This document shows, in pieces, positions 1 through 64,000 of a DNA stretch of 64,000 nucleotides; positions within the stretch are counted from its first letter, which is position 1; each line of letters begins with the position of its first letter. The DNA comes from Ignavibacteria bacterium UBA2373. Its GTDB lineage: Bacteria > Bacteroidota > Ignavibacteria > Kapaibacteriales > UBA961. The notes under the pieces are model-generated. The model did no database searches. It was not told the origin of the DNA and saw only the letters and a program-made list of their open reading frames with translations. The position numbers and the translations under genes were made by a program. Location: the NCBI GenBank assembly GCA_002344005.1, contig DDTD01000046.1, positions 317 through 64,316 on the forward strand, written 5' to 3'.

Positions 1-1
1 C

Positions 2-307
2 CCTCTGAATGAGTTTAACACAAAATTTTTAACTGCTCTACATTTTCATCCAACAAAGGCATCTAATGTCGGTGCTAGAGGTATTGGTGGTGACTTGGTG
101 GGTATAGCTAAAGGGGATCCTGGTAATTTTTGGTTTGTTGCTGGTTTAGATAATGAAATATACGCATACGCAGATTATCCAGGATATTGGACGAAAGCAA
201 GTATTGTTAATGTCACAAAAAAAACAGGGTTACAAATGATTGGTTTAACGAGTACGATAGGTGCAAATAAATTTTTGAGTCTTGTTCAACAAAATTGTAA
301 AAAATAA
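2..307 (+). CDS. hypothetical protein, C-terminal fragment (ORF open to the left window edge)
   Basis: Frame 2 is open from nt 2 to the TAA at 305-307. The track ORF 95..307 is only its internal-start tail. No recognisable motif. The stop lies 1 nt before the next ATG (309). Confidence 0.4.
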   Translation, partial: PLNEFNTKFLTALHFHPTKASNVGARGIGGDLVGIAKGDPGNFWFVAGLDNEIYAYADYPGYWTKASIVNVTKKTGLQMIGLTSTIGANKFLSLVQQNCKK

Positions 308-308
308 C

Positions 309-815
309 ATGAAAACTCGAATTATATATATATTTTTTTTTATTATCTTTATTGGTTGTAAAAATGACAACTTGCATGATAAAAACAAAAGAATAGTTTT
401 CACAAATATAAATATAAATCCTAGGTTGAATGATGTTGTAGATGCTTTTGTAGAAAAACTTCCAAACAAATCAATACATGGACAAATTTTTATTGACAGA
501 ACTAGGCGGGATGTTGTATTTATTACAATAAATTCATTTGTTGATACAACTACAGTATTGGCTAATTATCCGCCACTTTTCCAAATTCAATGTGGTAGCT
601 CTATTTTTGATGTATATACTGGTAGCGAAAGTTTGTTAACAAATCAAATGTATAGAATTAAGATACATTCAAAAAAAAATGTTTTATCTGACACATTACT
701 ATCATGGGGTTTAATTGATAGTGCAAATAGAATTTCATTTTTTGATGAACAGAATAGATGGCCATTTGTACCATTCGAGTATTATTTGAAAGAATCAGAT
801 AATTTTGAAAATTAA
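309..815 (+). CDS. hypothetical lipoprotein
   Basis: ATG at 309 gives MKTRIIYIFFFIIFIGCKND, a signal peptide plus lipobox Cys. The track start at 282 is a TTG extension. Very AT-rich (15-20% GC on sampled lines). Confidence 0.55.
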   Translation: MKTRIIYIFFFIIFIGCKNDNLHDKNKRIVFTNININPRLNDVVDAFVEKLPNKSIHGQIFIDRTRRDVVFITINSFVDTTTVLANYPPLFQIQCGSSIFDVYTGSESLLTNQMYRIKIHSKKNVLSDTLLSWGLIDSANRISFFDEQNRWPFVPFEYYLKESDNFEN

Positions 816-945
816 TGTTTAAAAATTATAGAAGTGTAAAACTTAGTTTTTTGATGGCTTCAAAAAGCAAAGTTGCCAAAGCCAATACGAGCAAAGCGAA
901 TTGCTTTTTATGGGTGTTGAGAGAAGAAAGTTGAAAACTATGAGA

Positions 946-1026
946 CATTTCGACAGGCTCAATGACCGCATTTCGATTAGCCCCATCCCAATTCCCCGAC
1001 GGGGAAGGCGAAAAAAGTGGGGCGCA
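946..1026. repeat. dispersed repeat, copy A (catttcgacagGctcaatgaccgca ... ccccgacgggg ... gcgaaaaaagtggggcgca)
   Basis: Roughly 80% identical by eye, in direct orientation, to 1396..1481. The first 29 nt differ at only two positions. Confidence 0.8.
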
Positions 1027-1036
1027 GGTTTGGGTT

Positions 1037-1362
1037 TAATCCCGAAGGGATGGCATGATAATAGAAAAATGCGTTAATAACAAAATCAAATCCCGCAGGG
1101 ATGGCATATTCTATGAGTATATCGCTCCTGCGGAGCTTGTTCACTGTTGTGGTTCTGTGATTTCTATTATTATATCGCTCCTTCGGAGCTTGATTGAAAT
1201 TATATCCCGAAGGGATTACACGTTTATAGTACGTATAAATTCATCCACCCCGTCAAACTGCGTCTACCACCGAGGAATGAGAACCCACCCCGTCCTGCGG
1301 ACACCCCTCCGGCGAAGGGGATGAAATTCAATAGCGGAAACAAAGGGATTACACGTTTATAG
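1037..1362. repeat. mosaic of short GC-rich hairpin modules
   Basis: Hairpins seen: tcccgaaggga (1040, 1205), tcccgcaggga (1090), gctcctgcggagc (1124), gctccttcggagc (1177), gtcctgcggac (1291) and cccctccggcgaagggg (1304). The modules recur at 4442-4712. Confidence 0.8.
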
Positions 1363-1395
1363 AAATTATGTTCTATGAAAACCATCCACCCCGTC

Positions 1396-1481
1396 CATTT
1401 CGACAGACTCAATGACCGCATTCCGGGTTTTTGACCCATCCTGTCCTTCCCCGACGGGCAACGCGAAAAAAGTGGGGCGCA
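1396..1481. repeat. dispersed repeat, copy B
   Basis: Direct repeat of 946..1026. It ends 85 nt upstream of the BNR-protein ATG. Confidence 0.8.
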
Positions 1482-1566
1482 TCATTTTTATACAATCCCA
1501 AAATAATGATTGAAAGTCCAAAACTGCGTAAATTGCTTAAAAAAGAGAAAAATAAAAGGAAAAATT

Positions 1567-4434
1567 ATGTTCGTAACTTTACTACGTATATGCGCTGTTG
1601 CACTCTGTTTCTGTGCGTCATCAATCATGCTTCAAGCACAAAGTATTGAATGGCAACGCTTACATGGAATACAAGGTTCTTATATTACTGCTATAACTAA
1701 AACTTCGTCGGGTGCAATTTTTGTTGGAACTCCCTATGGTATTTGGCGCACTCGCGACACTCTGCGGACTTGGGAAAATGTATCCGTCGGACTACGTGAT
1801 TCCTTAATATATGCCCTTGCAGCAACAAGTGACGGTGCTCTTTTAGCCGGCACTTATACGGGAGTCTATCGAACAACGGATGATGGAAAAACATGGTCTG
1901 TTGCAACGCCATCGGGAACTGTCCGATACTGGCAATATCTGTATGCTCACCCAAACGGAACATGTTTTGCAAGTTCTCGAAAAAAACTCTTTCGCTCCAC
2001 GAATAATGGAAAAACGTGGGCAGCTTTTGCCGATAGTATTGTTAATGTTGAGCCATTTATAGAAACGAATAAATTGCGAGTGCCTGTAGCAATGATTGGT
2101 ACAAATGGACGTATTTCAATCGGAGCGCAACATTATTCCGATGATAATGGAAAAACATGGCAAAAAACTCTCTCAAGTGATAATTATCATGTAAAAGCCT
2201 TAACCCAAATAGATGATAATTCGGCAATAATCGGTTCTTGTAATGGTAATGGCATAAAAGTGACTAATGACGGAGGCAAAACGTGGTATGAATCCACAGA
2301 TGATGAGCTTGATTTAATGGAGATTGATCCTGAACAGAAAAACGAAGTAAATGGACAAAAAGCTTTATTCTATAATAGTTTAAATTATTTTATCAATGGA
2401 CACCTGAATGCTTGTTATGCTCAATTTATCGGAAACAATGAGATGTTGTATTCAATATTTGGATTGGGTGTATGGAAAGTAAAAACGCGGCTTTCAACGG
2501 AACCCAATAACTATAGTTACGGGCTTATTCAAAAACAAAATGTAACTGATAATGGAGTAGAATCACGTTTTACAACCGCACTTTATAAACTTAATGACTC
2601 GACATTTCTTTTGGGTTCATTTGGAGCCGGTTTGTTTATGAGCAAAAATAAAGGAGATACATGGTCACCCATAAAAAATTTTCCTGCTCAATCGCCCATT
2701 ATCACAACATTTTACAATGATGATAAGCGTGGAACAATGTATGCAGGAACAGTCAATGGTTTATATAAAAGCAGTGACCATGGCATAGAATGGCAGCGAA
2801 TTGACTCAGGTTTTTATTATCCCCATGTTTACGCAGTAACAGTTACCGGTAAAGGTACATTAATAGCAACATCATTCAATAGATGCTTCCGTAAAGAATT
2901 AGGGAGTAAAGTATGGGAAAAAATAGAAACATTATCACATAATGTATATTCTGTGATTCATTTAGCATCTTCAGGCGATAGTGTTTTTGCAGTAAAGGGG
3001 CGATTATTTTATAGTGTTGATGATGGAAAAACATTTCAACAGGTGAATAATGTGATATTCGGCGATTATGGTTACGGTGGAGCGACATATATGCTCGGAT
3101 ATTATAAGAATTCACTTATATGTTATGGAATTGACGGAGTTAATCATACAACGAAGGGATTACAAGGATGGAATAAACGTGTAAATACACGATTATTTGA
3201 TTATGAAAAGGCGGTTAATCCTTACAGTAATCTTTATGTATCAAGGAATTATTCCGGACATGTTTCGAGGTTCACAGGGTCGGTCTATCTATCTGCGGGA
3301 TATGGATTAACTTCGTATGATCGAGAAAATAATGTTATTACAGAGCGAAATGCAAAAGATGAGTGGCTCTATGGAGAATTTGTATTAGGCATGATGTCCG
3401 ATCAAAAAGGCAGACCCTTTGCCGCCACGATGGAAGGTATTGCTTTTTCAGAAAAAGCAGATAAAAATTGGAAATTTACTCCACCGCTACCCGGACTATC
3501 CATACCGGCTATGAAAGAAGTTGAAGTTGATGATAAAGGGTATCTTTATGCAGCTTCTCTATTCGGTGGGGTTTTTCGCTCAAAAGAACCCATTATTGCA
3601 TTGTCATCACCCTCATTGACCTTGCCCATAAACAAGGCTCAAGAAGTTGCTTTAACAACTCAGCTAAAGTGGACGGCTGCAAACGATGCAAAAAACTATG
3701 GATTACAAATTGCAACGGATTCACTCTTTACCACAATTATTTTTGAAGATTCTTCAGCTACGGCATTATTATATGGAGAATTACCGCTTAAACCCAACAC
3801 AAAATATTTTTGGCGAGTGCAGAGCAGATTATTCGGTGTTCGGAGTCCTTGGTCAGAAATACGTTCATTTTCTACGCTGACAGTCTATCCAAGTAAAGTA
3901 ACATTGCGCCAACCTGCCAATAAAGAAATTAATCGTCCGGTGTCAGTATCTCTTTTGTGGAATCCTACAACGGAAGCTGACAGTTTTGATGTACATGTTG
4001 CATCCGATAATGCTTTTACCATGACAACATTGCGCGACAGCATGATAGCAAAAAGAGAAATACAATTAAGTAATTTACAGCAAGGGACAGAATATTTTTG
4101 GCGAGTACGGGGTAAAAATCGTGCAGGTTATGGACCTTGGTCAGAGACATGGAGTTTTACCACACAATCACCAAGCGGCATAAGTGAGGATGATAATTCC
4201 GGCATGAGCGTGACAGTACAAAACAGTCATGTGATTTTGCATTATGGTGCATATTCACAATCGGTAAAAGGGATACGCATCACGGATATACGCGGCAAAA
4301 CAATATTGAGCCAAACCATAGAGCAAGGTCAAAGCAGCAGTGATTTTGATATGAGCGGCATGAGCAAGGGCTATTATGTTGTGATACTCGACACGCACAC
4401 AGGCAGCATCAGCCGTAATATTATAATGGAATAA
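1567..4434 (+). CDS. secreted BNR/Asp-box repeat protein with Fn3-like modules and a T9SS C-terminal sorting domain
   Basis: ATG 1567 gives a signal peptide (MFVTLLRICAVALCFCASSIMLQAQ). Seven Asp-box motifs: DDGKTW, NNGKTW, DDNGKTW, NDGGKTW, NKGDTW, DHGIEW, DDGKTF. Two Fn3-like modules (..YFWRV..PWSE..SF.T). The C-terminal ~75 aa resemble a T9SS CTD (IRITDIRGKTIL..MSKGYYVVIL). Confidence 0.8.
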   Translation: MFVTLLRICAVALCFCASSIMLQAQSIEWQRLHGIQGSYITAITKTSSGAIFVGTPYGIWRTRDTLRTWENVSVGLRDSLIYALAATSDGALLAGTYTGVYRTTDDGKTWSVATPSGTVRYWQYLYAHPNGTCFASSRKKLFRSTNNGKTWAAFADSIVNVEPFIETNKLRVPVAMIGTNGRISIGAQHYSDDNGKTWQKTLSSDNYHVKALTQIDDNSAIIGSCNGNGIKVTNDGGKTWYESTDDELDLMEIDPEQKNEVNGQKALFYNSLNYFINGHLNACYAQFIGNNEMLYSIFGLGVWKVKTRLSTEPNNYSYGLIQKQNVTDNGVESRFTTALYKLNDSTFLLGSFGAGLFMSKNKGDTWSPIKNFPAQSPIITTFYNDDKRGTMYAGTVNGLYKSSDHGIEWQRIDSGFYYPHVYAVTVTGKGTLIATSFNRCFRKELGSKVWEKIETLSHNVYSVIHLASSGDSVFAVKGRLFYSVDDGKTFQQVNNVIFGDYGYGGATYMLGYYKNSLICYGIDGVNHTTKGLQGWNKRVNTRLFDYEKAVNPYSNLYVSRNYSGHVSRFTGSVYLSAGYGLTSYDRENNVITERNAKDEWLYGEFVLGMMSDQKGRPFAATMEGIAFSEKADKNWKFTPPLPGLSIPAMKEVEVDDKGYLYAASLFGGVFRSKEPIIALSSPSLTLPINKAQEVALTTQLKWTAANDAKNYGLQIATDSLFTTIIFEDSSATALLYGELPLKPNTKYFWRVQSRLFGVRSPWSEIRSFSTLTVYPSKVTLRQPANKEINRPVSVSLLWNPTTEADSFDVHVASDNAFTMTTLRDSMIAKREIQLSNLQQGTEYFWRVRGKNRAGYGPWSETWSFTTQSPSGISEDDNSGMSVTVQNSHVILHYGAYSQSVKGIRITDIRGKTILSQTIEQGQSSSDFDMSGMSKGYYVVILDTHTGSISRNIIME

Positions 4435-4441
4435 AAAAGCA

Positions 4442-4712
4442 AAACCTTATAGGTTTGGATACGGAATCCACCCCGTCCTTCGGACACCCCTCCGATGGAT
4501 GGGAGGAAATTCAGCGGCGGATAAATCCCGAAGGGATGAAACGTTTATAGAGCAATGGGGTTGATGCGATGGGCGATGTTCCGTAAACCTATAAGGTTTT
4601 GAAAACCTTATAGGTTTGGATACGGAATCCACCTCGTCCTTCGGACACCCCTCCGGCGGAGGGGATGAAATTCATTGCGTCACGGAATCCCGCAGGGATA
4701 GCATACTCTATG
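4442..4712. repeat. second hairpin-module mosaic, including a 161-nt-period tandem duplication and a 33-nt palindrome
   Basis: 4442-4494 and 4603-4655 are identical except for one base. aaaccttataggttt occurs at 4442 and 4603, and its inverse aaacctataaggttt at 4585. Modules are shared with 1089-1115, 1204-1229 and 1285-1330. Confidence 0.85.
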
Positions 4713-4960
4713 GTCTGTGCTTTATCCGATAGCGCAAAAGCGCGGAGACTAAAAATGTCATTGCACAGTGAGTTATCAAAGACCTCATTATCGTAATATT
4801 TGCATTGCTGCTTTACTTTGCATTAGTCTATGATATGCGACGCAGTGGTATTGACAATGACTTTATCGGCATAGCTAAAACCATGATAACCCTGATTATG
4901 AATAATGACAGATTATCTGACTCGTCCATCTCACACTCCAATACTTCGTGATGAGATTCG

Positions 4961-4968
4961 TATTTTTG
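4961..4968 (+). promoter_or_regulatory. candidate Bacteroidota-type -7 promoter box (TAnnTTTG)
   Basis: tatttttg lies 27 nt before the ATG at 4996, the same spacing as the box at 21934. No clear -33 TTTG. Confidence 0.3.
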
Positions 4969-4995
4969 CCATAAATCACAATCCATACAACACAC

Positions 4996-6987
4996 ATGAG
5001 TTACAAAAAATTATTTATCTTGAGTGCATTCACTTTCCTAAGTTTACAAAATATTCAAGCCCAAACGCCCCAGAACAAAACGACGTATGGTTTTTACGGT
5101 GGGCTTAACATTAACTTCCATTCGCCCAACTTTACAGACCCTAATCGTATAATTTCAAACAACTTATACAATGTGGACTCTTCCACATTTTCGACCAATG
5201 CCACATCCATAGGTTTTGCTATCGGCGGTATTGTCAATTACTCAATCAATGATCGTTTCCAATTGTCGGGACGGCTGGGCTACAATGGCTTAGGAACAAA
5301 GATAACATCAAGTTCACGTCGTTTTACGGCATCCGACACGGTTCCCATCAACTCGGAGATTGATGCCAGTTTAGGTATGATTGAGGTAGCTCCCCTATTG
5401 CGTGTAAAAAATGTATTTGCACCGGCACCACTCAATCTTCTGGGTGGTTTTGAGTTCTCTATTCCCTTTATGACATCCTATACTCATGTAGATCGCACAA
5501 TATCGGGTACACCATCACCTTTATTGGATGGTCAATCATCACAAGACAGAATCTCTAATCCTATTGCAAGTTTGGACGCAGCCATGAGAGCAGCATTTGT
5601 GATTGGCGCAGACTATGAAATTCCTCTGAATAAAACGACTTCGCTCGTTCCTGAAATTACGTTCAGAATGCCTTTCACGACTGTAAGTTCCAATACAGCA
5701 TTTGATTCATGGAGCGTACCGCAATTACGTGTAGGTATATCGCTTACATTTGGTAATGACAATAAAATGAAAGACGATAATATTCCATCAAACCTTGATA
5801 TTCAAATGGATAATATCGGTTATTATACACCGGATGGACTGTTCACGCCGCTCAATTTTCTTAAAGTAGAAGATATTGCTTACTCGGAATTATATCCTGT
5901 GGTACCATATATCTTTTTTGAAGCAAATAGTAATAAACCATTTACAAAAGAATATCAATCAGAAAATACTACAGCAAGAGCCGGAGCATTTACACTGAAT
6001 AATTTACAACCCGATGCGATAAGTATTAATCGCAGTCTTATAGATATCATCGGCTACAGAATGAATGCCAATAAACAGGCACAATTAACCATAACGGGAA
6101 CAACAGACGGAAAAACAGAAAATAAAAATACGACTATTGCCAAAGAAAGAGCCGAGTATGTAAAAAATTACCTCATGTCATCGTATGGTATCGAAGAAAA
6201 TAGATTGCAAGTTGTAGCGCGTGGTTTACCGGCAAAACCATCGGCAAATACAGTCCCCGAAGCAGAAGCAGAAAATCGTCGTGTCGAATTTTCTTCCACT
6301 TCGCGCGATATTGTAGCACCGATTATTCTCAAAAGTGATAATCAACGTATTGCATATCCCGAACTTATTGAATTTCGCCCCAAAGTAATTTCCAATAAAG
6401 GAATAAGTGATTGGAACTTGCAAATAAGTCAAGCAGGAAAATCATTGAGAACATTTTCGGGTCATGGTACTTTAACACCTCAACGCTGGCAAATTCGCCC
6501 GAATGAATTATCAAATTCTCAGATTAATGTGGAATATACTTTGACGGTACAAGACAGCTCAGGCGTAAAAAAAGAAGCTTATGGCACAATTCCCGTAGAA
6601 TATTTGTCCTCAACAAAAAAACGTTCGGAACAATTAGCCGATAAATCTATTTCGAAATTTTCTCTTGTACTTTTCGATTTCGATAAAGCAGAGCTAACCG
6701 AAGAAAATGCTCGCATAGTGGAAGAACAAGTGCTTCCTTCCATCCAGTATAATTCAACCGTCACCATCATTGGTTATTCCGATGATTTGGGAGAAGCAAA
6801 CTACAATCAAAAACTATCGCAAAAGCGTGCGGATGTCATAAAAAAAGTATTAGAAGCTAAAATCCGCGATGCAAAATATACGGCAAAAGGCATCGGCGAA
6901 AATGTTCCGATTTTTGATAATACATCTATCATTGGTCGCCATTTGTCCCGAACAGTACAAATCATTGTTGAAACTCCGAAAAAATAA
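4996..6987 (+). CDS. OmpA family outer-membrane protein with two OmpA-like C-terminal domains
   Basis: Signal peptide (..FLSLQNIQAQ) followed by a beta-barrel-like N-terminal region. Two OmpA-type modules: TGTTDG..AENRRVEF and GYSDDLGEANYNQKLSQKRADV..RTVQIIVE. Confidence 0.8.
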   Translation: MSYKKLFILSAFTFLSLQNIQAQTPQNKTTYGFYGGLNINFHSPNFTDPNRIISNNLYNVDSSTFSTNATSIGFAIGGIVNYSINDRFQLSGRLGYNGLGTKITSSSRRFTASDTVPINSEIDASLGMIEVAPLLRVKNVFAPAPLNLLGGFEFSIPFMTSYTHVDRTISGTPSPLLDGQSSQDRISNPIASLDAAMRAAFVIGADYEIPLNKTTSLVPEITFRMPFTTVSSNTAFDSWSVPQLRVGISLTFGNDNKMKDDNIPSNLDIQMDNIGYYTPDGLFTPLNFLKVEDIAYSELYPVVPYIFFEANSNKPFTKEYQSENTTARAGAFTLNNLQPDAISINRSLIDIIGYRMNANKQAQLTITGTTDGKTENKNTTIAKERAEYVKNYLMSSYGIEENRLQVVARGLPAKPSANTVPEAEAENRRVEFSSTSRDIVAPIILKSDNQRIAYPELIEFRPKVISNKGISDWNLQISQAGKSLRTFSGHGTLTPQRWQIRPNELSNSQINVEYTLTVQDSSGVKKEAYGTIPVEYLSSTKKRSEQLADKSISKFSLVLFDFDKAELTEENARIVEEQVLPSIQYNSTVTIIGYSDDLGEANYNQKLSQKRADVIKKVLEAKIRDAKYTAKGIGENVPIFDNTSIIGRHLSRTVQIIVETPKK

Positions 6988-7092
6988 GAAGTGCCATAGT
7001 GTGTCTTCATGCTTTTCATGGTACAAGTAATTCAAAGAAACATTCTATGACCATACGACTCGAAACAATGAGTACTGACATCAGGGGGATTA

Positions 7093-9015
7093 ATGTCTGA
7101 GCAATCAATCGAATATAAATACCTGTCAAATATTGACATACCATCAGATTTGCGTAAACTGCCGGAAAGTGCATTGCGCGAAGTAGCCGATGAAGTGCGC
7201 GAATATATGGTTGATACTATCACCAAAGTAGGCGGTCACTTCGGTGCAGGGCTTGGCGTTGTAGAGTTAACCGTAGCGTTACATTATGTTTTCGACACCC
7301 CCAAAGACAAAATTGTCATAGACACAGGGCATCAGGGCTATCCGCATAAGATTTTGACCGGTCGTAAAAATACATTGCATACAATACGTCAAAAAGATGG
7401 GTTGTCGGGATTTTTGAAGCGTACCGAAAGCGAATATGATGAATTTGGTGCAGGTCATGCAAGCACCAGTATTTCTGCTGCACTTGGCATTGCTTCTGCA
7501 AGAGATTTACTCGGTCAAGATAATCATGTTGTGGCAGTTATTGGCGATGGTGCCATGACGGGCGGTTTGGTCTATGAGGCAATGAATAATTGTGGCGTAC
7601 AGCAAAAGAAATTAATCGTCATCCTCAATGATAATCAAATGTCCATAGCACCGAATGTATGGGCTTTATCGAATTATTTCAGCAATTTATTCGCCTCCCC
7701 TACCGCACAAAAAATTCGCAGCAATATTTGGGATATGACGGGAAAAACAGGCGAATTAGGTGATAGGATTCGTACTTTGGCTCATAAAATCGAAGATGGA
7801 TTAAAAGCAGTTTTAACACCCGGTATGCTCTTCGAAGCATTAGGCTTTAATTATTATGGTCCTACCAATGGACATAATATTGGTAACTTGGTGAAAATGC
7901 TGCAATCAGTCAAAGATATGAACGGTCCTGTGCTTTTGCATGTCATAACCCAAAAAGGTAAAGGATATAAACCCGCAGAAGCAGATAAACAATTTCTTCA
8001 TGCTATTGGCAAAGTAGATAAAATTACAGGAAAATCCACCGCTTCCAAACCCTCCATTCCTCTTCCGCCGACATATCAGAAAGTATTTGGCGAAGCATTA
8101 ACCGAAATTTGTGATACAAATCCCAAAGTAGTCGGTATAACTGCCGCAATGCCTGATGGGACAGGCCTTGATATTCTTGCAAAAAAATATCCTGAAAAAA
8201 TGACGGATGTCGGCATAGCCGAAGGTCATGCAGTCACCTTTGCAGCCGGTATGGCAACGCAAGGTATTATTCCTGTATGTGCAATTTATTCTTCCTTTTT
8301 GCAAAGAGCTTTCGATCATATTTGTCATGATGTTGCTTTGCAGCATCTGCACGTAGTGTTTGCACTTGACAGGAGCGGCGTTGTCGGAGCGGATGGTCCA
8401 ACCCATCATGGTGTTTTAGATTATGCTTATTTGCGCATTATCCAAGGTATGGTAGTGATGGCTCCCAAAGATGAGCAAGAATTACGCGATATGCTCTATT
8501 CGGCAATTCATGATTATACCAAAGGACCGGTTTCTTTGCGCTATCCTCGCGGCGAATCACAAGGCATTGCCTTGCAACCCATGAAATCTATACCACTTGG
8601 CAAAGGTGAAATACTGCGCTCCGGCAATGATATTTGTATTCTTGCTATCGGCAATATGGTATATCCGGCATTAAAAGCAGCAGATATTTTATCGAAAAAT
8701 GGTATTGAAGCAGAAATTGTGAATGCTCGTTTTGTCAAGCCATTAGATACGCAATTACTTGATGAATTAGCCGAAAGACATACATATTTTATGACCGTTG
8801 AAGATGGGCAAATTCAAGGCGGCTTTGGCAGTGCCATTATTGAATATCTTGCACAAAATCATCCGGGAAAACGCATTAAACTTCACGGCATTGAAGATAT
8901 ATACGTGGATCATGGCACTCAGCAAGAACTATGGGCTGAATTGTGTTTAGATGCTCCGGGTATAGCTGCAAAAACTCAAGAATTTATTCATTCATATTCA
9001 ACCATCATTGCATAA
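7093..9015 (+). CDS. dxs: 1-deoxy-D-xylulose-5-phosphate synthase
   Basis: GGHFGAGLGVVELTVALHYVF, DTGHQGYPHKILTGR, GDGAMTGG and GIAEGHAVTFAAGMA; 640 aa, typical length. Confidence 0.95.
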   Translation: MSEQSIEYKYLSNIDIPSDLRKLPESALREVADEVREYMVDTITKVGGHFGAGLGVVELTVALHYVFDTPKDKIVIDTGHQGYPHKILTGRKNTLHTIRQKDGLSGFLKRTESEYDEFGAGHASTSISAALGIASARDLLGQDNHVVAVIGDGAMTGGLVYEAMNNCGVQQKKLIVILNDNQMSIAPNVWALSNYFSNLFASPTAQKIRSNIWDMTGKTGELGDRIRTLAHKIEDGLKAVLTPGMLFEALGFNYYGPTNGHNIGNLVKMLQSVKDMNGPVLLHVITQKGKGYKPAEADKQFLHAIGKVDKITGKSTASKPSIPLPPTYQKVFGEALTEICDTNPKVVGITAAMPDGTGLDILAKKYPEKMTDVGIAEGHAVTFAAGMATQGIIPVCAIYSSFLQRAFDHICHDVALQHLHVVFALDRSGVVGADGPTHHGVLDYAYLRIIQGMVVMAPKDEQELRDMLYSAIHDYTKGPVSLRYPRGESQGIALQPMKSIPLGKGEILRSGNDICILAIGNMVYPALKAADILSKNGIEAEIVNARFVKPLDTQLLDELAERHTYFMTVEDGQIQGGFGSAIIEYLAQNHPGKRIKLHGIEDIYVDHGTQQELWAELCLDAPGIAAKTQEFIHSYSTIIA

Positions 9016-9144
9016 TAACTTGCCAATATGCTTGATTTGATATAAGGCGACATATTGCTTTCATGATGGATTAATACTTGTTTTTGCAATCAAATTCATT
9101 CTTACTAAGACATTTCATTTTTCTTTTTTAATCTTTAATCACAA

Positions 9145-10584
9145 GTGGCTTTATCCCTTCGATCACTTGCCTCTGACACGGCTGTGTATGGACTTTCCAC
9201 CATAGCCGGACGTTTTTTGACTTTCATTCTCACGCCCTTTTATACCCATTATTTATCCGGTCCCAGCGAATATGGACATATTGCTACCATATATGCGGTC
9301 ATTGCATTTATGAATATTGCCTATTCTTTTGGATTTGATACTGCATTTATGCGTTTTTATTCTAAAGATAATGTCGGATATTCACAACAAGTATATAATA
9401 CCGCTTTTTGGAGTATAGCCGGTATATCGTTGTCAATTACCTTTGTTGCATCGCTTTGTATTATTGCATTTCCGCTGCAATTAGAAGGTATTTACACTTC
9501 TGCCACTACACTCTTACTTTGCGCAGCAACAATTCCATTCTTAGATGCACTTATGATTATCCCCTATGCACATTTGCGCATGGAAAGACGCTCAAAACGA
9601 TTTGCATTGACTAAATTTTTTATTATTGTACTAAATGTTTCTCTCAATATTCTCTTTGTGGGCACATTGCACTATGGCGCACTCGGTGTAATAATTTCCG
9701 GCATACTGTCGAGTGCATTTGGTGTCGTACTTCTTTTACCGGATATGCTGCTATGGCTGCGACTTCGTATAAGCAGTCCATTATTAATAGATATGCTGAA
9801 ATTTGGGCTTCCTACAGTGCCTGCTGCTTTTTCCACTATAGCATTGCAATTACTTGATCGTCCCATTGTAGGAATATTAACCGATTCACGCAATGTGGGA
9901 ATTTATCAGGCAAATTATCGGCTGGCTCTTCCCATGATGATGTTTATCAGCGTTTTTGAAACAGCATGGAAACCATTTTATTTAACCAATGCAGAAAAAC
10001 CCGAAGCAAAAAAATTGTTTGCGCAAGTTTTGACAATATTTACGGCTGTCTGTGCCATTATTTTTATTATTGTCACTCTTTTTATGAGCGATATAGTGGC
10101 TCTACCATTCAGAGGTGCATCATTTATTCATCCGCAATATTGGAGCGGATTGCATATCATACCATTGATTCTTGCAGGATATTGGTTTAATGGATTTTAC
10201 ATTCAGTTTTCAGCCGGTTTTCACATTACAAAACAAACTAAATATTTACCGATAGCTATGGGTACAGCCGCTGTAACGACTGTCATCTTAAATTTTGCCC
10301 TTGTTCCCCAATGGGGTATTACCGGTGCAGCAATCGCAATGATGCTGTCATATTGTGTAGCTGCTTGTATATTATTGTTCTATGCAAGAAGAATTTATCC
10401 GCTTGATTATGAATGGAACACTATTGCTTTGCTTATTGGATTAGCTCTCAGCACATTTATTGTCTTTACATTGTTTTCACCATTAACCCTATTACTCAAG
10501 ATACTTATGGGAATTACTTCCATTGTGATGATAAGTATATTACTACTTCGAAAAAAATCAATTATACATTATCTCAAACGATAA
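9145..10584 (+). CDS. MOP/Wzx-family polysaccharide biosynthesis protein (oligosaccharide flippase-like)
   Basis: GTG start. Polytopic membrane protein with about 12-14 hydrophobic segments. The N-terminus (DTAVYGLSTIAGRFLTFILTPFYTHYL) is typical of Wzx-like proteins. Confidence 0.7.
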   Translation: MALSLRSLASDTAVYGLSTIAGRFLTFILTPFYTHYLSGPSEYGHIATIYAVIAFMNIAYSFGFDTAFMRFYSKDNVGYSQQVYNTAFWSIAGISLSITFVASLCIIAFPLQLEGIYTSATTLLLCAATIPFLDALMIIPYAHLRMERRSKRFALTKFFIIVLNVSLNILFVGTLHYGALGVIISGILSSAFGVVLLLPDMLLWLRLRISSPLLIDMLKFGLPTVPAAFSTIALQLLDRPIVGILTDSRNVGIYQANYRLALPMMMFISVFETAWKPFYLTNAEKPEAKKLFAQVLTIFTAVCAIIFIIVTLFMSDIVALPFRGASFIHPQYWSGLHIIPLILAGYWFNGFYIQFSAGFHITKQTKYLPIAMGTAAVTTVILNFALVPQWGITGAAIAMMLSYCVAACILLFYARRIYPLDYEWNTIALLIGLALSTFIVFTLFSPLTLLLKILMGITSIVMISILLLRKKSIIHYLKR

Positions 10585-13455
10585 TTACAGTTGTATTTTC
10601 TTGACATTCATCCCTGATTTTCCGAAGAGAACAATAAAATATGTACCTGAAATTTTTTGTTGAACGGGTATTGTTATTTCATTCTCTCCCCGATAAGGTG
10701 ATGAATATTCATAGACTGTAGTTCCTTGTATATTATACATAATGCAGCGTTCAATCAATGACTCGGTCTGTTGTTTTTTTACCACAATACTTTGCTGAGT
10801 AGGAATGACTACGATATCATCATTAAGTGCAATATAGTTTTCTTGAACAGATGTAGTGAATTGCTCTAACCAAGAGACAGCATTATTCACAAGTGCATAA
10901 CGTATTGTTGTATCATTGATGCTTGAGAGATTAAATGCAAAATATGCATTTCTTGTTGAACCATATTCTCTTTGTATCCCATGTATAATCGTTGTATTTT
11001 TTTTATCCGTAATAATAGAAGCCGCATCCTGAGCATCAAGTTGCAATGTTGGAACCGGAATAACTTCTAAACCCAAGTAATGATTTAGTTGCGGTAATTG
11101 AACAGCAATATTCTGCAAATTACCAAATGTGCTATTGGATTGTACGCTCTGCCAAATGCGCTTTCCGTCATCGCCTTTTGCAGACTGTGGAACTTCTTTA
11201 ATTTTTGCACCGAATAGTTTCAGTAAATCATTGCCTTTTCCTTCGAGTGTATAAAGTGAAATCGGGTCATCACCTATCAATAAAACTTCGATACCCTTTT
11301 TTTGCATATCCTGCATAATTGCAGCATGAATATCATTCATAAAACCATGAGTGCCGCAATTCCAAATAACGGTTTCGGGATTTGAAGTCTCATCGTACCA
11401 ACGCAAAAATTCTTCACTTGTCATTGATTGATAATATCGTTTTTGAGTTTTTGCAATATCCTTCATCAATGAATAATTTTCTCGAGTTGCATCCTCAATA
11501 ATAATTTTTTTTAGATTAATGGAAGCAAAAGTAAATGATAGTGTTTTATAGATATTCTGTGTTTTGCGGTCATAACACTGAATGACAAAACGTGCAATAC
11601 CTGATTTTTTATGTGTTGTAATCTCAAGAGGTAAGACTGTTTGTTGATTATTACCGATACTATATTCTTCATTTGGTAGAATGACTTCCCATCCATCGGG
11701 TATGCTTGAATTGGGAGCTAAGCGAAGTGCAGGTTCTATTGATTCATTTGTCCCATTTACTATGGTTATATCAGCTTTTTGAATTTCATCAATTGTATAA
11801 AATGATTGATTAGCAAAACAATGTATTTTCTGATTAAATGTCACTTTTTTGACAGTACTTTCAATTTGGTCAACGAAATAAATATCACCATCTGCGTCAA
11901 ATTCGATGCCTGCTATACCTTTTGCACCTGTTTCTATACTTTCAATAAATGTTGGCTTTTGCGATTCATGAAGCCGATAAAGATATATTTTTCCATTTTC
12001 TCTATCACTTACCGCCATTAAGCTATAATATATATCAATCCCAACGGGCTTATTTAATCCTTCTGTTATATATGGTTCATAAAGAGCATCTTTCATTTCC
12101 ACAAACTCAGCAAGCCGTTCATCACGAGGCGATTGAACCGTTAATTTCTTTGCAATTGTACCTGATTGAGTTTGTAGTCTATAGATAGAGTTGCCATCAA
12201 TATAATAAAGCCATGATGATGACTTATCAAGCACTAAATGGGAAGGAAGATTATGCTCTCTTTTCGTCAGTTTAATTTGGCTGAATCGTCTTACGCTGCC
12301 ATCACGATGGTCTGTTCCGCCAATTTCATGGGGATTGGCAAAATCATAACGACAAATGTCATTGTACATATTATCGTTCACCCAATAGACATTGTTTTTT
12401 TCATGAGCAATACCCATAGTAAATGGACTTTGATGCAACATATCCAAATGACTTGCCAAACGTTGTTTCACCTGATCGAAAGGTCCTTGATTGCGTCGAG
12501 CAAATATTGCAGTATCTGATGCCCATAATGTCGGTCCCATAAAATCCATTTGAGGCACAGTATTTTGTTTGGGTTCTCCACTTTGCGCTGTGCCGAATGT
12601 GCCATTATCACCAAAATCAATCGCCATTGTTCGCCACATAAAATGCGATGCTGCATAATCTCTGCGTTTTTCAATAGTTTGATTATTTTTTCCCGTATTT
12701 CGTATAATTGCTATACCTTCACCTGCTTGATTAGTTCCTGTTACCACCCAGAGTTCATTTGGATGAAATATAGCAGAATTGAATGACAAATCAACAGGGT
12801 TAATAATATCGGGATATGATGCGATGGTTGTGATTGTAAATTTATCATTAGAGAGTAGTCTATCGGTCGCTTGATTCTTTTTCTGCGAATAATATCGCAC
12901 TTCATTGAGTGACTTTTCAATGAGTTTCTCTATGTCCATGAAAGGTTCATCGCCGTATGTAGCAAAAACAAGTGTGCTTTTATGAACTATCATAGCCACG
13001 TGCAAATCAATGTCTTTTTCTTTATTAAAAGCAGAAAGAGATGCAGCACCTTCATTATTCGTATCTTCAACAAATGTGAACACCTCAGAAAATGAATTTT
13101 TTTTGGCAAAAATATCCAAATCTTTTTGCTTTTCAGAACTTACAGCTATTACTCGGATTCCATTACGGCGCAGTATTTCTGTTTGCTTATTGAGATTGTA
13201 AAGCTGTTCAGCACAGTGAATGCATTGCGTTCCGAGAAATCGAATAAAGATAATGGGATGATGCTTAGAGAGAGCAAGAACATCAATGCCTTGTGAACCT
13301 ATTGACAGTGTTTTCGGTAAAAGTAAATGCGGTTCTTTAGGTAATGTGACAAATGGCATAGACTTCATCATGGGATGAGATGTCATACTGTCGCCCGCAG
13401 TGAGTACTGCACATGAAAAAAGTAATGAAGCAAGGAATGTAACAAAATGTTTCAT
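10585..13455 (-). CDS. secreted redoxin (thioredoxin-fold, CxxC) fusion protein with a T9SS C-terminal sorting domain
   Basis: Start taken at Met14 (MKHFVTFLASLLFSCAVL signal). AhpC/TSA-like segment FIRFLGTQCIHCAEQLYNL..GIRVIAVSS. About 600 aa of unknown fold. C-terminus CIMYNIQGTTVYEY..ISGTYFIVLFGKSGMNVKKIQL is T9SS-CTD-like. Confidence 0.6.
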   Translation of the reverse strand: MKHFVTFLASLLFSCAVLTAGDSMTSHPMMKSMPFVTLPKEPHLLLPKTLSIGSQGIDVLALSKHHPIIFIRFLGTQCIHCAEQLYNLNKQTEILRRNGIRVIAVSSEKQKDLDIFAKKNSFSEVFTFVEDTNNEGAASLSAFNKEKDIDLHVAMIVHKSTLVFATYGDEPFMDIEKLIEKSLNEVRYYSQKKNQATDRLLSNDKFTITTIASYPDIINPVDLSFNSAIFHPNELWVVTGTNQAGEGIAIIRNTGKNNQTIEKRRDYAASHFMWRTMAIDFGDNGTFGTAQSGEPKQNTVPQMDFMGPTLWASDTAIFARRNQGPFDQVKQRLASHLDMLHQSPFTMGIAHEKNNVYWVNDNMYNDICRYDFANPHEIGGTDHRDGSVRRFSQIKLTKREHNLPSHLVLDKSSSWLYYIDGNSIYRLQTQSGTIAKKLTVQSPRDERLAEFVEMKDALYEPYITEGLNKPVGIDIYYSLMAVSDRENGKIYLYRLHESQKPTFIESIETGAKGIAGIEFDADGDIYFVDQIESTVKKVTFNQKIHCFANQSFYTIDEIQKADITIVNGTNESIEPALRLAPNSSIPDGWEVILPNEEYSIGNNQQTVLPLEITTHKKSGIARFVIQCYDRKTQNIYKTLSFTFASINLKKIIIEDATRENYSLMKDIAKTQKRYYQSMTSEEFLRWYDETSNPETVIWNCGTHGFMNDIHAAIMQDMQKKGIEVLLIGDDPISLYTLEGKGNDLLKLFGAKIKEVPQSAKGDDGKRIWQSVQSNSTFGNLQNIAVQLPQLNHYLGLEVIPVPTLQLDAQDAASIITDKKNTTIIHGIQREYGSTRNAYFAFNLSSINDTTIRYALVNNAVSWLEQFTTSVQENYIALNDDIVVIPTQQSIVVKKQQTESLIERCIMYNIQGTTVYEYSSPYRGENEITIPVQQKISGTYFIVLFGKSGMNVKKIQL

Positions 13456-13515
13456 AAATTCGACTCTATCTTGATATGTAATGGAATTTCTCATACCAAG
13501 ATACGCATTTATTCA

Positions 13516-14289
13516 TCATGTTTCAATACGTTGCTCATAAAATGCATCAGAACACGTTCGAATACGAACGCCATGCGTATCATCAATGGTAATAAATGTT
13601 GATGGTATATCAGTCCAACAGCCTGAATTTACATAAGTTACACCATCAGAAGTCTTCATGGTAGCTACGTGAGTATGACCACAAAAAATATAGTCGCATT
13701 GTCGTAACCGCCCATACTCGAGTGCATCATCCGCCACTTTTTCTACGATACGGATAAAACGCTTACTTCGTTGTTTTATCCAACGGCTCAGTCTTTGTTG
13801 TTCGCCGCCAATCATTTGAATTCCTGTATAAAGTCGGGTGGCAACTTCCGTAATCACAGGTTTGTCATAGATAAATTCATCAAACTGATGTCCATGGAGA
13901 GCTATCATTTTCTTATCATTAAAAACCCAGATATACTCTTCAACAACTTCTACACCTAATAAATGGGATAATGTTTCTGCAATACCGTCATGATTACCTA
14001 TCACCCAAATTACTTCTCGCCCATGACGAGGGTGAGATAATGAACGTATTAAGGAGAGAAATTTCCAATCTTTTTTCTTCAATCGTTTAAAATTGAGATC
14101 ATCAAAGACATCACCATTTAAAATGAGTCTTTTGAAACGAAAACGTTTTAACAATTGAATAAGCTGTTGACTTCTCGAGACCAGAGAACCTAAATGAATA
14201 TCCGAAATGATAATCGTATCAACATCGCCTATTTCTTGCCCAATATCAATATCGTCAACGGTATGAATATTATCGTAAACGAAAGACAT
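13516..14289 (-). CDS. metallophosphoesterase, LpxH-like
   Basis: Calcineurin-like phosphoesterase motifs: IIISDIHLG, LNGDVFD, GNHDG, LHGHQFD, CGHTH. At 257 aa it is similar in size to UDP-2,3-diacylglucosamine hydrolases. Confidence 0.65.
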   Translation of the reverse strand: MSFVYDNIHTVDDIDIGQEIGDVDTIIISDIHLGSLVSRSQQLIQLLKRFRFKRLILNGDVFDDLNFKRLKKKDWKFLSLIRSLSHPRHGREVIWVIGNHDGIAETLSHLLGVEVVEEYIWVFNDKKMIALHGHQFDEFIYDKPVITEVATRLYTGIQMIGGEQQRLSRWIKQRSKRFIRIVEKVADDALEYGRLRQCDYIFCGHTHVATMKTSDGVTYVNSGCWTDIPSTFITIDDTHGVRIRTCSDAFYEQRIET

Positions 14290-15040
14290 AGAAAAATTGT
14301 TGAATAAATGATAAAGGATACTTTTGTGCTAAACCATAGATACCTGCTTTTTCCTTGTTCGGGAAATATGCAGTACCGAACATCCAATCCCACACGGCTA
14401 ATTTTGTCGAAAAATTTTTATCAAAAGCTTTTTCATCATTCGCATGATGCCAACGGTGCATTTCCGGTCCATTAAAAAAATATCGAAGGATACCCATAGA
14501 AATATCTGTATTGGAATGAATAAACATACCCCAGACGGCATCAATCATACCTTTATACACAGCCACTTCAGGCGAAGCTCCCAACAAAAACATTGGCGCA
14601 AACTCAACTGTTTGATTAATAAGTATCTCAAAGAAATGTGAACGCGATCCGGAAAGCCAATCTACCTCGATTGAAGAATGATGTGCCTCATGAATTCTCC
14701 AAAGTAGAGGAATTTTATGCTGAAAGCGGTGGAACCAATATATATAGAAGTCATGCAATATAAAAAAGAATACGAATTGTTGCCATAGGGAAAATTTTGA
14801 GTCAAAATGAACATAAAACTCGAGACCTAAATTTTGCAACCATTGAATTATATAATAAATACAGATTCCTGCAACATAGCTTTGAACCACTGTATAGAGG
14901 ACAAAATCATTAAAAAATCCTTCACGAAATACTTTCTGTCCTTTATTATAGGGAATAAATCTTTCCAAGAGTATAATACATATTGCTGCAATAACAACAA
15001 TAAAACCGGTTATAATTTCAAGTGATAAGTCTAAAATCAT
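14270..15040 (-). CDS. fatty acid hydroxylase / sterol desaturase superfamily membrane protein
   Basis: Histidine boxes HRFQH, HEAHH and HRWHH in a protein with several hydrophobic segments. ATGA overlap with the upstream NeuB-like gene. Confidence 0.75.
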   Translation of the reverse strand: MILDLSLEIITGFIVVIAAICIILLERFIPYNKGQKVFREGFFNDFVLYTVVQSYVAGICIYYIIQWLQNLGLEFYVHFDSKFSLWQQFVFFFILHDFYIYWFHRFQHKIPLLWRIHEAHHSSIEVDWLSGSRSHFFEILINQTVEFAPMFLLGASPEVAVYKGMIDAVWGMFIHSNTDISMGILRYFFNGPEMHRWHHANDEKAFDKNFSTKLAVWDWMFGTAYFPNKEKAGIYGLAQKYPLSFIQQFFYVFRLR

Positions 15041-15927
15041 GCAACTAATTCAGTAGAAACTCGACGTAATTTTTTTCTTGACGATAGCTCGCTGTCATAA
15101 ACCCTTTTGATGCCATCTCCCAAAGCTTTTTCTATATCACGGATGTTTGAAACTAATCGAATAAGCCCAACCATCTCGACTGAGGCTGCCTGATCGGTTC
15201 CCCACATTGCACGATCTAAAGTAATATGCCTTTCAACAAAACAAGCACCTAAGGTAACTGCTGACCATGTTGGTGCTAATCCTACTTCATGACCGGAATA
15301 TCCGATTGGAATATCAGGGTATAAGCTACGTAATGTGCGAATCATATTTAAATTTAATTCTTCAATCTTGCAAGGATACGACGATGTCGAGTGTGCTATA
15401 AGTAATGCTGAAGTATCTAATGAATCAATGGCTTCGGTAATCTCTTCCATCGTACTCATACCTGTGGAAATAATTAATGGTTTTCCGGTATTTTGCATCG
15501 TTTGTAATAATGGAATATCCGTAAGTGATGCGGATGCAGCTTTATAACATGGCGGATTAAATTGTTCAATAAACTCAACTGAAGGCTCATCCCAACATGA
15601 TGCAAACCATTGAATATTTTTTTGTTTACAATATTGGTCAATTTCATCAAATTCATTGAAGCCGAATTCTACTTTATGACGATATTCTAAATAAGTCATT
15701 CTTCCCCAAGGGGTATCTCTTTCAATATCCCATTGTTCACGCGGAACACATAACTCCGGTGTTCTTTTTTGAAACTTCACAGCATCACAACCCGCAATTG
15801 CCGCAGAATCAATCATTTTTTTTGCAAGTTCAACGGAGCCATTATGATTAATACCAATCTCAGCAATAACATATACAGAGTGTTTATCTCCAACGGCTTT
15901 ATCGCCAATTAAAACAGACTTTCTCAT
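15037..15927 (-). CDS. NeuB-family (N-acylneuraminate / pseudaminate synthase-like) PEP-condensing enzyme, apparently without the C-terminal SAF domain
   Basis: VYVIAEIGINHNGSVELAKKMIDSAAIAGCDAVKFQKR is the classic NeuB N-terminal motif. The protein is 296 aa, shorter than the ~340-350 aa of typical NeuB/PseI. Confidence 0.8.
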   Translation of the reverse strand: MRKSVLIGDKAVGDKHSVYVIAEIGINHNGSVELAKKMIDSAAIAGCDAVKFQKRTPELCVPREQWDIERDTPWGRMTYLEYRHKVEFGFNEFDEIDQYCKQKNIQWFASCWDEPSVEFIEQFNPPCYKAASASLTDIPLLQTMQNTGKPLIISTGMSTMEEITEAIDSLDTSALLIAHSTSSYPCKIEELNLNMIRTLRSLYPDIPIGYSGHEVGLAPTWSAVTLGACFVERHITLDRAMWGTDQAASVEMVGLIRLVSNIRDIEKALGDGIKRVYDSELSSRKKLRRVSTELVA

Positions 15928-15955
15928 TGTTTACCTTTCATAAAATAATAAATTT

Positions 15956-16759
15956 TTATATAATTGTCCAACCGCCATCAACAATAAGATTAGCACCTGA
16001 AACATACGATGATGCATCACTTGCCAGAAAAACCAGCGCACCTTTATAATCTTCCTTATTCGCCATACGACCTAAGGGCGTTTTCTTCGAATAGTTCTCG
16101 ACAAAGTCTTCATCTTGATATGCGAATACTCCGCCCGGTGAAATACAATTTACCCTAATATTTTTTTCACCCCAATATGCTGCTAAATACTTTGTAAACT
16201 GTATTACTGCTCCTTTTGATGTCGGATACACAGGAGATTTCCACATCAAGCGTTCTCCATTTTTTTTCAGGTATATCGATTGATCCGGAGCAACGACACC
16301 ATACGTTGATGCAATATTAATAATTGAACCTGATTTCTGTTGTGCCATAACACTCCCAAGATATTGACAGCATAAAAACACGCCTGTAACATTAACGTCT
16401 AACACTTTTTTCCAAACATAAAGAGGATAATCTTCAAATGATCCTTGTATATGATTGTCGCGTTTTTCGACCATATCGTTAATGGCAGCATTATTCACAA
16501 GTATATCAATCGTACCATACTGCGATACTATCCTTTCTCTGACACTTGATAATGACGCTGAATCAGTAACATCAAGTCGTATAGTTGAAATTTGATGACG
16601 AATTTGTTCAGGAAAAATATCGTCATGACATCGCTCAATATCGGCAGCAATAACGTGCGCACCGGCTTCTGCCAGAGCTATACAATGTTGCAGTCCTAAC
16701 AATCCGTTTGCCCCTGTGACAACAGCAATTTTACCCGAAAGTGAAAAATTATTATCCAT
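15956..16759 (-). CDS. SDR family oxidoreductase
   Basis: Rossmann motif VVTGANGLLG, NNAA, and catalytic YPTSK (YxxxK); 267 aa. Confidence 0.85.
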   Translation of the reverse strand: MDNNFSLSGKIAVVTGANGLLGLQHCIALAEAGAHVIAADIERCHDDIFPEQIRHQISTIRLDVTDSASLSSVRERIVSQYGTIDILVNNAAINDMVEKRDNHIQGSFEDYPLYVWKKVLDVNVTGVFLCCQYLGSVMAQQKSGSIINIASTYGVVAPDQSIYLKKNGERLMWKSPVYPTSKGAVIQFTKYLAAYWGEKNIRVNCISPGGVFAYQDEDFVENYSKKTPLGRMANKEDYKGALVFLASDASSYVSGANLIVDGGWTII

Positions 16760-18083
16760 GTACTAAATGTGGTTTAGAATGAAAGTGTGTTGTTTTTCGA
16801 AATACCGGTTCTAATATTTTTCCATGAATCATTTCTCGTATATTACCATTATACAAAACATCATGAATAAATGGAAGAATTTCACTGTATGCAAAGAGCG
16901 TATGAAGAATATCCTGATCACTGTGTGAAAATGACAATGTATGAAATCCATTCCAAAGAATTCCGTATCTGAGAAACTCTTGCTGTAAAAGTGTTTTTAT
17001 CTCCAAGGCAGGAAATGTTGAGTGCTGAATTGATATCATTGTTCGTGTTGGATTTCCGATACAATCACACCATGGTATCTGATGTTTTTGTATAATGCTT
17101 TTAATTCCTTGTTGTAGTTTTTTTCCTTGTTGATGCAAATAGTCTGGTACATCATATTTTCGTATTTCATTCATTGTGGATTTTGCCGCGGCTAAAGATA
17201 AAGCTTCACCGCCGAATGTTGTAAAAAAGAAGACATCTTTTTCCAATATTGACATGATATTCGATTTACCGCATAATACTGAGAGGGGCATACCGTTGGC
17301 GATTGCCTTAGAAAAACACAATAAGTCTGCATCTATATCATAATATTCCTGTGCGCCTCCTAATGCGAGACGCCACCCCGTCCACATTTCATCAAAAATA
17401 AGTACGGTACCAAACTTATGACATAATTCACGTAATTCAAGTAAAAAACCGTTCTTTGGTTCTGTAAATGTTATGGGTTCTAGAATGACGGCAGCCGTCT
17501 GTTCACTGATACTGTCCAAGAGAGAATCAACATTATTATAATCAAATGTAAAAACGTGATTTTTCGTGGTTTCAGGTATTCCTTTATCACGGTCTGTGAC
17601 TGAGATATACCAATCGTGCCATCCATGATAACCACAACATAAAATTTCATCACGTTGTGTATATGCACGAGCAATACGAACTGCGGCACTTGTAACATCC
17701 GCACCAGTTTTGCTAAAACGTACCATTTCCGCATTAGGTACAATAGAGGTAATTAATTCTGCGACCTCATATTCAAGACTATGCGGTAATGAAAATGTTA
17801 TTCCTTTTAATAATTGTTCTTTTATTGCTGTATCTACAGCTTCATAACAATACCCTAAAGAAAGTGGTCCTACAGCCATTGATAAATCCAGATATTCATT
17901 TCCATCAATATCAATTATTTTACTGCCTTTACCTTTATCAGCAAATATTGGTGCAACCCCAAAAGAATATTGCCCAACTCCTTTTGCTAATGTTTGAGTT
18001 ACTCCCGGAATAATATGTCGAGCTTTCTCGTATAGTTCCAAAGATTCTTGTATAGAAGGTAATGTCAACATAAAGAAATGCAA
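16752..18083 (-). CDS. class-III (glutamate-1-semialdehyde aminomutase-like) PLP-dependent aminotransferase
   Basis: FDEMWTGWR and FSKAIANGMP (PLP lysine), plus an overall GSA-AT-like pattern. The start could instead be Met5 (18071). Confidence 0.8.
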   Translation of the reverse strand: MHFFMLTLPSIQESLELYEKARHIIPGVTQTLAKGVGQYSFGVAPIFADKGKGSKIIDIDGNEYLDLSMAVGPLSLGYCYEAVDTAIKEQLLKGITFSLPHSLEYEVAELITSIVPNAEMVRFSKTGADVTSAAVRIARAYTQRDEILCCGYHGWHDWYISVTDRDKGIPETTKNHVFTFDYNNVDSLLDSISEQTAAVILEPITFTEPKNGFLLELRELCHKFGTVLIFDEMWTGWRLALGGAQEYYDIDADLLCFSKAIANGMPLSVLCGKSNIMSILEKDVFFFTTFGGEALSLAAAKSTMNEIRKYDVPDYLHQQGKKLQQGIKSIIQKHQIPWCDCIGNPTRTMISIQHSTFPALEIKTLLQQEFLRYGILWNGFHTLSFSHSDQDILHTLFAYSEILPFIHDVLYNGNIREMIHGKILEPVFRKTTHFHSKPHLVHG

Positions 18084-18085
18084 AT

Positions 18086-19000
18086 TTATAAAGAATTTAA
18101 GATTTTTTGAGCAATCGAGTGACCGTTCATTTTTTCATATACAAGCACGTCATTTAGTAAACCGGGTCTATGCCATGATGAAAAATTAATTGTATTAACT
18201 GTGGCAGAAAGACCCCGTGCAGCAATGAGTTCAGCAATAATTGTATAGAGTGCTCCTGTTGAAAAGTGATCTTCAACAATATAAACAACATCTGCATCAA
18301 GTATATTACGTATAATAACTTCCTCATCAATAGGGCGCAATGTACGCATATTAATGACTTTTACACCAAAACCGTTTTCCTCCAAAATTGTTGCCGCGTC
18401 AAGTACCTGAGCGCATAAAAAACCGTGAGAAAAGATAACAATATCATTTCCTTCGCCAATTTCTTCTGCTTTTCCAATCTCAAAATTAGTATGGTGAATA
18501 GTAGCCGGCTTATTTATATAGCGAATATACCAAGGCATCCCTGAATCAATAATATGTACCATGCCCTGTAATAATTCATCTTCATCCATTGGAGAAAATA
18601 TCCGGACAGTTGGAATTAATCGCATCAATCCGATGTCTTCTAATGATTGATGCGTCGGACCATTCGCTTCTGATAAAATACCGGGAATAAATCCAACCAT
18701 ACAGACTGGTAATGCAGCTATCCCCACATCGGTGCGAATAAATTCGAAGGCTCGCATTGTTAGGAATGATGCTAATGCATGTGTGATTACTGTATTACCG
18801 CGTAATGCCAAGCCGGCAGCCATACCAATCATCGTTTGTTCAGCAATCCCTACATCAATAAATTTATGTCCTATTTTTTGCGGCAATGTACGTATATGTG
18901 CTCTATTTTCAGCTGTCATTACATAAAGCTTATCATTTTTTTCAACCGATTCTACTAATAGTTGTTCGTATGTCATAAATATTTCTTCATTATCGTACAT
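18086..19000 (-). CDS. transketolase family protein, C-terminal (pyrimidine-binding) subunit
   Basis: FIDVGIAEQTMIGMAAGLA and GPTHQSLEDIGLMR motifs; 304 aa; overlaps the N-terminal subunit gene by 11 nt. Confidence 0.85.
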   Translation of the reverse strand: MYDNEEIFMTYEQLLVESVEKNDKLYVMTAENRAHIRTLPQKIGHKFIDVGIAEQTMIGMAAGLALRGNTVITHALASFLTMRAFEFIRTDVGIAALPVCMVGFIPGILSEANGPTHQSLEDIGLMRLIPTVRIFSPMDEDELLQGMVHIIDSGMPWYIRYINKPATIHHTNFEIGKAEEIGEGNDIVIFSHGFLCAQVLDAATILEENGFGVKVINMRTLRPIDEEVIIRNILDADVVYIVEDHFSTGALYTIIAELIAARGLSATVNTINFSSWHRPGLLNDVLVYEKMNGHSIAQKILNSL

Positions 19001-19853
19001 GAAAAATAGGCGAATCTAATTCTTTGGCAGTAGTACCATGTAATTCATTTAGTAATTTTTGAATATCTTCATCAGTAAAATTACAGAACCACCTGTCTGC
19101 TCTTTCTTCTATACTCGGCACGCCTTTACCACGCACCGTATCTGCAATAATGATATGAGGCGTATTTGTATGTTCATCACAGAATTTCATAGCCTTATCA
19201 ATGGAATAAAAATCATGACCATCTATTCTTTGAACATTCCATCCAAATGCGGAGAATTTATTGTCTAATGATTCCAAGGGTATAAGTTCTTCTGTTTTTA
19301 CATTAGCTTGAAATTTATTTCTATCAACAATTACAATAATATTATGCAATTTTAGTGCAGATGCGACAAGAAATCCCTCCCATAGAGAACCTTCATTTAA
19401 CTCACCATCGCCAACAATAACTACAATCTTATTATCTTGTTTTTTTTGAAGACAATCATATGCCACACCCATAGCAACAGAGAGCAAATGCCCTAAAGAC
19501 CCTGAATGAAATTCAATACCCGGGATAGATGTGTTGGGATGCCAATAAATATTGTCACTAATATGTAAATGGTTTGAAAGCCTTTGTTTATCTATAAATC
19601 CAAATTCCGCCAATGTTGCATAGAGAGCAGGAACATCATGACCTTTTGAAAGAAAAAGATAATCACGATTCGGATTAGTCGTACTGTCGGGACTGACACG
19701 CAAATATTGACCATACAAATAGACAATAATATCTGCACACGATAATGATGCTCCTGTAAAACATCCGCCGTTCGTACTCATAAGCAAGATACTTTCCCGT
19801 ACACGTAAAGCACTCGATATTAACTGATTATATTGCAGCTGTTTGTCCATCAT
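18990..19853 (-). CDS. transketolase family protein, N-terminal (TPP-binding) subunit
   Basis: LSKGHDVPALYA, GSLGHLLSVAMG and GDGELNEGSLWE (TPP-binding GDG..N); 287 aa. Confidence 0.85.
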   Translation of the reverse strand: MMDKQLQYNQLISSALRVRESILLMSTNGGCFTGASLSCADIIVYLYGQYLRVSPDSTTNPNRDYLFLSKGHDVPALYATLAEFGFIDKQRLSNHLHISDNIYWHPNTSIPGIEFHSGSLGHLLSVAMGVAYDCLQKKQDNKIVVIVGDGELNEGSLWEGFLVASALKLHNIIVIVDRNKFQANVKTEELIPLESLDNKFSAFGWNVQRIDGHDFYSIDKAMKFCDEHTNTPHIIIADTVRGKGVPSIEERADRWFCNFTDEDIQKLLNELHGTTAKELDSPIFHVR

Positions 19854-20652
19854 AATATTCTATTCTTGTTTGAGATTTATCCACAGTTTTTAATTGATGT
19901 AAATGTTTTCTATACCAGTTAACTCCTACATATTTATTATTAATCTCCATAATTTCCGGATGATCTTCTACTAGTGATAGAATATCATATAAACCGAAAG
20001 CAGGGTTAGACGGGTACAATTTTTTATAGACCTCGGATATGAAATGATAATCTTCAGGATAGTCCAGAGTCCACCGATGTGACATTGAGAAATTATACCC
20101 CAATTCCCATGCACAATTGCCAATTCTGAACAAGTCCGGATTATCCCAGATGAACGGTGTGGTATGTTCACGTTCATACGATTTTTTTGCACGAGTATGG
20201 GTATATTCGAGTACACTCATCGGAATTACTTCCACATCGTTTCCGTCCGGATATGTCGCAGGGTGAAGATTGCTGACAAAATCATACTCTTCTCTGTTAT
20301 CTTGATAATACTTTATCACTTTGTCAATAATTTTAGGATCAATTAAAGGACAGTCGGAAGGAATTTTTACGACAACATCGGCATTATATTCTAATCCTGC
20401 TCTGTAGTGTCTATCGAGCACATCTTTTTCATCACCTCGAAAAAATTCAATTTCTTCATTATGGCATAATTTAGCAATAAGATCATCGGAAGTTTCCTTT
20501 GTCGTAGCAACAACAACCTTTGAAAAATAGCGAGCTTGTTTTATCCGTTCTATTTGACGAAACAAAATACTTTTTCCTAGAATAGGTAACAGAACCTTTC
20601 CGGGCAGTCGAGTAGAATTCATTCGAGCTTGGACAATAATAATAATATTCAT
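19828..20652 (-). CDS. SpsF-type cytidylyltransferase (CTP_transf_3-like)
   Basis: Start taken at MNIIIIVQARMNSTRLPGKVL, the acylneuraminate/KDO cytidylyltransferase-type motif. This ATG lies 1 nt after the upstream stop. The track extension to 20727 overlaps the upstream gene. Confidence 0.75.
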   Translation of the reverse strand: MNIIIIVQARMNSTRLPGKVLLPILGKSILFRQIERIKQARYFSKVVVATTKETSDDLIAKLCHNEEIEFFRGDEKDVLDRHYRAGLEYNADVVVKIPSDCPLIDPKIIDKVIKYYQDNREEYDFVSNLHPATYPDGNDVEVIPMSVLEYTHTRAKKSYEREHTTPFIWDNPDLFRIGNCAWELGYNFSMSHRWTLDYPEDYHFISEVYKKLYPSNPAFGLYDILSLVEDHPEIMEINNKYVGVNWYRKHLHQLKTVDKSQTRIEYYDGQTAAI

Positions 20653-20653
20653 A

Positions 20654-21691
20654 TCAGACTTTTGAATAGAGTAAGGTGTGATGATTAAATTCTTCATTTT
20701 GATTAATATCTTGAGCTTGAAATCCATTCAGAATTCTTTCACATACTTGTGAAATCGCTGAGGCAGAAGTTCCGCCGTTTTGTATCGGTAATAATTTACG
20801 CAATTCATGAATCGGAAAGTCAGAATACACCTCTTTACCAAGAGCTATTCCTGTATAAACTAATGTTGAAAATTTTGTGATAAGGACATCACAATTTGCG
20901 ATCATTTCATGTGCATTTCCGTCATGATAGATAATTGCATTCGGACATATTTTTTCAATTTCCCGGTATGCTCTTTGAAATTTTTCGTTAGGATGGAGTT
21001 TAAAGATAATCTGTCTGCCGTCAGCGATATTGCATACTTTGCGAATAAATTTCTTTCTGTTTTCGTAACGGAAGGTTTCACGCGTGTCTGATGTTGCTGC
21101 AAGAACAAAATTTCTATATGGGAATGAATTATTGCAATACATGAGGCAGTTATCATAATTTGGTATTCCTGTGACGACAATCTTTTCCGATTTTACACCT
21201 TTATTTATAAAAAGTGATTTATAGTTTTCGGAAGCAACACAAAATACTGTATAAGCATCAGAAAGTCCTGTCATGGAAGTGCTCGCCAAGTAACGTGGTA
21301 AACGAAAATTTTTAACAATGTGGTAGAGTCTATTCTCAGGATCTGTCATACCTTCTTGAACGAGGACAATGGCAGAACCACGAATGTTACGAGGAATTAT
21401 CAAATCTGAACATGTGACAACAAGGTCATAGTGACGCGATTCACCTCGAGGGTCCATTAAACGTCGCGATTGATGAAGTAATGAAAGGGACTTTTTTTGA
21501 AACTCACCACCTAATATGGTAAAATCAAGTAAACCTCTTTCTGCAGCATACCGTAGTAACCCATCCGCATAATAGGTGGTGAAGTAACATTCAACATCTT
21601 TCAACTCATCCGCAATAGCCATCATCTGAGTTGTTTGATTCGCTGATCCGCAAATGAAAAGTATGTTTTTTGTCTGCATAGTCGGACTCAT
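20654..21691 (-). CDS. putative GT-B-fold glycosyltransferase / nucleotide-sugar hydrolase (MurG/PseG/MGDG-synthase-like)
   Basis: N-terminal KNILFICGSANQTTQMMAIA and C-terminal HPNEK..MIANCDVLITKFSTLVYTGIALGKEV resemble GT28-type GT-B proteins. The assignment is by pattern only. Confidence 0.45.
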   Translation of the reverse strand: MSPTMQTKNILFICGSANQTTQMMAIADELKDVECYFTTYYADGLLRYAAERGLLDFTILGGEFQKKSLSLLHQSRRLMDPRGESRHYDLVVTCSDLIIPRNIRGSAIVLVQEGMTDPENRLYHIVKNFRLPRYLASTSMTGLSDAYTVFCVASENYKSLFINKGVKSEKIVVTGIPNYDNCLMYCNNSFPYRNFVLAATSDTRETFRYENRKKFIRKVCNIADGRQIIFKLHPNEKFQRAYREIEKICPNAIIYHDGNAHEMIANCDVLITKFSTLVYTGIALGKEVYSDFPIHELRKLLPIQNGGTSASAISQVCERILNGFQAQDINQNEEFNHHTLLYSKV

Positions 21692-21933
21692 TAGTTCGAA
21701 TGCAAAATTCGCTCTTACATATTACCTGCCTATTATCATATCCTCAAGAGTCTGTGAACAAATGACATTCTTGTTTATATTTTGGTTACGTAGATTATCA
21801 ACTCATTAAATGTAGTAGTCAAGAGCATAAAAAGCAGCATTACTCTTTCTTTCTCCAATAGAACCATACCATTTTTTTTGAGCAGAGATTATGATTACAC
21901 ATCCCCAAGACAAGTATATATGCGTGTAATGCG

Positions 21934-21941
21934 TAATTTTG
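21934..21941 (+). promoter_or_regulatory. candidate Bacteroidota-type -7 promoter box (TAnnTTTG)
   Basis: taattttg lies 27 nt before the ATG at 21969, inside the 277-nt divergent intergenic region. Confidence 0.3.
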
Positions 21942-21968
21942 AGTAATTTTTTTGAGAAATGACCATTA

Positions 21969-22787
21969 ATGTCAGCCGATTTACATACACATACACTCTA
22001 TTCTGATGGCGTCCTTTCGCCCGAGCAACTATTGATAAAGGCAAAGGAACGCGGCATCACTATCTTATCTATCACAGATCACGATACGATGGATGGATAT
22101 GTGGTTGGCGAAGCTCTTGCTGAGCAATATGGGATTGAACTCATTTCGGGGATTGAACTTAGCTGCTTTGAAGATGGTGTGGATTATCATATCCTCGGCT
22201 ATTTTCTTGATCCTGATTACCCGCGATTAAAAACACATCTTGACATATTCCGACGAGAAAGAGTAAAAAGAGCCGAAAGGATAGTCAAAAAACTACGTAA
22301 TCTATCGGTCAATATCCACCTTGATGATGTTTTGGAAAGAGCAGGCGCAGGTACTATTGGTCGCCCTCACATAGCTGCCGAAATGGTGAAAAATGGTTAT
22401 GTGAAAGATTTGAAGAATGCTTTTGACAGATTTTTGGCAAATGGTAAACCGGCATTCGAGGGAAAGCCCAAATTTCATGTCTCAGAGGGTGTGGATCTTA
22501 TTAATGCTTCCGGCGGACTTGCTGTGTTGGCGCATCCGGGGCAAATGAGTTATGATCGCCTCCATTATATCATCGAATGCGGAATTGACGGCTTAGAAGT
22601 TGTTCATCCTTCTCACCCTTTGGATATCAGAGTCTATTACCATAATGTTGCGATGCACTATTGGCTCTTAGAAACCGGTGGATCAGACTTTCATGGCACC
22701 CGAATCTATGATGAATCGAATTTTGGTGAATTTGTCATCCAACCTTCCGCTGTTGAATCCATGTTAAATCATCTTGCCAAACGCTGA
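21969..22787 (+). CDS. PHP-domain phosphoesterase (TrpH/YciV-like)
   Basis: ADLHTHTLYSDG, ITDHDT, VLAHP and GGSDFHG metal-binding motifs; 272 aa. Confidence 0.8.
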   Translation: MSADLHTHTLYSDGVLSPEQLLIKAKERGITILSITDHDTMDGYVVGEALAEQYGIELISGIELSCFEDGVDYHILGYFLDPDYPRLKTHLDIFRRERVKRAERIVKKLRNLSVNIHLDDVLERAGAGTIGRPHIAAEMVKNGYVKDLKNAFDRFLANGKPAFEGKPKFHVSEGVDLINASGGLAVLAHPGQMSYDRLHYIIECGIDGLEVVHPSHPLDIRVYYHNVAMHYWLLETGGSDFHGTRIYDESNFGEFVIQPSAVESMLNHLAKR

Positions 22788-22797
22788 GATACCTGCA

Positions 22798-24378
22798 ATG
22801 AGCAGATTTCCGATACCTTTACGCATTATTCTCATTTTTTTACTTCTTTATAGCGGTTTATTTATCTACCGCAGTAGCTTTGTCATAGAATCAACACGCT
22901 ATTTTTGTTTATTCGACGATGCGATGATATCCATGCAGTATGCGCAAAATCTGGCACAAGGACATGGATTAACATGGAATGCGGGTGAAAGAATAGAGGG
23001 TATTACCAATCCTTTATGGGCTTTTGGTATGGCTCTAATTCATCTATGTGGAATTCCTCAAAATTATACATCGTTGTGCATTCAAATATTGGGATTTGTA
23101 TTTTTATCGCTGCAATGTATTATTATATGGAATATCAGTGAACGATTATTTCCTCGAACCGGAATAATACCCATTGTTGCAACATTATGTACGGCAATGT
23201 ATTTACCACTTATTACATGGTCTTTAACCGGTATGGAAGTATCTGTATGTGCATTACTGATTACGTATGTATTATCAAAAATAGATTTCTATACTCATAC
23301 CACTTCTATTCCTTGGAAAGAAATTCTATTACTTGCCCTTGGAACGTGTATCAGAATTGATATGATTGTTCCCGGATTTGTACTTTTATTCGCTTTAGCA
23401 TTTAGGAGTACATCGTTTCATAAAAAAACTTTTATTACAGGTATTGTTTCCTTTGTCGGAATAATTGCAATACAGACTTTTCTGCGATTTGACTATTATG
23501 GTGATTTTTTACCCAATACATACTATCTAAAAATGACAGGAATTTCACCCGTTTATCGCATTTCACGAGGTCTATTTTCGACAGTAAAATTTTTATTCTT
23601 TTTTAACCCTTTTCTCATCATACTTCCATTTGTGTATCTACGCTCACATCGTCATACTACACTTTATACTATCGCTGCATTATTTATTGCTCAACTCTGT
23701 TACAGCACTTATGTAGGTGGAGATGCTTGGGATTGGTGGGGCGGGGCAAATCGTTATATCGCATTAGCAATTGCACCATTTTTTATTGTACTTTCAGCAG
23801 CATTATACCATTTCTTTTCTATAGCCGAAAACACATACTCATTCGTAAAAGCACAAAGAAATATTCTTATTCCTTTAGCTGTCATTATTCTCCTTGTCCA
23901 AATTAATTTTCAGCGGGATGGCAGTTCACTCACCACATGGTTGCTTATCCATCCACCTTTTGGTACAGATGATAATAAAAGAAATGTAGAAATAGCATTA
24001 CTCTTACGGCATACATCACCCCAAGCAACGATTGCAACGATAACCGCCGGTTCTATACATTATTTCACACAAAGAACAATGTTCGATATGTTGGGAAAAA
24101 ATGATAAATACATTGCTCGACTCTCTGCCATTGTACCAAAAGATAAAAATAAATTTATCAGTTTTCATCCCGGGCATAATAAATACGACTATCATTATTC
24201 GATAGCAGAAAAAAAACCGGATATTATCGTGGGAATTGAGGAAGGTAATCTACAAACACAATCATTACTCACACAATATCAAAGAGATAAATACAAGCAT
24301 CATATACTTTATTCAAAAAATGATTCGAAGTATATAGCTGACTATAGAAAACAAATTTTTATATCACAAACGAAATGA
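22798..24378 (+). CDS. polytopic membrane protein, possible GT-C-type (ArnT/PMT-like) glycosyltransferase
   Basis: At least 10 hydrophobic segments. The early loop [19 protein letters not shown] resembles the Asp-containing first loop of GT-C enzymes. Start taken at ATG 22798 (MSRFPIP), just after the PHP gene stop. Confidence 0.45.
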
Positions 24379-24851
24379 AAGGCAAAACAATGAACATCAT
24401 TGAAGGCGATTTTAACGGGGCAAATATGAATATAGCGATAGTAGTTGCCCGCTGGAATTATTTTATTGTTGAAAAGTTATTGGAAGGGGCACTTGATGGT
24501 TTACGAAGACACGGTGCTACTATTGATACGCAGGTTACAACGATATATTGCCCCGGTTGTTATGAAATCCCAACAGTCACAAAAAAGGCAGCATTATCCG
24601 GAAAATATGATGCTATCATTACACTTGGAGCAGTTATTCGCGGCGCAACTCCACACTTTGATTATGTGGCAAGTGCAGCGGCAAGTATAAATTCTATTGC
24701 TGTTGATACAAATATACCTTGTATTTTCGGTGTATTGACAACAGACACTATAGAACAAGCCATTGAACGAAGCGGTACTAAAGCAGGAAATAAGGGGTTT
24801 GAAGCGGCAATGGTTGCCATCGAAATGGTCAATGTTCTTCGTAAAATATAA
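24375..24851 (+). CDS. ribH: 6,7-dimethyl-8-ribityllumazine synthase
   Basis: [24 protein letters not shown] and GVLTT motifs. ATGA overlap with the upstream gene. An alternative start is 24390 (MNIIEG). Confidence 0.92.
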
Positions 24852-24859
24852 TTCTTTGC

Positions 24860-24941
24860 AAGTCTGTTTATAGTGTTGTTATTGCTAATGACTCTGTCAT
24901 ATTTACCATGACATTACGGCTAACAAAATATAAACAGACTT
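24860..24941. repeat. 13-bp perfect inverted repeat (aagtctgtttata / tataaacagactt) with a 56-nt spacer between convergent genes
   Basis: Arms at 24860-24872 and 24929-24941, with an inner hairpin atgac-tct-gtcat at 24888-24900. The right arm overlaps the stop of the minus-strand gene. Confidence 0.6.
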
Positions 24942-26178
24942 ATGCTTTGCGTAATATAAATTCCGTAATTTCAGGATCAATACCTATACGAAGCGGTGGT
25001 CCTACAACACCCACACCACGATTAACGTATAATTGTTGATTTTTGTCGGAATATAAACCTGCCCATTGCTTATATACTACTTGAGCAACACTCATTTCAA
25101 CACCAAGAATATGAACGCCAACTTGCCCACCATGTGTATGACCGGAAAACATTGCATCCACAAATGTTTTCTCTCGTACTTCTTTATCCCAAAATGTTGG
25201 ATCATGAGCCAATAAAAAAGTCGGAAATTCCGGCTGTAAATTCATAAGAGCTTTATCTAATTTTGCAAAAGATTGGCGCAATCCCGTATTATCAACGCCT
25301 GCAATCTGAATTTGTGCACCATCAATATTCAATACGCGATTTGCATTAATGAGAAGATGAACATCAGATTCTTTTATCATTGAAATTAACCGTTTATGAT
25401 CACTATATTCAGAATAATGGTCATGATTTCCCAGACAAGCATATACACCGATATCTGCTTTAATTTTTTGTATATCTTTAGCAATAGAAATATATTCATC
25501 TGACCTGAAATTAACAAAATCTCCGGTCATAAATACCATATCCGCTGATAATGTATTGATGATTCTTCGAACCTCTTGAATATGAGATCCATTGGGAATA
25601 GATCCTGCATGCAAATCCGAAATCTGGATAATTTTTAATCCTTCTAAAGCTCTGGGTAAATCTTTTACAGGTAAATCAAGAGAATTAACATGAAAATTTG
25701 TCACTTTCCGTAATAATCCATCCCCGACGATGATAAACGGAGCTGCTGCCAATGACCAACCCACATTTTTTAATAGTTCTCTGCGTGGTATATTTTCCTG
25801 CACTGTTTCTGATAATGAAGGCGTTTTTTTATGAAGACTAATTCTATTCCATGACCATTTTAAAAATTTTATGGAATCTGTAAACAGTAAAGTCAGAGCA
25901 ATAGGCAACTTAGGTAAATACCATACGATGACTGCATTATAGAGTATTAAATCAAATAATGGAATTGCGCCGACATTCATGCGCCGAACATTCACATAAA
26001 TATTGCAGACGACAGCAAGAAACATTACCATGTACGGTACTGTAAATAATAATTTGTTCCATTGTTTCTGTTGCACAAATTTTTTCCAACGATGCAGAAC
26101 ATAGGCATCCGTTAAAAGAAACAAGACTTGAAGAACAATAATAAAGACAAGAAATGATGCTTTATTCATAAAAAACAA
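24940..26178 (-). CDS. membrane-anchored metallophosphoesterase (YkuE-like)
   Basis: N-terminal hydrophobic segments followed by IQISDLHAG, TGDFVN, LGNHDH and SGHTHGGQ. Confidence 0.8.
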   Translation of the reverse strand: MFFMNKASFLVFIIVLQVLFLLTDAYVLHRWKKFVQQKQWNKLLFTVPYMVMFLAVVCNIYVNVRRMNVGAIPLFDLILYNAVIVWYLPKLPIALTLLFTDSIKFLKWSWNRISLHKKTPSLSETVQENIPRRELLKNVGWSLAAAPFIIVGDGLLRKVTNFHVNSLDLPVKDLPRALEGLKIIQISDLHAGSIPNGSHIQEVRRIINTLSADMVFMTGDFVNFRSDEYISIAKDIQKIKADIGVYACLGNHDHYSEYSDHKRLISMIKESDVHLLINANRVLNIDGAQIQIAGVDNTGLRQSFAKLDKALMNLQPEFPTFLLAHDPTFWDKEVREKTFVDAMFSGHTHGGQVGVHILGVEMSVAQVVYKQWAGLYSDKNQQLYVNRGVGVVGPPLRIGIDPEITEFILRKA

Positions 26179-27066
26179 TCAAGTGGTGATATGTAAGCGA
26201 ATAAACAACCCCTCTGCTTCGGCAAGCAATTGATGTTGTTCATTGCGTATTTCACCCTTGATGACGAACTTGCGTCCATGTTCGCTTATTTGTTTGCCTT
26301 TCAGGTACAAAGTCTGCCCAATGGGAGTTGGTCTGTGATAGCGAATGTTCAATGTACCTGTTGGTGCTTTAACCCCTTGTCCTGAAAGAGTTTTTCCCAT
26401 CACTTCATCGAGCAAAAGAGCCACAAATCCACCATGCATTATTCCTAAAGAACCATTCATAAACGATGGTGGCAAGAACCATGATTCTGCTGCTTTTTCT
26501 TGTTCATTATAGAGGAATGAAAGTTGTAAACCATGAGGATTAGCATCACCACACCCAAAGCAAGTATTGTCCTTTCTCGGGTGCAGAAATCGAAGATGGC
26601 TCGGCATACTTGTCGGTTCAACAATTGAAGTTTTTCCTGTATCGGGGTGACGGAATTGGAAGTACTCTCCGAATGGCTCAATATGTTCGGTAAGGTGCAT
26701 AAGTGCAGGCATTGCAATGCGCCCTTTGCCACCTACTTTTGCTGTATGATATAAAATTCCATCATCTGACACTGTTAAAGATTCCTGTTCAAAAGGCACC
26801 GATAATGTATCATGATACCATAATTTATTATTTCCCCATCGTTGATAGACTATCGGCGTATCAATGGGCTTAACAAAATTAATTTCATAACCTGACGGCG
26901 AATAATACGGGTAATCATTATATTTGCCGGTTGTGTTTTCTTTTAATCGAGTAAAAAAAACATGAATAAATGGTTTGTCATCTATTTCCACCCCGTTATG
27001 AAGAACATTTCCTCGCTCATCTATCTCAAAAAAATATTCCTTATGTTTTGCAGTTGTTTCACTCAT
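26179..27066 (-). CDS. fusion protein: N-terminal domain of unknown function + PaaI-type hotdog thioesterase
   Basis: The C-terminal half has CFGCGDANPHGLQLSF..GIMHGGFVALLLDEVMG, typical of PaaI/YigI-like thioesterases. The N-terminal ~160 aa are unassigned, with a DUF1285-like pattern (FEIDERGNVLHNGVEI..FFTRL). Confidence 0.6.
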   Translation of the reverse strand: MSETTAKHKEYFFEIDERGNVLHNGVEIDDKPFIHVFFTRLKENTTGKYNDYPYYSPSGYEINFVKPIDTPIVYQRWGNNKLWYHDTLSVPFEQESLTVSDDGILYHTAKVGGKGRIAMPALMHLTEHIEPFGEYFQFRHPDTGKTSIVEPTSMPSHLRFLHPRKDNTCFGCGDANPHGLQLSFLYNEQEKAAESWFLPPSFMNGSLGIMHGGFVALLLDEVMGKTLSGQGVKAPTGTLNIRYHRPTPIGQTLYLKGKQISEHGRKFVIKGEIRNEQHQLLAEAEGLFIRLHITT

Positions 27067-27109
27067 AGTAACCCTATACGAATGATTATAATTCAGAAAT
27101 TATTGATTG

Positions 27110-28132
27110 TTATTTTTTAGGTGAGCGCAATGCCGACGAATTGACCGTGATATTGTATGACATATAATGGTCTGGAGTTTTTTGTTCAATAATTTTTTTT
27201 TCTGCCAAAAAACCAATCATTGCTGCATTGTCAATACAATATTGTATGTCCGGTATATAAAGTTTAACCGATTTTTTTTGTGCAAAGCGCAATAATTCTG
27301 AGCGTAATCGTGAATTGGCAGACACACCGCCTGCGACAACTAATGTATTTACTTTCATACGTTTAACCGCATTAAATGATTTTTTTACCAAAGGTTCTAC
27401 AATTGCTTCCTGCACTGATGCACAAATATTATGAATATTATCATGGAAGTTACCTTCGGGATAATTATTCTGTAAAAACACACGCACTGCTGTTTTTAAT
27501 CCGCTATAGCTGAATTGAAGGGAGTCTTTTTGCATCATCCCACGCGGAAATATAAATCTATCGGGATGTCCATCTTTTGCTAATTTATCCATAATTGGTC
27601 CTCCGGGATAGCCCAAACCAAGCATTTTGGACGTTTTATCAAAGGCTTCGCCGGCAGCATCATCGCGCGTTGATCCTAAAATGGAATATTCATGAAATGA
27701 AGTAACATAAAATAATGATGTATGTCCACCGCTTACCACCAAAGAAACAAATGGGAATTCTATTTGTTCCGATACTAAGAAACCTGAATATAAATGACCT
27801 TCAATATGATTAATTGGGACAAGAGGAATTTGTAATCGCATAGCAAGACCTTTAGCAAAATTAGCACCCACAAGCAATGCTCCGGCAAGTCCGGGTGATG
27901 TTGTTACAGCAATGGCATCTATGTCAGTAAGCGTACATTGTGATTTTGATAAAGCTTGATCAACAACAGTAGAAATCATACGCAAATGTGCTCTTGAGGC
28001 AATTTCGGGGATAACTCCTCCAAAAGCTGAATGTTCCGTTTGCGATGACACAATATTGCTTAACACCACACCATTTTTCACCACTGCAGCGGCGGTTTCA
28101 TCACATGAAGATTCAATTGCCAGAATTGTCAT
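27110..28132 (-). CDS. tsaD: tRNA N6-adenosine threonylcarbamoyltransferase
   Basis: ILAIESSCDETAAAVV, GGVIPEIASRAH and VVSGGHTS; 340 aa. Confidence 0.93.
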   Translation of the reverse strand: MTILAIESSCDETAAAVVKNGVVLSNIVSSQTEHSAFGGVIPEIASRAHLRMISTVVDQALSKSQCTLTDIDAIAVTTSPGLAGALLVGANFAKGLAMRLQIPLVPINHIEGHLYSGFLVSEQIEFPFVSLVVSGGHTSLFYVTSFHEYSILGSTRDDAAGEAFDKTSKMLGLGYPGGPIMDKLAKDGHPDRFIFPRGMMQKDSLQFSYSGLKTAVRVFLQNNYPEGNFHDNIHNICASVQEAIVEPLVKKSFNAVKRMKVNTLVVAGGVSANSRLRSELLRFAQKKSVKLYIPDIQYCIDNAAMIGFLAEKKIIEQKTPDHYMSYNITVNSSALRSPKK

Positions 28133-29387
28133 CGTTTCTACTTCTCAAATAACGATACAACATATCAAAAGCAGCTCCTACGGTTCTATCACGATTTGCA
28201 GCCCGATCATTGCCAAAAATAAATCGTTTGGTTATTGTACTTGTTGGAGTGGACAAAGAAATCCAGACAGTTCCAACAGGTTTTTCATCAGTACCGCCAT
28301 CGGGTCCTGCAATTCCTGTTGCAGCAATACCATAATCTGTCTGTAATTTGCTTCGTACACCTTGGCTCATTGCGCATGCAACCTCTTCACTTACGGCACC
28401 ATAATGTTCAATATCTTCACTGTTTACTCCTAATTCTTGCACTTTGATTGCATTAGAATATGCCATAATACCACCTATGAAATATGCAGAGCTACCCGGT
28501 AAATCTGTTAATGATGCACCTATTTTTCCTCCTGTACAGGATTCTGCAACAGAAACTGTTTCTCCTCTTTCGGTTAATAATTGGGCGACTGTTTTTTCAA
28601 TAGAAATATTATTGGCACCATAAATAAACTTGCCGACTTTTTGCCGTATATTTCTTTCAATAGTATCTACTATTTCAACAGCTTTACCTGATGACACATT
28701 ATGAGCACCTATGCGTAAGCGAACACCGGAATATGAAGGTAAAAATGCAAGAGATGAATTAGTATTGAGAAATTCGCTTACATCACCAATCATATCGGCT
28801 AAATCTGATTCAGCAACACCTATTGTCATAAGCGTTCTGAACATATTCCTGGTTTGATTTTGTAATGTAAAATGTTGCTCAATAAGAGGAAAAACATGTT
28901 GTTCCATTATATACATCATTTCTCTTGGTACTCCGGGCATAGAAACAAAGATAGTGCTCTCGGTTTTAAACAACATACCGGGAGCAGTACCTCTTTCATT
29001 AGATAAAACTTGACATGTAGAGGGTATATATGCCTGTAATTTATTACGTTCCGTTAATTGTCTGCCTCGTCGAGAATAAAAATCCTGTAACCATACTAAT
29101 GTCGGCTCATGCCATATATACGTATCATTAAAATATTCGCACAATACTTTTTTTGTTACATCATCGTGGGTTGGTCCTAGTCCGCCCGTTATAATCACAT
29201 AATCAGAATTTTTGGACAATCGGGTTAATTCTGCTTTAATTTCCTCACCGTCATCTCCAACAATAGAGTGTGTAACAACTTCACAACCGATTTCCGTACA
29301 ATGTGAAGCAATCCAAGCTGCATTTGTATTTACGATTTGACCTATGCAAATTTCATCACCGATGGTAAGAATCGAACATTTTATCAT
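28113..29387 (-). CDS. cinA: CinA family protein (MoCF-like domain + nicotinamide-nucleotide amidohydrolase domain)
   Basis: ILTIGDEICIGQIVNTNAAWIA, ITGGLGPTHDD and VAESCTGGKIG; 424 aa. Confidence 0.9.
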   Translation of the reverse strand: MIKCSILTIGDEICIGQIVNTNAAWIASHCTEIGCEVVTHSIVGDDGEEIKAELTRLSKNSDYVIITGGLGPTHDDVTKKVLCEYFNDTYIWHEPTLVWLQDFYSRRGRQLTERNKLQAYIPSTCQVLSNERGTAPGMLFKTESTIFVSMPGVPREMMYIMEQHVFPLIEQHFTLQNQTRNMFRTLMTIGVAESDLADMIGDVSEFLNTNSSLAFLPSYSGVRLRIGAHNVSSGKAVEIVDTIERNIRQKVGKFIYGANNISIEKTVAQLLTERGETVSVAESCTGGKIGASLTDLPGSSAYFIGGIMAYSNAIKVQELGVNSEDIEHYGAVSEEVACAMSQGVRSKLQTDYGIAATGIAGPDGGTDEKPVGTVWISLSTPTSTITKRFIFGNDRAANRDRTVGAAFDMLYRYLRSRNDDNSGN

Positions 29388-29474
29388 ACAGTATATTACT
29401 CTCGAATAAAAAAAATCACCGACACGATTGACGGTGATACTCCATAATAATTTCCTAAAACGTAATCGCAGTCA

Positions 29475-29963
29475 TTATCGAACAAAAGCGGGAGATATTT
29501 TCTTAATTATCTTAGGAATAATTTCCATTATTTGTTCTTTTGGTTTAAACAAATTTTTTGCTTGATATATAGGATCCGGTAATTTTGTAGAAACTTCATA
29601 GATATAAGCATTGACTAACAATTTATCACCTTGCAGATTAAAACCACCGGAGACTACGCGCTTAATATTAAGCAATGCTACCGCTTTCCACATATCGGAA
29701 TCATATTGCGGGTTTTGCGGATCAAGATTAAGTGAAGCTAAAACTTCATTTACGGAATCGGATGGTACAACGTGGACAAATTTTTCTTGCGGATCCGTTT
29801 TTGCTAATTCCACTGCGACACTATCAGCCAATTGTGTACACAATGGGGTCAAAGATAACAGCCCGTCCATATTACGGAATGGCAACACTGCGACACGTTC
29901 CTGTGCCATAAGATTGAGCGAAAAAAACACATAGCAGATGATAGAAGAAAATAATAGTTTCAT
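29475..29963 (-). CDS. hypothetical secreted protein
   Basis: Start taken at MKLLFSSIICYVFFSLNLMAQ (signal peptide). ERVAVLPFRN resembles the N-termini of LpoB/FlgO/TolB-like envelope proteins, but the match is weak. Confidence 0.5.
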   Translation of the reverse strand: MKLLFSSIICYVFFSLNLMAQERVAVLPFRNMDGLLSLTPLCTQLADSVAVELAKTDPQEKFVHVVPSDSVNEVLASLNLDPQNPQYDSDMWKAVALLNIKRVVSGGFNLQGDKLLVNAYIYEVSTKLPDPIYQAKNLFKPKEQIMEIIPKIIKKISPAFVR

Positions 29964-29982
29964 AACTTCAACATTATATAAT

Positions 29983-30294
29983 TTACGATGACGAATTTTG
30001 TGATTCAATAAAGTGTTTTATATCTTGTAAACGTTGCACAATTGTTTTTGCAAAATCTTCAGCATTGTCAAAATCATTTTGTTCGGCAAGTGCCATCATC
30101 TTTATTCCCATATCACGCAGATCTTCAAAACCAAATTGTGCAGCACTTCCTTTAAGAGTATGCCCAAAACGACGCAAATCTGCGCTATTCTTCGTCGAGA
30201 TAAGCTTCGGTAATACATGTTCCATATCGAACAACCAAGAATCTAAAAATTCCGGTAATAACTCCAAAATAATTTCATCTTCTGGCAATTTCAT
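29983..30294 (-). CDS. Hpt (histidine phosphotransfer) domain protein
   Basis: HTLKGSAAQFGF, the HxxKG phospho-His motif, in a 103-aa helical protein. Confidence 0.75.
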   Translation of the reverse strand: MKLPEDEIILELLPEFLDSWLFDMEHVLPKLISTKNSADLRRFGHTLKGSAAQFGFEDLRDMGIKMMALAEQNDFDNAEDFAKTIVQRLQDIKHFIESQNSSS

Positions 30295-30314
30295 GTATAT
30301 ACCTTAAATTAATA

Positions 30315-30731
30315 AAGTGTGAAAAGAACTGTAAGCCGAATTCTGTCTTCGTTATTGCTAACGGAGGCGACAATGTATCTGGAGATAATGTTGCCATTAT
30401 CTTCAAGCGGCGTACCCAAACAGCACGTCAAGTATTTCATTGACAAAAAAACGAGCAATTCTTTATTCATACGAATTACTGTTCCTATTTCGCCTTGCAC
30501 CACACGGGGTTTGCCATGCCATTACAGTCACCTGTAATGCGGTAAGCTCTTACCTCACCATTTCACCCTTGCTGTATATTTTCACATACAGCGGTTTCTT
30601 TTCTGTTGCACTTTCCGTCGGCTCATATTGTTACCAATCATCACCGCCTTTATGTTATAAAGCGTGTTGCTCTTTGGTGTTCGGACTTTCCTCATTAAAA
30701 ATTAATGCTATCGCCCATTCTTCCCACACTT
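30315..30731 (-). ncRNA. rnpB: RNase P RNA, bacterial type A
   Basis: The minus strand reads ..AAUGAGGAAAGUCCGAACACC.. (P4 5' strand), ..ACGGAAAGUGCAACAGAAAAGAAACCGC.., ..GGGUGAAAUGGUGAGGUAAGAGCUUACCG.., ..GGCAAACCCC.. and ..ACAGAAUUCGGCUUACAG.. (P4 3' strand). A P1 helix forms between AAGUGUGGGAAGAA (5' end) and UUCUUUUCACACUU (3' end). Confidence 0.93.
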
Positions 30732-30746
30732 ACTGATTATTATATA

Positions 30747-31454
30747 TCACATACCGTCAGTAATAAGTATTCTCCCGCAATGTTCACATGTGAATATGAG
30801 ATCTAATTTTGTACGCATTTCAACTAATTTTTGGGGTGGTACTGCGCTAAAACATCCTGAACAACAATTACGACGTACTTTTACGGCAGCATCGGTGTGA
30901 AATGTTCTGATGCGCTCATACTCCTCTAGAATATTCGGCTGAATTGTAGTTGTAAGTTCTGTTCGCCGATGAATAAGATTACGAATTTCTTCACTATGAC
31001 TGCCGGAAAGTTCTTTGAGTTGACTTTCTTTTTCATCTAATATAGATTTTACCTCTTCATAATCTTTTTGCTGCTGGGTTAAAATCAAACGCAAATTGTC
31101 TTCTTTAATAGTTGAAGTACGTAATTTTTCATTAATACTTTCGCGTTCTTTTCTAATATTTTCTATTTCATTGGTGATGGCATCAAACTCTCTGTTGTTT
31201 CTCACTTGAAATTGTTGCTGTGCATACTTGGCTTCTTTGGTTTTTAAGTCCTCAAGCATGTGACCGGATTTTGCACGAAAATCTAAAAGTTCATCAAGTA
31301 ATGTCTGTGTTTCTTCTACTAAAGAGTTTTTCTGACGTAATTTTTTTTCGGCATCTTTTACTTCTCCCGGTAAATCTCCTAACTCTTGGTGGAATTCATC
31401 CATTTGTTCATCAATTTCAGCAAGTTGTGCGATGAATTGAATTTGTGCATGCAT
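30747..31454 (-). CDS. coiled-coil C4 zinc-ribbon protein (COG1579/DUF164-like)
   Basis: Long heptad-rich N-terminal region and a C-terminal CCSGC..(19)..CEHCGRIL zinc ribbon; 235 aa. Confidence 0.75.
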   Translation of the reverse strand: MHAQIQFIAQLAEIDEQMDEFHQELGDLPGEVKDAEKKLRQKNSLVEETQTLLDELLDFRAKSGHMLEDLKTKEAKYAQQQFQVRNNREFDAITNEIENIRKERESINEKLRTSTIKEDNLRLILTQQQKDYEEVKSILDEKESQLKELSGSHSEEIRNLIHRRTELTTTIQPNILEEYERIRTFHTDAAVKVRRNCCSGCFSAVPPQKLVEMRTKLDLIFTCEHCGRILITDGM

Positions 31455-31491
31455 AAAACAATATGTAAGTATGTATAAAAAATAAAGTATT

Positions 31492-32274
31492 TCAAATATA
31501 ATGTATCGGATTTGTGTTTACCATAGATTTCGAGAACTCTATATCCCCTACTTCTTCAGCTAATAGAGTATAAAGAATATCCGGAACATGTCTTTCCATT
31601 TCTTGATGCCCGACTTCAATGAGGGCTATAGTATCTTTAGCAGCATGAAAATTATGATATTTTGCATCAGCAGTGATGAATACTTCAGCTCCTTGTTTTA
31701 TTGCGCAATCAAGAAAATCATACCCACTTCCTGCCACGATAGCCACTCTGGAAACCAGCATGCTCGTATCGTATGCTGTATAGCGTACCCGCGAATCCAT
31801 GTGACGAGCAACAAATGTAGCTGCCTCTGCAATGTTCTTGGGTTCTTTCCATATTCCCAAGACCCCCATTCCTCGTTCTGAGTTATAGGCATTCGGCTGT
31901 AAATATCTACAATCACCAAGCTGTAGCATTTGTGCCAAAGCCATATTTGTACCACGGGGATGGGTATCAAGATTCGTATGTATGACAATAACAGCTATTC
32001 CGGCTGCAATCAAGCGAGTAATAACACGTCCAACACGACGGTCGGAAGTTATGGTTTGCAAAGGTAAAAAAATAAGCGGATGAAACGTCACTATGCAATC
32101 AAATCCACCGCTACATGCCTCAGTTGCAACCTCATCGGTAATTTCATAGGCAATCAGACAGCGAGTTATTTCCTTTTTACCGCTATCAAGTTGTAGTCCA
32201 ACCTTGTCATGCTCGATGGCTGAGTTCAAAGGGAAAATTGACTCCACTTTACGGAGAAAATGTTGCAGTTCCAT
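31492..32274 (-). CDS. Nif3-like dinuclear metal centre protein (YqfO/YbgI family)
   Basis: Start taken at MELQHFLRKVESIFP. Motifs DKVGLQ, VTFHPLIF, VIHTNLD and GHQEMERH are typical of the NIF3 family. Confidence 0.8.
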   Translation of the reverse strand: MELQHFLRKVESIFPLNSAIEHDKVGLQLDSGKKEITRCLIAYEITDEVATEACSGGFDCIVTFHPLIFLPLQTITSDRRVGRVITRLIAAGIAVIVIHTNLDTHPRGTNMALAQMLQLGDCRYLQPNAYNSERGMGVLGIWKEPKNIAEAATFVARHMDSRVRYTAYDTSMLVSRVAIVAGSGYDFLDCAIKQGAEVFITADAKYHNFHAAKDTIALIEVGHQEMERHVPDILYTLLAEEVGDIEFSKSMVNTNPIHYI

Positions 32275-32370
32275 GTAGTCTTTACTAATTTTACAACACA
32301 AATTTAAGGAAGTTGATGTGTGCAGCAATCCATTTTACCTATTGCATACACAATTCTATAAAAATTACTT

Positions 32371-33120
32371 ATGACATCATCTTCATTTATGCACTACATT
32401 TTTACAAAGGCAGCAATGCCTCTACTTATGGTTTTGCTTACATTGTTTGTTTCTAACAGCAATGTTTATGGTCAATTACCGGGTTTACCGCCATCTGATC
32501 CTTCAGATACAACGATGATTTTTTCAAGCCCCCGACCATTGATTTCCGATACAAATATCTTTCGTGCAAGAAAACAGGGCTTTGCGGGCGAATTGTACCT
32601 TTCTACACATGGATTCGGATTGGGTTTGGGTTATCAATGGGCTTTGAGCGAACAAATGGTTGTTTCGATAACTCTTGCCGGCTCGGGCGCGCGCAACACC
32701 GATGAGTTCGAGGTTTTTGACCGTTTTGGTATATATGTACCCAACAAAGTAAATCGTTTACTTATGTTTCCTTTACTCTTTGGCACGCGGTATCGTTTAT
32801 TCAAAGATGACATCACAGAAAGTTTACGTCCGCATATTTCTGCTGCTTTAGGAGCAACATTTATTATGGAAGGTCCTTATCAAGGACATGAACAAAATTT
32901 TTTCGGTTCTCTCCCCGATGCGCGTTGGTACACACGACCCGGCGGTTATCTGGGACTCGGTGCTAATATAGGCAATTTTGGCGGAGGCAATGCACTTGGT
33001 GTCGAAATCCGTTATTATTCAATCCCATTTGGTGGTAAAGGGCTGGAGAGCATCAAAGATTTACCGATTGAAAATTTTGGCGGTATTTTCCTTTGTCTGA
33101 ATTTTGGTGTGATTAACTAA
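32371..33120 (+). CDS. hypothetical outer-membrane beta-barrel-like protein
   Basis: Signal peptide (..LTLFVSNSNVYGQ) and Gly/aromatic-rich alternating segments. No assignable family. Confidence 0.5.
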   Translation: MTSSSFMHYIFTKAAMPLLMVLLTLFVSNSNVYGQLPGLPPSDPSDTTMIFSSPRPLISDTNIFRARKQGFAGELYLSTHGFGLGLGYQWALSEQMVVSITLAGSGARNTDEFEVFDRFGIYVPNKVNRLLMFPLLFGTRYRLFKDDITESLRPHISAALGATFIMEGPYQGHEQNFFGSLPDARWYTRPGGYLGLGANIGNFGGGNALGVEIRYYSIPFGGKGLESIKDLPIENFGGIFLCLNFGVIN

Positions 33121-33219
33121 TCAGGAAATTCAACTTTTTTACTCAATGATTATTCATTCGCATAGCACTACTGTTCTATAGTATTTCCGAATCATATACT
33201 CAGAATTCAGGTAATAACT

Positions 33220-33702
33220 TTACATAGGAATAAAAAGTGTCACACTCATGACATTATTATTAATTCCTTGAAAATTGGGTTTGAACATCGTGGAATTACG
33301 ACCATAGACTATTCGTACTCCAAACATACTAACTCCTATCTCTGGGCGGAAACGTAATCCCCAAGAAGAAAAATCTGTATAATATATAACACTACCGCCA
33401 AATGAAATAAACATATTAATTGTATAGGAAGCCTTCAGACCTACAAGTGGGTTATTGTTAGTAACCGAAGTTCCTAACTCCGCACTTAGCCCCAGACCAC
33501 CATACCCTTTAATTGATTTAGACTCTACCCACTCAATCTTTCGTCCAAACAGATACCCCGCCTCAACAAAAGTTTTATCCCAATTTTGCATTCCGACAAT
33601 CAATCCTTGAGTACTTTTTTCGTCAGCTTTTATAGGCATATCAGACAAAAGAAAGAAAAATATTGCACTACATAAATAATATGTTGAAAATCGTTTTTTC
33701 AC
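33220..33702 (-). CDS. hypothetical small outer-membrane beta-barrel-like protein
   Basis: Signal peptide (MKKRFSTYYLCSAIFFFLLSDMPIKA) and alternating hydrophobic/Gly-rich strands; 160 aa. Confidence 0.5.
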   Translation of the reverse strand: MKKRFSTYYLCSAIFFFLLSDMPIKADEKSTQGLIVGMQNWDKTFVEAGYLFGRKIEWVESKSIKGYGGLGLSAELGTSVTNNNPLVGLKASYTINMFISFGGSVIYYTDFSSWGLRFRPEIGVSMFGVRIVYGRNSTMFKPNFQGINNNVMSVTLFIPM

Positions 33703-33717
33703 ATCAGATAGAAAAAT

Positions 33718-35613
33718 TCAGATACCGGAACGTAATTGTTGTAGAAGATTATTTTTTTCTTTAGTCAAATTGGTTATGGTTTTTAATATTTCAATATCAG
33801 ATTCAATCAGATTATCAGATATTTTATTTTTAATTTCACTTACTTGTTTATCAATATTTTTGATACGTAAACGAAACAAGCAATCTGTCATAATTTTCTT
33901 TTGATTTTCATTGGGTATTTCCACTTCAAAATTTTTCCAATTTATACTTGGTGCATCACGTTTCATGACAATACCGGCTAAAAAATCACGCATAGCATCA
34001 TCGGTTTTTTCATGTTCAGCAATTGCCGAATACATATCCGGTACATTTGCATTCATCGCATCAATTGCCCTCAACAAAAGGGTTTTACCAAAGGGCGTTA
34101 TCATTGTGTCGGGACTCACTTCCAAGGTCTTTGTCATAAATCGCAAAACTTTGGGATTGGTAAGTATCAAACGCAGTAACTCTTTCTCTTCAGGCGCAAC
34201 TTCTTTCATTGGCTGTATCGGCTCCTCAGCGAGCATTTGTTGAGATTCAGTGTATGAGGAGTTTTTTTGATATGATACGAAACGCTGTTCACGCGGCATC
34301 CTGTTACGCTTTTTCATACGCACTTCATACTCTTCATACATGCGTCGCAACTGCATTTCGCTTAATCGCAAAGAATCCCACAACTGCTGCAGAAGCATAT
34401 CATGCTGCATGGTATCAGGAATACGGACAATGAGGTCAATAAGCTCACGTATTGCTTGTGCTAATCGCGGTGGGTCAGCCAGCACACCGTCTGAACGCAA
34501 TGCATTCAAACGAAACTCCAGAAAAGATTGTGCTGATAGCATTGCTGATCGGAAAGCGTCAGCTCCTCTGTTACGAATAAAACTATCTGGGTCTTCGCCT
34601 TCGGGAAACTGCATAATCTTCACATTGAACCCTTCTTCCAAAGCAAGCTCCAGCCCACGGATTGTCGCTGTTTGCCCTGCGCCATCACCATCGTATGCTA
34701 TAAATACATTTTTTGTAAAGCGGCTCAAAAGCTGTAATTGTTCACGGGTAAGTGCAGTACCGCTTGATGCTATTGTATGAGTAAATCCAAATTGATGTAG
34801 CGTTATCGTATCAGCATAACCTTCGGTCATTATGGCAGCATCCTGATTTCTAATAGCATTCTTTGCTTGATATAAACCATACAGCACACGACTTTTGCTA
34901 TAGAGTCCTGTTTCCGGCGAATTGATATACTTTGCCTGACCTTTCTCATCGGTTAATTGACGAGCACCAAACCCTATTGTGCGACCGGCAACATCATGTA
35001 TGGGAAACATCAATCTATTGCGGAAACGGTCATAGACAGCACCATCATCTTTACGAATAATCAGCCCCGCTTCTTCAAGGGTTTCTTCTTTAAAACCTTT
35101 TTTGACTAATCCTTCACACAAAAACTTCCATGCATCGGGTGAATACCCAAGTGAAAATTGTTGTACTATCTCATGTGAAAATCCACGTTTACTGATATAT
35201 GCCTGTGCCAGTAATGCCTCACGGTTTTTCAACATTTGGGCATAAAGTGTCTGTGCTTCCAGCATTACCGCTCTAAGAGTTTCCATTTTGTTCTGTGACT
35301 CATTATCCGATGAATCCTGTTCTTCCGGCAATACAATACCTGCACGACTTGCTAATTGTTTGACGGCTTCAATAAACGGTAACTTGTAATACTCCATCAT
35401 GTATGTGATAACATTACCGCCTTTGCCACAAGAAAAACACTTAAAAATCCCCATGTGAGGATTGACATTCATAGATGGATGCTTATCAGCATGAAAAGGA
35501 CATAAACCGACAAACGATTTGCCTTGTGGACGTAATCGAACTGTTTCTCCGATTATCTCCACTATATCGGAGCGGTTTCGAACTTCTTCTATCTGCGTTT
35601 CCTGTAGCTTCAT
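33718..35613 (-). CDS. dnaG: DNA primase
   Basis: Start taken at MKLQETQIEEVRNRSDIVEII. Zinc ribbon CPFHADKHPSMNV..FKCFSCGKGGNVI and TOPRIM motifs EGYADTI and YDGDGAG. Confidence 0.93.
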   Translation of the reverse strand: MKLQETQIEEVRNRSDIVEIIGETVRLRPQGKSFVGLCPFHADKHPSMNVNPHMGIFKCFSCGKGGNVITYMMEYYKLPFIEAVKQLASRAGIVLPEEQDSSDNESQNKMETLRAVMLEAQTLYAQMLKNREALLAQAYISKRGFSHEIVQQFSLGYSPDAWKFLCEGLVKKGFKEETLEEAGLIIRKDDGAVYDRFRNRLMFPIHDVAGRTIGFGARQLTDEKGQAKYINSPETGLYSKSRVLYGLYQAKNAIRNQDAAIMTEGYADTITLHQFGFTHTIASSGTALTREQLQLLSRFTKNVFIAYDGDGAGQTATIRGLELALEEGFNVKIMQFPEGEDPDSFIRNRGADAFRSAMLSAQSFLEFRLNALRSDGVLADPPRLAQAIRELIDLIVRIPDTMQHDMLLQQLWDSLRLSEMQLRRMYEEYEVRMKKRNRMPREQRFVSYQKNSSYTESQQMLAEEPIQPMKEVAPEEKELLRLILTNPKVLRFMTKTLEVSPDTMITPFGKTLLLRAIDAMNANVPDMYSAIAEHEKTDDAMRDFLAGIVMKRDAPSINWKNFEVEIPNENQKKIMTDCLFRLRIKNIDKQVSEIKNKISDNLIESDIEILKTITNLTKEKNNLLQQLRSGI

Positions 35614-35888
35614 AAGTACGATGTTGATAATGAGCGAACAAATATACTGACTCAATCTTATTCAGAACATTGTATCATGATATGATGCGAAACAAGAACA
35701 AGTAAAGAGCGTCCTTCAAAAAAACAAAGCAACAATGACGATAGTGCATTTATCGTCTCAAAGCCAAATAAAACGAAATTTATTAACTACTTTCAAGCCA
35801 AACAGCAATGCAAGTACTCAATGTTTTCGTCACGATTGCTTAATTTGCATATAAATTTTTGATAATACTAACAAAGTAATCGGAGAAA

Positions 35889-37091
35889 ATGAGTAAAATG
35901 GATTTATTTCAGAAGTGTGTTGAATTTACCAAAGCTGATGAAGTGAAAGCAGCTGGTCTGTATCCTTATTTCAGACCAATCGAAGAGAATGAAGGACCTG
36001 TAGTAAGCATAGAAGGAAGAAAAGTCATCATGGCAGGCTCGAATAATTATCTCGGTCTTACTGCCCACCCCAAAGTACGCCAAGCAGCAATTGATGCGAT
36101 TAACCGCTATGGCACAGGTTGTTCCGGATCGCGTTACTTGACAGGCACAATAGATCTGCATAATGAACTTGAAGAAAAGCTTGCAAAATTTTTAGGATAT
36201 GAGTCAATTTTATTATTTTCAACTGGTTACCAAACAGCTTTAGGAGCAATATCGGGTCTTGTAAGCAAAGGTGATTATGTTGTTTCCGATAAAGAGAATC
36301 ATGCTTGTATCATCAATGGTGCTATGTTAGCGAAAGGTGGGTTTGCCGAGTTTGTACGCTATAAACATAATGATATGGCAGACTTGGAAAAAACATTGCA
36401 ACGTATTCCGGACAATGCCGGTAAACTTGTTGTCACAGATGGCGTATTTTCCGTTTCGGGTGAATTGGTACATCTTCCCGAACTACTTGAAATTTCGCAC
36501 AAGTATGGAGCAAGAGTTCTTGTGGATGATGCTCATGCAACAGGTGTGGTTGGCGTTGGAGGACGTGGCACGGCAAGTCATTTCGGCGTAGTTGATAAAA
36601 CGGATATGACTATGGGAACCTTCTCCAAAACCTTTGCATCATTAGGTGGTTTCATTGGTGGTCCCGAGAGAGTAATTAATTTCCTAAAACATCATTCCCC
36701 TGCTTTAATTTTTAGTGCAAGTCCAACCCCTGCATCTTGCGCTGCAGCTTTGGCGGCACTTGAGATTCTTGAGGAACAGCCGGAGTTAGTAACCAAGCTT
36801 GTGGCTAATGCAGACAAAATGCGAAAAGGTTTTACGGATTTAGGTTTCACTATAATTGATAGCCGTACGGGCATAGTGCCTGTAATAGTTGGCGATGTGG
36901 AAAAAGCACTGTTCTTCTGGCGTAAACTGTATGATAAAGGCGTTTTTGTCAATGCATTTATTCCTCCGGGCGTTCCTCCCACGATGAGTATGATGCGCAC
37001 AAGCTATATGGCATCTCATGAAGATGAACATCTTGATCGTATTCTTGAGGTATTTGCTGAGGTTGGTAAAGAATTGGGCTTCATTGAGTAG
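35889..37091 (+). CDS. alpha-oxoamine synthase family PLP enzyme (serine palmitoyltransferase / KBL / BioF-like)
   Basis: [25 protein letters not shown] and [12 protein letters not shown] (PLP lysine). The N-terminal pattern is closest, from memory, to Bacteroidota SPT. Confidence 0.8.
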
Positions 37092-37284
37092 GGATGAAAT
37101 GGAAATGTAATCGTCTCTATTTTTTCCAAAGCGTCTCTTTGAAATGAACGTTCAAAAAAAATGATGAGCTCGCTGTAACAAAATTATTCGGGCTGCATTA
37201 CTATCCACAGAAGCCGGAACCGGTACGGAATCTGAAAGAGCAATCAACAAAATTTTTTATACTTTATCAATCAAAGGTTTCATT

Positions 37285-37998
37285 ATGAAAAACTCAGTTT
37301 TTGGCAAGTTCGCAAACCTCGCTCTTGCATTCGCCTTCGCAGCCACATTAGGTTTTGTTGGCTGTTCCAATGACTCAACTCCAGTTGCATCGAACGATGA
37401 CAATAGTTCAAACGAACAAGCATCCTTCGTGGTAACAGACAACATTACTACCGAAGCACTCTTTATGAACGGTATAACAACCGATTCTCCGGAGTGGGCA
37501 GCAACAGAATCAATGCGCGATAGTCGTAATGGTCGTCGCCCCGACGTAAGACGTGATGATTTGCGTGCTATACTTCCTTGTCTTCAATTGACAGCAGAAC
37601 AAAGAACAGGGCTTGAAACATTAATGACCGCACACCGTGATTGCGTAAAATCAGCACTTGATGCACATAAAGCAGCAACACAACCATTACGTGCACGCCT
37701 TCAAGAATTAGGTAAATCCCTTCGCGAACAAGTTAAAGCAGGCACAATCACACGTGAAGATGCGGCAGCACAAATGAGAGCTGCACAAGAAGCAGTTAAA
37801 GCACAAATGAAAGCCGCCGATGAAGCTCTCAAAGCAGCACTCGAAGCTTGCAAAACAAGACTCTATACACAAATCGCAGGTCTCTTGACTCCTGAACAAC
37901 TTAGAATATGGAACAATTGGTTAGCAACAGGTGAAGTTCCTTGCCCACGTGGTCCTCGCGACGGTAAACCACGCGATTCCGTAAGAGTAAGAAACTAA
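37285..37998 (+). CDS. Spy/CpxP-like (LTxxQ motif) periplasmic lipoprotein
   Basis: Lipobox (..ATLGFVGCSND). LTAEQRTGL and LTPEQLRIW motifs. Ala/Arg/Gln-rich helical region. Sampled lines give about 48-52% GC. Confidence 0.6.
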   Translation: MKNSVFGKFANLALAFAFAATLGFVGCSNDSTPVASNDDNSSNEQASFVVTDNITTEALFMNGITTDSPEWAATESMRDSRNGRRPDVRRDDLRAILPCLQLTAEQRTGLETLMTAHRDCVKSALDAHKAATQPLRARLQELGKSLREQVKAGTITREDAAAQMRAAQEAVKAQMKAADEALKAALEACKTRLYTQIAGLLTPEQLRIWNNWLATGEVPCPRGPRDGKPRDSVRVRN

Positions 37999-38045
37999 GA
38001 ACATACAGTAGTATTTTTTTCACCACAATGTGGTACATAAAGAAA

Positions 38046-38075
38046 CCCCTCAGCTAAAAAGCTAAGGGGTTTTTT
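38046..38075 (+). terminator. rho-independent terminator
   Basis: cccctcagc-taaaaa-gctaagggg stem (one mismatch) followed by tttttt. Confidence 0.7.
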
Positions 38076-38300
38076 AGTTCTATGAAGCCCGTACTTTCCT
38101 TTTGTATCGCCATACTTTGTTCTGCAACCACATTTTTCTTTATCCATAACTCAGCGTGATTCAGTATTTTTGAAGGACAATGTTCTAAAAGTTGTAATGA
38201 CTAAGAAATTGAAGATGCAACTTTTTGAGTAGATAACCATAATTACATTCATAAATGTCATTGACTATCAAGTCATGTAGATTTTATCTGATAGACTATT

Positions 38301-38870
38301 ATGGAATTATTAGACCCATTAGATCCACTGCTGAAAACATTCTGGTACATTGCTATACCAAGCAGTATTATTTTTTTGCTTCAATCAATCATGACATTGA
38401 TAGGCAGTAGTTCCCATTATGCAGATTCTATTGAATTGAGTCATAGCACCGAAGTGACTACACATGATACACCGTTTCAGTTATTCTCTTTACGTAATCT
38501 GATCAACTTTCTTTTGGGATTCAGTTGGGGCGGTATTGCTTTTCACTCTGTTATTGAAAACTCTTTTCTGCTTATCACTTTTTCCTTCGGCATAGGCACA
38601 CTCTTCGTTTTTTCTTTTTTTGCCATTATTAAACTTATTCTTAAACTTGCTGAAGATAATACATTCACTATGGAGCAAACACTCTTCAAAACGGGAGAAG
38701 TATATCTGACAATTCCTGAAAAAAGAACAGGTAAAGGCAAAGTGCTCATAAGTGTCAACGGTGCCGTTCACGAATTGGATGCAATGACAGAATATGATGC
38801 AATTCAGACCAATACACCGATAAAAGTAATTAATATTGAACATACAATTCTTCTTGTAGAACCCTTATAA
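38301..38870 (+). CDS. YqiJ/NfeD-like membrane protein with a C-terminal OB-fold domain
   Basis: Hydrophobic segments followed by GEVYLTIPEKRTGKGKVLISVNGAVHELDAMTE..IKVINIE, typical of an NfeD-type OB domain. It lies 10 nt upstream of a flotillin gene, as in yqiJ-yqiK. Confidence 0.65.
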   Translation: MELLDPLDPLLKTFWYIAIPSSIIFLLQSIMTLIGSSSHYADSIELSHSTEVTTHDTPFQLFSLRNLINFLLGFSWGGIAFHSVIENSFLLITFSFGIGTLFVFSFFAIIKLILKLAEDNTFTMEQTLFKTGEVYLTIPEKRTGKGKVLISVNGAVHELDAMTEYDAIQTNTPIKVINIEHTILLVEPL

Positions 38871-38880
38871 TAATAGTCTT

Positions 38881-40428
38881 ATGGAACCAACTATCATTCT
38901 CATCGCAGTTGCCGCAGTAGTCTTATTTATTACAATTACAGCACTCATTTCACGTTACAAACGTTGTCCTTCCGATAAAATTCTTGTCATTTATGGCAGA
39001 ACAGGAGGTACATCCGCACGATGTGTTCATGGTGGCGGCTCTTTCATATGGCCCGTTATACAAGATTATTCATTTCTTGATTTAAAACCCCTATCCATCG
39101 AAGCTAATCTTACGAATGCACTAAGCCGTCAAAATATCCGAGTTGATGTGCCTTGTCGGTTTACCATCGCAATATCTACTGAACCCGAAAATATGAATAC
39201 AGCAGCTGAACGCTTGCTTGGACTGTCATCGGAAAATATTCAAGAATTAGCCAAAGATATATTATTCGGTCAATTACGATTAGTTATTGCCACAATGACT
39301 ATCGAAGAAATAAACTCAGATCGAGATAAATTCTTAGATAATATTTCAAAAAATGTGGACTCTGAACTTAAAAAAATCGGTCTCAAATTAATCAATGTCA
39401 ATGTCACAGATATCAAAGATGAATCCGGCTATATTGAAGCATTGGGTAAAGAAGCTGCCGCAAAAGCTATAAATGAGGCAAAAGTCAGTGTTGCAGAACA
39501 AGAAAAAATCGGTGAAACCGGTAAAGCTCTTGCCGACAGAGAAAAAGATACACAAATTGCAGAAACTCACAGAGACAGAGATGTGAAAATTGCAATAACA
39601 CAAAAAGACAGAGAAATCAGCATCGCTGCAACGCAAAAAGATAAAGAAATCAGCATTGCATCTGCAAAAAAAGATGAGTCAATAGGAAAAGCTGAAGCCG
39701 AAAGAGACACAAGGATTAAAACATCAGAGGCAAATGCTATTGCAATTCAAGGTGAAAATGAAGCACGCATAGCCATAGCAAATTCCGAAGCTCTGCGCCG
39801 TGAAAAAGAAGCAGAATCAATGCGCATTGCTATTTCAGCAGAAAAAGTACAACAAGCAAAAGCGTTGGAAGCCGCTTATATGGCTGAACAAAAAGCAGAA
39901 TTAGCGCGTTCTGAAAGAGAACGTTCAACACAAATTGCAAATATTGTGATACCGGCAGAAATTGCAAAACAAAGAGCCATCATTGAAGCGCAGGCAGAAG
40001 CCGAAAAAATCCGAGAAAAAGCAAAAGGCGAAGCTGATGCTATCTTTGCAAAAATGGAAGCAGAAGCCAAAGGATTATTCGAAATACTAACAAAACAAGC
40101 AGAAGGATACAAAGATGTTGTATCGGCAGCAGGTGGAGACCCGACCAAAGCATTTCAATTATTACTGATTGAAAAATTACCCGAACTGGTAAAAACGCAA
40201 GTAGAAGCTGTAAAAAATATTAAAATTGATAAAATTACTGTCTGGGACTCAGGTAATACTACAAATGGGAACGGATCAACCGCCAATTTTGTGTCGGGTA
40301 TGATGAAAACGGTTCCCCCACTCAATGATTTATTTAATATGGCAGGTTTAAGTTTACCAACATATTTAGCTAGCCCAAACTCAGAATCTGAGTCAGAATC
40401 GAATATGACAGAAAAAAATGCACAATGA
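38881..40428 (+). CDS. flotillin family (SPFH/Band-7) protein, YqiK-like
   Basis: N-terminal TM segment, SPFH region (..RCPSDKILVIYGR..IEANLTNALSRQNIRVDV..) and a long Ala/Glu/Lys coiled coil; 515 aa. Confidence 0.85.
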   Translation: MEPTIILIAVAAVVLFITITALISRYKRCPSDKILVIYGRTGGTSARCVHGGGSFIWPVIQDYSFLDLKPLSIEANLTNALSRQNIRVDVPCRFTIAISTEPENMNTAAERLLGLSSENIQELAKDILFGQLRLVIATMTIEEINSDRDKFLDNISKNVDSELKKIGLKLINVNVTDIKDESGYIEALGKEAAAKAINEAKVSVAEQEKIGETGKALADREKDTQIAETHRDRDVKIAITQKDREISIAATQKDKEISIASAKKDESIGKAEAERDTRIKTSEANAIAIQGENEARIAIANSEALRREKEAESMRIAISAEKVQQAKALEAAYMAEQKAELARSERERSTQIANIVIPAEIAKQRAIIEAQAEAEKIREKAKGEADAIFAKMEAEAKGLFEILTKQAEGYKDVVSAAGGDPTKAFQLLLIEKLPELVKTQVEAVKNIKIDKITVWDSGNTTNGNGSTANFVSGMMKTVPPLNDLFNMAGLSLPTYLASPNSESESESNMTEKNAQ

Positions 40429-40800
40429 TAGCATTATTACGGCAACGTATAAACCCTGTTTTGACTGCACCTCACTTAGAGCAAAAAGGAATATTGTGAC
40501 TTTTTAAGCAATAATCATACATCGGACAATACCTTATCAAAACAAAAAGGTATTTAATGAAAGGAAATAGACAAAAATATTGCGAAGAAGTTATAGTATT
40601 CCTTTCACAACAATAGTGTACATCAAACATTGCATAGAAAAACATACAATTTCATGACAAAAATTCTTAAAGGAATCATCACATTACTTATGTATTTTAC
40701 ATGTCAAGGACATGACTAAATGAACTGAAGAAAGTTCAAGTAGTCCACATGACATCATCAAGATACACATTCTTGTATATAGTCCGAGATATTATCATCA

Positions 40801-40971
40801 CTTCATGAGGAATTGATTTTGCATTTAATGTCATTTCCTAATGTTCTCATTACTGCACATCAGGCATTTTTTACTCATGAAGCAATGACAGAAATAGCCC
40901 AAACCACTTTGGGAAATATAACTGATTTTGAGCAAGGTTTAGTATTACAAAACACAGTTGGTCAAACATAA
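40801..40971 (+). pseudogene. relic of the 3' end of a D-isomer-specific 2-hydroxyacid (D-lactate) dehydrogenase gene
   Basis: The in-frame translation LHEELILHLMSFPNVLITAHQAFFTHEAMTEIAQTTLGNITDFEQGLVLQNTVGQT* aligns with the LdhA C-terminus (..NVLFTGHQAFLTAEALTSISQTTLQNLSNLEKG..). Stops occur immediately upstream in the same frame (TAG at 40741, TGA at 40750). There is no N-terminal ~270 aa. Confidence 0.75.
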
Positions 40972-41019
40972 TGTTAATATGATTTTGCTGTTATTTTTAA
41001 CAAAAAGATAGTGTAAAAA

Positions 41020-41913
41020 ATGGAGATGACAATGATAAATACCGTAAAACGACGTGTCTATGTACGTTATATTAAAGATGTTATCCTCATAACGCTTGGG
41101 GTAATCATGGCAAGTATTGGCTTAAAAGGTTTTTTATTGCCCAACGGTTTCTTAGATGGCGGCGCAATGGGTGTTTCTTTATTACTGAATATTTTCACTA
41201 AAATAGATTTAGGTATTCTTATTATTGCAGTAAACTTGCCGTTTATTATTATGAGTGTACGTCAAATATCTAAAGAGTTTGCCCTAAAAAGTATTTTGGC
41301 AATCATTGTTCTCTCTCTATTAGTACATTTTTTACAACTCCCCGTTTTTACGAAAGATACTCTCTTGATTGCAGTATTCGGCGGTTTTTTTCTTGGTGCC
41401 GGCATAGGATTCGCAATTAGAGGTGGAGCAGTAATAGACGGCACAGAAGTTATGGCAATTACTGTAAGTCGAAGAAGTAGTCTGACGGTTGGTGATTTTA
41501 TAGCTGTTTTTAACACTATATTATTTTTAATTGCTGCTGTTTTATTAAATATCGAAACAGCTATGTACTCCATTCTAACATATTTGTCTGCGTCAAAAAC
41601 TGTGGACTTTATCATCAATGGCATTGAGGAATATATTGGAGTTTATGTCGTTTCTCCTAAAGCAGAAGAAATCAAAACACAGATTACGGAATATTTGGGC
41701 AAAGGAGTCACTGTATTTAAGACCGATAAGGGATATGGCACAAGAGGCGATTTTGAACATGAGGGAGGACGTGCCTTATTTTGTGTGGTAACACGTTTAG
41801 AAGTTACAAAATTGATTTTAGAAATAGAAAAAATTGATGCAAAAGCATTTATTGTCCAACATTCAATTAATGATATTAAAGGAGGAATGGTCAAAAAACG
41901 ACCGCTGCATTAG
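41020..41913 (+). CDS. YitT family membrane protein (DUF2179 C-terminal domain)
   Basis: GFLLPNGFLDGGAMGVSLL, GGAVIDGTEVMA and the C-terminal VTRLEVTKLILEIEKIDAKAFIVQ pattern. Confidence 0.75.
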   Translation: MEMTMINTVKRRVYVRYIKDVILITLGVIMASIGLKGFLLPNGFLDGGAMGVSLLLNIFTKIDLGILIIAVNLPFIIMSVRQISKEFALKSILAIIVLSLLVHFLQLPVFTKDTLLIAVFGGFFLGAGIGFAIRGGAVIDGTEVMAITVSRRSSLTVGDFIAVFNTILFLIAAVLLNIETAMYSILTYLSASKTVDFIINGIEEYIGVYVVSPKAEEIKTQITEYLGKGVTVFKTDKGYGTRGDFEHEGGRALFCVVTRLEVTKLILEIEKIDAKAFIVQHSINDIKGGMVKKRPLH

Positions 41914-41991
41914 TATTCTGCTTTCTCTCTATTTCTGTTTTTCACTGCTATATATATCATACGATAAATCTTCTACCAATTAAATGTCAGC

Positions 41992-44565
41992 ATGAATATC
42001 TACAATGAGTCCATTTCCAATATATTACAAGCTCAGAATACTACGACGCAAGGATTATCATCTGTCGAAGCACAAAAGCGTTTAACAATTTTTGGTTTCA
42101 ATGAATTGCAAGAAAAGAAGAACCTTCCGGTTTGGATGATTTTCTTGAATCAATTCAAAGACTTTATGATCATTGTCTTGCTTGCGGCTGCCGTTTTGTC
42201 GGGAATTATGGGCGATTTAACAGATACCATTATTATTCTTGTGATTGTGGTACTTAATGCAATCATTGGTTTCACTCAAGAGTTCCGCGCAGAAAAAGCT
42301 ATGGAAGCACTCAAAAAAATGAGTATTACCCAAACACAAGTGCTTCGTGATAATCAATCTATTATTATTTCTTCCAGAGAATTAGTACCCGGAGATGTCG
42401 TTATTATTGAATCCGGAAATGTAGTGCCTGCTGATATGCGCTTAATGGAAACTCACAGTGTGCGAATAGACGAATCTTCCTTAACGGGCGAATCGGTTGC
42501 TGTGGATAAAAACAGTAATGAATTGAGTGAACACAATATCCCTCTTGGCGACCAATATAATATGGCTTTTAAAGGTACTTTAGTAACAAATGGAAGAGCA
42601 AAAGGCGTCGTTATTGCTACCGGTATGCAAACAGAATTAGGAAAGATTGCCAATCTTTTACAAGAAAACGAAGCCATGACTCCTTTACAAGCCAGAATGG
42701 TACAATTCGGAAAAAGACTTTCTTATATAGTATTGGCAATCTGCTTGGTTTTATTTATTACAGGGCTTTTACGTGGCGATGAGCCTTTCGCAATGTTACT
42801 GCTTTCCATTAGTCTTGCCGTTGCAGCTATTCCTGAAGCATTACCGGCAATGATAACGATTGTTTTATCAGGGGGTGCGTCTCGGTTGGCAAAAATAAAT
42901 GCTCTTGTACGAAAATTACCGTCTGTAGAAACATTAGGTTCTGCAACATATATATGCAGCGATAAAACAGGTACTTTAACACTTAATAAAATGAGAGTAG
43001 TGGAAAAACACGAAGTTTCTCCTTTGCTGTCTTTGTCCATTGCACTTAATCATGATGTACAATTTAATAACTGCGAAGAGCTTTTTGGCGAATCTACGGA
43101 ATTAGCTTTGGTAGAAAACATTGTAGAGAATCTTCATTATGAAAATTTTATTGAGATAAACAAAACACATATTCGCCTTGCAGAATTGCCATTTGATTCT
43201 GAAAGAAAATGTATGACAACAGTGCATGATTATGATGGACAATTTTTGATAATCACCAAAGGGGCAAGTGAAACAATATTTGAAACTCTCACTAATAATA
43301 ATGAACAAGAAATTTTGAAGCAATATTCTGATACATGGGCGAATGAAGGGATGAGAGTATTGGCGTATGCATATAAAATTGTCACAGAATTACCTACTCC
43401 TTTTATATATGAAACAGTAGAAAACAATTTATCACTTGCCGGAATTGTCGGCTTATTAGATCCACCGCGAGAAGAAGTAAAAGTTGCAATTAGTGAATGT
43501 AAAACAGCAGGTATCAAACCCGTTATGATTACCGGCGATCATCCGGCAACTGCAAAAGCGATTGCAAAAAAAATAGGTATTTTGAGTGACAAAGATTTAG
43601 TCATGACAGGTTCTGAACTGCATAATATCAGCGATGAAGATTTTATGGAACAGGTAGAAAAAGTATCTGTGTATGCTCGCGTCTCTCCTGAACAAAAACT
43701 TCGTATAGTGCGAACATTGCAAAGCAAAGGACATTTTGTGTCTATGACAGGTGATGGAGTCAATGATGCTCCCTCGCTGAAAGCTGCAAATATTGGCGTC
43801 GCAATGGGTATAAACGGCACCGATGTAAGTAAGGAAGCAGCTGATTTGGTATTACTCGATGATAATTTTGCCACAATTGTCAATGCAGTAAAAGAAGGAA
43901 GACGTATTTATGATAATATCCGAAAATTCATTAAATATACAATGACAAGTAATGCAGGAGAAATTTGGACTATTTTTCTTGCTCCTTTATTAGGCTTACC
44001 AATCCCGCTATTGCCTGTTCATATTCTTTGGATAAATCTTGTCACAGATGGCTTACCCGGCTTGGCTCTGGCTATAGAACCGGCAGAAAAAAATATCATG
44101 AATATTTCTCCTCGTAAACCCGATGAAAGTATTTTTTCCGATGGCTTGGGATGGCATATTTTATGGGTTGGTCTATTGATGGGTGCTGTATGTTTAGGAT
44201 TACAAGCATGGGCTCTACATATCAATGACTCTAAATGGCAAACATATGTATTTACTGTCCTTTGTTTCAGCCAAATGGGACATGTATTTTCAATTCGCAG
44301 TCATCATTATTTTCTTTTCCAACAAGGTATATTTACTAACATGCCCTTGGTCGGAGCAGTATTTCTCACCTTTATATTACAACTTGCTCTCATCTATATT
44401 CCATTTTTGCAAGATGTTTTCCACACCCAAGCCCTTACTTTACATGAATTAGCAATGTGTATCCTTGTGTCTTTGATTGTGTTTCACGGCGTAGAGTTTG
44501 AGAAATGGATACGAAGAAAGTCAAGCCATACATCCAATAAGCAACATGTAAAAGAACTTTTTTAA
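41992..44565 (+). CDS. cation-transporting P-type ATPase (Ca2+-ATPase-like, P2 type)
   Basis: LTGESVAV, CSDKTGTLT, MITGDHPATA and TGDGVNDAPSLK, with 10-TM architecture; 857 aa. Confidence 0.92.
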   Translation: MNIYNESISNILQAQNTTTQGLSSVEAQKRLTIFGFNELQEKKNLPVWMIFLNQFKDFMIIVLLAAAVLSGIMGDLTDTIIILVIVVLNAIIGFTQEFRAEKAMEALKKMSITQTQVLRDNQSIIISSRELVPGDVVIIESGNVVPADMRLMETHSVRIDESSLTGESVAVDKNSNELSEHNIPLGDQYNMAFKGTLVTNGRAKGVVIATGMQTELGKIANLLQENEAMTPLQARMVQFGKRLSYIVLAICLVLFITGLLRGDEPFAMLLLSISLAVAAIPEALPAMITIVLSGGASRLAKINALVRKLPSVETLGSATYICSDKTGTLTLNKMRVVEKHEVSPLLSLSIALNHDVQFNNCEELFGESTELALVENIVENLHYENFIEINKTHIRLAELPFDSERKCMTTVHDYDGQFLIITKGASETIFETLTNNNEQEILKQYSDTWANEGMRVLAYAYKIVTELPTPFIYETVENNLSLAGIVGLLDPPREEVKVAISECKTAGIKPVMITGDHPATAKAIAKKIGILSDKDLVMTGSELHNISDEDFMEQVEKVSVYARVSPEQKLRIVRTLQSKGHFVSMTGDGVNDAPSLKAANIGVAMGINGTDVSKEAADLVLLDDNFATIVNAVKEGRRIYDNIRKFIKYTMTSNAGEIWTIFLAPLLGLPIPLLPVHILWINLVTDGLPGLALAIEPAEKNIMNISPRKPDESIFSDGLGWHILWVGLLMGAVCLGLQAWALHINDSKWQTYVFTVLCFSQMGHVFSIRSHHYFLFQQGIFTNMPLVGAVFLTFILQLALIYIPFLQDVFHTQALTLHELAMCILVSLIVFHGVEFEKWIRRKSSHTSNKQHVKELF

Positions 44566-44759
44566 CACGCCTGATTCAATGGAACAAAGTCTGAAATAGC
44601 CCATTAAATTTTTAGTATCAAATACTTGTTGAGAAATTTCAAAGTTGAAAATAAATATTGATTATAATTAAACCTCTTTTGTGTCTATAGCCTCTAAGCC
44701 GGCGATTGCAATTTTTTATGGTTACATATATTTTTTCATTTTTCACAAGGATTGTATTT

Positions 44760-45095
44760 ATGAATACCTCAAAAAAAATTTCGGTACTCGCACTACTCAC
44801 ATGCACTATAGTACTCTTTTCGCCATCAAACCATCTTTTTGCACGCGGCGATGGTCACATGAAAAAAATCTTGAAAGAACTCAATTTGACTGAAGAACAA
44901 AAATCAAAGATGAAAGAAATGATGAAAGATTTTCGTGCAGAACACGGCAAAAAAGAAGATAAATCCCGTGAAGAGAAACGCGAAATTGCCCAAGAACTCG
45001 ATGCAAAAATCAAAACAATTCTGACTTCAGAACAACTAGCAAAATATGAAACTCTTAAAGCAGAACACAAAGAGAAAAAACGTGGGAGAAAGTAA
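44760..45095 (+). CDS. Spy/CpxP-like (LTxxQ motif) periplasmic protein
   Basis: Start taken at MNTSKKISVLALLTCTIVLFS (signal). LTEEQKSKM and LTSEQLAKY motifs. Lys/Glu-rich. Confidence 0.6.
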   Translation: MNTSKKISVLALLTCTIVLFSPSNHLFARGDGHMKKILKELNLTEEQKSKMKEMMKDFRAEHGKKEDKSREEKREIAQELDAKIKTILTSEQLAKYETLKAEHKEKKRGRK

Positions 45096-45143
45096 GCACT
45101 CTGCAAAACTTTACCAAGAACGAAAGTAGATATAGGAATGGAA

Positions 45144-45179
45144 AGTGATGCTTCCAACAAAGGAGCATCACTTTTATTT
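45144..45179 (+). terminator. rho-independent terminator
   Basis: Stem agtgatgct(t)cc / ggagcatcact with loop aacaaa, followed by ttttatttg. Confidence 0.65.
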
Positions 45180-45250
45180 GTGATTTATCATCTGAATTAC
45201 CTGTTTCTGCCGTAATTTTGACACATCATACGACTTTATTCGGCTTTGCT

Positions 45251-47443
45251 ATGTCTTTACGGCAACTTATTACAACATTCTTGATTATCACAGCGTGCTT
45301 GTTTGCGGCTGTTGGCTTAATACTCTTTTTTATCATCAATGGTAATGTACCTTCTTTCGATGAACTCGAAAACCCCAAGCAGGATCTGGCAACACGGATT
45401 ATGAGTGCAGATGGCGATGTATTGGACTATTTTTTCATTGAACGGAGAACACAATTGCCGTATGACAGCATCCCCCCCGCATTTATCGAAGCACTTATTG
45501 CAACCGAAGATAGAGAATTTTACAATCACTATGGGGTACATACTACCCGCACTTTCAAAGCGATATTCAAGAATATTTTTATGGGCAAAAGAGAAGGTGC
45601 TTCGACAATTACGCAGCAACTTGCCCGCAAATTATTTTTAGATCAATCCCCTACCTTGCGCCGTAAGATTCTCGAGGCATTCACCGCTATTAAGATTGAA
45701 CAAACCTACACAAAAAGAGAAATCATTGAATTATATGCCAATACCGTATGGTTTGGCCGTGGTGCATATGGCTTACAAGTTGCCTCTCAACTCTTTTTTG
45801 GTAAAAGTCCGAAGCAACTGACAACAGCCGAATGTGCGTATATGGTTGCCATACTCAAGAATCCTGTGGGTTATGATGCTCTCAACAACTATGAACGCGC
45901 CATTGGCAGAAGAAACCTTGTTCTTTCGATGATGATGGAACATGGAAATCTTAGTGCGAAAGAATATACAGAATCTATTGATCAACCAATCGCGATGCCC
46001 CCCAAAAAACAACAATCGCGCCTTGGTATTGCACCGCACTTTGTTGAATTAGTGCGTCAAACACTCGAAAAAGATGAAAATGGTGAATTCGGCACTAAAG
46101 GCTATGATCTTTACCGTGATGGTTTAATTATTCATACAACCCTTAACACTAAAATTCAACGCTATGCCAATGCTGCTGTCGAAGAGCATTTAATCGGTTT
46201 TCAAAATCAATTTGATAAAACATGGAAATGGGTTAATAATAAAGAACTTCTCGGTTCATTGTTATCTGCTGCGATTCGTGCAAAAGCAGATTATATTGCT
46301 GCGGAGACAGAACAAGAAAAACGAGCAATAAGCGATAAATATAAAGCAAATAAGAGTTTTATTGACTCAGTCAAACGACGCTCTACATTAATTCAGACAG
46401 GTGTTGTTGTGCTGAATCCAATGACGGGTGCAATTGTCGGCATGGTAGGAGCTTCTCCGCAAGCAATGCGCATGACACCCGAAGCTCGATACTCGCTCAA
46501 CCATGCAGTACAAATAAAAAGACAGCCCGGCTCATCCTTTAAACCCTTTGTGTATGCTTCTGCGCTAGAAGATGGTTTATCCCCCTCTTCTCTTGTGGAA
46601 AGCGGTCCCTATTCTTACACTTTCCCTTCAGGCGAGGTATGGTCGCCTTCGGGCAGTAATACTGAGGGCGGTCCAATTCCACTAAGTTCAGCATTGCGGT
46701 TTTCCATTAATTCGGTAGCAGCACGCTTAATAACCGAACATACTACTGCGGAACATGTCGTTCAATTAGCGCGGCGCTGCGGTATAGTGTCCCCATTAGA
46801 TGCATATCCGGCACTTGCTTTGGGTGCAGAGGAGGTCAGACCATTGGAGATTACTTCCGCTTATGGCACTTTTCTGAATCAAGGTATTCATATTCCTCCT
46901 TTTTTCATCACTAAAATTGAAGATCGCATGGGGAATATTCTTTATGAAAGAAAAAAATCAAAAAAAGTGATAGATGCCATGCGACAAAGAACAGCACAAT
47001 CAATGGTACGTATGATGGAAGGCGTTGTCAATGCCGGTACTGCTTCTTCTATTCGTCAATTTTACAAATATGCTGCCGCAGGTAAAACAGGCACAACGAA
47101 TGATTATGCAGATGCATGGTTTATTGGGTTTACGCCCGAACTTGTGGCAGGTATCTGGACAGGATTCGACAATCGCAAAGTCAAATTTCAGGGCTGGTAT
47201 GGGCAAGGCGGAAGAGCCGCTGCTCCAATTTTCGGACGTTTGATGAAAAAGGTGTATGATGATCAATCGCTCGGTTTTAATCAAAAAACTTTCCACTTTT
47301 CAGGCATTCCTGCTGATTCTACCGTCGGTACGGTCAATTTCTTCGACCCACCTCCCGAAGGTATAATCCCATCACAAGTAATAGATTCGGTGGGCGGTAT
47401 AGCAGACACGGCAAAACAGATTCGATTGCCGCGTCTCAACTGA
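45251..47443 (+). CDS. mrcA: penicillin-binding protein 1A (bifunctional glycosyltransferase/transpeptidase)
   Basis: GT51 motifs EDREFYNHYGV and GASTITQQLAR. Transpeptidase motifs SSFKP and KTGTT. ATG at 45251 (the track start at 45218 is TTG). Confidence 0.9.
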   Translation: MSLRQLITTFLIITACLFAAVGLILFFIINGNVPSFDELENPKQDLATRIMSADGDVLDYFFIERRTQLPYDSIPPAFIEALIATEDREFYNHYGVHTTRTFKAIFKNIFMGKREGASTITQQLARKLFLDQSPTLRRKILEAFTAIKIEQTYTKREIIELYANTVWFGRGAYGLQVASQLFFGKSPKQLTTAECAYMVAILKNPVGYDALNNYERAIGRRNLVLSMMMEHGNLSAKEYTESIDQPIAMPPKKQQSRLGIAPHFVELVRQTLEKDENGEFGTKGYDLYRDGLIIHTTLNTKIQRYANAAVEEHLIGFQNQFDKTWKWVNNKELLGSLLSAAIRAKADYIAAETEQEKRAISDKYKANKSFIDSVKRRSTLIQTGVVVLNPMTGAIVGMVGASPQAMRMTPEARYSLNHAVQIKRQPGSSFKPFVYASALEDGLSPSSLVESGPYSYTFPSGEVWSPSGSNTEGGPIPLSSALRFSINSVAARLITEHTTAEHVVQLARRCGIVSPLDAYPALALGAEEVRPLEITSAYGTFLNQGIHIPPFFITKIEDRMGNILYERKKSKKVIDAMRQRTAQSMVRMMEGVVNAGTASSIRQFYKYAAAGKTGTTNDYADAWFIGFTPELVAGIWTGFDNRKVKFQGWYGQGGRAAAPIFGRLMKKVYDDQSLGFNQKTFHFSGIPADSTVGTVNFFDPPPEGIIPSQVIDSVGGIADTAKQIRLPRLN

Positions 47444-47602
47444 TAAGAATACATTCATAAGCCGATGACAAAAGGAAATAATGCTCAATTTATGGTGGCA
47501 GTTTTGCTTTTTTGTACGGATATATGTCAAAAAAGCCGATTTTTGCAGATAAAGTGTGTCATTGTTGGCATATCATAATTTGTTTACTTGAAAGAAATAT
47601 AC

Positions 47603-48259
47603 ATGGTTTTTTATACTTTTTCTGAACAACAACCATCCCTCGCCATTGGTACAATGTACTGCATTGGACGCAATTTTGCAGCTCATGCTCGTGAAATGGG
47701 TGCTGAAGTACCTGCCGGTGCTCCTTTGGTGTTTCTGAAACCCCCATCTGCATATACTCCACATACAGGATTAGTCACTATTCCTAAATTTTCAAATAAC
47801 TTACATCACGAAGTGGAGCTGGTTGTCATTATCGGTAAAGACGGTGATACTATCACCGAACAAGAAGCAAGAGACTACATTATCGGCTATGCAGTAGGCG
47901 TTGATCTTACTTTGCGTGATATACAAACCATTGCTAAGCAAAAAGGTGAACCATGGGCAACCGCCAAATCATTTCGTGGATCGGCTCCTCTTAGCGCGGT
48001 TATTCCCCCCCACAGTATTGATGATACCAATGCAGAACTTGAACTCTATGTGAACGGTGAATTACGGCAAAAAGGCAATACGAATCAAATGGAACGAAGT
48101 GTTCCGGCACTTATCGCCTATATTTCTTCTGTGTTTGGCTTACGGCGTGGTGATTGTATTTTTACCGGCACACCGGAAGGCGTTGCACAAATTCACAGTC
48201 AATCACATGTGAAAGCTATACTAAACTCGCACACTGTTCTTGAATTTACGGTTGAATAA
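47603..48259 (+). CDS. fumarylacetoacetate hydrolase (FAH) family protein
   Basis: YCIGRNFAAHAREMG, HHEVELVVIIGK and GDCIFTGTPEGV. ATG at 47603. Confidence 0.85.
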   Translation: MVFYTFSEQQPSLAIGTMYCIGRNFAAHAREMGAEVPAGAPLVFLKPPSAYTPHTGLVTIPKFSNNLHHEVELVVIIGKDGDTITEQEARDYIIGYAVGVDLTLRDIQTIAKQKGEPWATAKSFRGSAPLSAVIPPHSIDDTNAELELYVNGELRQKGNTNQMERSVPALIAYISSVFGLRRGDCIFTGTPEGVAQIHSQSHVKAILNSHTVLEFTVE

Positions 48260-48281
48260 TAACAGAAAAATCGGTCTAATT

Positions 48282-49727
48282 ATGATACACTCCATATTCC
48301 GTGTCCATATATTATTTCTGTCTTTGTGTTCAGTTATACTGCTTTCAAGTTGCACAACAGTACTCAAGAAACAATTGACAAGAACAGAGGAAGATCGTTT
48401 TACTATTACAGTGAACGATACAACAGTAGAAAAAATCATTAATAATCCTCCCGGACCTCGTGATAATGGGATTATCTTTCCTTCACCGACCACAAAAGTA
48501 ATTACACATACAAAGACACAATATGACAGTACGTCGGAGCGATATTATCCCAATTTTATTCGTGCGGGATTATTTGAGGGCGTAGGATTATTGGGCACTT
48601 CATCGCCCTCCGAAGGTTTTGGCTCAGGATTATTTGGTGTGTTTGGAATTTTTGATCCTGAATTCGGAACAATTAATCGCAACGAACCACGCGATGTATT
48701 ATTTACAGGCGGACTCTATCGCTTTGGGATTTTTGAATGGCAATTACGGTGGTTTCGTGATGCAAAACATTGGACAGTCGGAACCAGTGCAGTAGAAATG
48801 ATAGTGCCGGAGGTAGATAATCCAAAATCCTTAGTCAGTATTTTTCCTATTTATATACGCAAACGTTTTTACTTGCGTGAATCTATTCCATATATTGCCA
48901 TTACTCCGGCTTTTGGATTCGGCTATTTCCCTTCGCAATATGGCAATGCCTCCGTATCATTAGATTTTGGCTCTATCGGAGGATTAAATTTTCGTATTTA
49001 TGCCGGATTAGCTGCCGGTATTAATCTTGCTAATTCTTCGCTTAATTCAACCTCTGCATCAGTATCTTCAACCATCCCTTATATTGGGCTTGGTACCTCA
49101 GTATTAGATTTTCTTAATAAACCGGAAGAACTTGATATTGAATGGAAAAATCACGAGCACAGTTCTTGGTCTGTGGGCTTACTCTCATTTTCGATAAATA
49201 TGTCCTCTGCCGATACCAGTTTATTCGGTTATACACAAGTTACATCACGAAACCGAACTACGTCACAAGGACAACCCGGCATAATAAATGGCTTTTCATT
49301 GCGAGTTGCACCGGTAACATTAGCTTTACCGTTTATTGATAAAAGGGTATTTATTGGAACCTCATTATTACATCTCGGTGTTTTGGGTGCAAAAGAAATT
49401 ATAATGTCGGTTTTTCCTCTTCGTGCCGGTTATTGGCATACGCTTATTCAAGATGAATTAATTCTTGAACCCTCCATTGAATATACATATTACCCTTCAC
49501 GTGTTCTTAATGTCAGTGCTGCTTGTAAATTAGCCATTAATGAATATATTAATCTGCAATTAACGGGGGGGGTCGCATCCGGTAATCCCGGAAATTCTGT
49601 CACGGCGGTTTTTGACCTAAGTGATGGGGATGTTCTTGATTTTACTACTTTTTATCTTGGCTTTGGCATAGGCATCAATGAACGATTATTCAAAGAATCG
49701 GAATTACGATACTCGCGGAAAAAATAA
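48282..49727 (+). CDS. hypothetical lipoprotein (Gly/aromatic-rich, possibly beta-barrel)
   Basis: ATG 48282 gives MIHSIFRVHILFLSLCSVILLSSC (lipobox). No assignable family. The stop overlaps the next ATG (TAATG). Confidence 0.6.
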   Translation: MIHSIFRVHILFLSLCSVILLSSCTTVLKKQLTRTEEDRFTITVNDTTVEKIINNPPGPRDNGIIFPSPTTKVITHTKTQYDSTSERYYPNFIRAGLFEGVGLLGTSSPSEGFGSGLFGVFGIFDPEFGTINRNEPRDVLFTGGLYRFGIFEWQLRWFRDAKHWTVGTSAVEMIVPEVDNPKSLVSIFPIYIRKRFYLRESIPYIAITPAFGFGYFPSQYGNASVSLDFGSIGGLNFRIYAGLAAGINLANSSLNSTSASVSSTIPYIGLGTSVLDFLNKPEELDIEWKNHEHSSWSVGLLSFSINMSSADTSLFGYTQVTSRNRTTSQGQPGIINGFSLRVAPVTLALPFIDKRVFIGTSLLHLGVLGAKEIIMSVFPLRAGYWHTLIQDELILEPSIEYTYYPSRVLNVSAACKLAINEYINLQLTGGVASGNPGNSVTAVFDLSDGDVLDFTTFYLGFGIGINERLFKESELRYSRKK

Positions 49728-50407
49728 TGAAAATACCATTTCCAATATCATCTACACTTCAAATTATTTCTATCATAATATGCGGGAATATACTTTCCGG
49801 CTGTTCACTTATTCCGTCAATACTTCCGAATCCATATATCTATCAGCTCAATAAATATACTCCCAAACAATATATCGGCTGTATCAATATTTCTCACATT
49901 GACAGCGTAGAACAAACTGCCGATAATTCAATGCGAATATTTAAGGGCGGTGCGCTGGCATTCGGACTTAATGAAGCAGCAGACCATATTACGGATATAA
50001 CAATTACTCCAACAGCAGGCAAAAATTTTACTATTGGTTTTCGTTCAACGCCTCATGATTATCTTCATAATAAAGGATTGGAATTTACCTTTGATGATAA
50101 AGCAATACTTATCAAAGAACATGGGAAGATAATTGATAAAAAGCAGTTTTCGGGCTTGCAAGAAAAAAAGCAAGAAAGATTTATTATTATCAACGATGCC
50201 GCTGAATATTCGCTTCAAATTGGATGTGATATTGTTTATCGAGGTAAAACAAAGTTACAGGGTACAGAATATTGCTTTCTCTATCCTTTTGCGGAAACAG
50301 AACTTCATGCTCAAGCAATAACTATGACCAATATACGTGTGACCAAACCATCATTAACACTTCAAAAGTCAGCCGAGAAAATTGCTAATTCACCCGCTGC
50401 GGAATAA
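49727..50407 (+). CDS. hypothetical lipoprotein
   Basis: MKIPFPISSTLQIISIIICGNILSGCS (lipobox). No assignable family. Separated by 5 nt from the ABC ATPase gene. Confidence 0.6.
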   Translation: MKIPFPISSTLQIISIIICGNILSGCSLIPSILPNPYIYQLNKYTPKQYIGCINISHIDSVEQTADNSMRIFKGGALAFGLNEAADHITDITITPTAGKNFTIGFRSTPHDYLHNKGLEFTFDDKAILIKEHGKIIDKKQFSGLQEKKQERFIIINDAAEYSLQIGCDIVYRGKTKLQGTEYCFLYPFAETELHAQAITMTNIRVTKPSLTLQKSAEKIANSPAAE

Positions 50408-50412
50408 ACATT

Positions 50413-51174
50413 ATGATATTGGACATACAACATATTTCAAAAACATACCCAAATGGGAATCAGGCATTAACAGACATTAATTTTTCTGTTAATGAAGGGG
50501 AGTTTCTTGTTATTATCGGATTAAGCGGTTCGGGTAAATCAACATTATTACGCTGCATCAATCGTTTGCATGAACCAACTTCCGGTTCTATTATATTTCG
50601 CAACAAGGATGTCACAACGATACAAGGCAAAGAGCTACGTCAATACAGACGCTCCGTCGGTATGATATTTCAGCATTTTAATCTTATTCCTCGTTATTCT
50701 GTTCTGGACAATGTTCTTACGGGCGATTTAAGCACTATGTCCGTCATGTCTGCTCTGATGAATAAATTTACCGATGAACAAAAACAACGCGCTTTGCATA
50801 ATTTGGAAATTGTGGGCATACCCGATAAAGCACAACAACGCGCCGATGAATTAAGTGGCGGACAACAACAAAGAGTAGCTATTGCCCGCACTCTGATGCA
50901 AAATCCCGATATTATTCTTGCAGATGAGCCGGTGGCATCGCTTGACCCCGCTACGTCACATTCTGTCATGAAATATTTAGAAAAAGTGAATAAAGAACAT
51001 GGAAAAACCATTATCTGTAATTTACATTTCCTCAGCTTGGTGCGCCAATATGCTACAAGAGTTATTGCGCTCAAAGGAGGGAAAATGATTTTTCAGGGAC
51101 AACCCGAAGATATTACAGACACTTGGTTCAAAACTATTTACGGTGATGATGCCACCGAAGTAGAAATTCGATAA
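50413..51174 (+). CDS. PhnC-type ABC transporter ATP-binding protein
   Basis: Walker A GLSGSGKST, signature LSGGQQQRVAIAR, Walker B ILADEP. PhnC-like stretches FQHFNLIPRYSVLDNVL, FTDEQKQRAL and ASLDP align with E. coli PhnC as I remember it. Confidence 0.85.
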   Translation: MILDIQHISKTYPNGNQALTDINFSVNEGEFLVIIGLSGSGKSTLLRCINRLHEPTSGSIIFRNKDVTTIQGKELRQYRRSVGMIFQHFNLIPRYSVLDNVLTGDLSTMSVMSALMNKFTDEQKQRALHNLEIVGIPDKAQQRADELSGGQQQRVAIARTLMQNPDIILADEPVASLDPATSHSVMKYLEKVNKEHGKTIICNLHFLSLVRQYATRVIALKGGKMIFQGQPEDITDTWFKTIYGDDATEVEIR

Positions 51175-51200
51175 ATCATTAAAATACATAAGGAGATTTT

Positions 51201-52037
51201 ATGTCTTGGTTCTTAAGAAAAAAACAAAATATTGGTGATAATATTCCTCGAGAAATGCCTGATGGACTTTTTACGCAATGTCCTTCATGCAAAACGGTTA
51301 TTTACAAAAAACAATTTGAGGAAAATTTATTTACTTGCCATAGCTGCAATCACCATTTCCGTATTACATGGGAAGAATATGTGGACATATTATTCGATCA
51401 AGGCACATTTGTTCATACCGATACCGAAGTACGAAGTGCAGACCCTCTTAACTTTGTGGATACCAAAGCATATACGCTGAGATTAAATGAAGCGTATCAA
51501 AAATCTGATTTTCCCGATGCGCTCACAGTGGGTTACGGTGATATTGTGGGACGCCATGTATCATTCGCTTGTATGAATTTCGGATTTATCGGTGGCAGTA
51601 TGGGCAGCGTCGTCGGTGAAAAATTTTATCGTGCAGGCAAAAGAGCATTAACTGACAAATGCCCGCTTATTGTTATTTCTGCTTCAGGCGGCGCACGTAT
51701 GCAAGAGTCCGCATTATCATTAATGCAAATGGCAAAAACAAGTGCTATTTTAGGAGAACTTGCTGATAATGGTTTACCCTATATTTCCATTCTTACAGAC
51801 CCAACAACAGGCGGCGTCAGTGCCTCATTTGCTATGTTGGGCGATGTCAATATTGCCGAACCCAAAGCACTCATCGGTTTTGCAGGTCCTCGCGTTATTG
51901 AACAATTTATTCGTAAAAAATTACCCGAAGGTTTCCAACGTTCTGAATCTGTTTTACAACATGGATTTTTAGATAAAGTTGTGCATAGAAAAAATCTACG
52001 TCAAACAATTCATACAATACTTCAGCATCTGTCATAA
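51201..52037 (+). CDS. accD: acetyl-CoA carboxylase carboxyltransferase subunit beta
   Basis: N-terminal zinc ribbon CPSC..CHSC, then GGSMGSVVGEK and SGGARMQE; 278 aa. Confidence 0.93.
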   Translation: MSWFLRKKQNIGDNIPREMPDGLFTQCPSCKTVIYKKQFEENLFTCHSCNHHFRITWEEYVDILFDQGTFVHTDTEVRSADPLNFVDTKAYTLRLNEAYQKSDFPDALTVGYGDIVGRHVSFACMNFGFIGGSMGSVVGEKFYRAGKRALTDKCPLIVISASGGARMQESALSLMQMAKTSAILGELADNGLPYISILTDPTTGGVSASFAMLGDVNIAEPKALIGFAGPRVIEQFIRKKLPEGFQRSESVLQHGFLDKVVHRKNLRQTIHTILQHLS

Positions 52038-52062
52038 GAAACCATCATATTCTTTCAAAAAT

Positions 52063-52104
52063 AAAACTCCCCTCTTTTCATAGACTAAAGAAGGGAGTTT
52101 TTTT
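52063..52104. terminator. bidirectional rho-independent terminator between convergent genes
   Basis: aaaactcccctcttt-tcatagact-aaagaagggagttttttt: an 11-12-bp stem with one mismatch, flanked by an A-run and a T-run. Confidence 0.7.
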
Positions 52105-52153
52105 ATATCGTATAAATAAAAGAATCAATGAGAACAATTATACACAACATATA

Positions 52154-55100
52154 CTATTTCATAATCATTACCGGAATATGCTGTAAAGCTGAGGACGAGC
52201 GCACTGCAAGATAATAATGCCCCGACGGAACGGTTTCAAGTTGCACATTGAATGTATGCAATCCCGCTATATCAACATATTTGTGCAATTCTGCCATAGC
52301 TTCGCCCATCATCGAATAAAGTATTATTTCAATTGTTTCCGGTTGAGTAATTTCCAATTCGCAATGCAATAAAGTCTTTGCCGGATTCGGAAATATATGT
52401 GCCGATGATTTTGTCCCTGCTTCCCCAAATGGTTCTTGCACAGATGAGGGATTCTCAACACCTTCACCATACAGATGCACGATGAATGGGCTGCCTATAC
52501 CGTCATGATATATTGCTATCTCACCGCTTTGACGACCTTGCAATAATGGCATAAATTTAACACTTAATTTTTGTTCGCTATTCGATGGAATAACTATGGT
52601 ATTATCAGGCGATACTATCGAATAAGTAGAATCACCCGGAAAAATACGACGAATAGATGTTACCGTAATCGGCTCATCAATCATATTTTGTAAGACTATA
52701 GTATCGGCAAGTATTTTATTGTTACCGACGGATACTATGCCACAATCAATAAAGGCATCTTGTGCTTTAAGATGTGGTAAAACACCCCTTCCAATTATTT
52801 TGAATAGCAGTGTATCATTATATTGAGTAATAAGTGTCAGATCCATGCCAAATCTTCCCTCCTCTTGTGGTGCAAATGATACTTCGATAAAATGTGACTT
52901 ACCGGATGCGAGTGTATAAGGTGCATGACCGGAAATAAAAGAAAATGTAGATCGTATTTCTTTCACCGTGCATGGAGCTATACCCGTATTTGTAAAGAAA
53001 TTTACTATCATCGTATCTTTTGTTTGTCCCACGATACAATCGCCTATGTCAATGGATGGATACTGAGTCCGAAAGGGTCTTTCTATTTTTATAGAAACAG
53101 ATTCTGACAATTTTTCATCAAGAATAGAAGAACTGCTATTGATATTCCATAACTTGATACTGGCATAATCAAACTCAGATAATAATTTTTGTTCAGAATT
53201 CCATAGCATTTGTGATGTATAAATGTATCTATGAGACGCTTTTTTCTGAAAAGCATGAAGTAGCGATCCTGTTCGTGCATCCCAAATATATGATGCGCCT
53301 TCATAGGAATTAGAAGCTGCTATTCTATCATCTGATGACCAAGCAAAACTACTCAAATGGTTAACTGCATTTGTATATGGAAATAGAGTTAAGTTTCGTA
53401 ATACTGTACCGGTTTCTGCATTATAGATGGTGCCATAATCTGAAATAAACATTATCTTTTTATTGTCAGGGCTCCATACAATATCATTACTCCAACTATA
53501 CAAGGACTTATTCCTATATGTATTGAATTGATATTTACGAGTATTTATATTCCATAGAAGAATATGTAGCTTATCGTCTCCTGTACCACTTATAGCTAAC
53601 ATTGTTCCATCCGGACTCCATGAAAGAATACTTGAACCCAAGCTGTCAATTACTAATACATCTGAAAAAGAATTATTGTCTTTATCCCAAATTACAATAC
53701 TGTCTTTACAAGATAAAGCGACATATCTGCCATGAGGATGCCAAGCAATACTATATATATCTTTTTGAAAATGTATCTCACGATAGATACTATCTTTCAT
53801 TATATCATAAATAGCGCATGTCTTCCCATAATTTAATGCTACGATATAATCTTTTGGACTAAAAATTACTTCTCCGTACTTTAGCGCTTTCTCTATTGTT
53901 TTTTTGACGATTATTCCTTTTTCCACATCCCATATTATTGATCTTCCATAAAAATCGCAGAGACTTAATGTACTATTATCGGAACTCCATTGTATTCTCA
54001 AATCGGAATTCCATTGTATTCTCGCTGGAGAAGCAAATTTCACAGGTATCTCCAATATGCGTAATGAATCGGGAAAGTTCTTATGCCAAAGAACCATACC
54101 TTCAGCAGCTACAAAAGCTAAAATATTACCGTCCGAACTCCATTCTCCTTTATCAGGATTGGGAGTAACAAAGCCAACACTGCTTATTCGCTGTTTTGTA
54201 CTTGCATTAAGAACAAAACGACTTTCTACAAGAAGATAAAGACTATTCGGACTCCAGTGATTGTATTGTTGATAGGCAGAAAATATAATACTATCACGGT
54301 TAAGTTCCGAACCATCCGCCGCATTGTACATGATACTCATATTATTTGTATTAAGGAGAATTTTTTTGCTATCAGGACTCCAGATAATTGATTCAATCTT
54401 TGTTTTATCACCTTTTAGTACAGCAATCTGAGCATTCGTTTTTGTATCCCAAAGTATTGCAAATGAATTAATATATTCTTTGATGGCAAAAAGACTTCCG
54501 TCGGGACTCCAATGTACATCTGATGCAGTGGGAGCAGAGTAATTTTCGCGTTCTTCGGTTTCTATATCAATACTACTGGCTCTATTCAATTCAGAAATAT
54601 ATAATATTTTCTTTTGATCGGAACTTAATAATGGTCGTTCAAACTGTCGTTCAAAACCTTTCAGATCATCTATCACAATTTTTTTATCAACAGTACCCTT
54701 ACTTACATTAAGAGCAAAAAACACATTCTCATGTATATAATAAATTCTAGTGCCATCTTTGCTCCATGTCATATCATTCCATGTGATTGCAATATTATGT
54801 ATTGTCTGAATTTTGATTCTTTTTTCAATATCCCAAATCACTATACTACTGTCGGACAAATATGCAGCAATATACTTATCATCCGGGCTCCATATATACT
54901 TAAAAGTCCAAGAACCATCAATAGGCATTTGTAATGATGCAAGTACATTGCCTGTCTCAACACTCCAAACAGTAAGCACATCTGTACCGGCAATTACTAT
55001 TTTTTTTCCATCATTGCTCCATTGTATATTAGGGCTGGTTCCGGGAAATTCACGCACTATTGTTCCTGTTTTTGCTTCAGCAATAATAATCTTATATTCA

Positions 55101-56707
55101 TTATTATCCTGCCCCATTACCGCTATTTTATCACTTTGTGGACTCCATACATTCTTTACTCCCAGAAAATCATCAGAAAACACACGATAACCTATTTTTT
55201 TCAATAATGTAGTATTTTCATGTGTATCATTCCTTTGATCATAATGGATTATCCGTATTTTACATTTATTCGTTTCTATATCCGGAATATTTCTCCATCG
55301 GTGCTGCAATCCCCAAGCGCGTGGAGCAATCGAATACCATGTAATACCATTATCGGTACTGAAATCTAATCCCACTGTGTCCTGCGGTGTCACACCTTCC
55401 CATCGGATAAGTGTATCGCTGCCCGATAATAATAATTCACCGCCAACAGGTTGCGTTATTCTCAACATACTATTACGAGGACTTATCCCCGGATAACCAC
55501 CACGTCCATAATACTCTTGGGCACAACCATTCTCACTTTGCAAGAGAAACTGACTATAAGCATAACCGCTGTCCAAAGCATTATACTCTACCGTCACCAC
55601 GATACTGTCACCCGCTTTAACGCTAAATGTCGAAGGAAGCATCGTAAATGCATTATTCGAACTGAGTACACCGGTGATATTGAACGAAGCATTACGAGCA
55701 TATAATGTCACATTGTGGCGAACACTCTTACCTATCGTAGGACGAGTAAATGTCGCAACTTTCGGTGAAAATTCTATGTATTCCCGATTATTTGATGCAA
55801 CTGTGTAGTCCGATGTGCTTGTTGCACCTGCATAGCTCATTTCAACATTGCGTAAACCGTTCTCACTTTGGCAACCGCGTACACTTTCCCATTCGACACG
55901 ACATGGCTCACTCTCTTGAAGAAAACTATATATTTCCCGAACAACATGATCAACGCTTTCTTGTGTCACTATACCATCATAATAATACCCATTCGTTGAT
56001 AATGCTAAATCCCGCAACGATGTTTTGATTCCTTGTCTTTCCGTTCCTGTGGGCGAATATATTATGGCAATCACCTTCACTCCATAGGCGGCGCAACTAT
56101 CCTTGCACATTTGCAATTCATCCTCGCTCAGAGAACCGCGCAATCCATCTGTACACACTATCGCTACACGCTTATGCTTGCCACGTTTTAGTATATTGAC
56201 TATACCTGTTCGTTGATCAAGCAAATAATCGCGGCTTCGTGTGGTCATGGTAGCGGTAATTTTGTCTATCAAACCGGAAAGTGATGCACCGTCGGTGGTA
56301 AAATCACGGACTATCCGTTCCCTTGCGCCGCTTGTTTGCAATGCTATCTCTGACCCTGAGTTCAATAATCGGCTTAACTGTTGCGCTGTCCGTTTACCTA
56401 ATTCTAATGCTTTTTCTCCAAATAATGACTTGTCCATTGACCTAGTATTATCAATGCTGATTCCGACAGAAACCTTGACTTCAAGTGGTGCACGACCAAT
56501 TTGAACACTACGCATTTGACGCACAATTCCATGTTCTCGTACCGACACTTCTGACTTATCCGGTACAACATATTTACCGTCTTTATCATAGATATACGCT
56601 TTGGCTTTCATCAATGGAAAATTCGTCGTATCTATATCGAATAATCGAATACTTTGGCTATATACAGGAGCACTCAGTATCATTAACATTGTAATAAGTG
56701 TTTTCAT
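52154..56707 (-). CDS. giant secreted vWA-like + WD40/PD40 beta-propeller + Ig-like (ASH/PapD-like) protein with a T9SS C-terminal sorting domain
   Basis: Start taken at MKTLITMLMILSAPVYSQ (signal). vWA-like segment ISIDNTRSM..VAIVCTDG. Thirteen W(S/H)xxG/D-type blade motifs (e.g. WSNDGKK, WSPDDKY, WSKDGTR, WSPDGSL, WSPDSKK, WSSDGN, WSPDGTM, WSPDNKK). Two Ig-like segments. C-terminus IFPNPAKTLLHCELEI..SGHYYLAV. Confidence 0.75.
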   Translation of the reverse strand: MKTLITMLMILSAPVYSQSIRLFDIDTTNFPLMKAKAYIYDKDGKYVVPDKSEVSVREHGIVRQMRSVQIGRAPLEVKVSVGISIDNTRSMDKSLFGEKALELGKRTAQQLSRLLNSGSEIALQTSGARERIVRDFTTDGASLSGLIDKITATMTTRSRDYLLDQRTGIVNILKRGKHKRVAIVCTDGLRGSLSEDELQMCKDSCAAYGVKVIAIIYSPTGTERQGIKTSLRDLALSTNGYYYDGIVTQESVDHVVREIYSFLQESEPCRVEWESVRGCQSENGLRNVEMSYAGATSTSDYTVASNNREYIEFSPKVATFTRPTIGKSVRHNVTLYARNASFNITGVLSSNNAFTMLPSTFSVKAGDSIVVTVEYNALDSGYAYSQFLLQSENGCAQEYYGRGGYPGISPRNSMLRITQPVGGELLLSGSDTLIRWEGVTPQDTVGLDFSTDNGITWYSIAPRAWGLQHRWRNIPDIETNKCKIRIIHYDQRNDTHENTTLLKKIGYRVFSDDFLGVKNVWSPQSDKIAVMGQDNNEYKIIIAEAKTGTIVREFPGTSPNIQWSNDGKKIVIAGTDVLTVWSVETGNVLASLQMPIDGSWTFKYIWSPDDKYIAAYLSDSSIVIWDIEKRIKIQTIHNIAITWNDMTWSKDGTRIYYIHENVFFALNVSKGTVDKKIVIDDLKGFERQFERPLLSSDQKKILYISELNRASSIDIETEERENYSAPTASDVHWSPDGSLFAIKEYINSFAILWDTKTNAQIAVLKGDKTKIESIIWSPDSKKILLNTNNMSIMYNAADGSELNRDSIIFSAYQQYNHWSPNSLYLLVESRFVLNASTKQRISSVGFVTPNPDKGEWSSDGNILAFVAAEGMVLWHKNFPDSLRILEIPVKFASPARIQWNSDLRIQWSSDNSTLSLCDFYGRSIIWDVEKGIIVKKTIEKALKYGEVIFSPKDYIVALNYGKTCAIYDIMKDSIYREIHFQKDIYSIAWHPHGRYVALSCKDSIVIWDKDNNSFSDVLVIDSLGSSILSWSPDGTMLAISGTGDDKLHILLWNINTRKYQFNTYRNKSLYSWSNDIVWSPDNKKIMFISDYGTIYNAETGTVLRNLTLFPYTNAVNHLSSFAWSSDDRIAASNSYEGASYIWDARTGSLLHAFQKKASHRYIYTSQMLWNSEQKLLSEFDYASIKLWNINSSSSILDEKLSESVSIKIERPFRTQYPSIDIGDCIVGQTKDTMIVNFFTNTGIAPCTVKEIRSTFSFISGHAPYTLASGKSHFIEVSFAPQEEGRFGMDLTLITQYNDTLLFKIIGRGVLPHLKAQDAFIDCGIVSVGNNKILADTIVLQNMIDEPITVTSIRRIFPGDSTYSIVSPDNTIVIPSNSEQKLSVKFMPLLQGRQSGEIAIYHDGIGSPFIVHLYGEGVENPSSVQEPFGEAGTKSSAHIFPNPAKTLLHCELEITQPETIEIILYSMMGEAMAELHKYVDIAGLHTFNVQLETVPSGHYYLAVRSSSALQHIPVMIMK

Positions 56708-57225
56708 AGCGCTTTGAGAAGAAAGTGTGAAATAAGACTGACAATTATATATATAGCACAATATATATGCCCTTTCTTCATGTAAAGTAACATTTTTAGA
56801 GTTTTTGTTACAGATGAATCAGAAAGATTTTCTCAGCAGCATTTATTTCACTTCATTAAAGTACATTTTCATGAGATAACTATGAGTTCACTTTGTCAAA
56901 AACTTTGGAAGTTGACAATTACTTCAAATATATAATTCATTAAAATTGAAGAGATTAAAAAAAAGAAATAAGATTAGATGACAGCGACGAGAACAGCGTG
57001 GAATCCGAAATGGGAAGTAAAAAAAATATAAATAATGCACAAGAAGAATGAACCTATCAATTCATCAATCTTAGCGATGTATCATGTAAATTATGTGAAA
57101 AAAATCTGACGCTTGCGTAGTACATGAGGAGTAATATGTAGAAATACATACAGTATGATTGCCCGATTTTCTTGAAATACAATTGTCGCCGAATTACATG
57201 AACGGTCGAAATATCTCCCTTCTAT

Positions 57226-58398
57226 TTACTGCAATAGCCCCAATGGATTAACATTATTGGAGCCGCGCCATACTTCAAAATGTAAATATGCACCGTCAAT
57301 AGTTTCCCCTGTTATTCCCAGTGGCTGACCTTTTTGCACATTATCGCCTTTGCGCACATAGGTTCGGAATAAATTACCATACACAGTACGAATACCTTGA
57401 CTATGCTCAACAATAATGACGGTATTATAACCCGATAAATTATAGACTAAAGAAACAATTCCTTCGGCAGAGCTGACAACACGAGTGCCCGGTTTTGCTT
57501 TAAAATCAATGCCCGGATTTTGTAAAATCACACCGGACGATTCATTTTTATATGACCCGTAACGGCGCAATAGAGAGCGTGAGGGCAATGGATAGATAAA
57601 TGTTGAACGCGGCGCAAGTGTTGATGTTTGCTTCATTGATGCATCGGAGCGGCGAGTGCGTTGTTGTTGCGAGCGTTCTTTTGCCGCCGATTGACGAATA
57701 AATGCAACAATTTTTTGCGCACTTTGAATTTTTTTCTGTAATTCTTTTTCGAGTAATTCCCTGTTTTTTTGCACTGCCGTTAATTGTCGTGAATTTTCGG
57801 CAATAGCTTGTTCCAAACGTGATTGTTGGTCTGTTGTTAAATATAATTCAATTTCATTAGTGCCTGCAAGGGAATCCAATTTTTCTGTTTCTGCTTTTAC
57901 ACTGTCATAATGGCTATGTATTTTTTTTCTTTGATTATTAAGAGCCGATATATGGGCAGTAATTGCTTTTTTTTGTGCAGTATAGCGTGGGTTATATGCC
58001 ATTATATTGGCTTGCATATACGGCAAAGGGTATGCACTTGCAAGAGTGAATATTGTTTTTCGTACTATTTTTTCTTGGGAAGAAAGTTGCAATGCACGGT
58101 TTTGTAATTCTGCGGTGGAATCATGCAATACCGTCAGTCGTTCAGCCAGCACTCCGGCTTTTTTTTGCAATGATTTACTTGCCGATTGCAATGATTGAAT
58201 ACGGGATTGGCGTTGTGTTTCTTTGGAACTTAATCGCTTAATTTCTTTTTTTGTTTTGGAAATGGCGGATTTAATGTGTCGTAAAGAACGCTTGGCTTTA
58301 CCGGATGATGCCGGCGGGGCAAATGCAGAGATTTGCCCCATAAAGCCGATAAAAAAACAATACACAATAATATATGTGATTGCATGGTGTTTCATCAA
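57226..58398 (-). CDS. M23 family peptidase with an N-terminal coiled coil (EnvC-like murein hydrolase activator)
   Basis: Signal/anchor, about 230 aa of coiled coil, and a C-terminal LytM domain (GIDFKAKPGTRV, GYNTVIIVEHSQGIRTVYGNL, LHFEVW). Confidence 0.85.
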   Translation of the reverse strand: MMKHHAITYIIVYCFFIGFMGQISAFAPPASSGKAKRSLRHIKSAISKTKKEIKRLSSKETQRQSRIQSLQSASKSLQKKAGVLAERLTVLHDSTAELQNRALQLSSQEKIVRKTIFTLASAYPLPYMQANIMAYNPRYTAQKKAITAHISALNNQRKKIHSHYDSVKAETEKLDSLAGTNEIELYLTTDQQSRLEQAIAENSRQLTAVQKNRELLEKELQKKIQSAQKIVAFIRQSAAKERSQQQRTRRSDASMKQTSTLAPRSTFIYPLPSRSLLRRYGSYKNESSGVILQNPGIDFKAKPGTRVVSSAEGIVSLVYNLSGYNTVIIVEHSQGIRTVYGNLFRTYVRKGDNVQKGQPLGITGETIDGAYLHFEVWRGSNNVNPLGLLQ

Positions 58399-58409
58399 AA
58401 ACCTTCGTA

Positions 58410-59672
58410 TTAATATTCGTCGGTTTTTACCCGCGTAATGGAAGCCCCCAAATTGCGCAATTTGTCTTCCAATGCTTCATAGCCGCGATCTAAATGATAG
58501 ACACGCAAAATTTCCGAGCGTCCTTCGGCTACTAAAGCAGCTAAGATAAGACTTGCACTTGCGCGTAAATCGGAGGACATGACCGTTGCACCGGATAATT
58601 GATGCCCCCCTTGAATAAGGGCGGTATTTTCATGGACATCTACTTTTGCTCCAAGGCGATGTAATTCCGGTACATGATGAAAACGTGTGGGGTAAATCAT
58701 ATCGGTCACACGTGAAGCACCGGGAGCCGTCATCATATATGCCACCCATTGTGCTTGCGCATCCGTAGGAAATCCGGGATATGGCGCTGTCGTAATATCC
58801 ACGGGCTGCGGTGCATCATTCATTTCTATCATAATGGTATTGCCCGTCACATCAAGTGTGCAGCCGCTTTCTTCCAATTTGGCTATCACTGCCGTCAAAT
58901 GATAAGGATTCACGCCATCCAATTGCACTTTACCGCGTGTCATTGCCGCACCAATTAAAAATGTTGCTGCTTCGATGCGATCGGGTATAATGTCATCTTC
59001 GACGGACTTGAGAGCGTCCACACCTTCAATTTCTAAGGTGGTGGTGCCAATACCCTCAATTTTTGCCCCCATTTTTACCAATAACTTTGCAAGAGCAGTG
59101 ACTTCGGGTTCCAAAGCGGCATTGGTTAAAATTGTGGAACCTTTTGCCAACACTGCTGCCGATAAAACATTTTCTGTTGCTCCCACACTTGATACATCAA
59201 AATGGAAACGTGTGCCTTTCAATCCTTCGGTATGTGCATTGATATACCCATTTTCAATATCAATGTTTGCCCCTAATTTTTCGAGTCCGCGTAAATGTAA
59301 ATCCACGGGACGGGGTCCGAAAGCGCAGCCGCCCGGCAAAGACACACGTGCCCGACCATAGCGGGCAATAAGCGGACCCAACACATTAATCGAAGCACGC
59401 ATTTGCTTGACATGCTGATAGGGCGCTTCATAGCTGTTAATATTTGTCGAATCTATAAAGAGTTCATTTTTATTAAGTTCGGAGTGTATGCCCATTGCAC
59501 CGAGCAAACGGGTGATTGTCCAAATATCGCGTATATTGGGTGTATTGTGAAATCTATACACACCGGGTTGCAATAATACCGCCGGTATAATGGCAAGCGC
59601 CGCATTCTTCGCGCCTGAAATACGAACGGTACCGCTTAACCGCACACCGCCTTCAACAATAAATTTATCCAT
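58410..59672 (-). CDS. murA: UDP-N-acetylglucosamine 1-carboxyvinyltransferase
   Basis: MDKFIVEGGVRLSGTVRISGAKNAALAI and the active-site region LPGGCAFGPRPVDLH; 420 aa. Confidence 0.95.
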   Translation of the reverse strand: MDKFIVEGGVRLSGTVRISGAKNAALAIIPAVLLQPGVYRFHNTPNIRDIWTITRLLGAMGIHSELNKNELFIDSTNINSYEAPYQHVKQMRASINVLGPLIARYGRARVSLPGGCAFGPRPVDLHLRGLEKLGANIDIENGYINAHTEGLKGTRFHFDVSSVGATENVLSAAVLAKGSTILTNAALEPEVTALAKLLVKMGAKIEGIGTTTLEIEGVDALKSVEDDIIPDRIEAATFLIGAAMTRGKVQLDGVNPYHLTAVIAKLEESGCTLDVTGNTIMIEMNDAPQPVDITTAPYPGFPTDAQAQWVAYMMTAPGASRVTDMIYPTRFHHVPELHRLGAKVDVHENTALIQGGHQLSGATVMSSDLRASASLILAALVAEGRSEILRVYHLDRGYEALEDKLRNLGASITRVKTDEY

Positions 59673-59753
59673 TGTTCTCTATGAGTTGTGAAATGTACTA
59701 TCTCTGTTATGCAAAACTACGGACAACGCTTCGGATAACCGTTGCTTCGCCTT

Positions 59754-60215
59754 TTATCGGGATTGTATGTTTTGCTCAAGTAATTGCTTAGTCTTTTTTT
59801 GCCGATACCGAAACATAGCTTTGGTCACATGGCGCACAATAAGCATATCAATAAGAGCTCCGAGCATACCGAATGGTAAAGAGTAGGTAAATGTATCTGT
59901 CATTATTGTCATTGTCCCATCGGCAATAAACTCTCTTGTTTGACGCATGGAGTAAAATGGTCCGCGTACCTGTTCATCGGTTAAACGTCGTGGAAAATCA
60001 TATTCCACAAAACGAATATGTATATGTTGAGCAGGCAAAATCCATTGCCGGAGGGATAAATGAACCTCTTGCCCCAAACCCGGCTCACTCCATTTATCTA
60101 AGTCCACCGTGATATAGGGCGGCGTAATTTTGGCTAAATTTTCAGGATTGGTATGAAATAAAAATACCGCCTCCTGTGTCGCCTGTATTGTAATAGATTG
60201 CTGAATTGTTGTCAT
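59754..60215 (-). CDS. SRPBCC-like (START/cyclase-dehydrase fold) protein, function unknown
   Basis: 153 aa. The N-terminal IQQSITIQATQEAVFLFHTNPENLAKITPP pattern resembles SRPBCC proteins. No catalytic motif. Confidence 0.4.
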   Translation of the reverse strand: MTTIQQSITIQATQEAVFLFHTNPENLAKITPPYITVDLDKWSEPGLGQEVHLSLRQWILPAQHIHIRFVEYDFPRRLTDEQVRGPFYSMRQTREFIADGTMTIMTDTFTYSLPFGMLGALIDMLIVRHVTKAMFRYRQKKTKQLLEQNIQSR

Positions 60216-60234
60216 GGTAAAGAAACATTATTTT

Positions 60235-62412
60235 TTATTCCGCATTAGTATCATCTATATAATGGAAGTCTATCGTGCGTTTATCTTGATTAATACGTGC
60301 AATGCGAATATTGACTTTCTCGCCGATACGAAATACTTTATGGGTTCTTTTCCCGATAAGTCGGAAATTCTTTTCATCAAAAATATAATAATCACCCGCC
60401 ATATCACGCAAAGGGATTAATCCTTCAATACCCAAGCCATCAACAAGCACAAATAAACCGAAATTAACAATTCCCGATACCGTTCCTGTTAATATTTCAC
60501 CAAAATGCCGCTGAGCAAGCTCTACTTGTGCCACTTTGATGGAAGCTCTTTCTGCTTCGACGGATACTCTTTCGGTCAAAGAACAATGCTCGGCACCAAC
60601 TTCCACCCAACGACGTAATTCTGAGAGTGCAGCATGGTGATATTCATTATTCGCAGCATAATATTTTAATAAACGATGCACCATAATATCGGGATAACGG
60701 CGAATAGGCGATGTAAAATGCGCATAATCTTTAAATCCTAAACCATAATGCCCAATATTACTGTCGGAATAGATAGCTTTTGCCATAGACCGCAACAAAA
60801 ATTGATTAATGACATCACGTTCGGGTAAATTTTCCACAGCTTTAATAATTGCTTGTATTTCTTTGGAGTTAAGATTTTGTGTTTTTGTTTTAATCCCGAG
60901 CGTACCGACAAAACGCAAGACATCGCGCAATTTTTCCATATCGGGTTTATCATGCACGCGATAGACAAATGGTAAATTTCCTTTTATTTTTTTCTCTTTT
61001 TGCACAGTGTGAATATGTGCGGCAATAACTTTATTTGCCAAGAGCATACATTCTTCCACTAAGGATGTGGCATCGGTACGTGATTTGAGAACAGCACGCA
61101 CAGGAATTTTATGTTCATCGAGAATAAATTTTATTTCTTTGGTTTCAAAGTCAATTCCTCCTTGGCGGAAACGTTTTTTACGGAGTATTTGCGCCAAAGA
61201 GTTAAGTCGTAGAGCCAAGTCTTGTACCGCAGCATTTTTACCTTTGAGTGTTGTATCGGGCGCATCAATCATTGCTTGCACTTCATTATAGGTACAACGC
61301 CTTTCACTTTTTATCATACTTTCAACGATTTGATACGAAGCTACAGCCCCCAAAGGAGTCATTTCCATCATGACGCTATATGTTAAACGTACTTCCTGAG
61401 GCACTAAAGAACAAATATTGGTGGATAAAGATTCCGGCAACATCGGCACAACTCTGTCCACAAGATAGGTGCTATTGCCGCGGCGGAGTGCTTCCTTATC
61501 CAAAGCAGAACCTTCACGTACATAATAGCTGACATCGGCAATATGCACTCCAAGCAATTGATTACCATTGTCCAACGGTATCAAAGAAAGAGCATCATCG
61601 TGGTCTTTCGCATCGTCGGGGTCAATAGTAATGACCAATGTTTTGCGTAAATCGAGACGATCTTTGAGTGCGCGTGTCGGTGGGATTTTGGCTACATCTT
61701 TGGCTTCATTTTCCACATCAGGCGGGAAACTAGCATTCAAAGAAAATTCACGCAAAACGGCATCCAGCTCAACAGCAATATCACCCGAATTACCAAGCAC
61801 TTCCACAATGACCACTTCGGGACTTTTATGGGGATTATCCCAACGTAAAAAACGAGCAATCACTTTATCGCCATGCTTTGCACCATTCAAGTTTCGATGA
61901 TGGACAAGAAAATCAACCAAATACTTATCATCATCATCGGGAATGACAAAGAAAAAGTCGCCGTCATGCTCTACTTTTCCCCCAATAAGCAATTCATTGC
62001 GCGAAACAACAGAAGTGACCACACCATAAGGACGCTTGTCTTTTTTCAAGGCAAGTAATTTCACGGTCACAGTATCGCCATCAAGAGCCGTATCGCAATG
62101 AGCAGGTTTACAATAGACAATCGGGAAATCGGCATCGCCTGTTTCAATCACACCGCGGTTTTGCACTATGCGAATTATGCCCTTGAACTCATTGGAAAAA
62201 CCGACGGGCTTCCAACTGTAACGGCGGCGCGTGGATTTATGTATCTCCTTGTTTTGCACCAAATAGTCAATGGCAGACTTGAGATCGCTGTATTCTTTGG
62301 AAGTAGCAGCAATGCTCAACTGCTTAGCTAATTCATTGAGCCGCAAATGATTAGGGCTTGCTTTTTTAAGGATTTCAACTATCTGTTTACGTAATTCTTC
62401 GGATTTTTTCAT
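60235..62412 (-). CDS. rnr: ribonuclease R
   Basis: N-terminal winged-helix/cold-shock region, RNB domain (DPDDAKDHDDAL, HIADVSYYV, STYLVDRVVPMLP) and a C-terminal S1 domain (GTVSGIVNFGLFV); 725 aa. Confidence 0.93.
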   Translation of the reverse strand: MKKSEELRKQIVEILKKASPNHLRLNELAKQLSIAATSKEYSDLKSAIDYLVQNKEIHKSTRRRYSWKPVGFSNEFKGIIRIVQNRGVIETGDADFPIVYCKPAHCDTALDGDTVTVKLLALKKDKRPYGVVTSVVSRNELLIGGKVEHDGDFFFVIPDDDDKYLVDFLVHHRNLNGAKHGDKVIARFLRWDNPHKSPEVVIVEVLGNSGDIAVELDAVLREFSLNASFPPDVENEAKDVAKIPPTRALKDRLDLRKTLVITIDPDDAKDHDDALSLIPLDNGNQLLGVHIADVSYYVREGSALDKEALRRGNSTYLVDRVVPMLPESLSTNICSLVPQEVRLTYSVMMEMTPLGAVASYQIVESMIKSERRCTYNEVQAMIDAPDTTLKGKNAAVQDLALRLNSLAQILRKKRFRQGGIDFETKEIKFILDEHKIPVRAVLKSRTDATSLVEECMLLANKVIAAHIHTVQKEKKIKGNLPFVYRVHDKPDMEKLRDVLRFVGTLGIKTKTQNLNSKEIQAIIKAVENLPERDVINQFLLRSMAKAIYSDSNIGHYGLGFKDYAHFTSPIRRYPDIMVHRLLKYYAANNEYHHAALSELRRWVEVGAEHCSLTERVSVEAERASIKVAQVELAQRHFGEILTGTVSGIVNFGLFVLVDGLGIEGLIPLRDMAGDYYIFDEKNFRLIGKRTHKVFRIGEKVNIRIARINQDKRTIDFHYIDDTNAE

Positions 62413-62662
62413 TTATAATTACTTCCTAATTTTGCTCAAATGTTTGTGGATACCTCTATGGTGAAAATGACTCATTTATCATAAGAGCGGACAAATGGGC
62501 ACAAAATTCACCGGTAATAAAGTTCAAACTTAGTGAACGAAAACCATATAGAAGGCTATGCTTGCCCATACGATGAAAATAAAAATATACTGTGCGATGA
62601 AAGAAACAATTATTTTTGCATTGATTTGCAGCACAAACATCCCCAAGAGAATCAACAACACT

Positions 62663-63781
62663 ATGATATACAGTATAGTACGCTTTCTTTTTGTCGTATT
62701 GGTATTTTGGTTGGCATCATGCTCACCGTCCCGACAACAAGCAGAAACTTATTATGAGCAAGCATTGGCATTATCGAAATCCAATAAAGATACAGCAGCA
62801 ATCGGCTTACTTGAAAAAGCAGTAAAATTGGATGCTAATTATTTTCAAGCATGGTATGCACTGGGCACCATTTACTATCACTCCGACCAATATTACAAAG
62901 CCGCCGATGCTTTTGATCATGCTGTCAAACTTGAAGATGATGATTTCCTTTCCCATAATTATTGCGGTTTAAGCAATGCGCGAGTTGGCAAATATCACGA
63001 TGCAATTTCCCATTTTGAAAAAGCAATCTCGGTATGTCCCGACACCTTGCTGCCGGGCGAGACCCATACCAATCTTGCCGCTTCTTTGGTGCAGATAGGC
63101 GAAATCAATAAAGCATTGGACTATTACAAATCGGGTTTGGATATTTTAGTACGCAGTGCCAATGAAAATGACAGGGCTTTAGTCCCCGCCACCTATTATG
63201 ATGCAGCCAATACGCTTGCGGGCGCAGGTGCTTTACAAAGTGCCATACCGCTTTATTCTATGGCAATAACGCTGAAACCATCATTCAAAGAAGCAATCCA
63301 TTTTCTTGCCTTGACCCATTTTAATCTCGGAGAATATGACTCGGCGGAGGTGTATTGGCTAAAAGCTATTGCTGTAGATGTGGGTTATTCTGCTCCGTAT
63401 GGAGGACTTTCCAAAATTCGCAAGTTGCAAAAAAAATCGTGGGAAGCAAATAATTTATTAGGGTTGCAAGAAGCATATAAAGGTAATTTACCAATCGCCT
63501 ATAATCATTTTCAAAACGCGCTCTATGGTAATCCGGATTTTACGCCGGCATATTACAATATCGGGCTTTGCTGTGCTTTACTTGGTAAGTATGACCTTGC
63601 TCTCACCAATTTGAAAAAAGCACATAATATCATGGCGCAATCGCCATTACCGGCGGCGGCTCTTTCCTTTTTATTTGCAAAACAACATAAAGAGAAAGAA
63701 GCAGAGCAATGGAAACGCATTTCAGATGCAACACAAAAAGCAAATGCTATTCCTCCTATAGAAAAATCATTCATGTTTTAA
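62663..63781 (+). CDS. TPR-repeat lipoprotein
   Basis: Start taken at MIYSIVRFLFVVLVFWLASC (lipobox). Multiple 34-aa TPR-like units (..YYEQALAL.., ..AWYALGTIYY.., ..AIHFLALTHFNLGEYDSA..). Confidence 0.7.
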   Translation: MIYSIVRFLFVVLVFWLASCSPSRQQAETYYEQALALSKSNKDTAAIGLLEKAVKLDANYFQAWYALGTIYYHSDQYYKAADAFDHAVKLEDDDFLSHNYCGLSNARVGKYHDAISHFEKAISVCPDTLLPGETHTNLAASLVQIGEINKALDYYKSGLDILVRSANENDRALVPATYYDAANTLAGAGALQSAIPLYSMAITLKPSFKEAIHFLALTHFNLGEYDSAEVYWLKAIAVDVGYSAPYGGLSKIRKLQKKSWEANNLLGLQEAYKGNLPIAYNHFQNALYGNPDFTPAYYNIGLCCALLGKYDLALTNLKKAHNIMAQSPLPAAALSFLFAKQHKEKEAEQWKRISDATQKANAIPPIEKSFMF

Positions 63782-63814
63782 TATTTTTTTACGTTCCTTA
63801 ATTTCGGAGACATT

Positions 63815-64000
63815 ATGAAGTCAGTTCAACGTTTAGCCATCGTCGCATGCTTAGCTCTTTTCTCACTCACACAATGGCATTGTTCCAATGCAAGTAAAGA
63901 GGCGGAATATGAATGCTTTAAAGGCGAAACATATTCACGCTTGGGTGATCAAAAAAAAGCTATCATATCATTTAAAAAAGCCATTGAGCATAATAGCGAT
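63815..64000 (+). CDS. TPR-like lipoprotein, N-terminal fragment (runs off the right edge)
   Basis: ATG 63815 gives MKSVQRLAIVACLALFSLTQWHCSNA (lipobox-like), then ..GETYSRLGDQKKAIISFKKAIEHNSD (TPR-like). Open to the end of the window. Not in the ORF track. Confidence 0.5.
   Translation, partial: MKSVQRLAIVACLALFSLTQWHCSNASKEAEYECFKGETYSRLGDQKKAIISFKKAIEHNSD

What the first reader, a model, noticed from the sequence alone, without database searches (positions are those of the whole stretch)
13516..21691. Non-canonical nonulosonic-acid-like operon: GT-B + SpsF cytidylyltransferase + split transketolase + class-III aminotransferase + SDR + SAF-less NeuB + fatty-acid hydroxylase + LpxH-like phosphoesterase
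Nine minus-strand genes are packed with overlaps or tiny gaps. In transcription order the junctions are: 1-nt gap at 20653; 26-nt overlap; 11-nt overlap; 2-nt gap; 8-nt overlap; 28-nt gap; ATGA overlap at 15037-15040; 20-nt overlap. This argues for one translationally coupled operon. Three members recall pseudaminic, legionaminic or sialic acid pathways: the NeuB/PseI-like synthase, the CTP_transf_3 cytidylyltransferase and the PseG-like GT-B fold. The canonical partners are missing: the 4,6-dehydratase, the DegT-type aminotransferase, the N-acetyltransferase and the NeuC-type epimerase. In their place are a two-subunit transketolase (C2 ketol transfer), a GSA-type class-III aminotransferase and an SDR. 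The NeuB homologue is short (296 aa, apparently no SAF domain). It is translationally coupled to a membrane di-iron fatty-acid hydroxylase and an LpxH-like pyrophosphatase, which hints that the product is attached to, or is itself part of, a lipid (a glycolipid or lipid-A-like head group). I do not recognise this combination as a described pathway.
Basis: partly seen in the sequence, partly recalled or inferred. Interest (0 to 1): 0.7.

Follow-up and report, generated by a model that had tools for sequence, protein, structure and literature searches.

The report
Uncharacterised sialic-acid-like sugar-lipid operon
This is a real nine-gene operon, conserved across many bacterial phyla and apparently undescribed, that most likely builds an activated sialic-acid-like acidic sugar and attaches it to a membrane lipid.

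Summary
The organism is a Candidatus Kapabacteria/Kapaibacterium bacterium.

The SAF-less NeuB homologue is 63-83% identical in at least about 590 species representatives. The gene order GT-B-like, cytidylyltransferase, (split transketolase), class-III aminotransferase, SDR, (KdsC/KDN-9-P-type phosphatase), NeuB, (FA_hydroxylase) recurs in Ignavibacteriota, Chlorobiota, Bacteroidota, Myxococcota, Calditrichota and Chloroflexota.

- **Optional parts:** the transketolase pair is missing from about a third of complete cassettes. The LpxH-like esterase occurs only in a few lineages, nearly all of which lack the phosphatase.
- **Lipid link:** this is supported independently of the window.
  - The GT-B-like protein is fused or adjacent to an MprF-type LPG_synthase_TM membrane domain in relatives.
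  - A bona fide OlsF ornithine-lipid synthase follows the OlsE-like hydroxylase in Ignavibacteriales.
  - The esterase model matches LpxH-lipid X structures.

My best reading has three steps. A sugar phosphate plus PEP gives a 3-deoxy-ulosonate phosphate, which is aminated. It is then CMP-activated and transferred to a membrane lipid. The sugar's carbon number, the position of the amine and the acceptor lipid are all unknown.

I found no paper describing this cassette. I rate it a new variant of a known kind, interest about 0.62.

The parts
20654..21691 (-). GT-B-fold protein (345 aa), a putative CMP-ulosonate:lipid transferase.
   Evidence: Only sub-threshold Pfam/NCBIfam hits: Epimerase_2 22 bits, Glyphos_transf 17, TIGR04396 44, BFO_1060 32. 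AF2 model pLDDT 84.5. Foldseek matches UDP-sugar 2-epimerases, TagF-like CMP/CDP enzymes and a polysialyltransferase. The family profile hits only TagF-like Cps3D in the PDB. KLHPNE and TKFSS motifs are invariant or nearly so. No hydrophobic segment. Relatives are fused to LPG_synthase_TM. First gene of the cassette in 45 loci.
19828..20652 (-). SpsF/KdsB-type cytidylyltransferase (274 aa from ATG 20652).
   Evidence: CTP_transf_3 114 bits. All KdsB/PseF equivalog scores fall far below their cut-offs. Best PDB match is 6OEW, 'Cytidylyltransferase', 144 bits. Fused to TK-N in L066 and L076.
18990..19853 (-). Transketolase N-terminal (ThDP-binding) subunit.
   Evidence: Transketolase_N 111 bits; NF004559 216 bits over positions 10-287 of 627. 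Present in about two thirds of complete cassettes.
18086..19000 (-). Transketolase C-terminal (pyrimidine-binding plus C) subunit.
   Evidence: Transket_pyr 81 bits and Transketolase_C 62 bits. It travels with the N subunit in related loci.
16752..18083 (-). Class-III (GSA-aminomutase-like) PLP aminotransferase.
   Evidence: Aminotran_3 157 bits. PRK06209 359 bits against a cut-off of 486. Found in 54 of 83 loci.
15956..16759 (-). Classical SDR oxidoreductase.
   Evidence: adh_short_C2 175 bits. Its nearest NCBIfam models are sugar-acid dehydrogenases: gluconate 5-dehydrogenase 186, PRK09186 183, KduD 152. Found in 61 of 83 loci.
15037..15927 (-). SAF-less NeuB-family PEP-condensing synthase (296 aa).
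   Evidence: NeuB 252 bits covering the full 241-position model, with no SAF hit. TIGR03569 250 against 400 and PseI 207 against 340. Best PDB match is the 290-aa 6NCS. It is 63-83% identical across phyla, with an invariant KLRR C-terminus.
14270..15040 (-). Membrane di-iron hydroxylase (FA_hydroxylase family, OlsE-like).
   Evidence: PF04116 108 bits. OlsE equivalog 118 against 475. Three His boxes (HRFQH, HEAHH, HRWHH) and two N-terminal hydrophobic segments. It directly follows NeuB in 51 of 83 loci and in the HAD-NeuB-FAH trio of L088.
13516..14289 (-). LpxH-fold metallophosphoesterase. A lineage-restricted accessory and possibly the substitute for the missing HAD phosphatase.
   Evidence: Metallophos_2 and Metallophos. 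Homologues are named LpxH by NCBI and JGI. AF2 model pLDDT 83.8. The top 25 Foldseek hits are LpxH structures. It sits at the cassette in WIN, L005, L029, L045 and L085-L087, but stands alone in the P0265 locus.
21692..21968 (.). 277-bp divergent intergenic region upstream of the first gene, the presumed promoter region.
   Evidence: It lies between the cassette and the plus-strand PHP-domain gene at 21969. No Rfam family matches here. The promoter scan is not above background.

Best explanation
The operon encodes a self-contained pathway for an activated sialic-acid/Kdo-like sugar and its attachment to a membrane lipid.

**Shown**
- The enzyme families present.
- Their conserved order across phyla.
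- The regular presence of a KdsC/KDN-9-P-type phosphatase in relatives.

**Inferred steps**
1. The SAF-less NeuB homologue condenses PEP with an aldose phosphate to give a 3-deoxy-2-ulosonate phosphate. Where the dedicated split transketolase is present, it only boosts or tailors the supply of the sugar phosphate.
2. The phosphate is removed by the HAD phosphatase in most lineages. In the window's lineage the LpxH-fold esterase may do this instead.
3. The SDR oxidises a hydroxyl and the class-III aminotransferase converts the carbonyl to an amine. The order relative to step 1 is unknown.
4. The SpsF-type enzyme makes the CMP-sugar.
5. The GT-B-like protein transfers the sugar to a membrane lipid. 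It carries HP and SS-type motifs as in CMP/CDP-using GT-B enzymes and has an MprF-like fusion partner in relatives.
6. The membrane di-iron hydroxylase hydroxylates the lipid or its head group.

The acceptor is not identified. Candidates are an ornithine-type aminolipid, phosphatidylglycerol, or a lipid A-like or sphingolipid molecule.
For: **Families.**

**Conserved order.** Polyangiaceae and a 6.1-Mb genome show the same cassette. In 83 loci the only recurrent gene families around NeuB are SDR (61), aminotransferase (54), HAD (54), FA_hydroxylase (51), GT-like (45), CTP_transf_3 (42), TK-C (32) and TK-N (25). Of 48 loci with enough flank, 30 hold GT-like, CTP3, AT3, SDR and NeuB under strict clustering.

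**Sugar-phosphate route.** The neighbouring HAD passes the KdsC family cut-off (TIGR01670 148.5 against 107). It scores 157 against the KDN-9-P phosphatase equivalog.

**NeuB.** It is catalytically intact by conservation. The H213 and H234 pair and the KFQK, KAASAS and STG motifs are invariant. A KLRR C-terminus, also invariant, replaces the SAF domain.

**Transferase reading.** The GT-B fold has CMP/CDP-enzyme matches. The family profile hits only TagF-like Cps3D. HP and FSS motifs are conserved.

**Lipid link.**
- LPG_synthase_TM genes are adjacent in 7 loci of two phyla.
- Three representative proteins fuse that domain N-terminally to the GT-like domain, the MprF architecture.
- OlsF (719 bits against a cut-off of 620) follows the hydroxylase in Ignavibacteriales.
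- The hydroxylase's only NCBIfam hit is OlsE.
- The esterase model matches LpxH-lipid X structures over its whole length.
- PhyH-type dioxygenases occur in three cassettes that lack the membrane hydroxylase. A hydroxylation step therefore seems to be kept.
Against: - No enzyme was assayed, and no product is known from any carrier.
- The GT-like model matches UDP-sugar 2-epimerases at least as well as transferases. Pfam's best sub-threshold hit is also Epimerase_2.
- The window itself has no HAD, LPG_synthase_TM or OlsF gene.
- LPG_synthase_TM adjacency is seen in only 7 of 83 loci. OlsF adjacency is confined to one order and could be lineage synteny.
- Five HAD-less cassettes have no esterase either. 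The esterase co-occurs with HAD in L029 and stands alone in another genome, so the 'replaces HAD' step is weak.
- Chloroflexota and Acidimicrobiia cassettes lack the hydroxylase.
- The HAD-NeuB-FAH trio in L088 ties the hydroxylase to the sugar genes rather than to the transferase.
Confidence: 0.5

Rival explanations
1. An ordinary surface-glycan nonulosonic/ulosonic acid pathway. The cassette only makes a CMP-sugar for a capsule, an S-layer or other protein glycan, or the LPS core or O-antigen. The first gene is either a NeuC/PseG-type nucleotide-sugar hydrolase/epimerase or a glycan glycosyltransferase. The hydroxylase and esterase are unrelated neighbours.
For: NeuB plus CTP_transf_3 is the hallmark of such pathways. 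The GT-like model's top Foldseek hits are UDP-sugar 2-epimerases, including NeuC 5xvs. There are weak hits to TIGR04396 'surface carbohydrate biosynthesis protein' and to a Tannerella BFO_1060-type transferase. A Wzx-like gene lies at 9145-10584.
Against: The hydroxylase follows NeuB in 51 of 83 loci across several phyla, and also where the rest of the cassette is absent. LPG_synthase_TM fusions and adjacency exist. The loci contain no polymerase, no Wzy/Wzz and no glycan GT set, and their flanks are housekeeping genes that differ between lineages. A hydrolysing epimerase gives a free sugar, which makes the conserved KdsC-type phosphatase pointless when no kinase is present. The Wzx-like gene is not conserved next to the cassette.
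Confidence: 0.25
2. An LPS inner-core or lipid A decoration. The sugar is a Kdo substitute or extra Kdo-like residue placed on lipid A. The LpxH-fold protein is the cell's real LpxH. The hydroxylase acts like KdoO/LpxO on the lipid A-core.
For: The esterase has an LpxH fold, and NCBI and JGI name its homologues LpxH. The cytidylyltransferase's nearest NCBIfam models are KdsB. The HAD belongs to the KdsC family. Most carriers are diderm.
Against: The cassette occurs in Anaerolineae, Ardenticatenaceae, Promineifilum and Acidimicrobiia, which from general knowledge are not LPS producers. The esterase is absent from most cassettes. No LpxH, KdsB or WaaA equivalog score is reached. An MprF-type flippase-like partner is not part of the MsbA-based LPS route.
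Confidence: 0.12
3. Not a glycoconjugate. The NeuB-type aldol condensation, transaminase and SDR build a soluble amino-keto-acid metabolite, in the way the aminoDAHP/AHBA route uses a split transketolase, an oxidoreductase, an aminotransferase, a phosphatase and a PEP-condensing enzyme. The cytidylyltransferase only activates an intermediate.
For: The enzyme-class parallel with the rifamycin AHBA genes comes from my own knowledge and was not tested. The cytidylyltransferase is fused to the TK-N subunit in two genomes.
Against: The transketolase is dispensable. The cassettes contain no downstream tailoring, cyclase or export genes. The conserved GT-B protein and its membrane partners are left unexplained.
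Confidence: 0.05

Closest known systems
Phosphorylated sialic-acid routes: the Bacteroides thetaiotaomicron Kdn pathway (KDN-9-P synthase, KDN-9-P phosphatase, CMP-Kdn synthetase) and vertebrate NANS/NANP/CMAS
   Same: A NeuB-family synthase is paired with a small KdsC-type HAD phosphatase and a CTP_transf_3 cytidylyltransferase. The neighbouring HAD scores 157 bits on the KDN-9-P phosphatase model.
   Different: The HAD score is below that model's cut-off of 180, and the window has no HAD at all. The synthase lacks the SAF domain. The cassette adds a class-III aminotransferase, an SDR, an optional split transketolase, a GT-B-like protein and a membrane hydroxylase.
Pseudaminic, legionaminic and N-acetylneuraminic acid pathways (PseB-I, LegB-I/Ptm, NeuABC)
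   Same: PEP condensation by a NeuB homologue followed by CMP activation. The SDR resembles PRK09186, which I recall as the 'flagellin modification protein A' model (183 bits, below the cut-off of 255).
   Different: The cassette and its relatives contain no 4,6-dehydratase, DegT-type aminotransferase, N-acetyltransferase, or recognisable NeuC/PseG/LegG. NeuB and PseI equivalog cut-offs are not reached. There is no SAF domain.
Kdo8N formation in Shewanella (KdnB oxidation, KdnA transamination of Kdo)
   Same: The logic I propose for the SDR plus aminotransferase pair: oxidation of a hydroxyl on a 3-deoxy-ulosonic acid, then transamination. This comparison rests on my own knowledge.
   Different: The enzyme families differ: an SDR and a class-III aminotransferase here. 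The condensing enzyme is NeuB-type, not KdsA-type. The position of amination is unknown.
MprF (lysyl-phosphatidylglycerol synthase/flippase) and KpsS/KpsC (Kdo transfer to lyso-phosphatidylglycerol)
   Same: Relatives fuse an N-terminal LPG_synthase_TM domain to the cytosolic GT-like domain, as MprF fuses it to its synthase domain. Transfer of a CMP-activated ulosonic acid to a phospholipid has the KpsS precedent (my own knowledge).
   Different: The window has no LPG_synthase_TM gene. The transferase domain is unrelated to the MprF synthase domain. It was not compared with KpsS/KpsC.
Ornithine-lipid synthesis and hydroxylation (OlsF, OlsE)
   Same: The hydroxylase's only NCBIfam hit is OlsE. 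A protein above the OlsF equivalog cut-off is encoded directly after it in Ignavibacteriales.
   Different: The OlsE score is 118 against a cut-off of 475. OlsF is not next to the cassette outside Ignavibacteriales and is not in the window. To my knowledge no glycosylated ornithine lipid has been described.
Leptospira SAF-less NeuB and cytidylyltransferase (PDB 6NCS, 6OEW)
   Same: These are the best solved-structure matches: 137 bits to a 290-aa NeuB without SAF, and 144 bits to a 250-aa cytidylyltransferase.
   Different: They are only distantly related, compared with 63-83% identity within the family studied here. To my knowledge their function is uncharacterised. I did not examine their genomic context.
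AminoDAHP/AHBA pathway (RifL, RifK, RifM, split transketolase Rif15A/B, RifH)
   Same: The same set of enzyme classes: an oxidoreductase, an aminotransferase, a phosphatase, a two-subunit transketolase and a PEP-condensing synthase (my own knowledge).
   Different: The protein families differ for every step except the transketolase. The transketolase is optional here. The product is CMP-activated rather than cyclised.

Membership tests
NeuB/PseI/LegI nonulosonic acid synthases | NeuB TIM-barrel domain (PF03102). | tested here: met
   252 bits over model positions 1-241 of 241.
NeuB/PseI/LegI nonulosonic acid synthases | C-terminal SAF/antifreeze-like domain that completes the sugar site. | tested here: not met
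   No SAF hit. The protein is 296 aa and its relatives are 290-328 aa, ending in an invariant KLRR motif.
NeuB/PseI/LegI nonulosonic acid synthases | Equivalog-level score for NeuB or PseI. | tested here: not met
   TIGR03569 249.9 against a cut-off of 399.65. TIGR03586 207.1 against 340.25.
NeuB/PseI/LegI nonulosonic acid synthases | Metal-binding His pair and PEP-binding Lys/Ser residues. | tested here: inconclusive
   H213, H234, K51, K54, K129, S132, S134 and S154 are invariant in ten diverse members. The mapping onto the N. meningitidis NeuB residues is from memory, not from a structural alignment.
Canonical Pse/Leg/Neu5Ac pathways | NDP-sugar 4,6-dehydratase, DegT-type aminotransferase, N-acetyltransferase and NeuC/PseG/LegG hydrolase in the cluster. 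| tested here: not met
   None of the nine genes and none of the recurrent neighbours belongs to these families. The GT-B-like gene has only a sub-threshold Epimerase_2 hit.
CMP-ulosonate synthetases (KdsB, NeuA, PseF, LegF) | CTP_transf_3 domain. | tested here: met
   114 bits against a cut-off of 22.6.
CMP-ulosonate synthetases (KdsB, NeuA, PseF, LegF) | Equivalog-level score for a characterised subfamily. | tested here: not met
   Best KdsB model 70 bits against 255. PseF 25.7 against 205.7.
Phosphorylated Kdn/Neu5Ac route | KdsC/KDN-9-P-type HAD phosphatase next to the synthase. | tested here: not met
   No HAD in the 64-kb window (tblastn). It is present in 54 of 83 related loci and passes TIGR01670 there.
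Transketolase | ThDP-binding N domain plus pyrimidine-binding and C domains. | tested here: met
   Split over two genes. Pfam scores are 111, 81 and 62 bits. Substrate specificity was not tested.
CMP/CDP-dependent GT-B transferases (TagF-like, bacterial sialyltransferases) | GT-B fold with a C-terminal HP motif and an S-S/T motif that bind the CMP phosphate. | tested here: inconclusive
   The fold is confirmed. KLHPNE is invariant and TKFSS conserved. The profile hits TagF-like Cps3D only. UDP-sugar 2-epimerases match the model equally well.
LpxH (UDP-2,3-diacylglucosamine diphosphatase) | Calcineurin-like core with a helical lipid-binding insertion. | tested here: met
   The top 25 Foldseek hits are LpxH structures, E 5.6e-10 to 5.9e-08, TM 0.49-0.66. 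The model has helices at 138-195.
LpxH (UDP-2,3-diacylglucosamine diphosphatase) | Sequence-level membership. | tested here: not met
   No LpxH model among the NCBIfam hits at E <= 0.01. No LpxH chain in the PDB at E <= 1. The LpxH names come from the source annotations only.
OlsE ornithine-lipid hydroxylase / FA_hydroxylase superfamily | Membrane di-iron enzyme with three His boxes. | tested here: met
   PF04116 107.9 bits against a cut-off of 31. HRFQH, HEAHH and HRWHH are present, with two N-terminal hydrophobic segments.
OlsE ornithine-lipid hydroxylase / FA_hydroxylase superfamily | OlsE equivalog score. | tested here: not met
   118.1 against a cut-off of 475.
MprF-like lipid modification/flipping modules | LPG_synthase_TM domain coupled to a cytosolic transferase. 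| tested here: not met
   Absent from the window. Found fused (P0363, P0366, P0373) or adjacent (L006, L010, L014, L048, L015, L047, L070) in relatives.

The most novel reading that the evidence does not exclude
The cassette specifies a previously unrecognised class of bacterial membrane lipid. Its head group would be a CMP-derived amino-3-deoxy-ulosonic acid, a 'sialo-lipid'. The sugar would be made from a sugar phosphate by a SAF-less NeuB with late oxidation and transamination. An MprF-like or stand-alone GT-B transferase would attach it to an aminolipid, phospholipid or sphingolipid. The system is widespread in Ignavibacteriota, Chlorobiota, Bacteroidota, Myxococcota and Chloroflexota.

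It could also be the long-missing genetic basis of the neuraminic-acid-containing aminoglycosphingolipid reported from Chlorobium limicola f. thiosulfatophilum 6230. As I recall, that strain is the same as DSM 249. The genome of Chlorobaculum thiosulfatiphilum DSM 249 carries the HAD-NeuB pair (L017).
Probability: 0.35. Interest if true: 0.8.

Novelty: new variant of a known kind. Interest (0 to 1): 0.62.

Why it matters
If the reading is right, hundreds of environmental and some cultured bacterial species make an acidic, sialic-acid-like sugar by a route that shares only two enzymes with the textbook pathways. They would also place it on a membrane lipid rather than on a polysaccharide or protein.

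- **New enzymology.** It would define a substrate class for SAF-less NeuB enzymes, which includes solved but unassigned structures such as 6NCS.
- **An orphan family assigned.** It would give a function to a tight GT-B family of only about 540 sequence clusters among 1.84 billion.
- **Lipid chemistry.** It could explain some of the 'unidentified aminoglycolipids' in polar-lipid profiles of Bacteroidota and relatives. It could also explain the old Chlorobium aminoglycosphingolipid.
- **Practical use.** The cassette is a compact 7-9-gene target for heterologous expression. Cultured carriers (Melioribacter, Rosettibacter, Ignavibacterium) make the hypothesis directly testable.

Tried and rejected
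**Literature.** Eight full-text searches found no description of the cassette. They combined transketolase, NeuB, GSA-aminotransferase, cytidylyltransferase, sterol desaturase, OlsF/OlsE, ulosonic acid/glycolipid, Kdn and aminoglycosphingolipid. Only a citation of the Chlorobium aminoglycosphingolipid turned up.

**Signal scans.** The promoter and terminator scans were uninformative. Rfam found no regulatory RNA near the operon.

**'The esterase replaces the HAD phosphatase'.** I keep this only as a weak idea. Six of seven esterase-bearing cassettes lack HAD (WIN, L005, L045, L085/L086, L087, against L029). However, five HAD-less cassettes have no esterase, and some of the six are near-duplicates.

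**The two esterase types.** The window's esterase and the Ignavibacteriales 'MPE2' are not orthologues. They share only the metallophosphoesterase motifs.

**GT-like plus desaturase fusion.** The GT-like protein fused to a desaturase-like segment (P0374) is a single case. Its C-terminus is not homologous to the window's hydroxylase, so I give it little weight.

**Sphingolipid link within the window.** The gene at 35889-37091 is Spt/Kbl/BioF-like but below the Spt cut-off (481 against 640). It lies 14 kb away, so it is not counted as evidence.

**Chlorobiaceae.** Only the HAD-NeuB pair sits together there, among housekeeping genes.

**Epimerase or transferase.** I could not discriminate the two readings of the first gene by sequence. 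Motif comparison with E. coli WecB from memory showed similarities to both families.

Full report
**1. The observation**

One search lists nine consecutive minus-strand ORFs between 13516 and 21691. The sequence at the first junction shows TGA at 20654-20656, one base, then ATG at 20652. That ATG opens MNIIIIVQARMNSTRLPGKVL, the usual start of an SpsF/KdsB-type cytidylyltransferase. The Pfam match begins at residue 29 of the longer ORF, which fits this start.

The other junctions follow from the coordinates:
- 26-nt overlap
- 11-nt overlap
- 2-nt gap (14 nt if the ATG at 18071 is used instead of the TTG at 18083)
- 8-nt overlap
- 28-nt gap
- the 4-nt ATGA overlap at 15037-15040
- 20-nt overlap

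A 277-bp divergent intergenic region lies upstream. A tenth same-strand gene, a 969-aa AhpC/TSA protein with a T9SS sorting tail, follows after 21 nt. Consensus promoter and terminator scans add nothing, and no Rfam family lies near the operon.

**2. Gene identities**

| Gene | Evidence |
|---|---|
| Cytidylyltransferase | CTP_transf_3, 114 bits; every KdsB/PseF equivalog far below cut-off |
| Split transketolase | Transketolase_N 111; Transket_pyr 81 plus Transketolase_C 62 |
| Aminotransferase | Aminotran_3 157; PRK06209 GSA-type 359, cut-off 486 |
| SDR | 175 bits; nearest models are gluconate 5-dehydrogenase, PRK09186 and KduD |
| NeuB | 252 bits over the whole model, no SAF domain; below both NeuB and PseI equivalog cut-offs |
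| Hydroxylase | FA_hydroxylase 108; its only NCBIfam hit is OlsE, 118 against 475 |
| Esterase | Calcineurin-like phosphoesterase |
| First gene | Sub-threshold GT-B hits only |

The hydroxylase has the three His boxes and two N-terminal hydrophobic segments. The other eight proteins show no convincing membrane span; only the TK-C subunit has two borderline hydrophobic 19-mers. The best solved relatives are a 290-aa SAF-less NeuB (6NCS, 137 bits) and a 250-aa cytidylyltransferase (6OEW, 144 bits).

**3. Organism and distribution**

Identical or near-identical NeuB proteins come from Candidatus Kapabacteria/Kapaibacterium MAGs. The SAF-less NeuB is unusually conserved. It is 70-75% identical in ten members from different phyla, with 135 invariant positions that include a C-terminal KLRR motif.

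The best 80 are 63-83% identical. They come from:
- Ignavibacteriota (including Ignavibacterium album and Melioribacter)
- Chlorobiota
- Chitinophagales, Saprospiraceae, Lewinellaceae and Spirosoma
- Polyangiaceae
- Oligoflexia
- Calditrichaceae
- Gemmatimonadota
- Methylococcaceae
- Anaerolineae and Ardenticatenaceae
- Acidimicrobiia

**4. Conserved neighbourhood**

Look-ups for a Polyangiaceae protein and for a protein on a 6.1-Mb contig returned the same order. tblastn of the window's proteins against 84 loci, and unsupervised clustering of all ORFs in 83 loci, agree. The only families that recur around NeuB are:

| Family | Loci (of 83) |
|---|---|
| SDR | 61 |
| Aminotransferase | 54 |
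| Small HAD hydrolase | 54 |
| FA_hydroxylase | 51 |
| GT-like protein | 45 |
| CTP_transf_3 | 42 |
| TK-C | 32 |
| TK-N | 25 |

They nearly always appear in the order GT-like, CTP3, (TK-N, TK-C), AT3, SDR, (HAD), NeuB, (FAH). Many loci are truncated contigs. Of 48 loci with at least 7.5 kb upstream and 1.5 kb downstream, 30 contain GT-like, CTP3, AT3, SDR and NeuB under strict clustering, and more do so by tblastn.

Flanking genes differ between lineages. The cassette is therefore a mobile functional unit, not inherited synteny.

**5. What varies**

- **Transketolase.** The pair is missing from 10 of the 30 complete cassettes. In I. album (L031) and Melioribacter (L039) the aminotransferase directly follows the cytidylyltransferase. 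The transketolase is thus an accessory, most simply a precursor-supply enzyme. In two Chitinophagales/Puia genomes it is fused to the cytidylyltransferase (559-aa ORF with both domains).
- **HAD phosphatase.** The HAD is 167-208 aa as ORFs were called. It passes the KdsC-family cut-off (148.5 against 107) and comes close to the KDN-9-P phosphatase equivalog (157 against 180). It is present in most cassettes but absent from the window.
- **LpxH-fold esterase.** The window's esterase type occurs at the cassette in the window, L005, L029 (Calditrichaceae, upstream), L045 (Ignavibacteriaceae, divergent) and L085-L087. L085-L087 are Chlorobiota-type MAGs with the identical nine-gene order but different flanks. 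All of these except L029 lack the HAD. One homologue stands alone near ispD and plsY.
- **Hydroxylase.** It follows NeuB even in a Chlorobiales genome where only a 173-aa ORF (unannotated, in the HAD's position), NeuB and FAH are together. In three cassettes without it, a PhyH-type dioxygenase is present.
- **Chlorobiaceae.** These keep only the HAD-NeuB pair, among housekeeping genes.

**6. The first gene**

An AlphaFold model built on 31 homologues is confident (pLDDT 84.5, pTM 0.83) and shows a GT-B fold. Foldseek gives similar scores to three groups:
- UDP-sugar 2-epimerases (8sxw, E 3e-10, TM about 0.55)
- TagF-like enzymes solved with CMP or CDP-glycerol (8a0c, 3l7l)
- a polysialyltransferase with CDP (5wcn)

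The family profile hits only the TagF-like polymerase Cps3D among all PDB sequences, aligning 'cdvlitkfssvvy' with 'cdlLItdYSSiiy'. KLHPNE is invariant in the family. From general knowledge, an HP motif followed by an S-S/T motif marks CMP/CDP-binding GT-B transferases, but epimerases have similar elements.

The family is small and tight: 544 cluster representatives at E <= 1e-3 and 103 at E <= 1e-30, out of 1.84 billion. Three of those representatives are about 700 aa long. They carry an N-terminal LPG_synthase_TM domain (residues 14-319) before the GT-like domain. This is the architecture of MprF, where that membrane domain flips the lipid made by the cytosolic domain (my own knowledge).

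Separate LPG_synthase_TM genes sit immediately upstream of the GT-like gene in four myxobacterial or 'delta' loci. They also sit at the end of the variant cassette in three loci: two Lewinellaceae MAGs and one unclassified Bacteroidota MAG.

A cytosolic epimerase would have no reason for such a partner. A hydrolysing epimerase would also yield a free sugar, which makes the conserved phosphatase pointless. I therefore favour a transferase acting on a membrane lipid, at roughly 60:25 over an epimerase or hydrolase.

**7. Other lipid evidence**

In Ignavibacteriales (L011, L024, L031, L036) the hydroxylase is followed directly by a 590-aa protein that exceeds the OlsF equivalog cut-off (719 against 620). 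A second type of metallophosphoesterase comes next in L011, L024 and L031; L036 has OlsF but not the esterase. Melioribacteraceae carry a NeuB copy next to that esterase, and three of the five loci (L051, L061, L062) also have OlsF, without the rest of the cassette.

The window's esterase was modelled at pLDDT 83.8. Its top 25 structural matches are all LpxH, several in complex with lipid X, aligned over the whole length. By sequence it reaches no LpxH model.

**8. Proposed mechanism**

*Shown:* the enzyme families, the conserved order, and the association with a KdsC-type phosphatase and with membrane-lipid proteins.

*Inferred:*
1. An aldose phosphate plus PEP gives a 3-deoxy-2-ulosonate phosphate. 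The invariant basic C-terminus may bind the substrate phosphate in place of the SAF domain.
2. The product is dephosphorylated.
3. The SDR oxidises a hydroxyl, and the class-III aminotransferase aminates the carbonyl. The SDR's nearest relatives act on C5 of gluconate or 2-keto-3-deoxygluconate. I recall class-III aminotransferases acting on sugar aldehydes and ketones in aminoglycoside pathways.
4. The sugar is activated with CMP.
5. The GT-like protein transfers it to a membrane lipid.
6. The di-iron enzyme hydroxylates the lipid or its head group.

*Unknown:* the carbon number, the position of the amine, the order of steps 1-3, and the acceptor lipid.

**9. Comparison with known systems**

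- **Closest in logic:** the phosphorylated Kdn/Neu5Ac routes.
- **For the amination:** Kdo8N formation in Shewanella.
- **For the transfer:** KpsS-type Kdo transfer to lyso-phosphatidylglycerol, and MprF.

The cassette fails membership tests for the canonical Pse/Leg/Neu5Ac pathways. It has no SAF domain, no dehydratase, no DegT aminotransferase, no acetyltransferase and no clear NeuC/PseG, and it falls below the equivalog cut-offs. Eight literature searches found no description.

One lead is worth noting. Chlorobaculum thiosulfatiphilum DSM 249 carries the HAD-NeuB pair (L017). From memory, this is the same strain as Chlorobium limicola f. thiosulfatophilum 6230. An aminoglycosphingolipid was reported from strain 6230 (cited in PMC11762602), and from memory its sugar was neuraminic acid.

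**10. Verdict**

The finding is real. This is a widespread, compact and apparently uncharacterised variant of ulosonic-acid biosynthesis with a probable lipid destination.

My confidence differs by part:
- about 0.8 for the sugar part of the model
- about 0.5 for the whole model including the lipid target

Noticed in passing
window 30316-30726 (-): Bacterial RNase P class A RNA, 283.8 bits. It is the only Rfam family above its gathering score in the window.
   Followed up: no
window 35889-37091 (+): An alpha-oxoamine synthase family gene. Its best NCBIfam model is the CFB-type serine palmitoyltransferase (481 bits, cut-off 640), followed by BioF/Kbl models. It could be a sphingolipid or sulfonolipid synthase, or simply Kbl/BioF. 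It lies 14 kb from the operon.
   Followed up: partly
window 24940-27066 (-): A 412-aa metallophosphoesterase with LpxG-like and YaeI-like scores (114 bits each, below cut-offs). Next to it is a DUF4505 plus 4HBT thioesterase protein. This is a second lipid-type phosphoesterase close to the operon.
   Followed up: no
window 10585-13494 (-): A 969-aa protein with an AhpC/TSA domain and a T9SS C-terminal sorting domain. It starts 21 nt after the operon's last gene on the same strand. The same neighbour (49% identity) follows the cassette in the closest relative, L005. It may be co-transcribed.
   Followed up: partly
L066 4604-6283; L076 4025-5803: A single ORF fuses the CTP_transf_3 cytidylyltransferase to the transketolase N subunit in two Chitinophagales/Puia MAGs.
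   Followed up: partly
L001 12116-13240; L020 10967-12085; L026 1552-2673; L041 1900-3021; L050 5535-6650: A roughly 373-aa protein family with no Pfam or NCBIfam match lies just downstream of NeuB in four Chloroflexota/Acidimicrobiia cassettes that lack the hydroxylase, and in L001 (one gene further on). A sixth copy lies on the opposite strand in L076, which has the hydroxylase.
   Followed up: partly
L051, L057, L061, L062, L074 (Melioribacteraceae): A NeuB copy sits beside a 300-330-aa metallophosphoesterase. In L051, L061 and L062 an OlsF-like gene is also nearby. None of the other cassette genes lies within 10 kb.
   Followed up: partly
L015, L047, L070 (two Lewinellaceae MAGs and one unclassified Bacteroidota MAG): A variant cassette: HAD, NeuB, GT-like, Gfo/Idh/MocA oxidoreductase, a second type of CTP_transf_3, PhyH dioxygenase (seen in L047 and L070 only) and LPG_synthase_TM. 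It has no class-III aminotransferase, transketolase or FA_hydroxylase. It may make a non-aminated sugar.
   Followed up: partly
L017 4395-5864 (Chlorobaculum thiosulfatiphilum DSM 249); L013, L018, L019: Chlorobiaceae keep only the HAD-NeuB pair (NeuB 71% identical), among housekeeping genes. From memory, DSM 249 is the strain in which a neuraminic-acid-containing aminoglycosphingolipid was reported.
   Followed up: partly
window 7093-9015 (+) and 9145-10584 (+): A full-length DXP synthase, which is a separate ThDP enzyme unrelated to the cassette's transketolase, and a Wzx/MurJ-like Polysacc_synt_3 membrane protein. Neither is conserved next to the cassette in other genomes.
   Followed up: no
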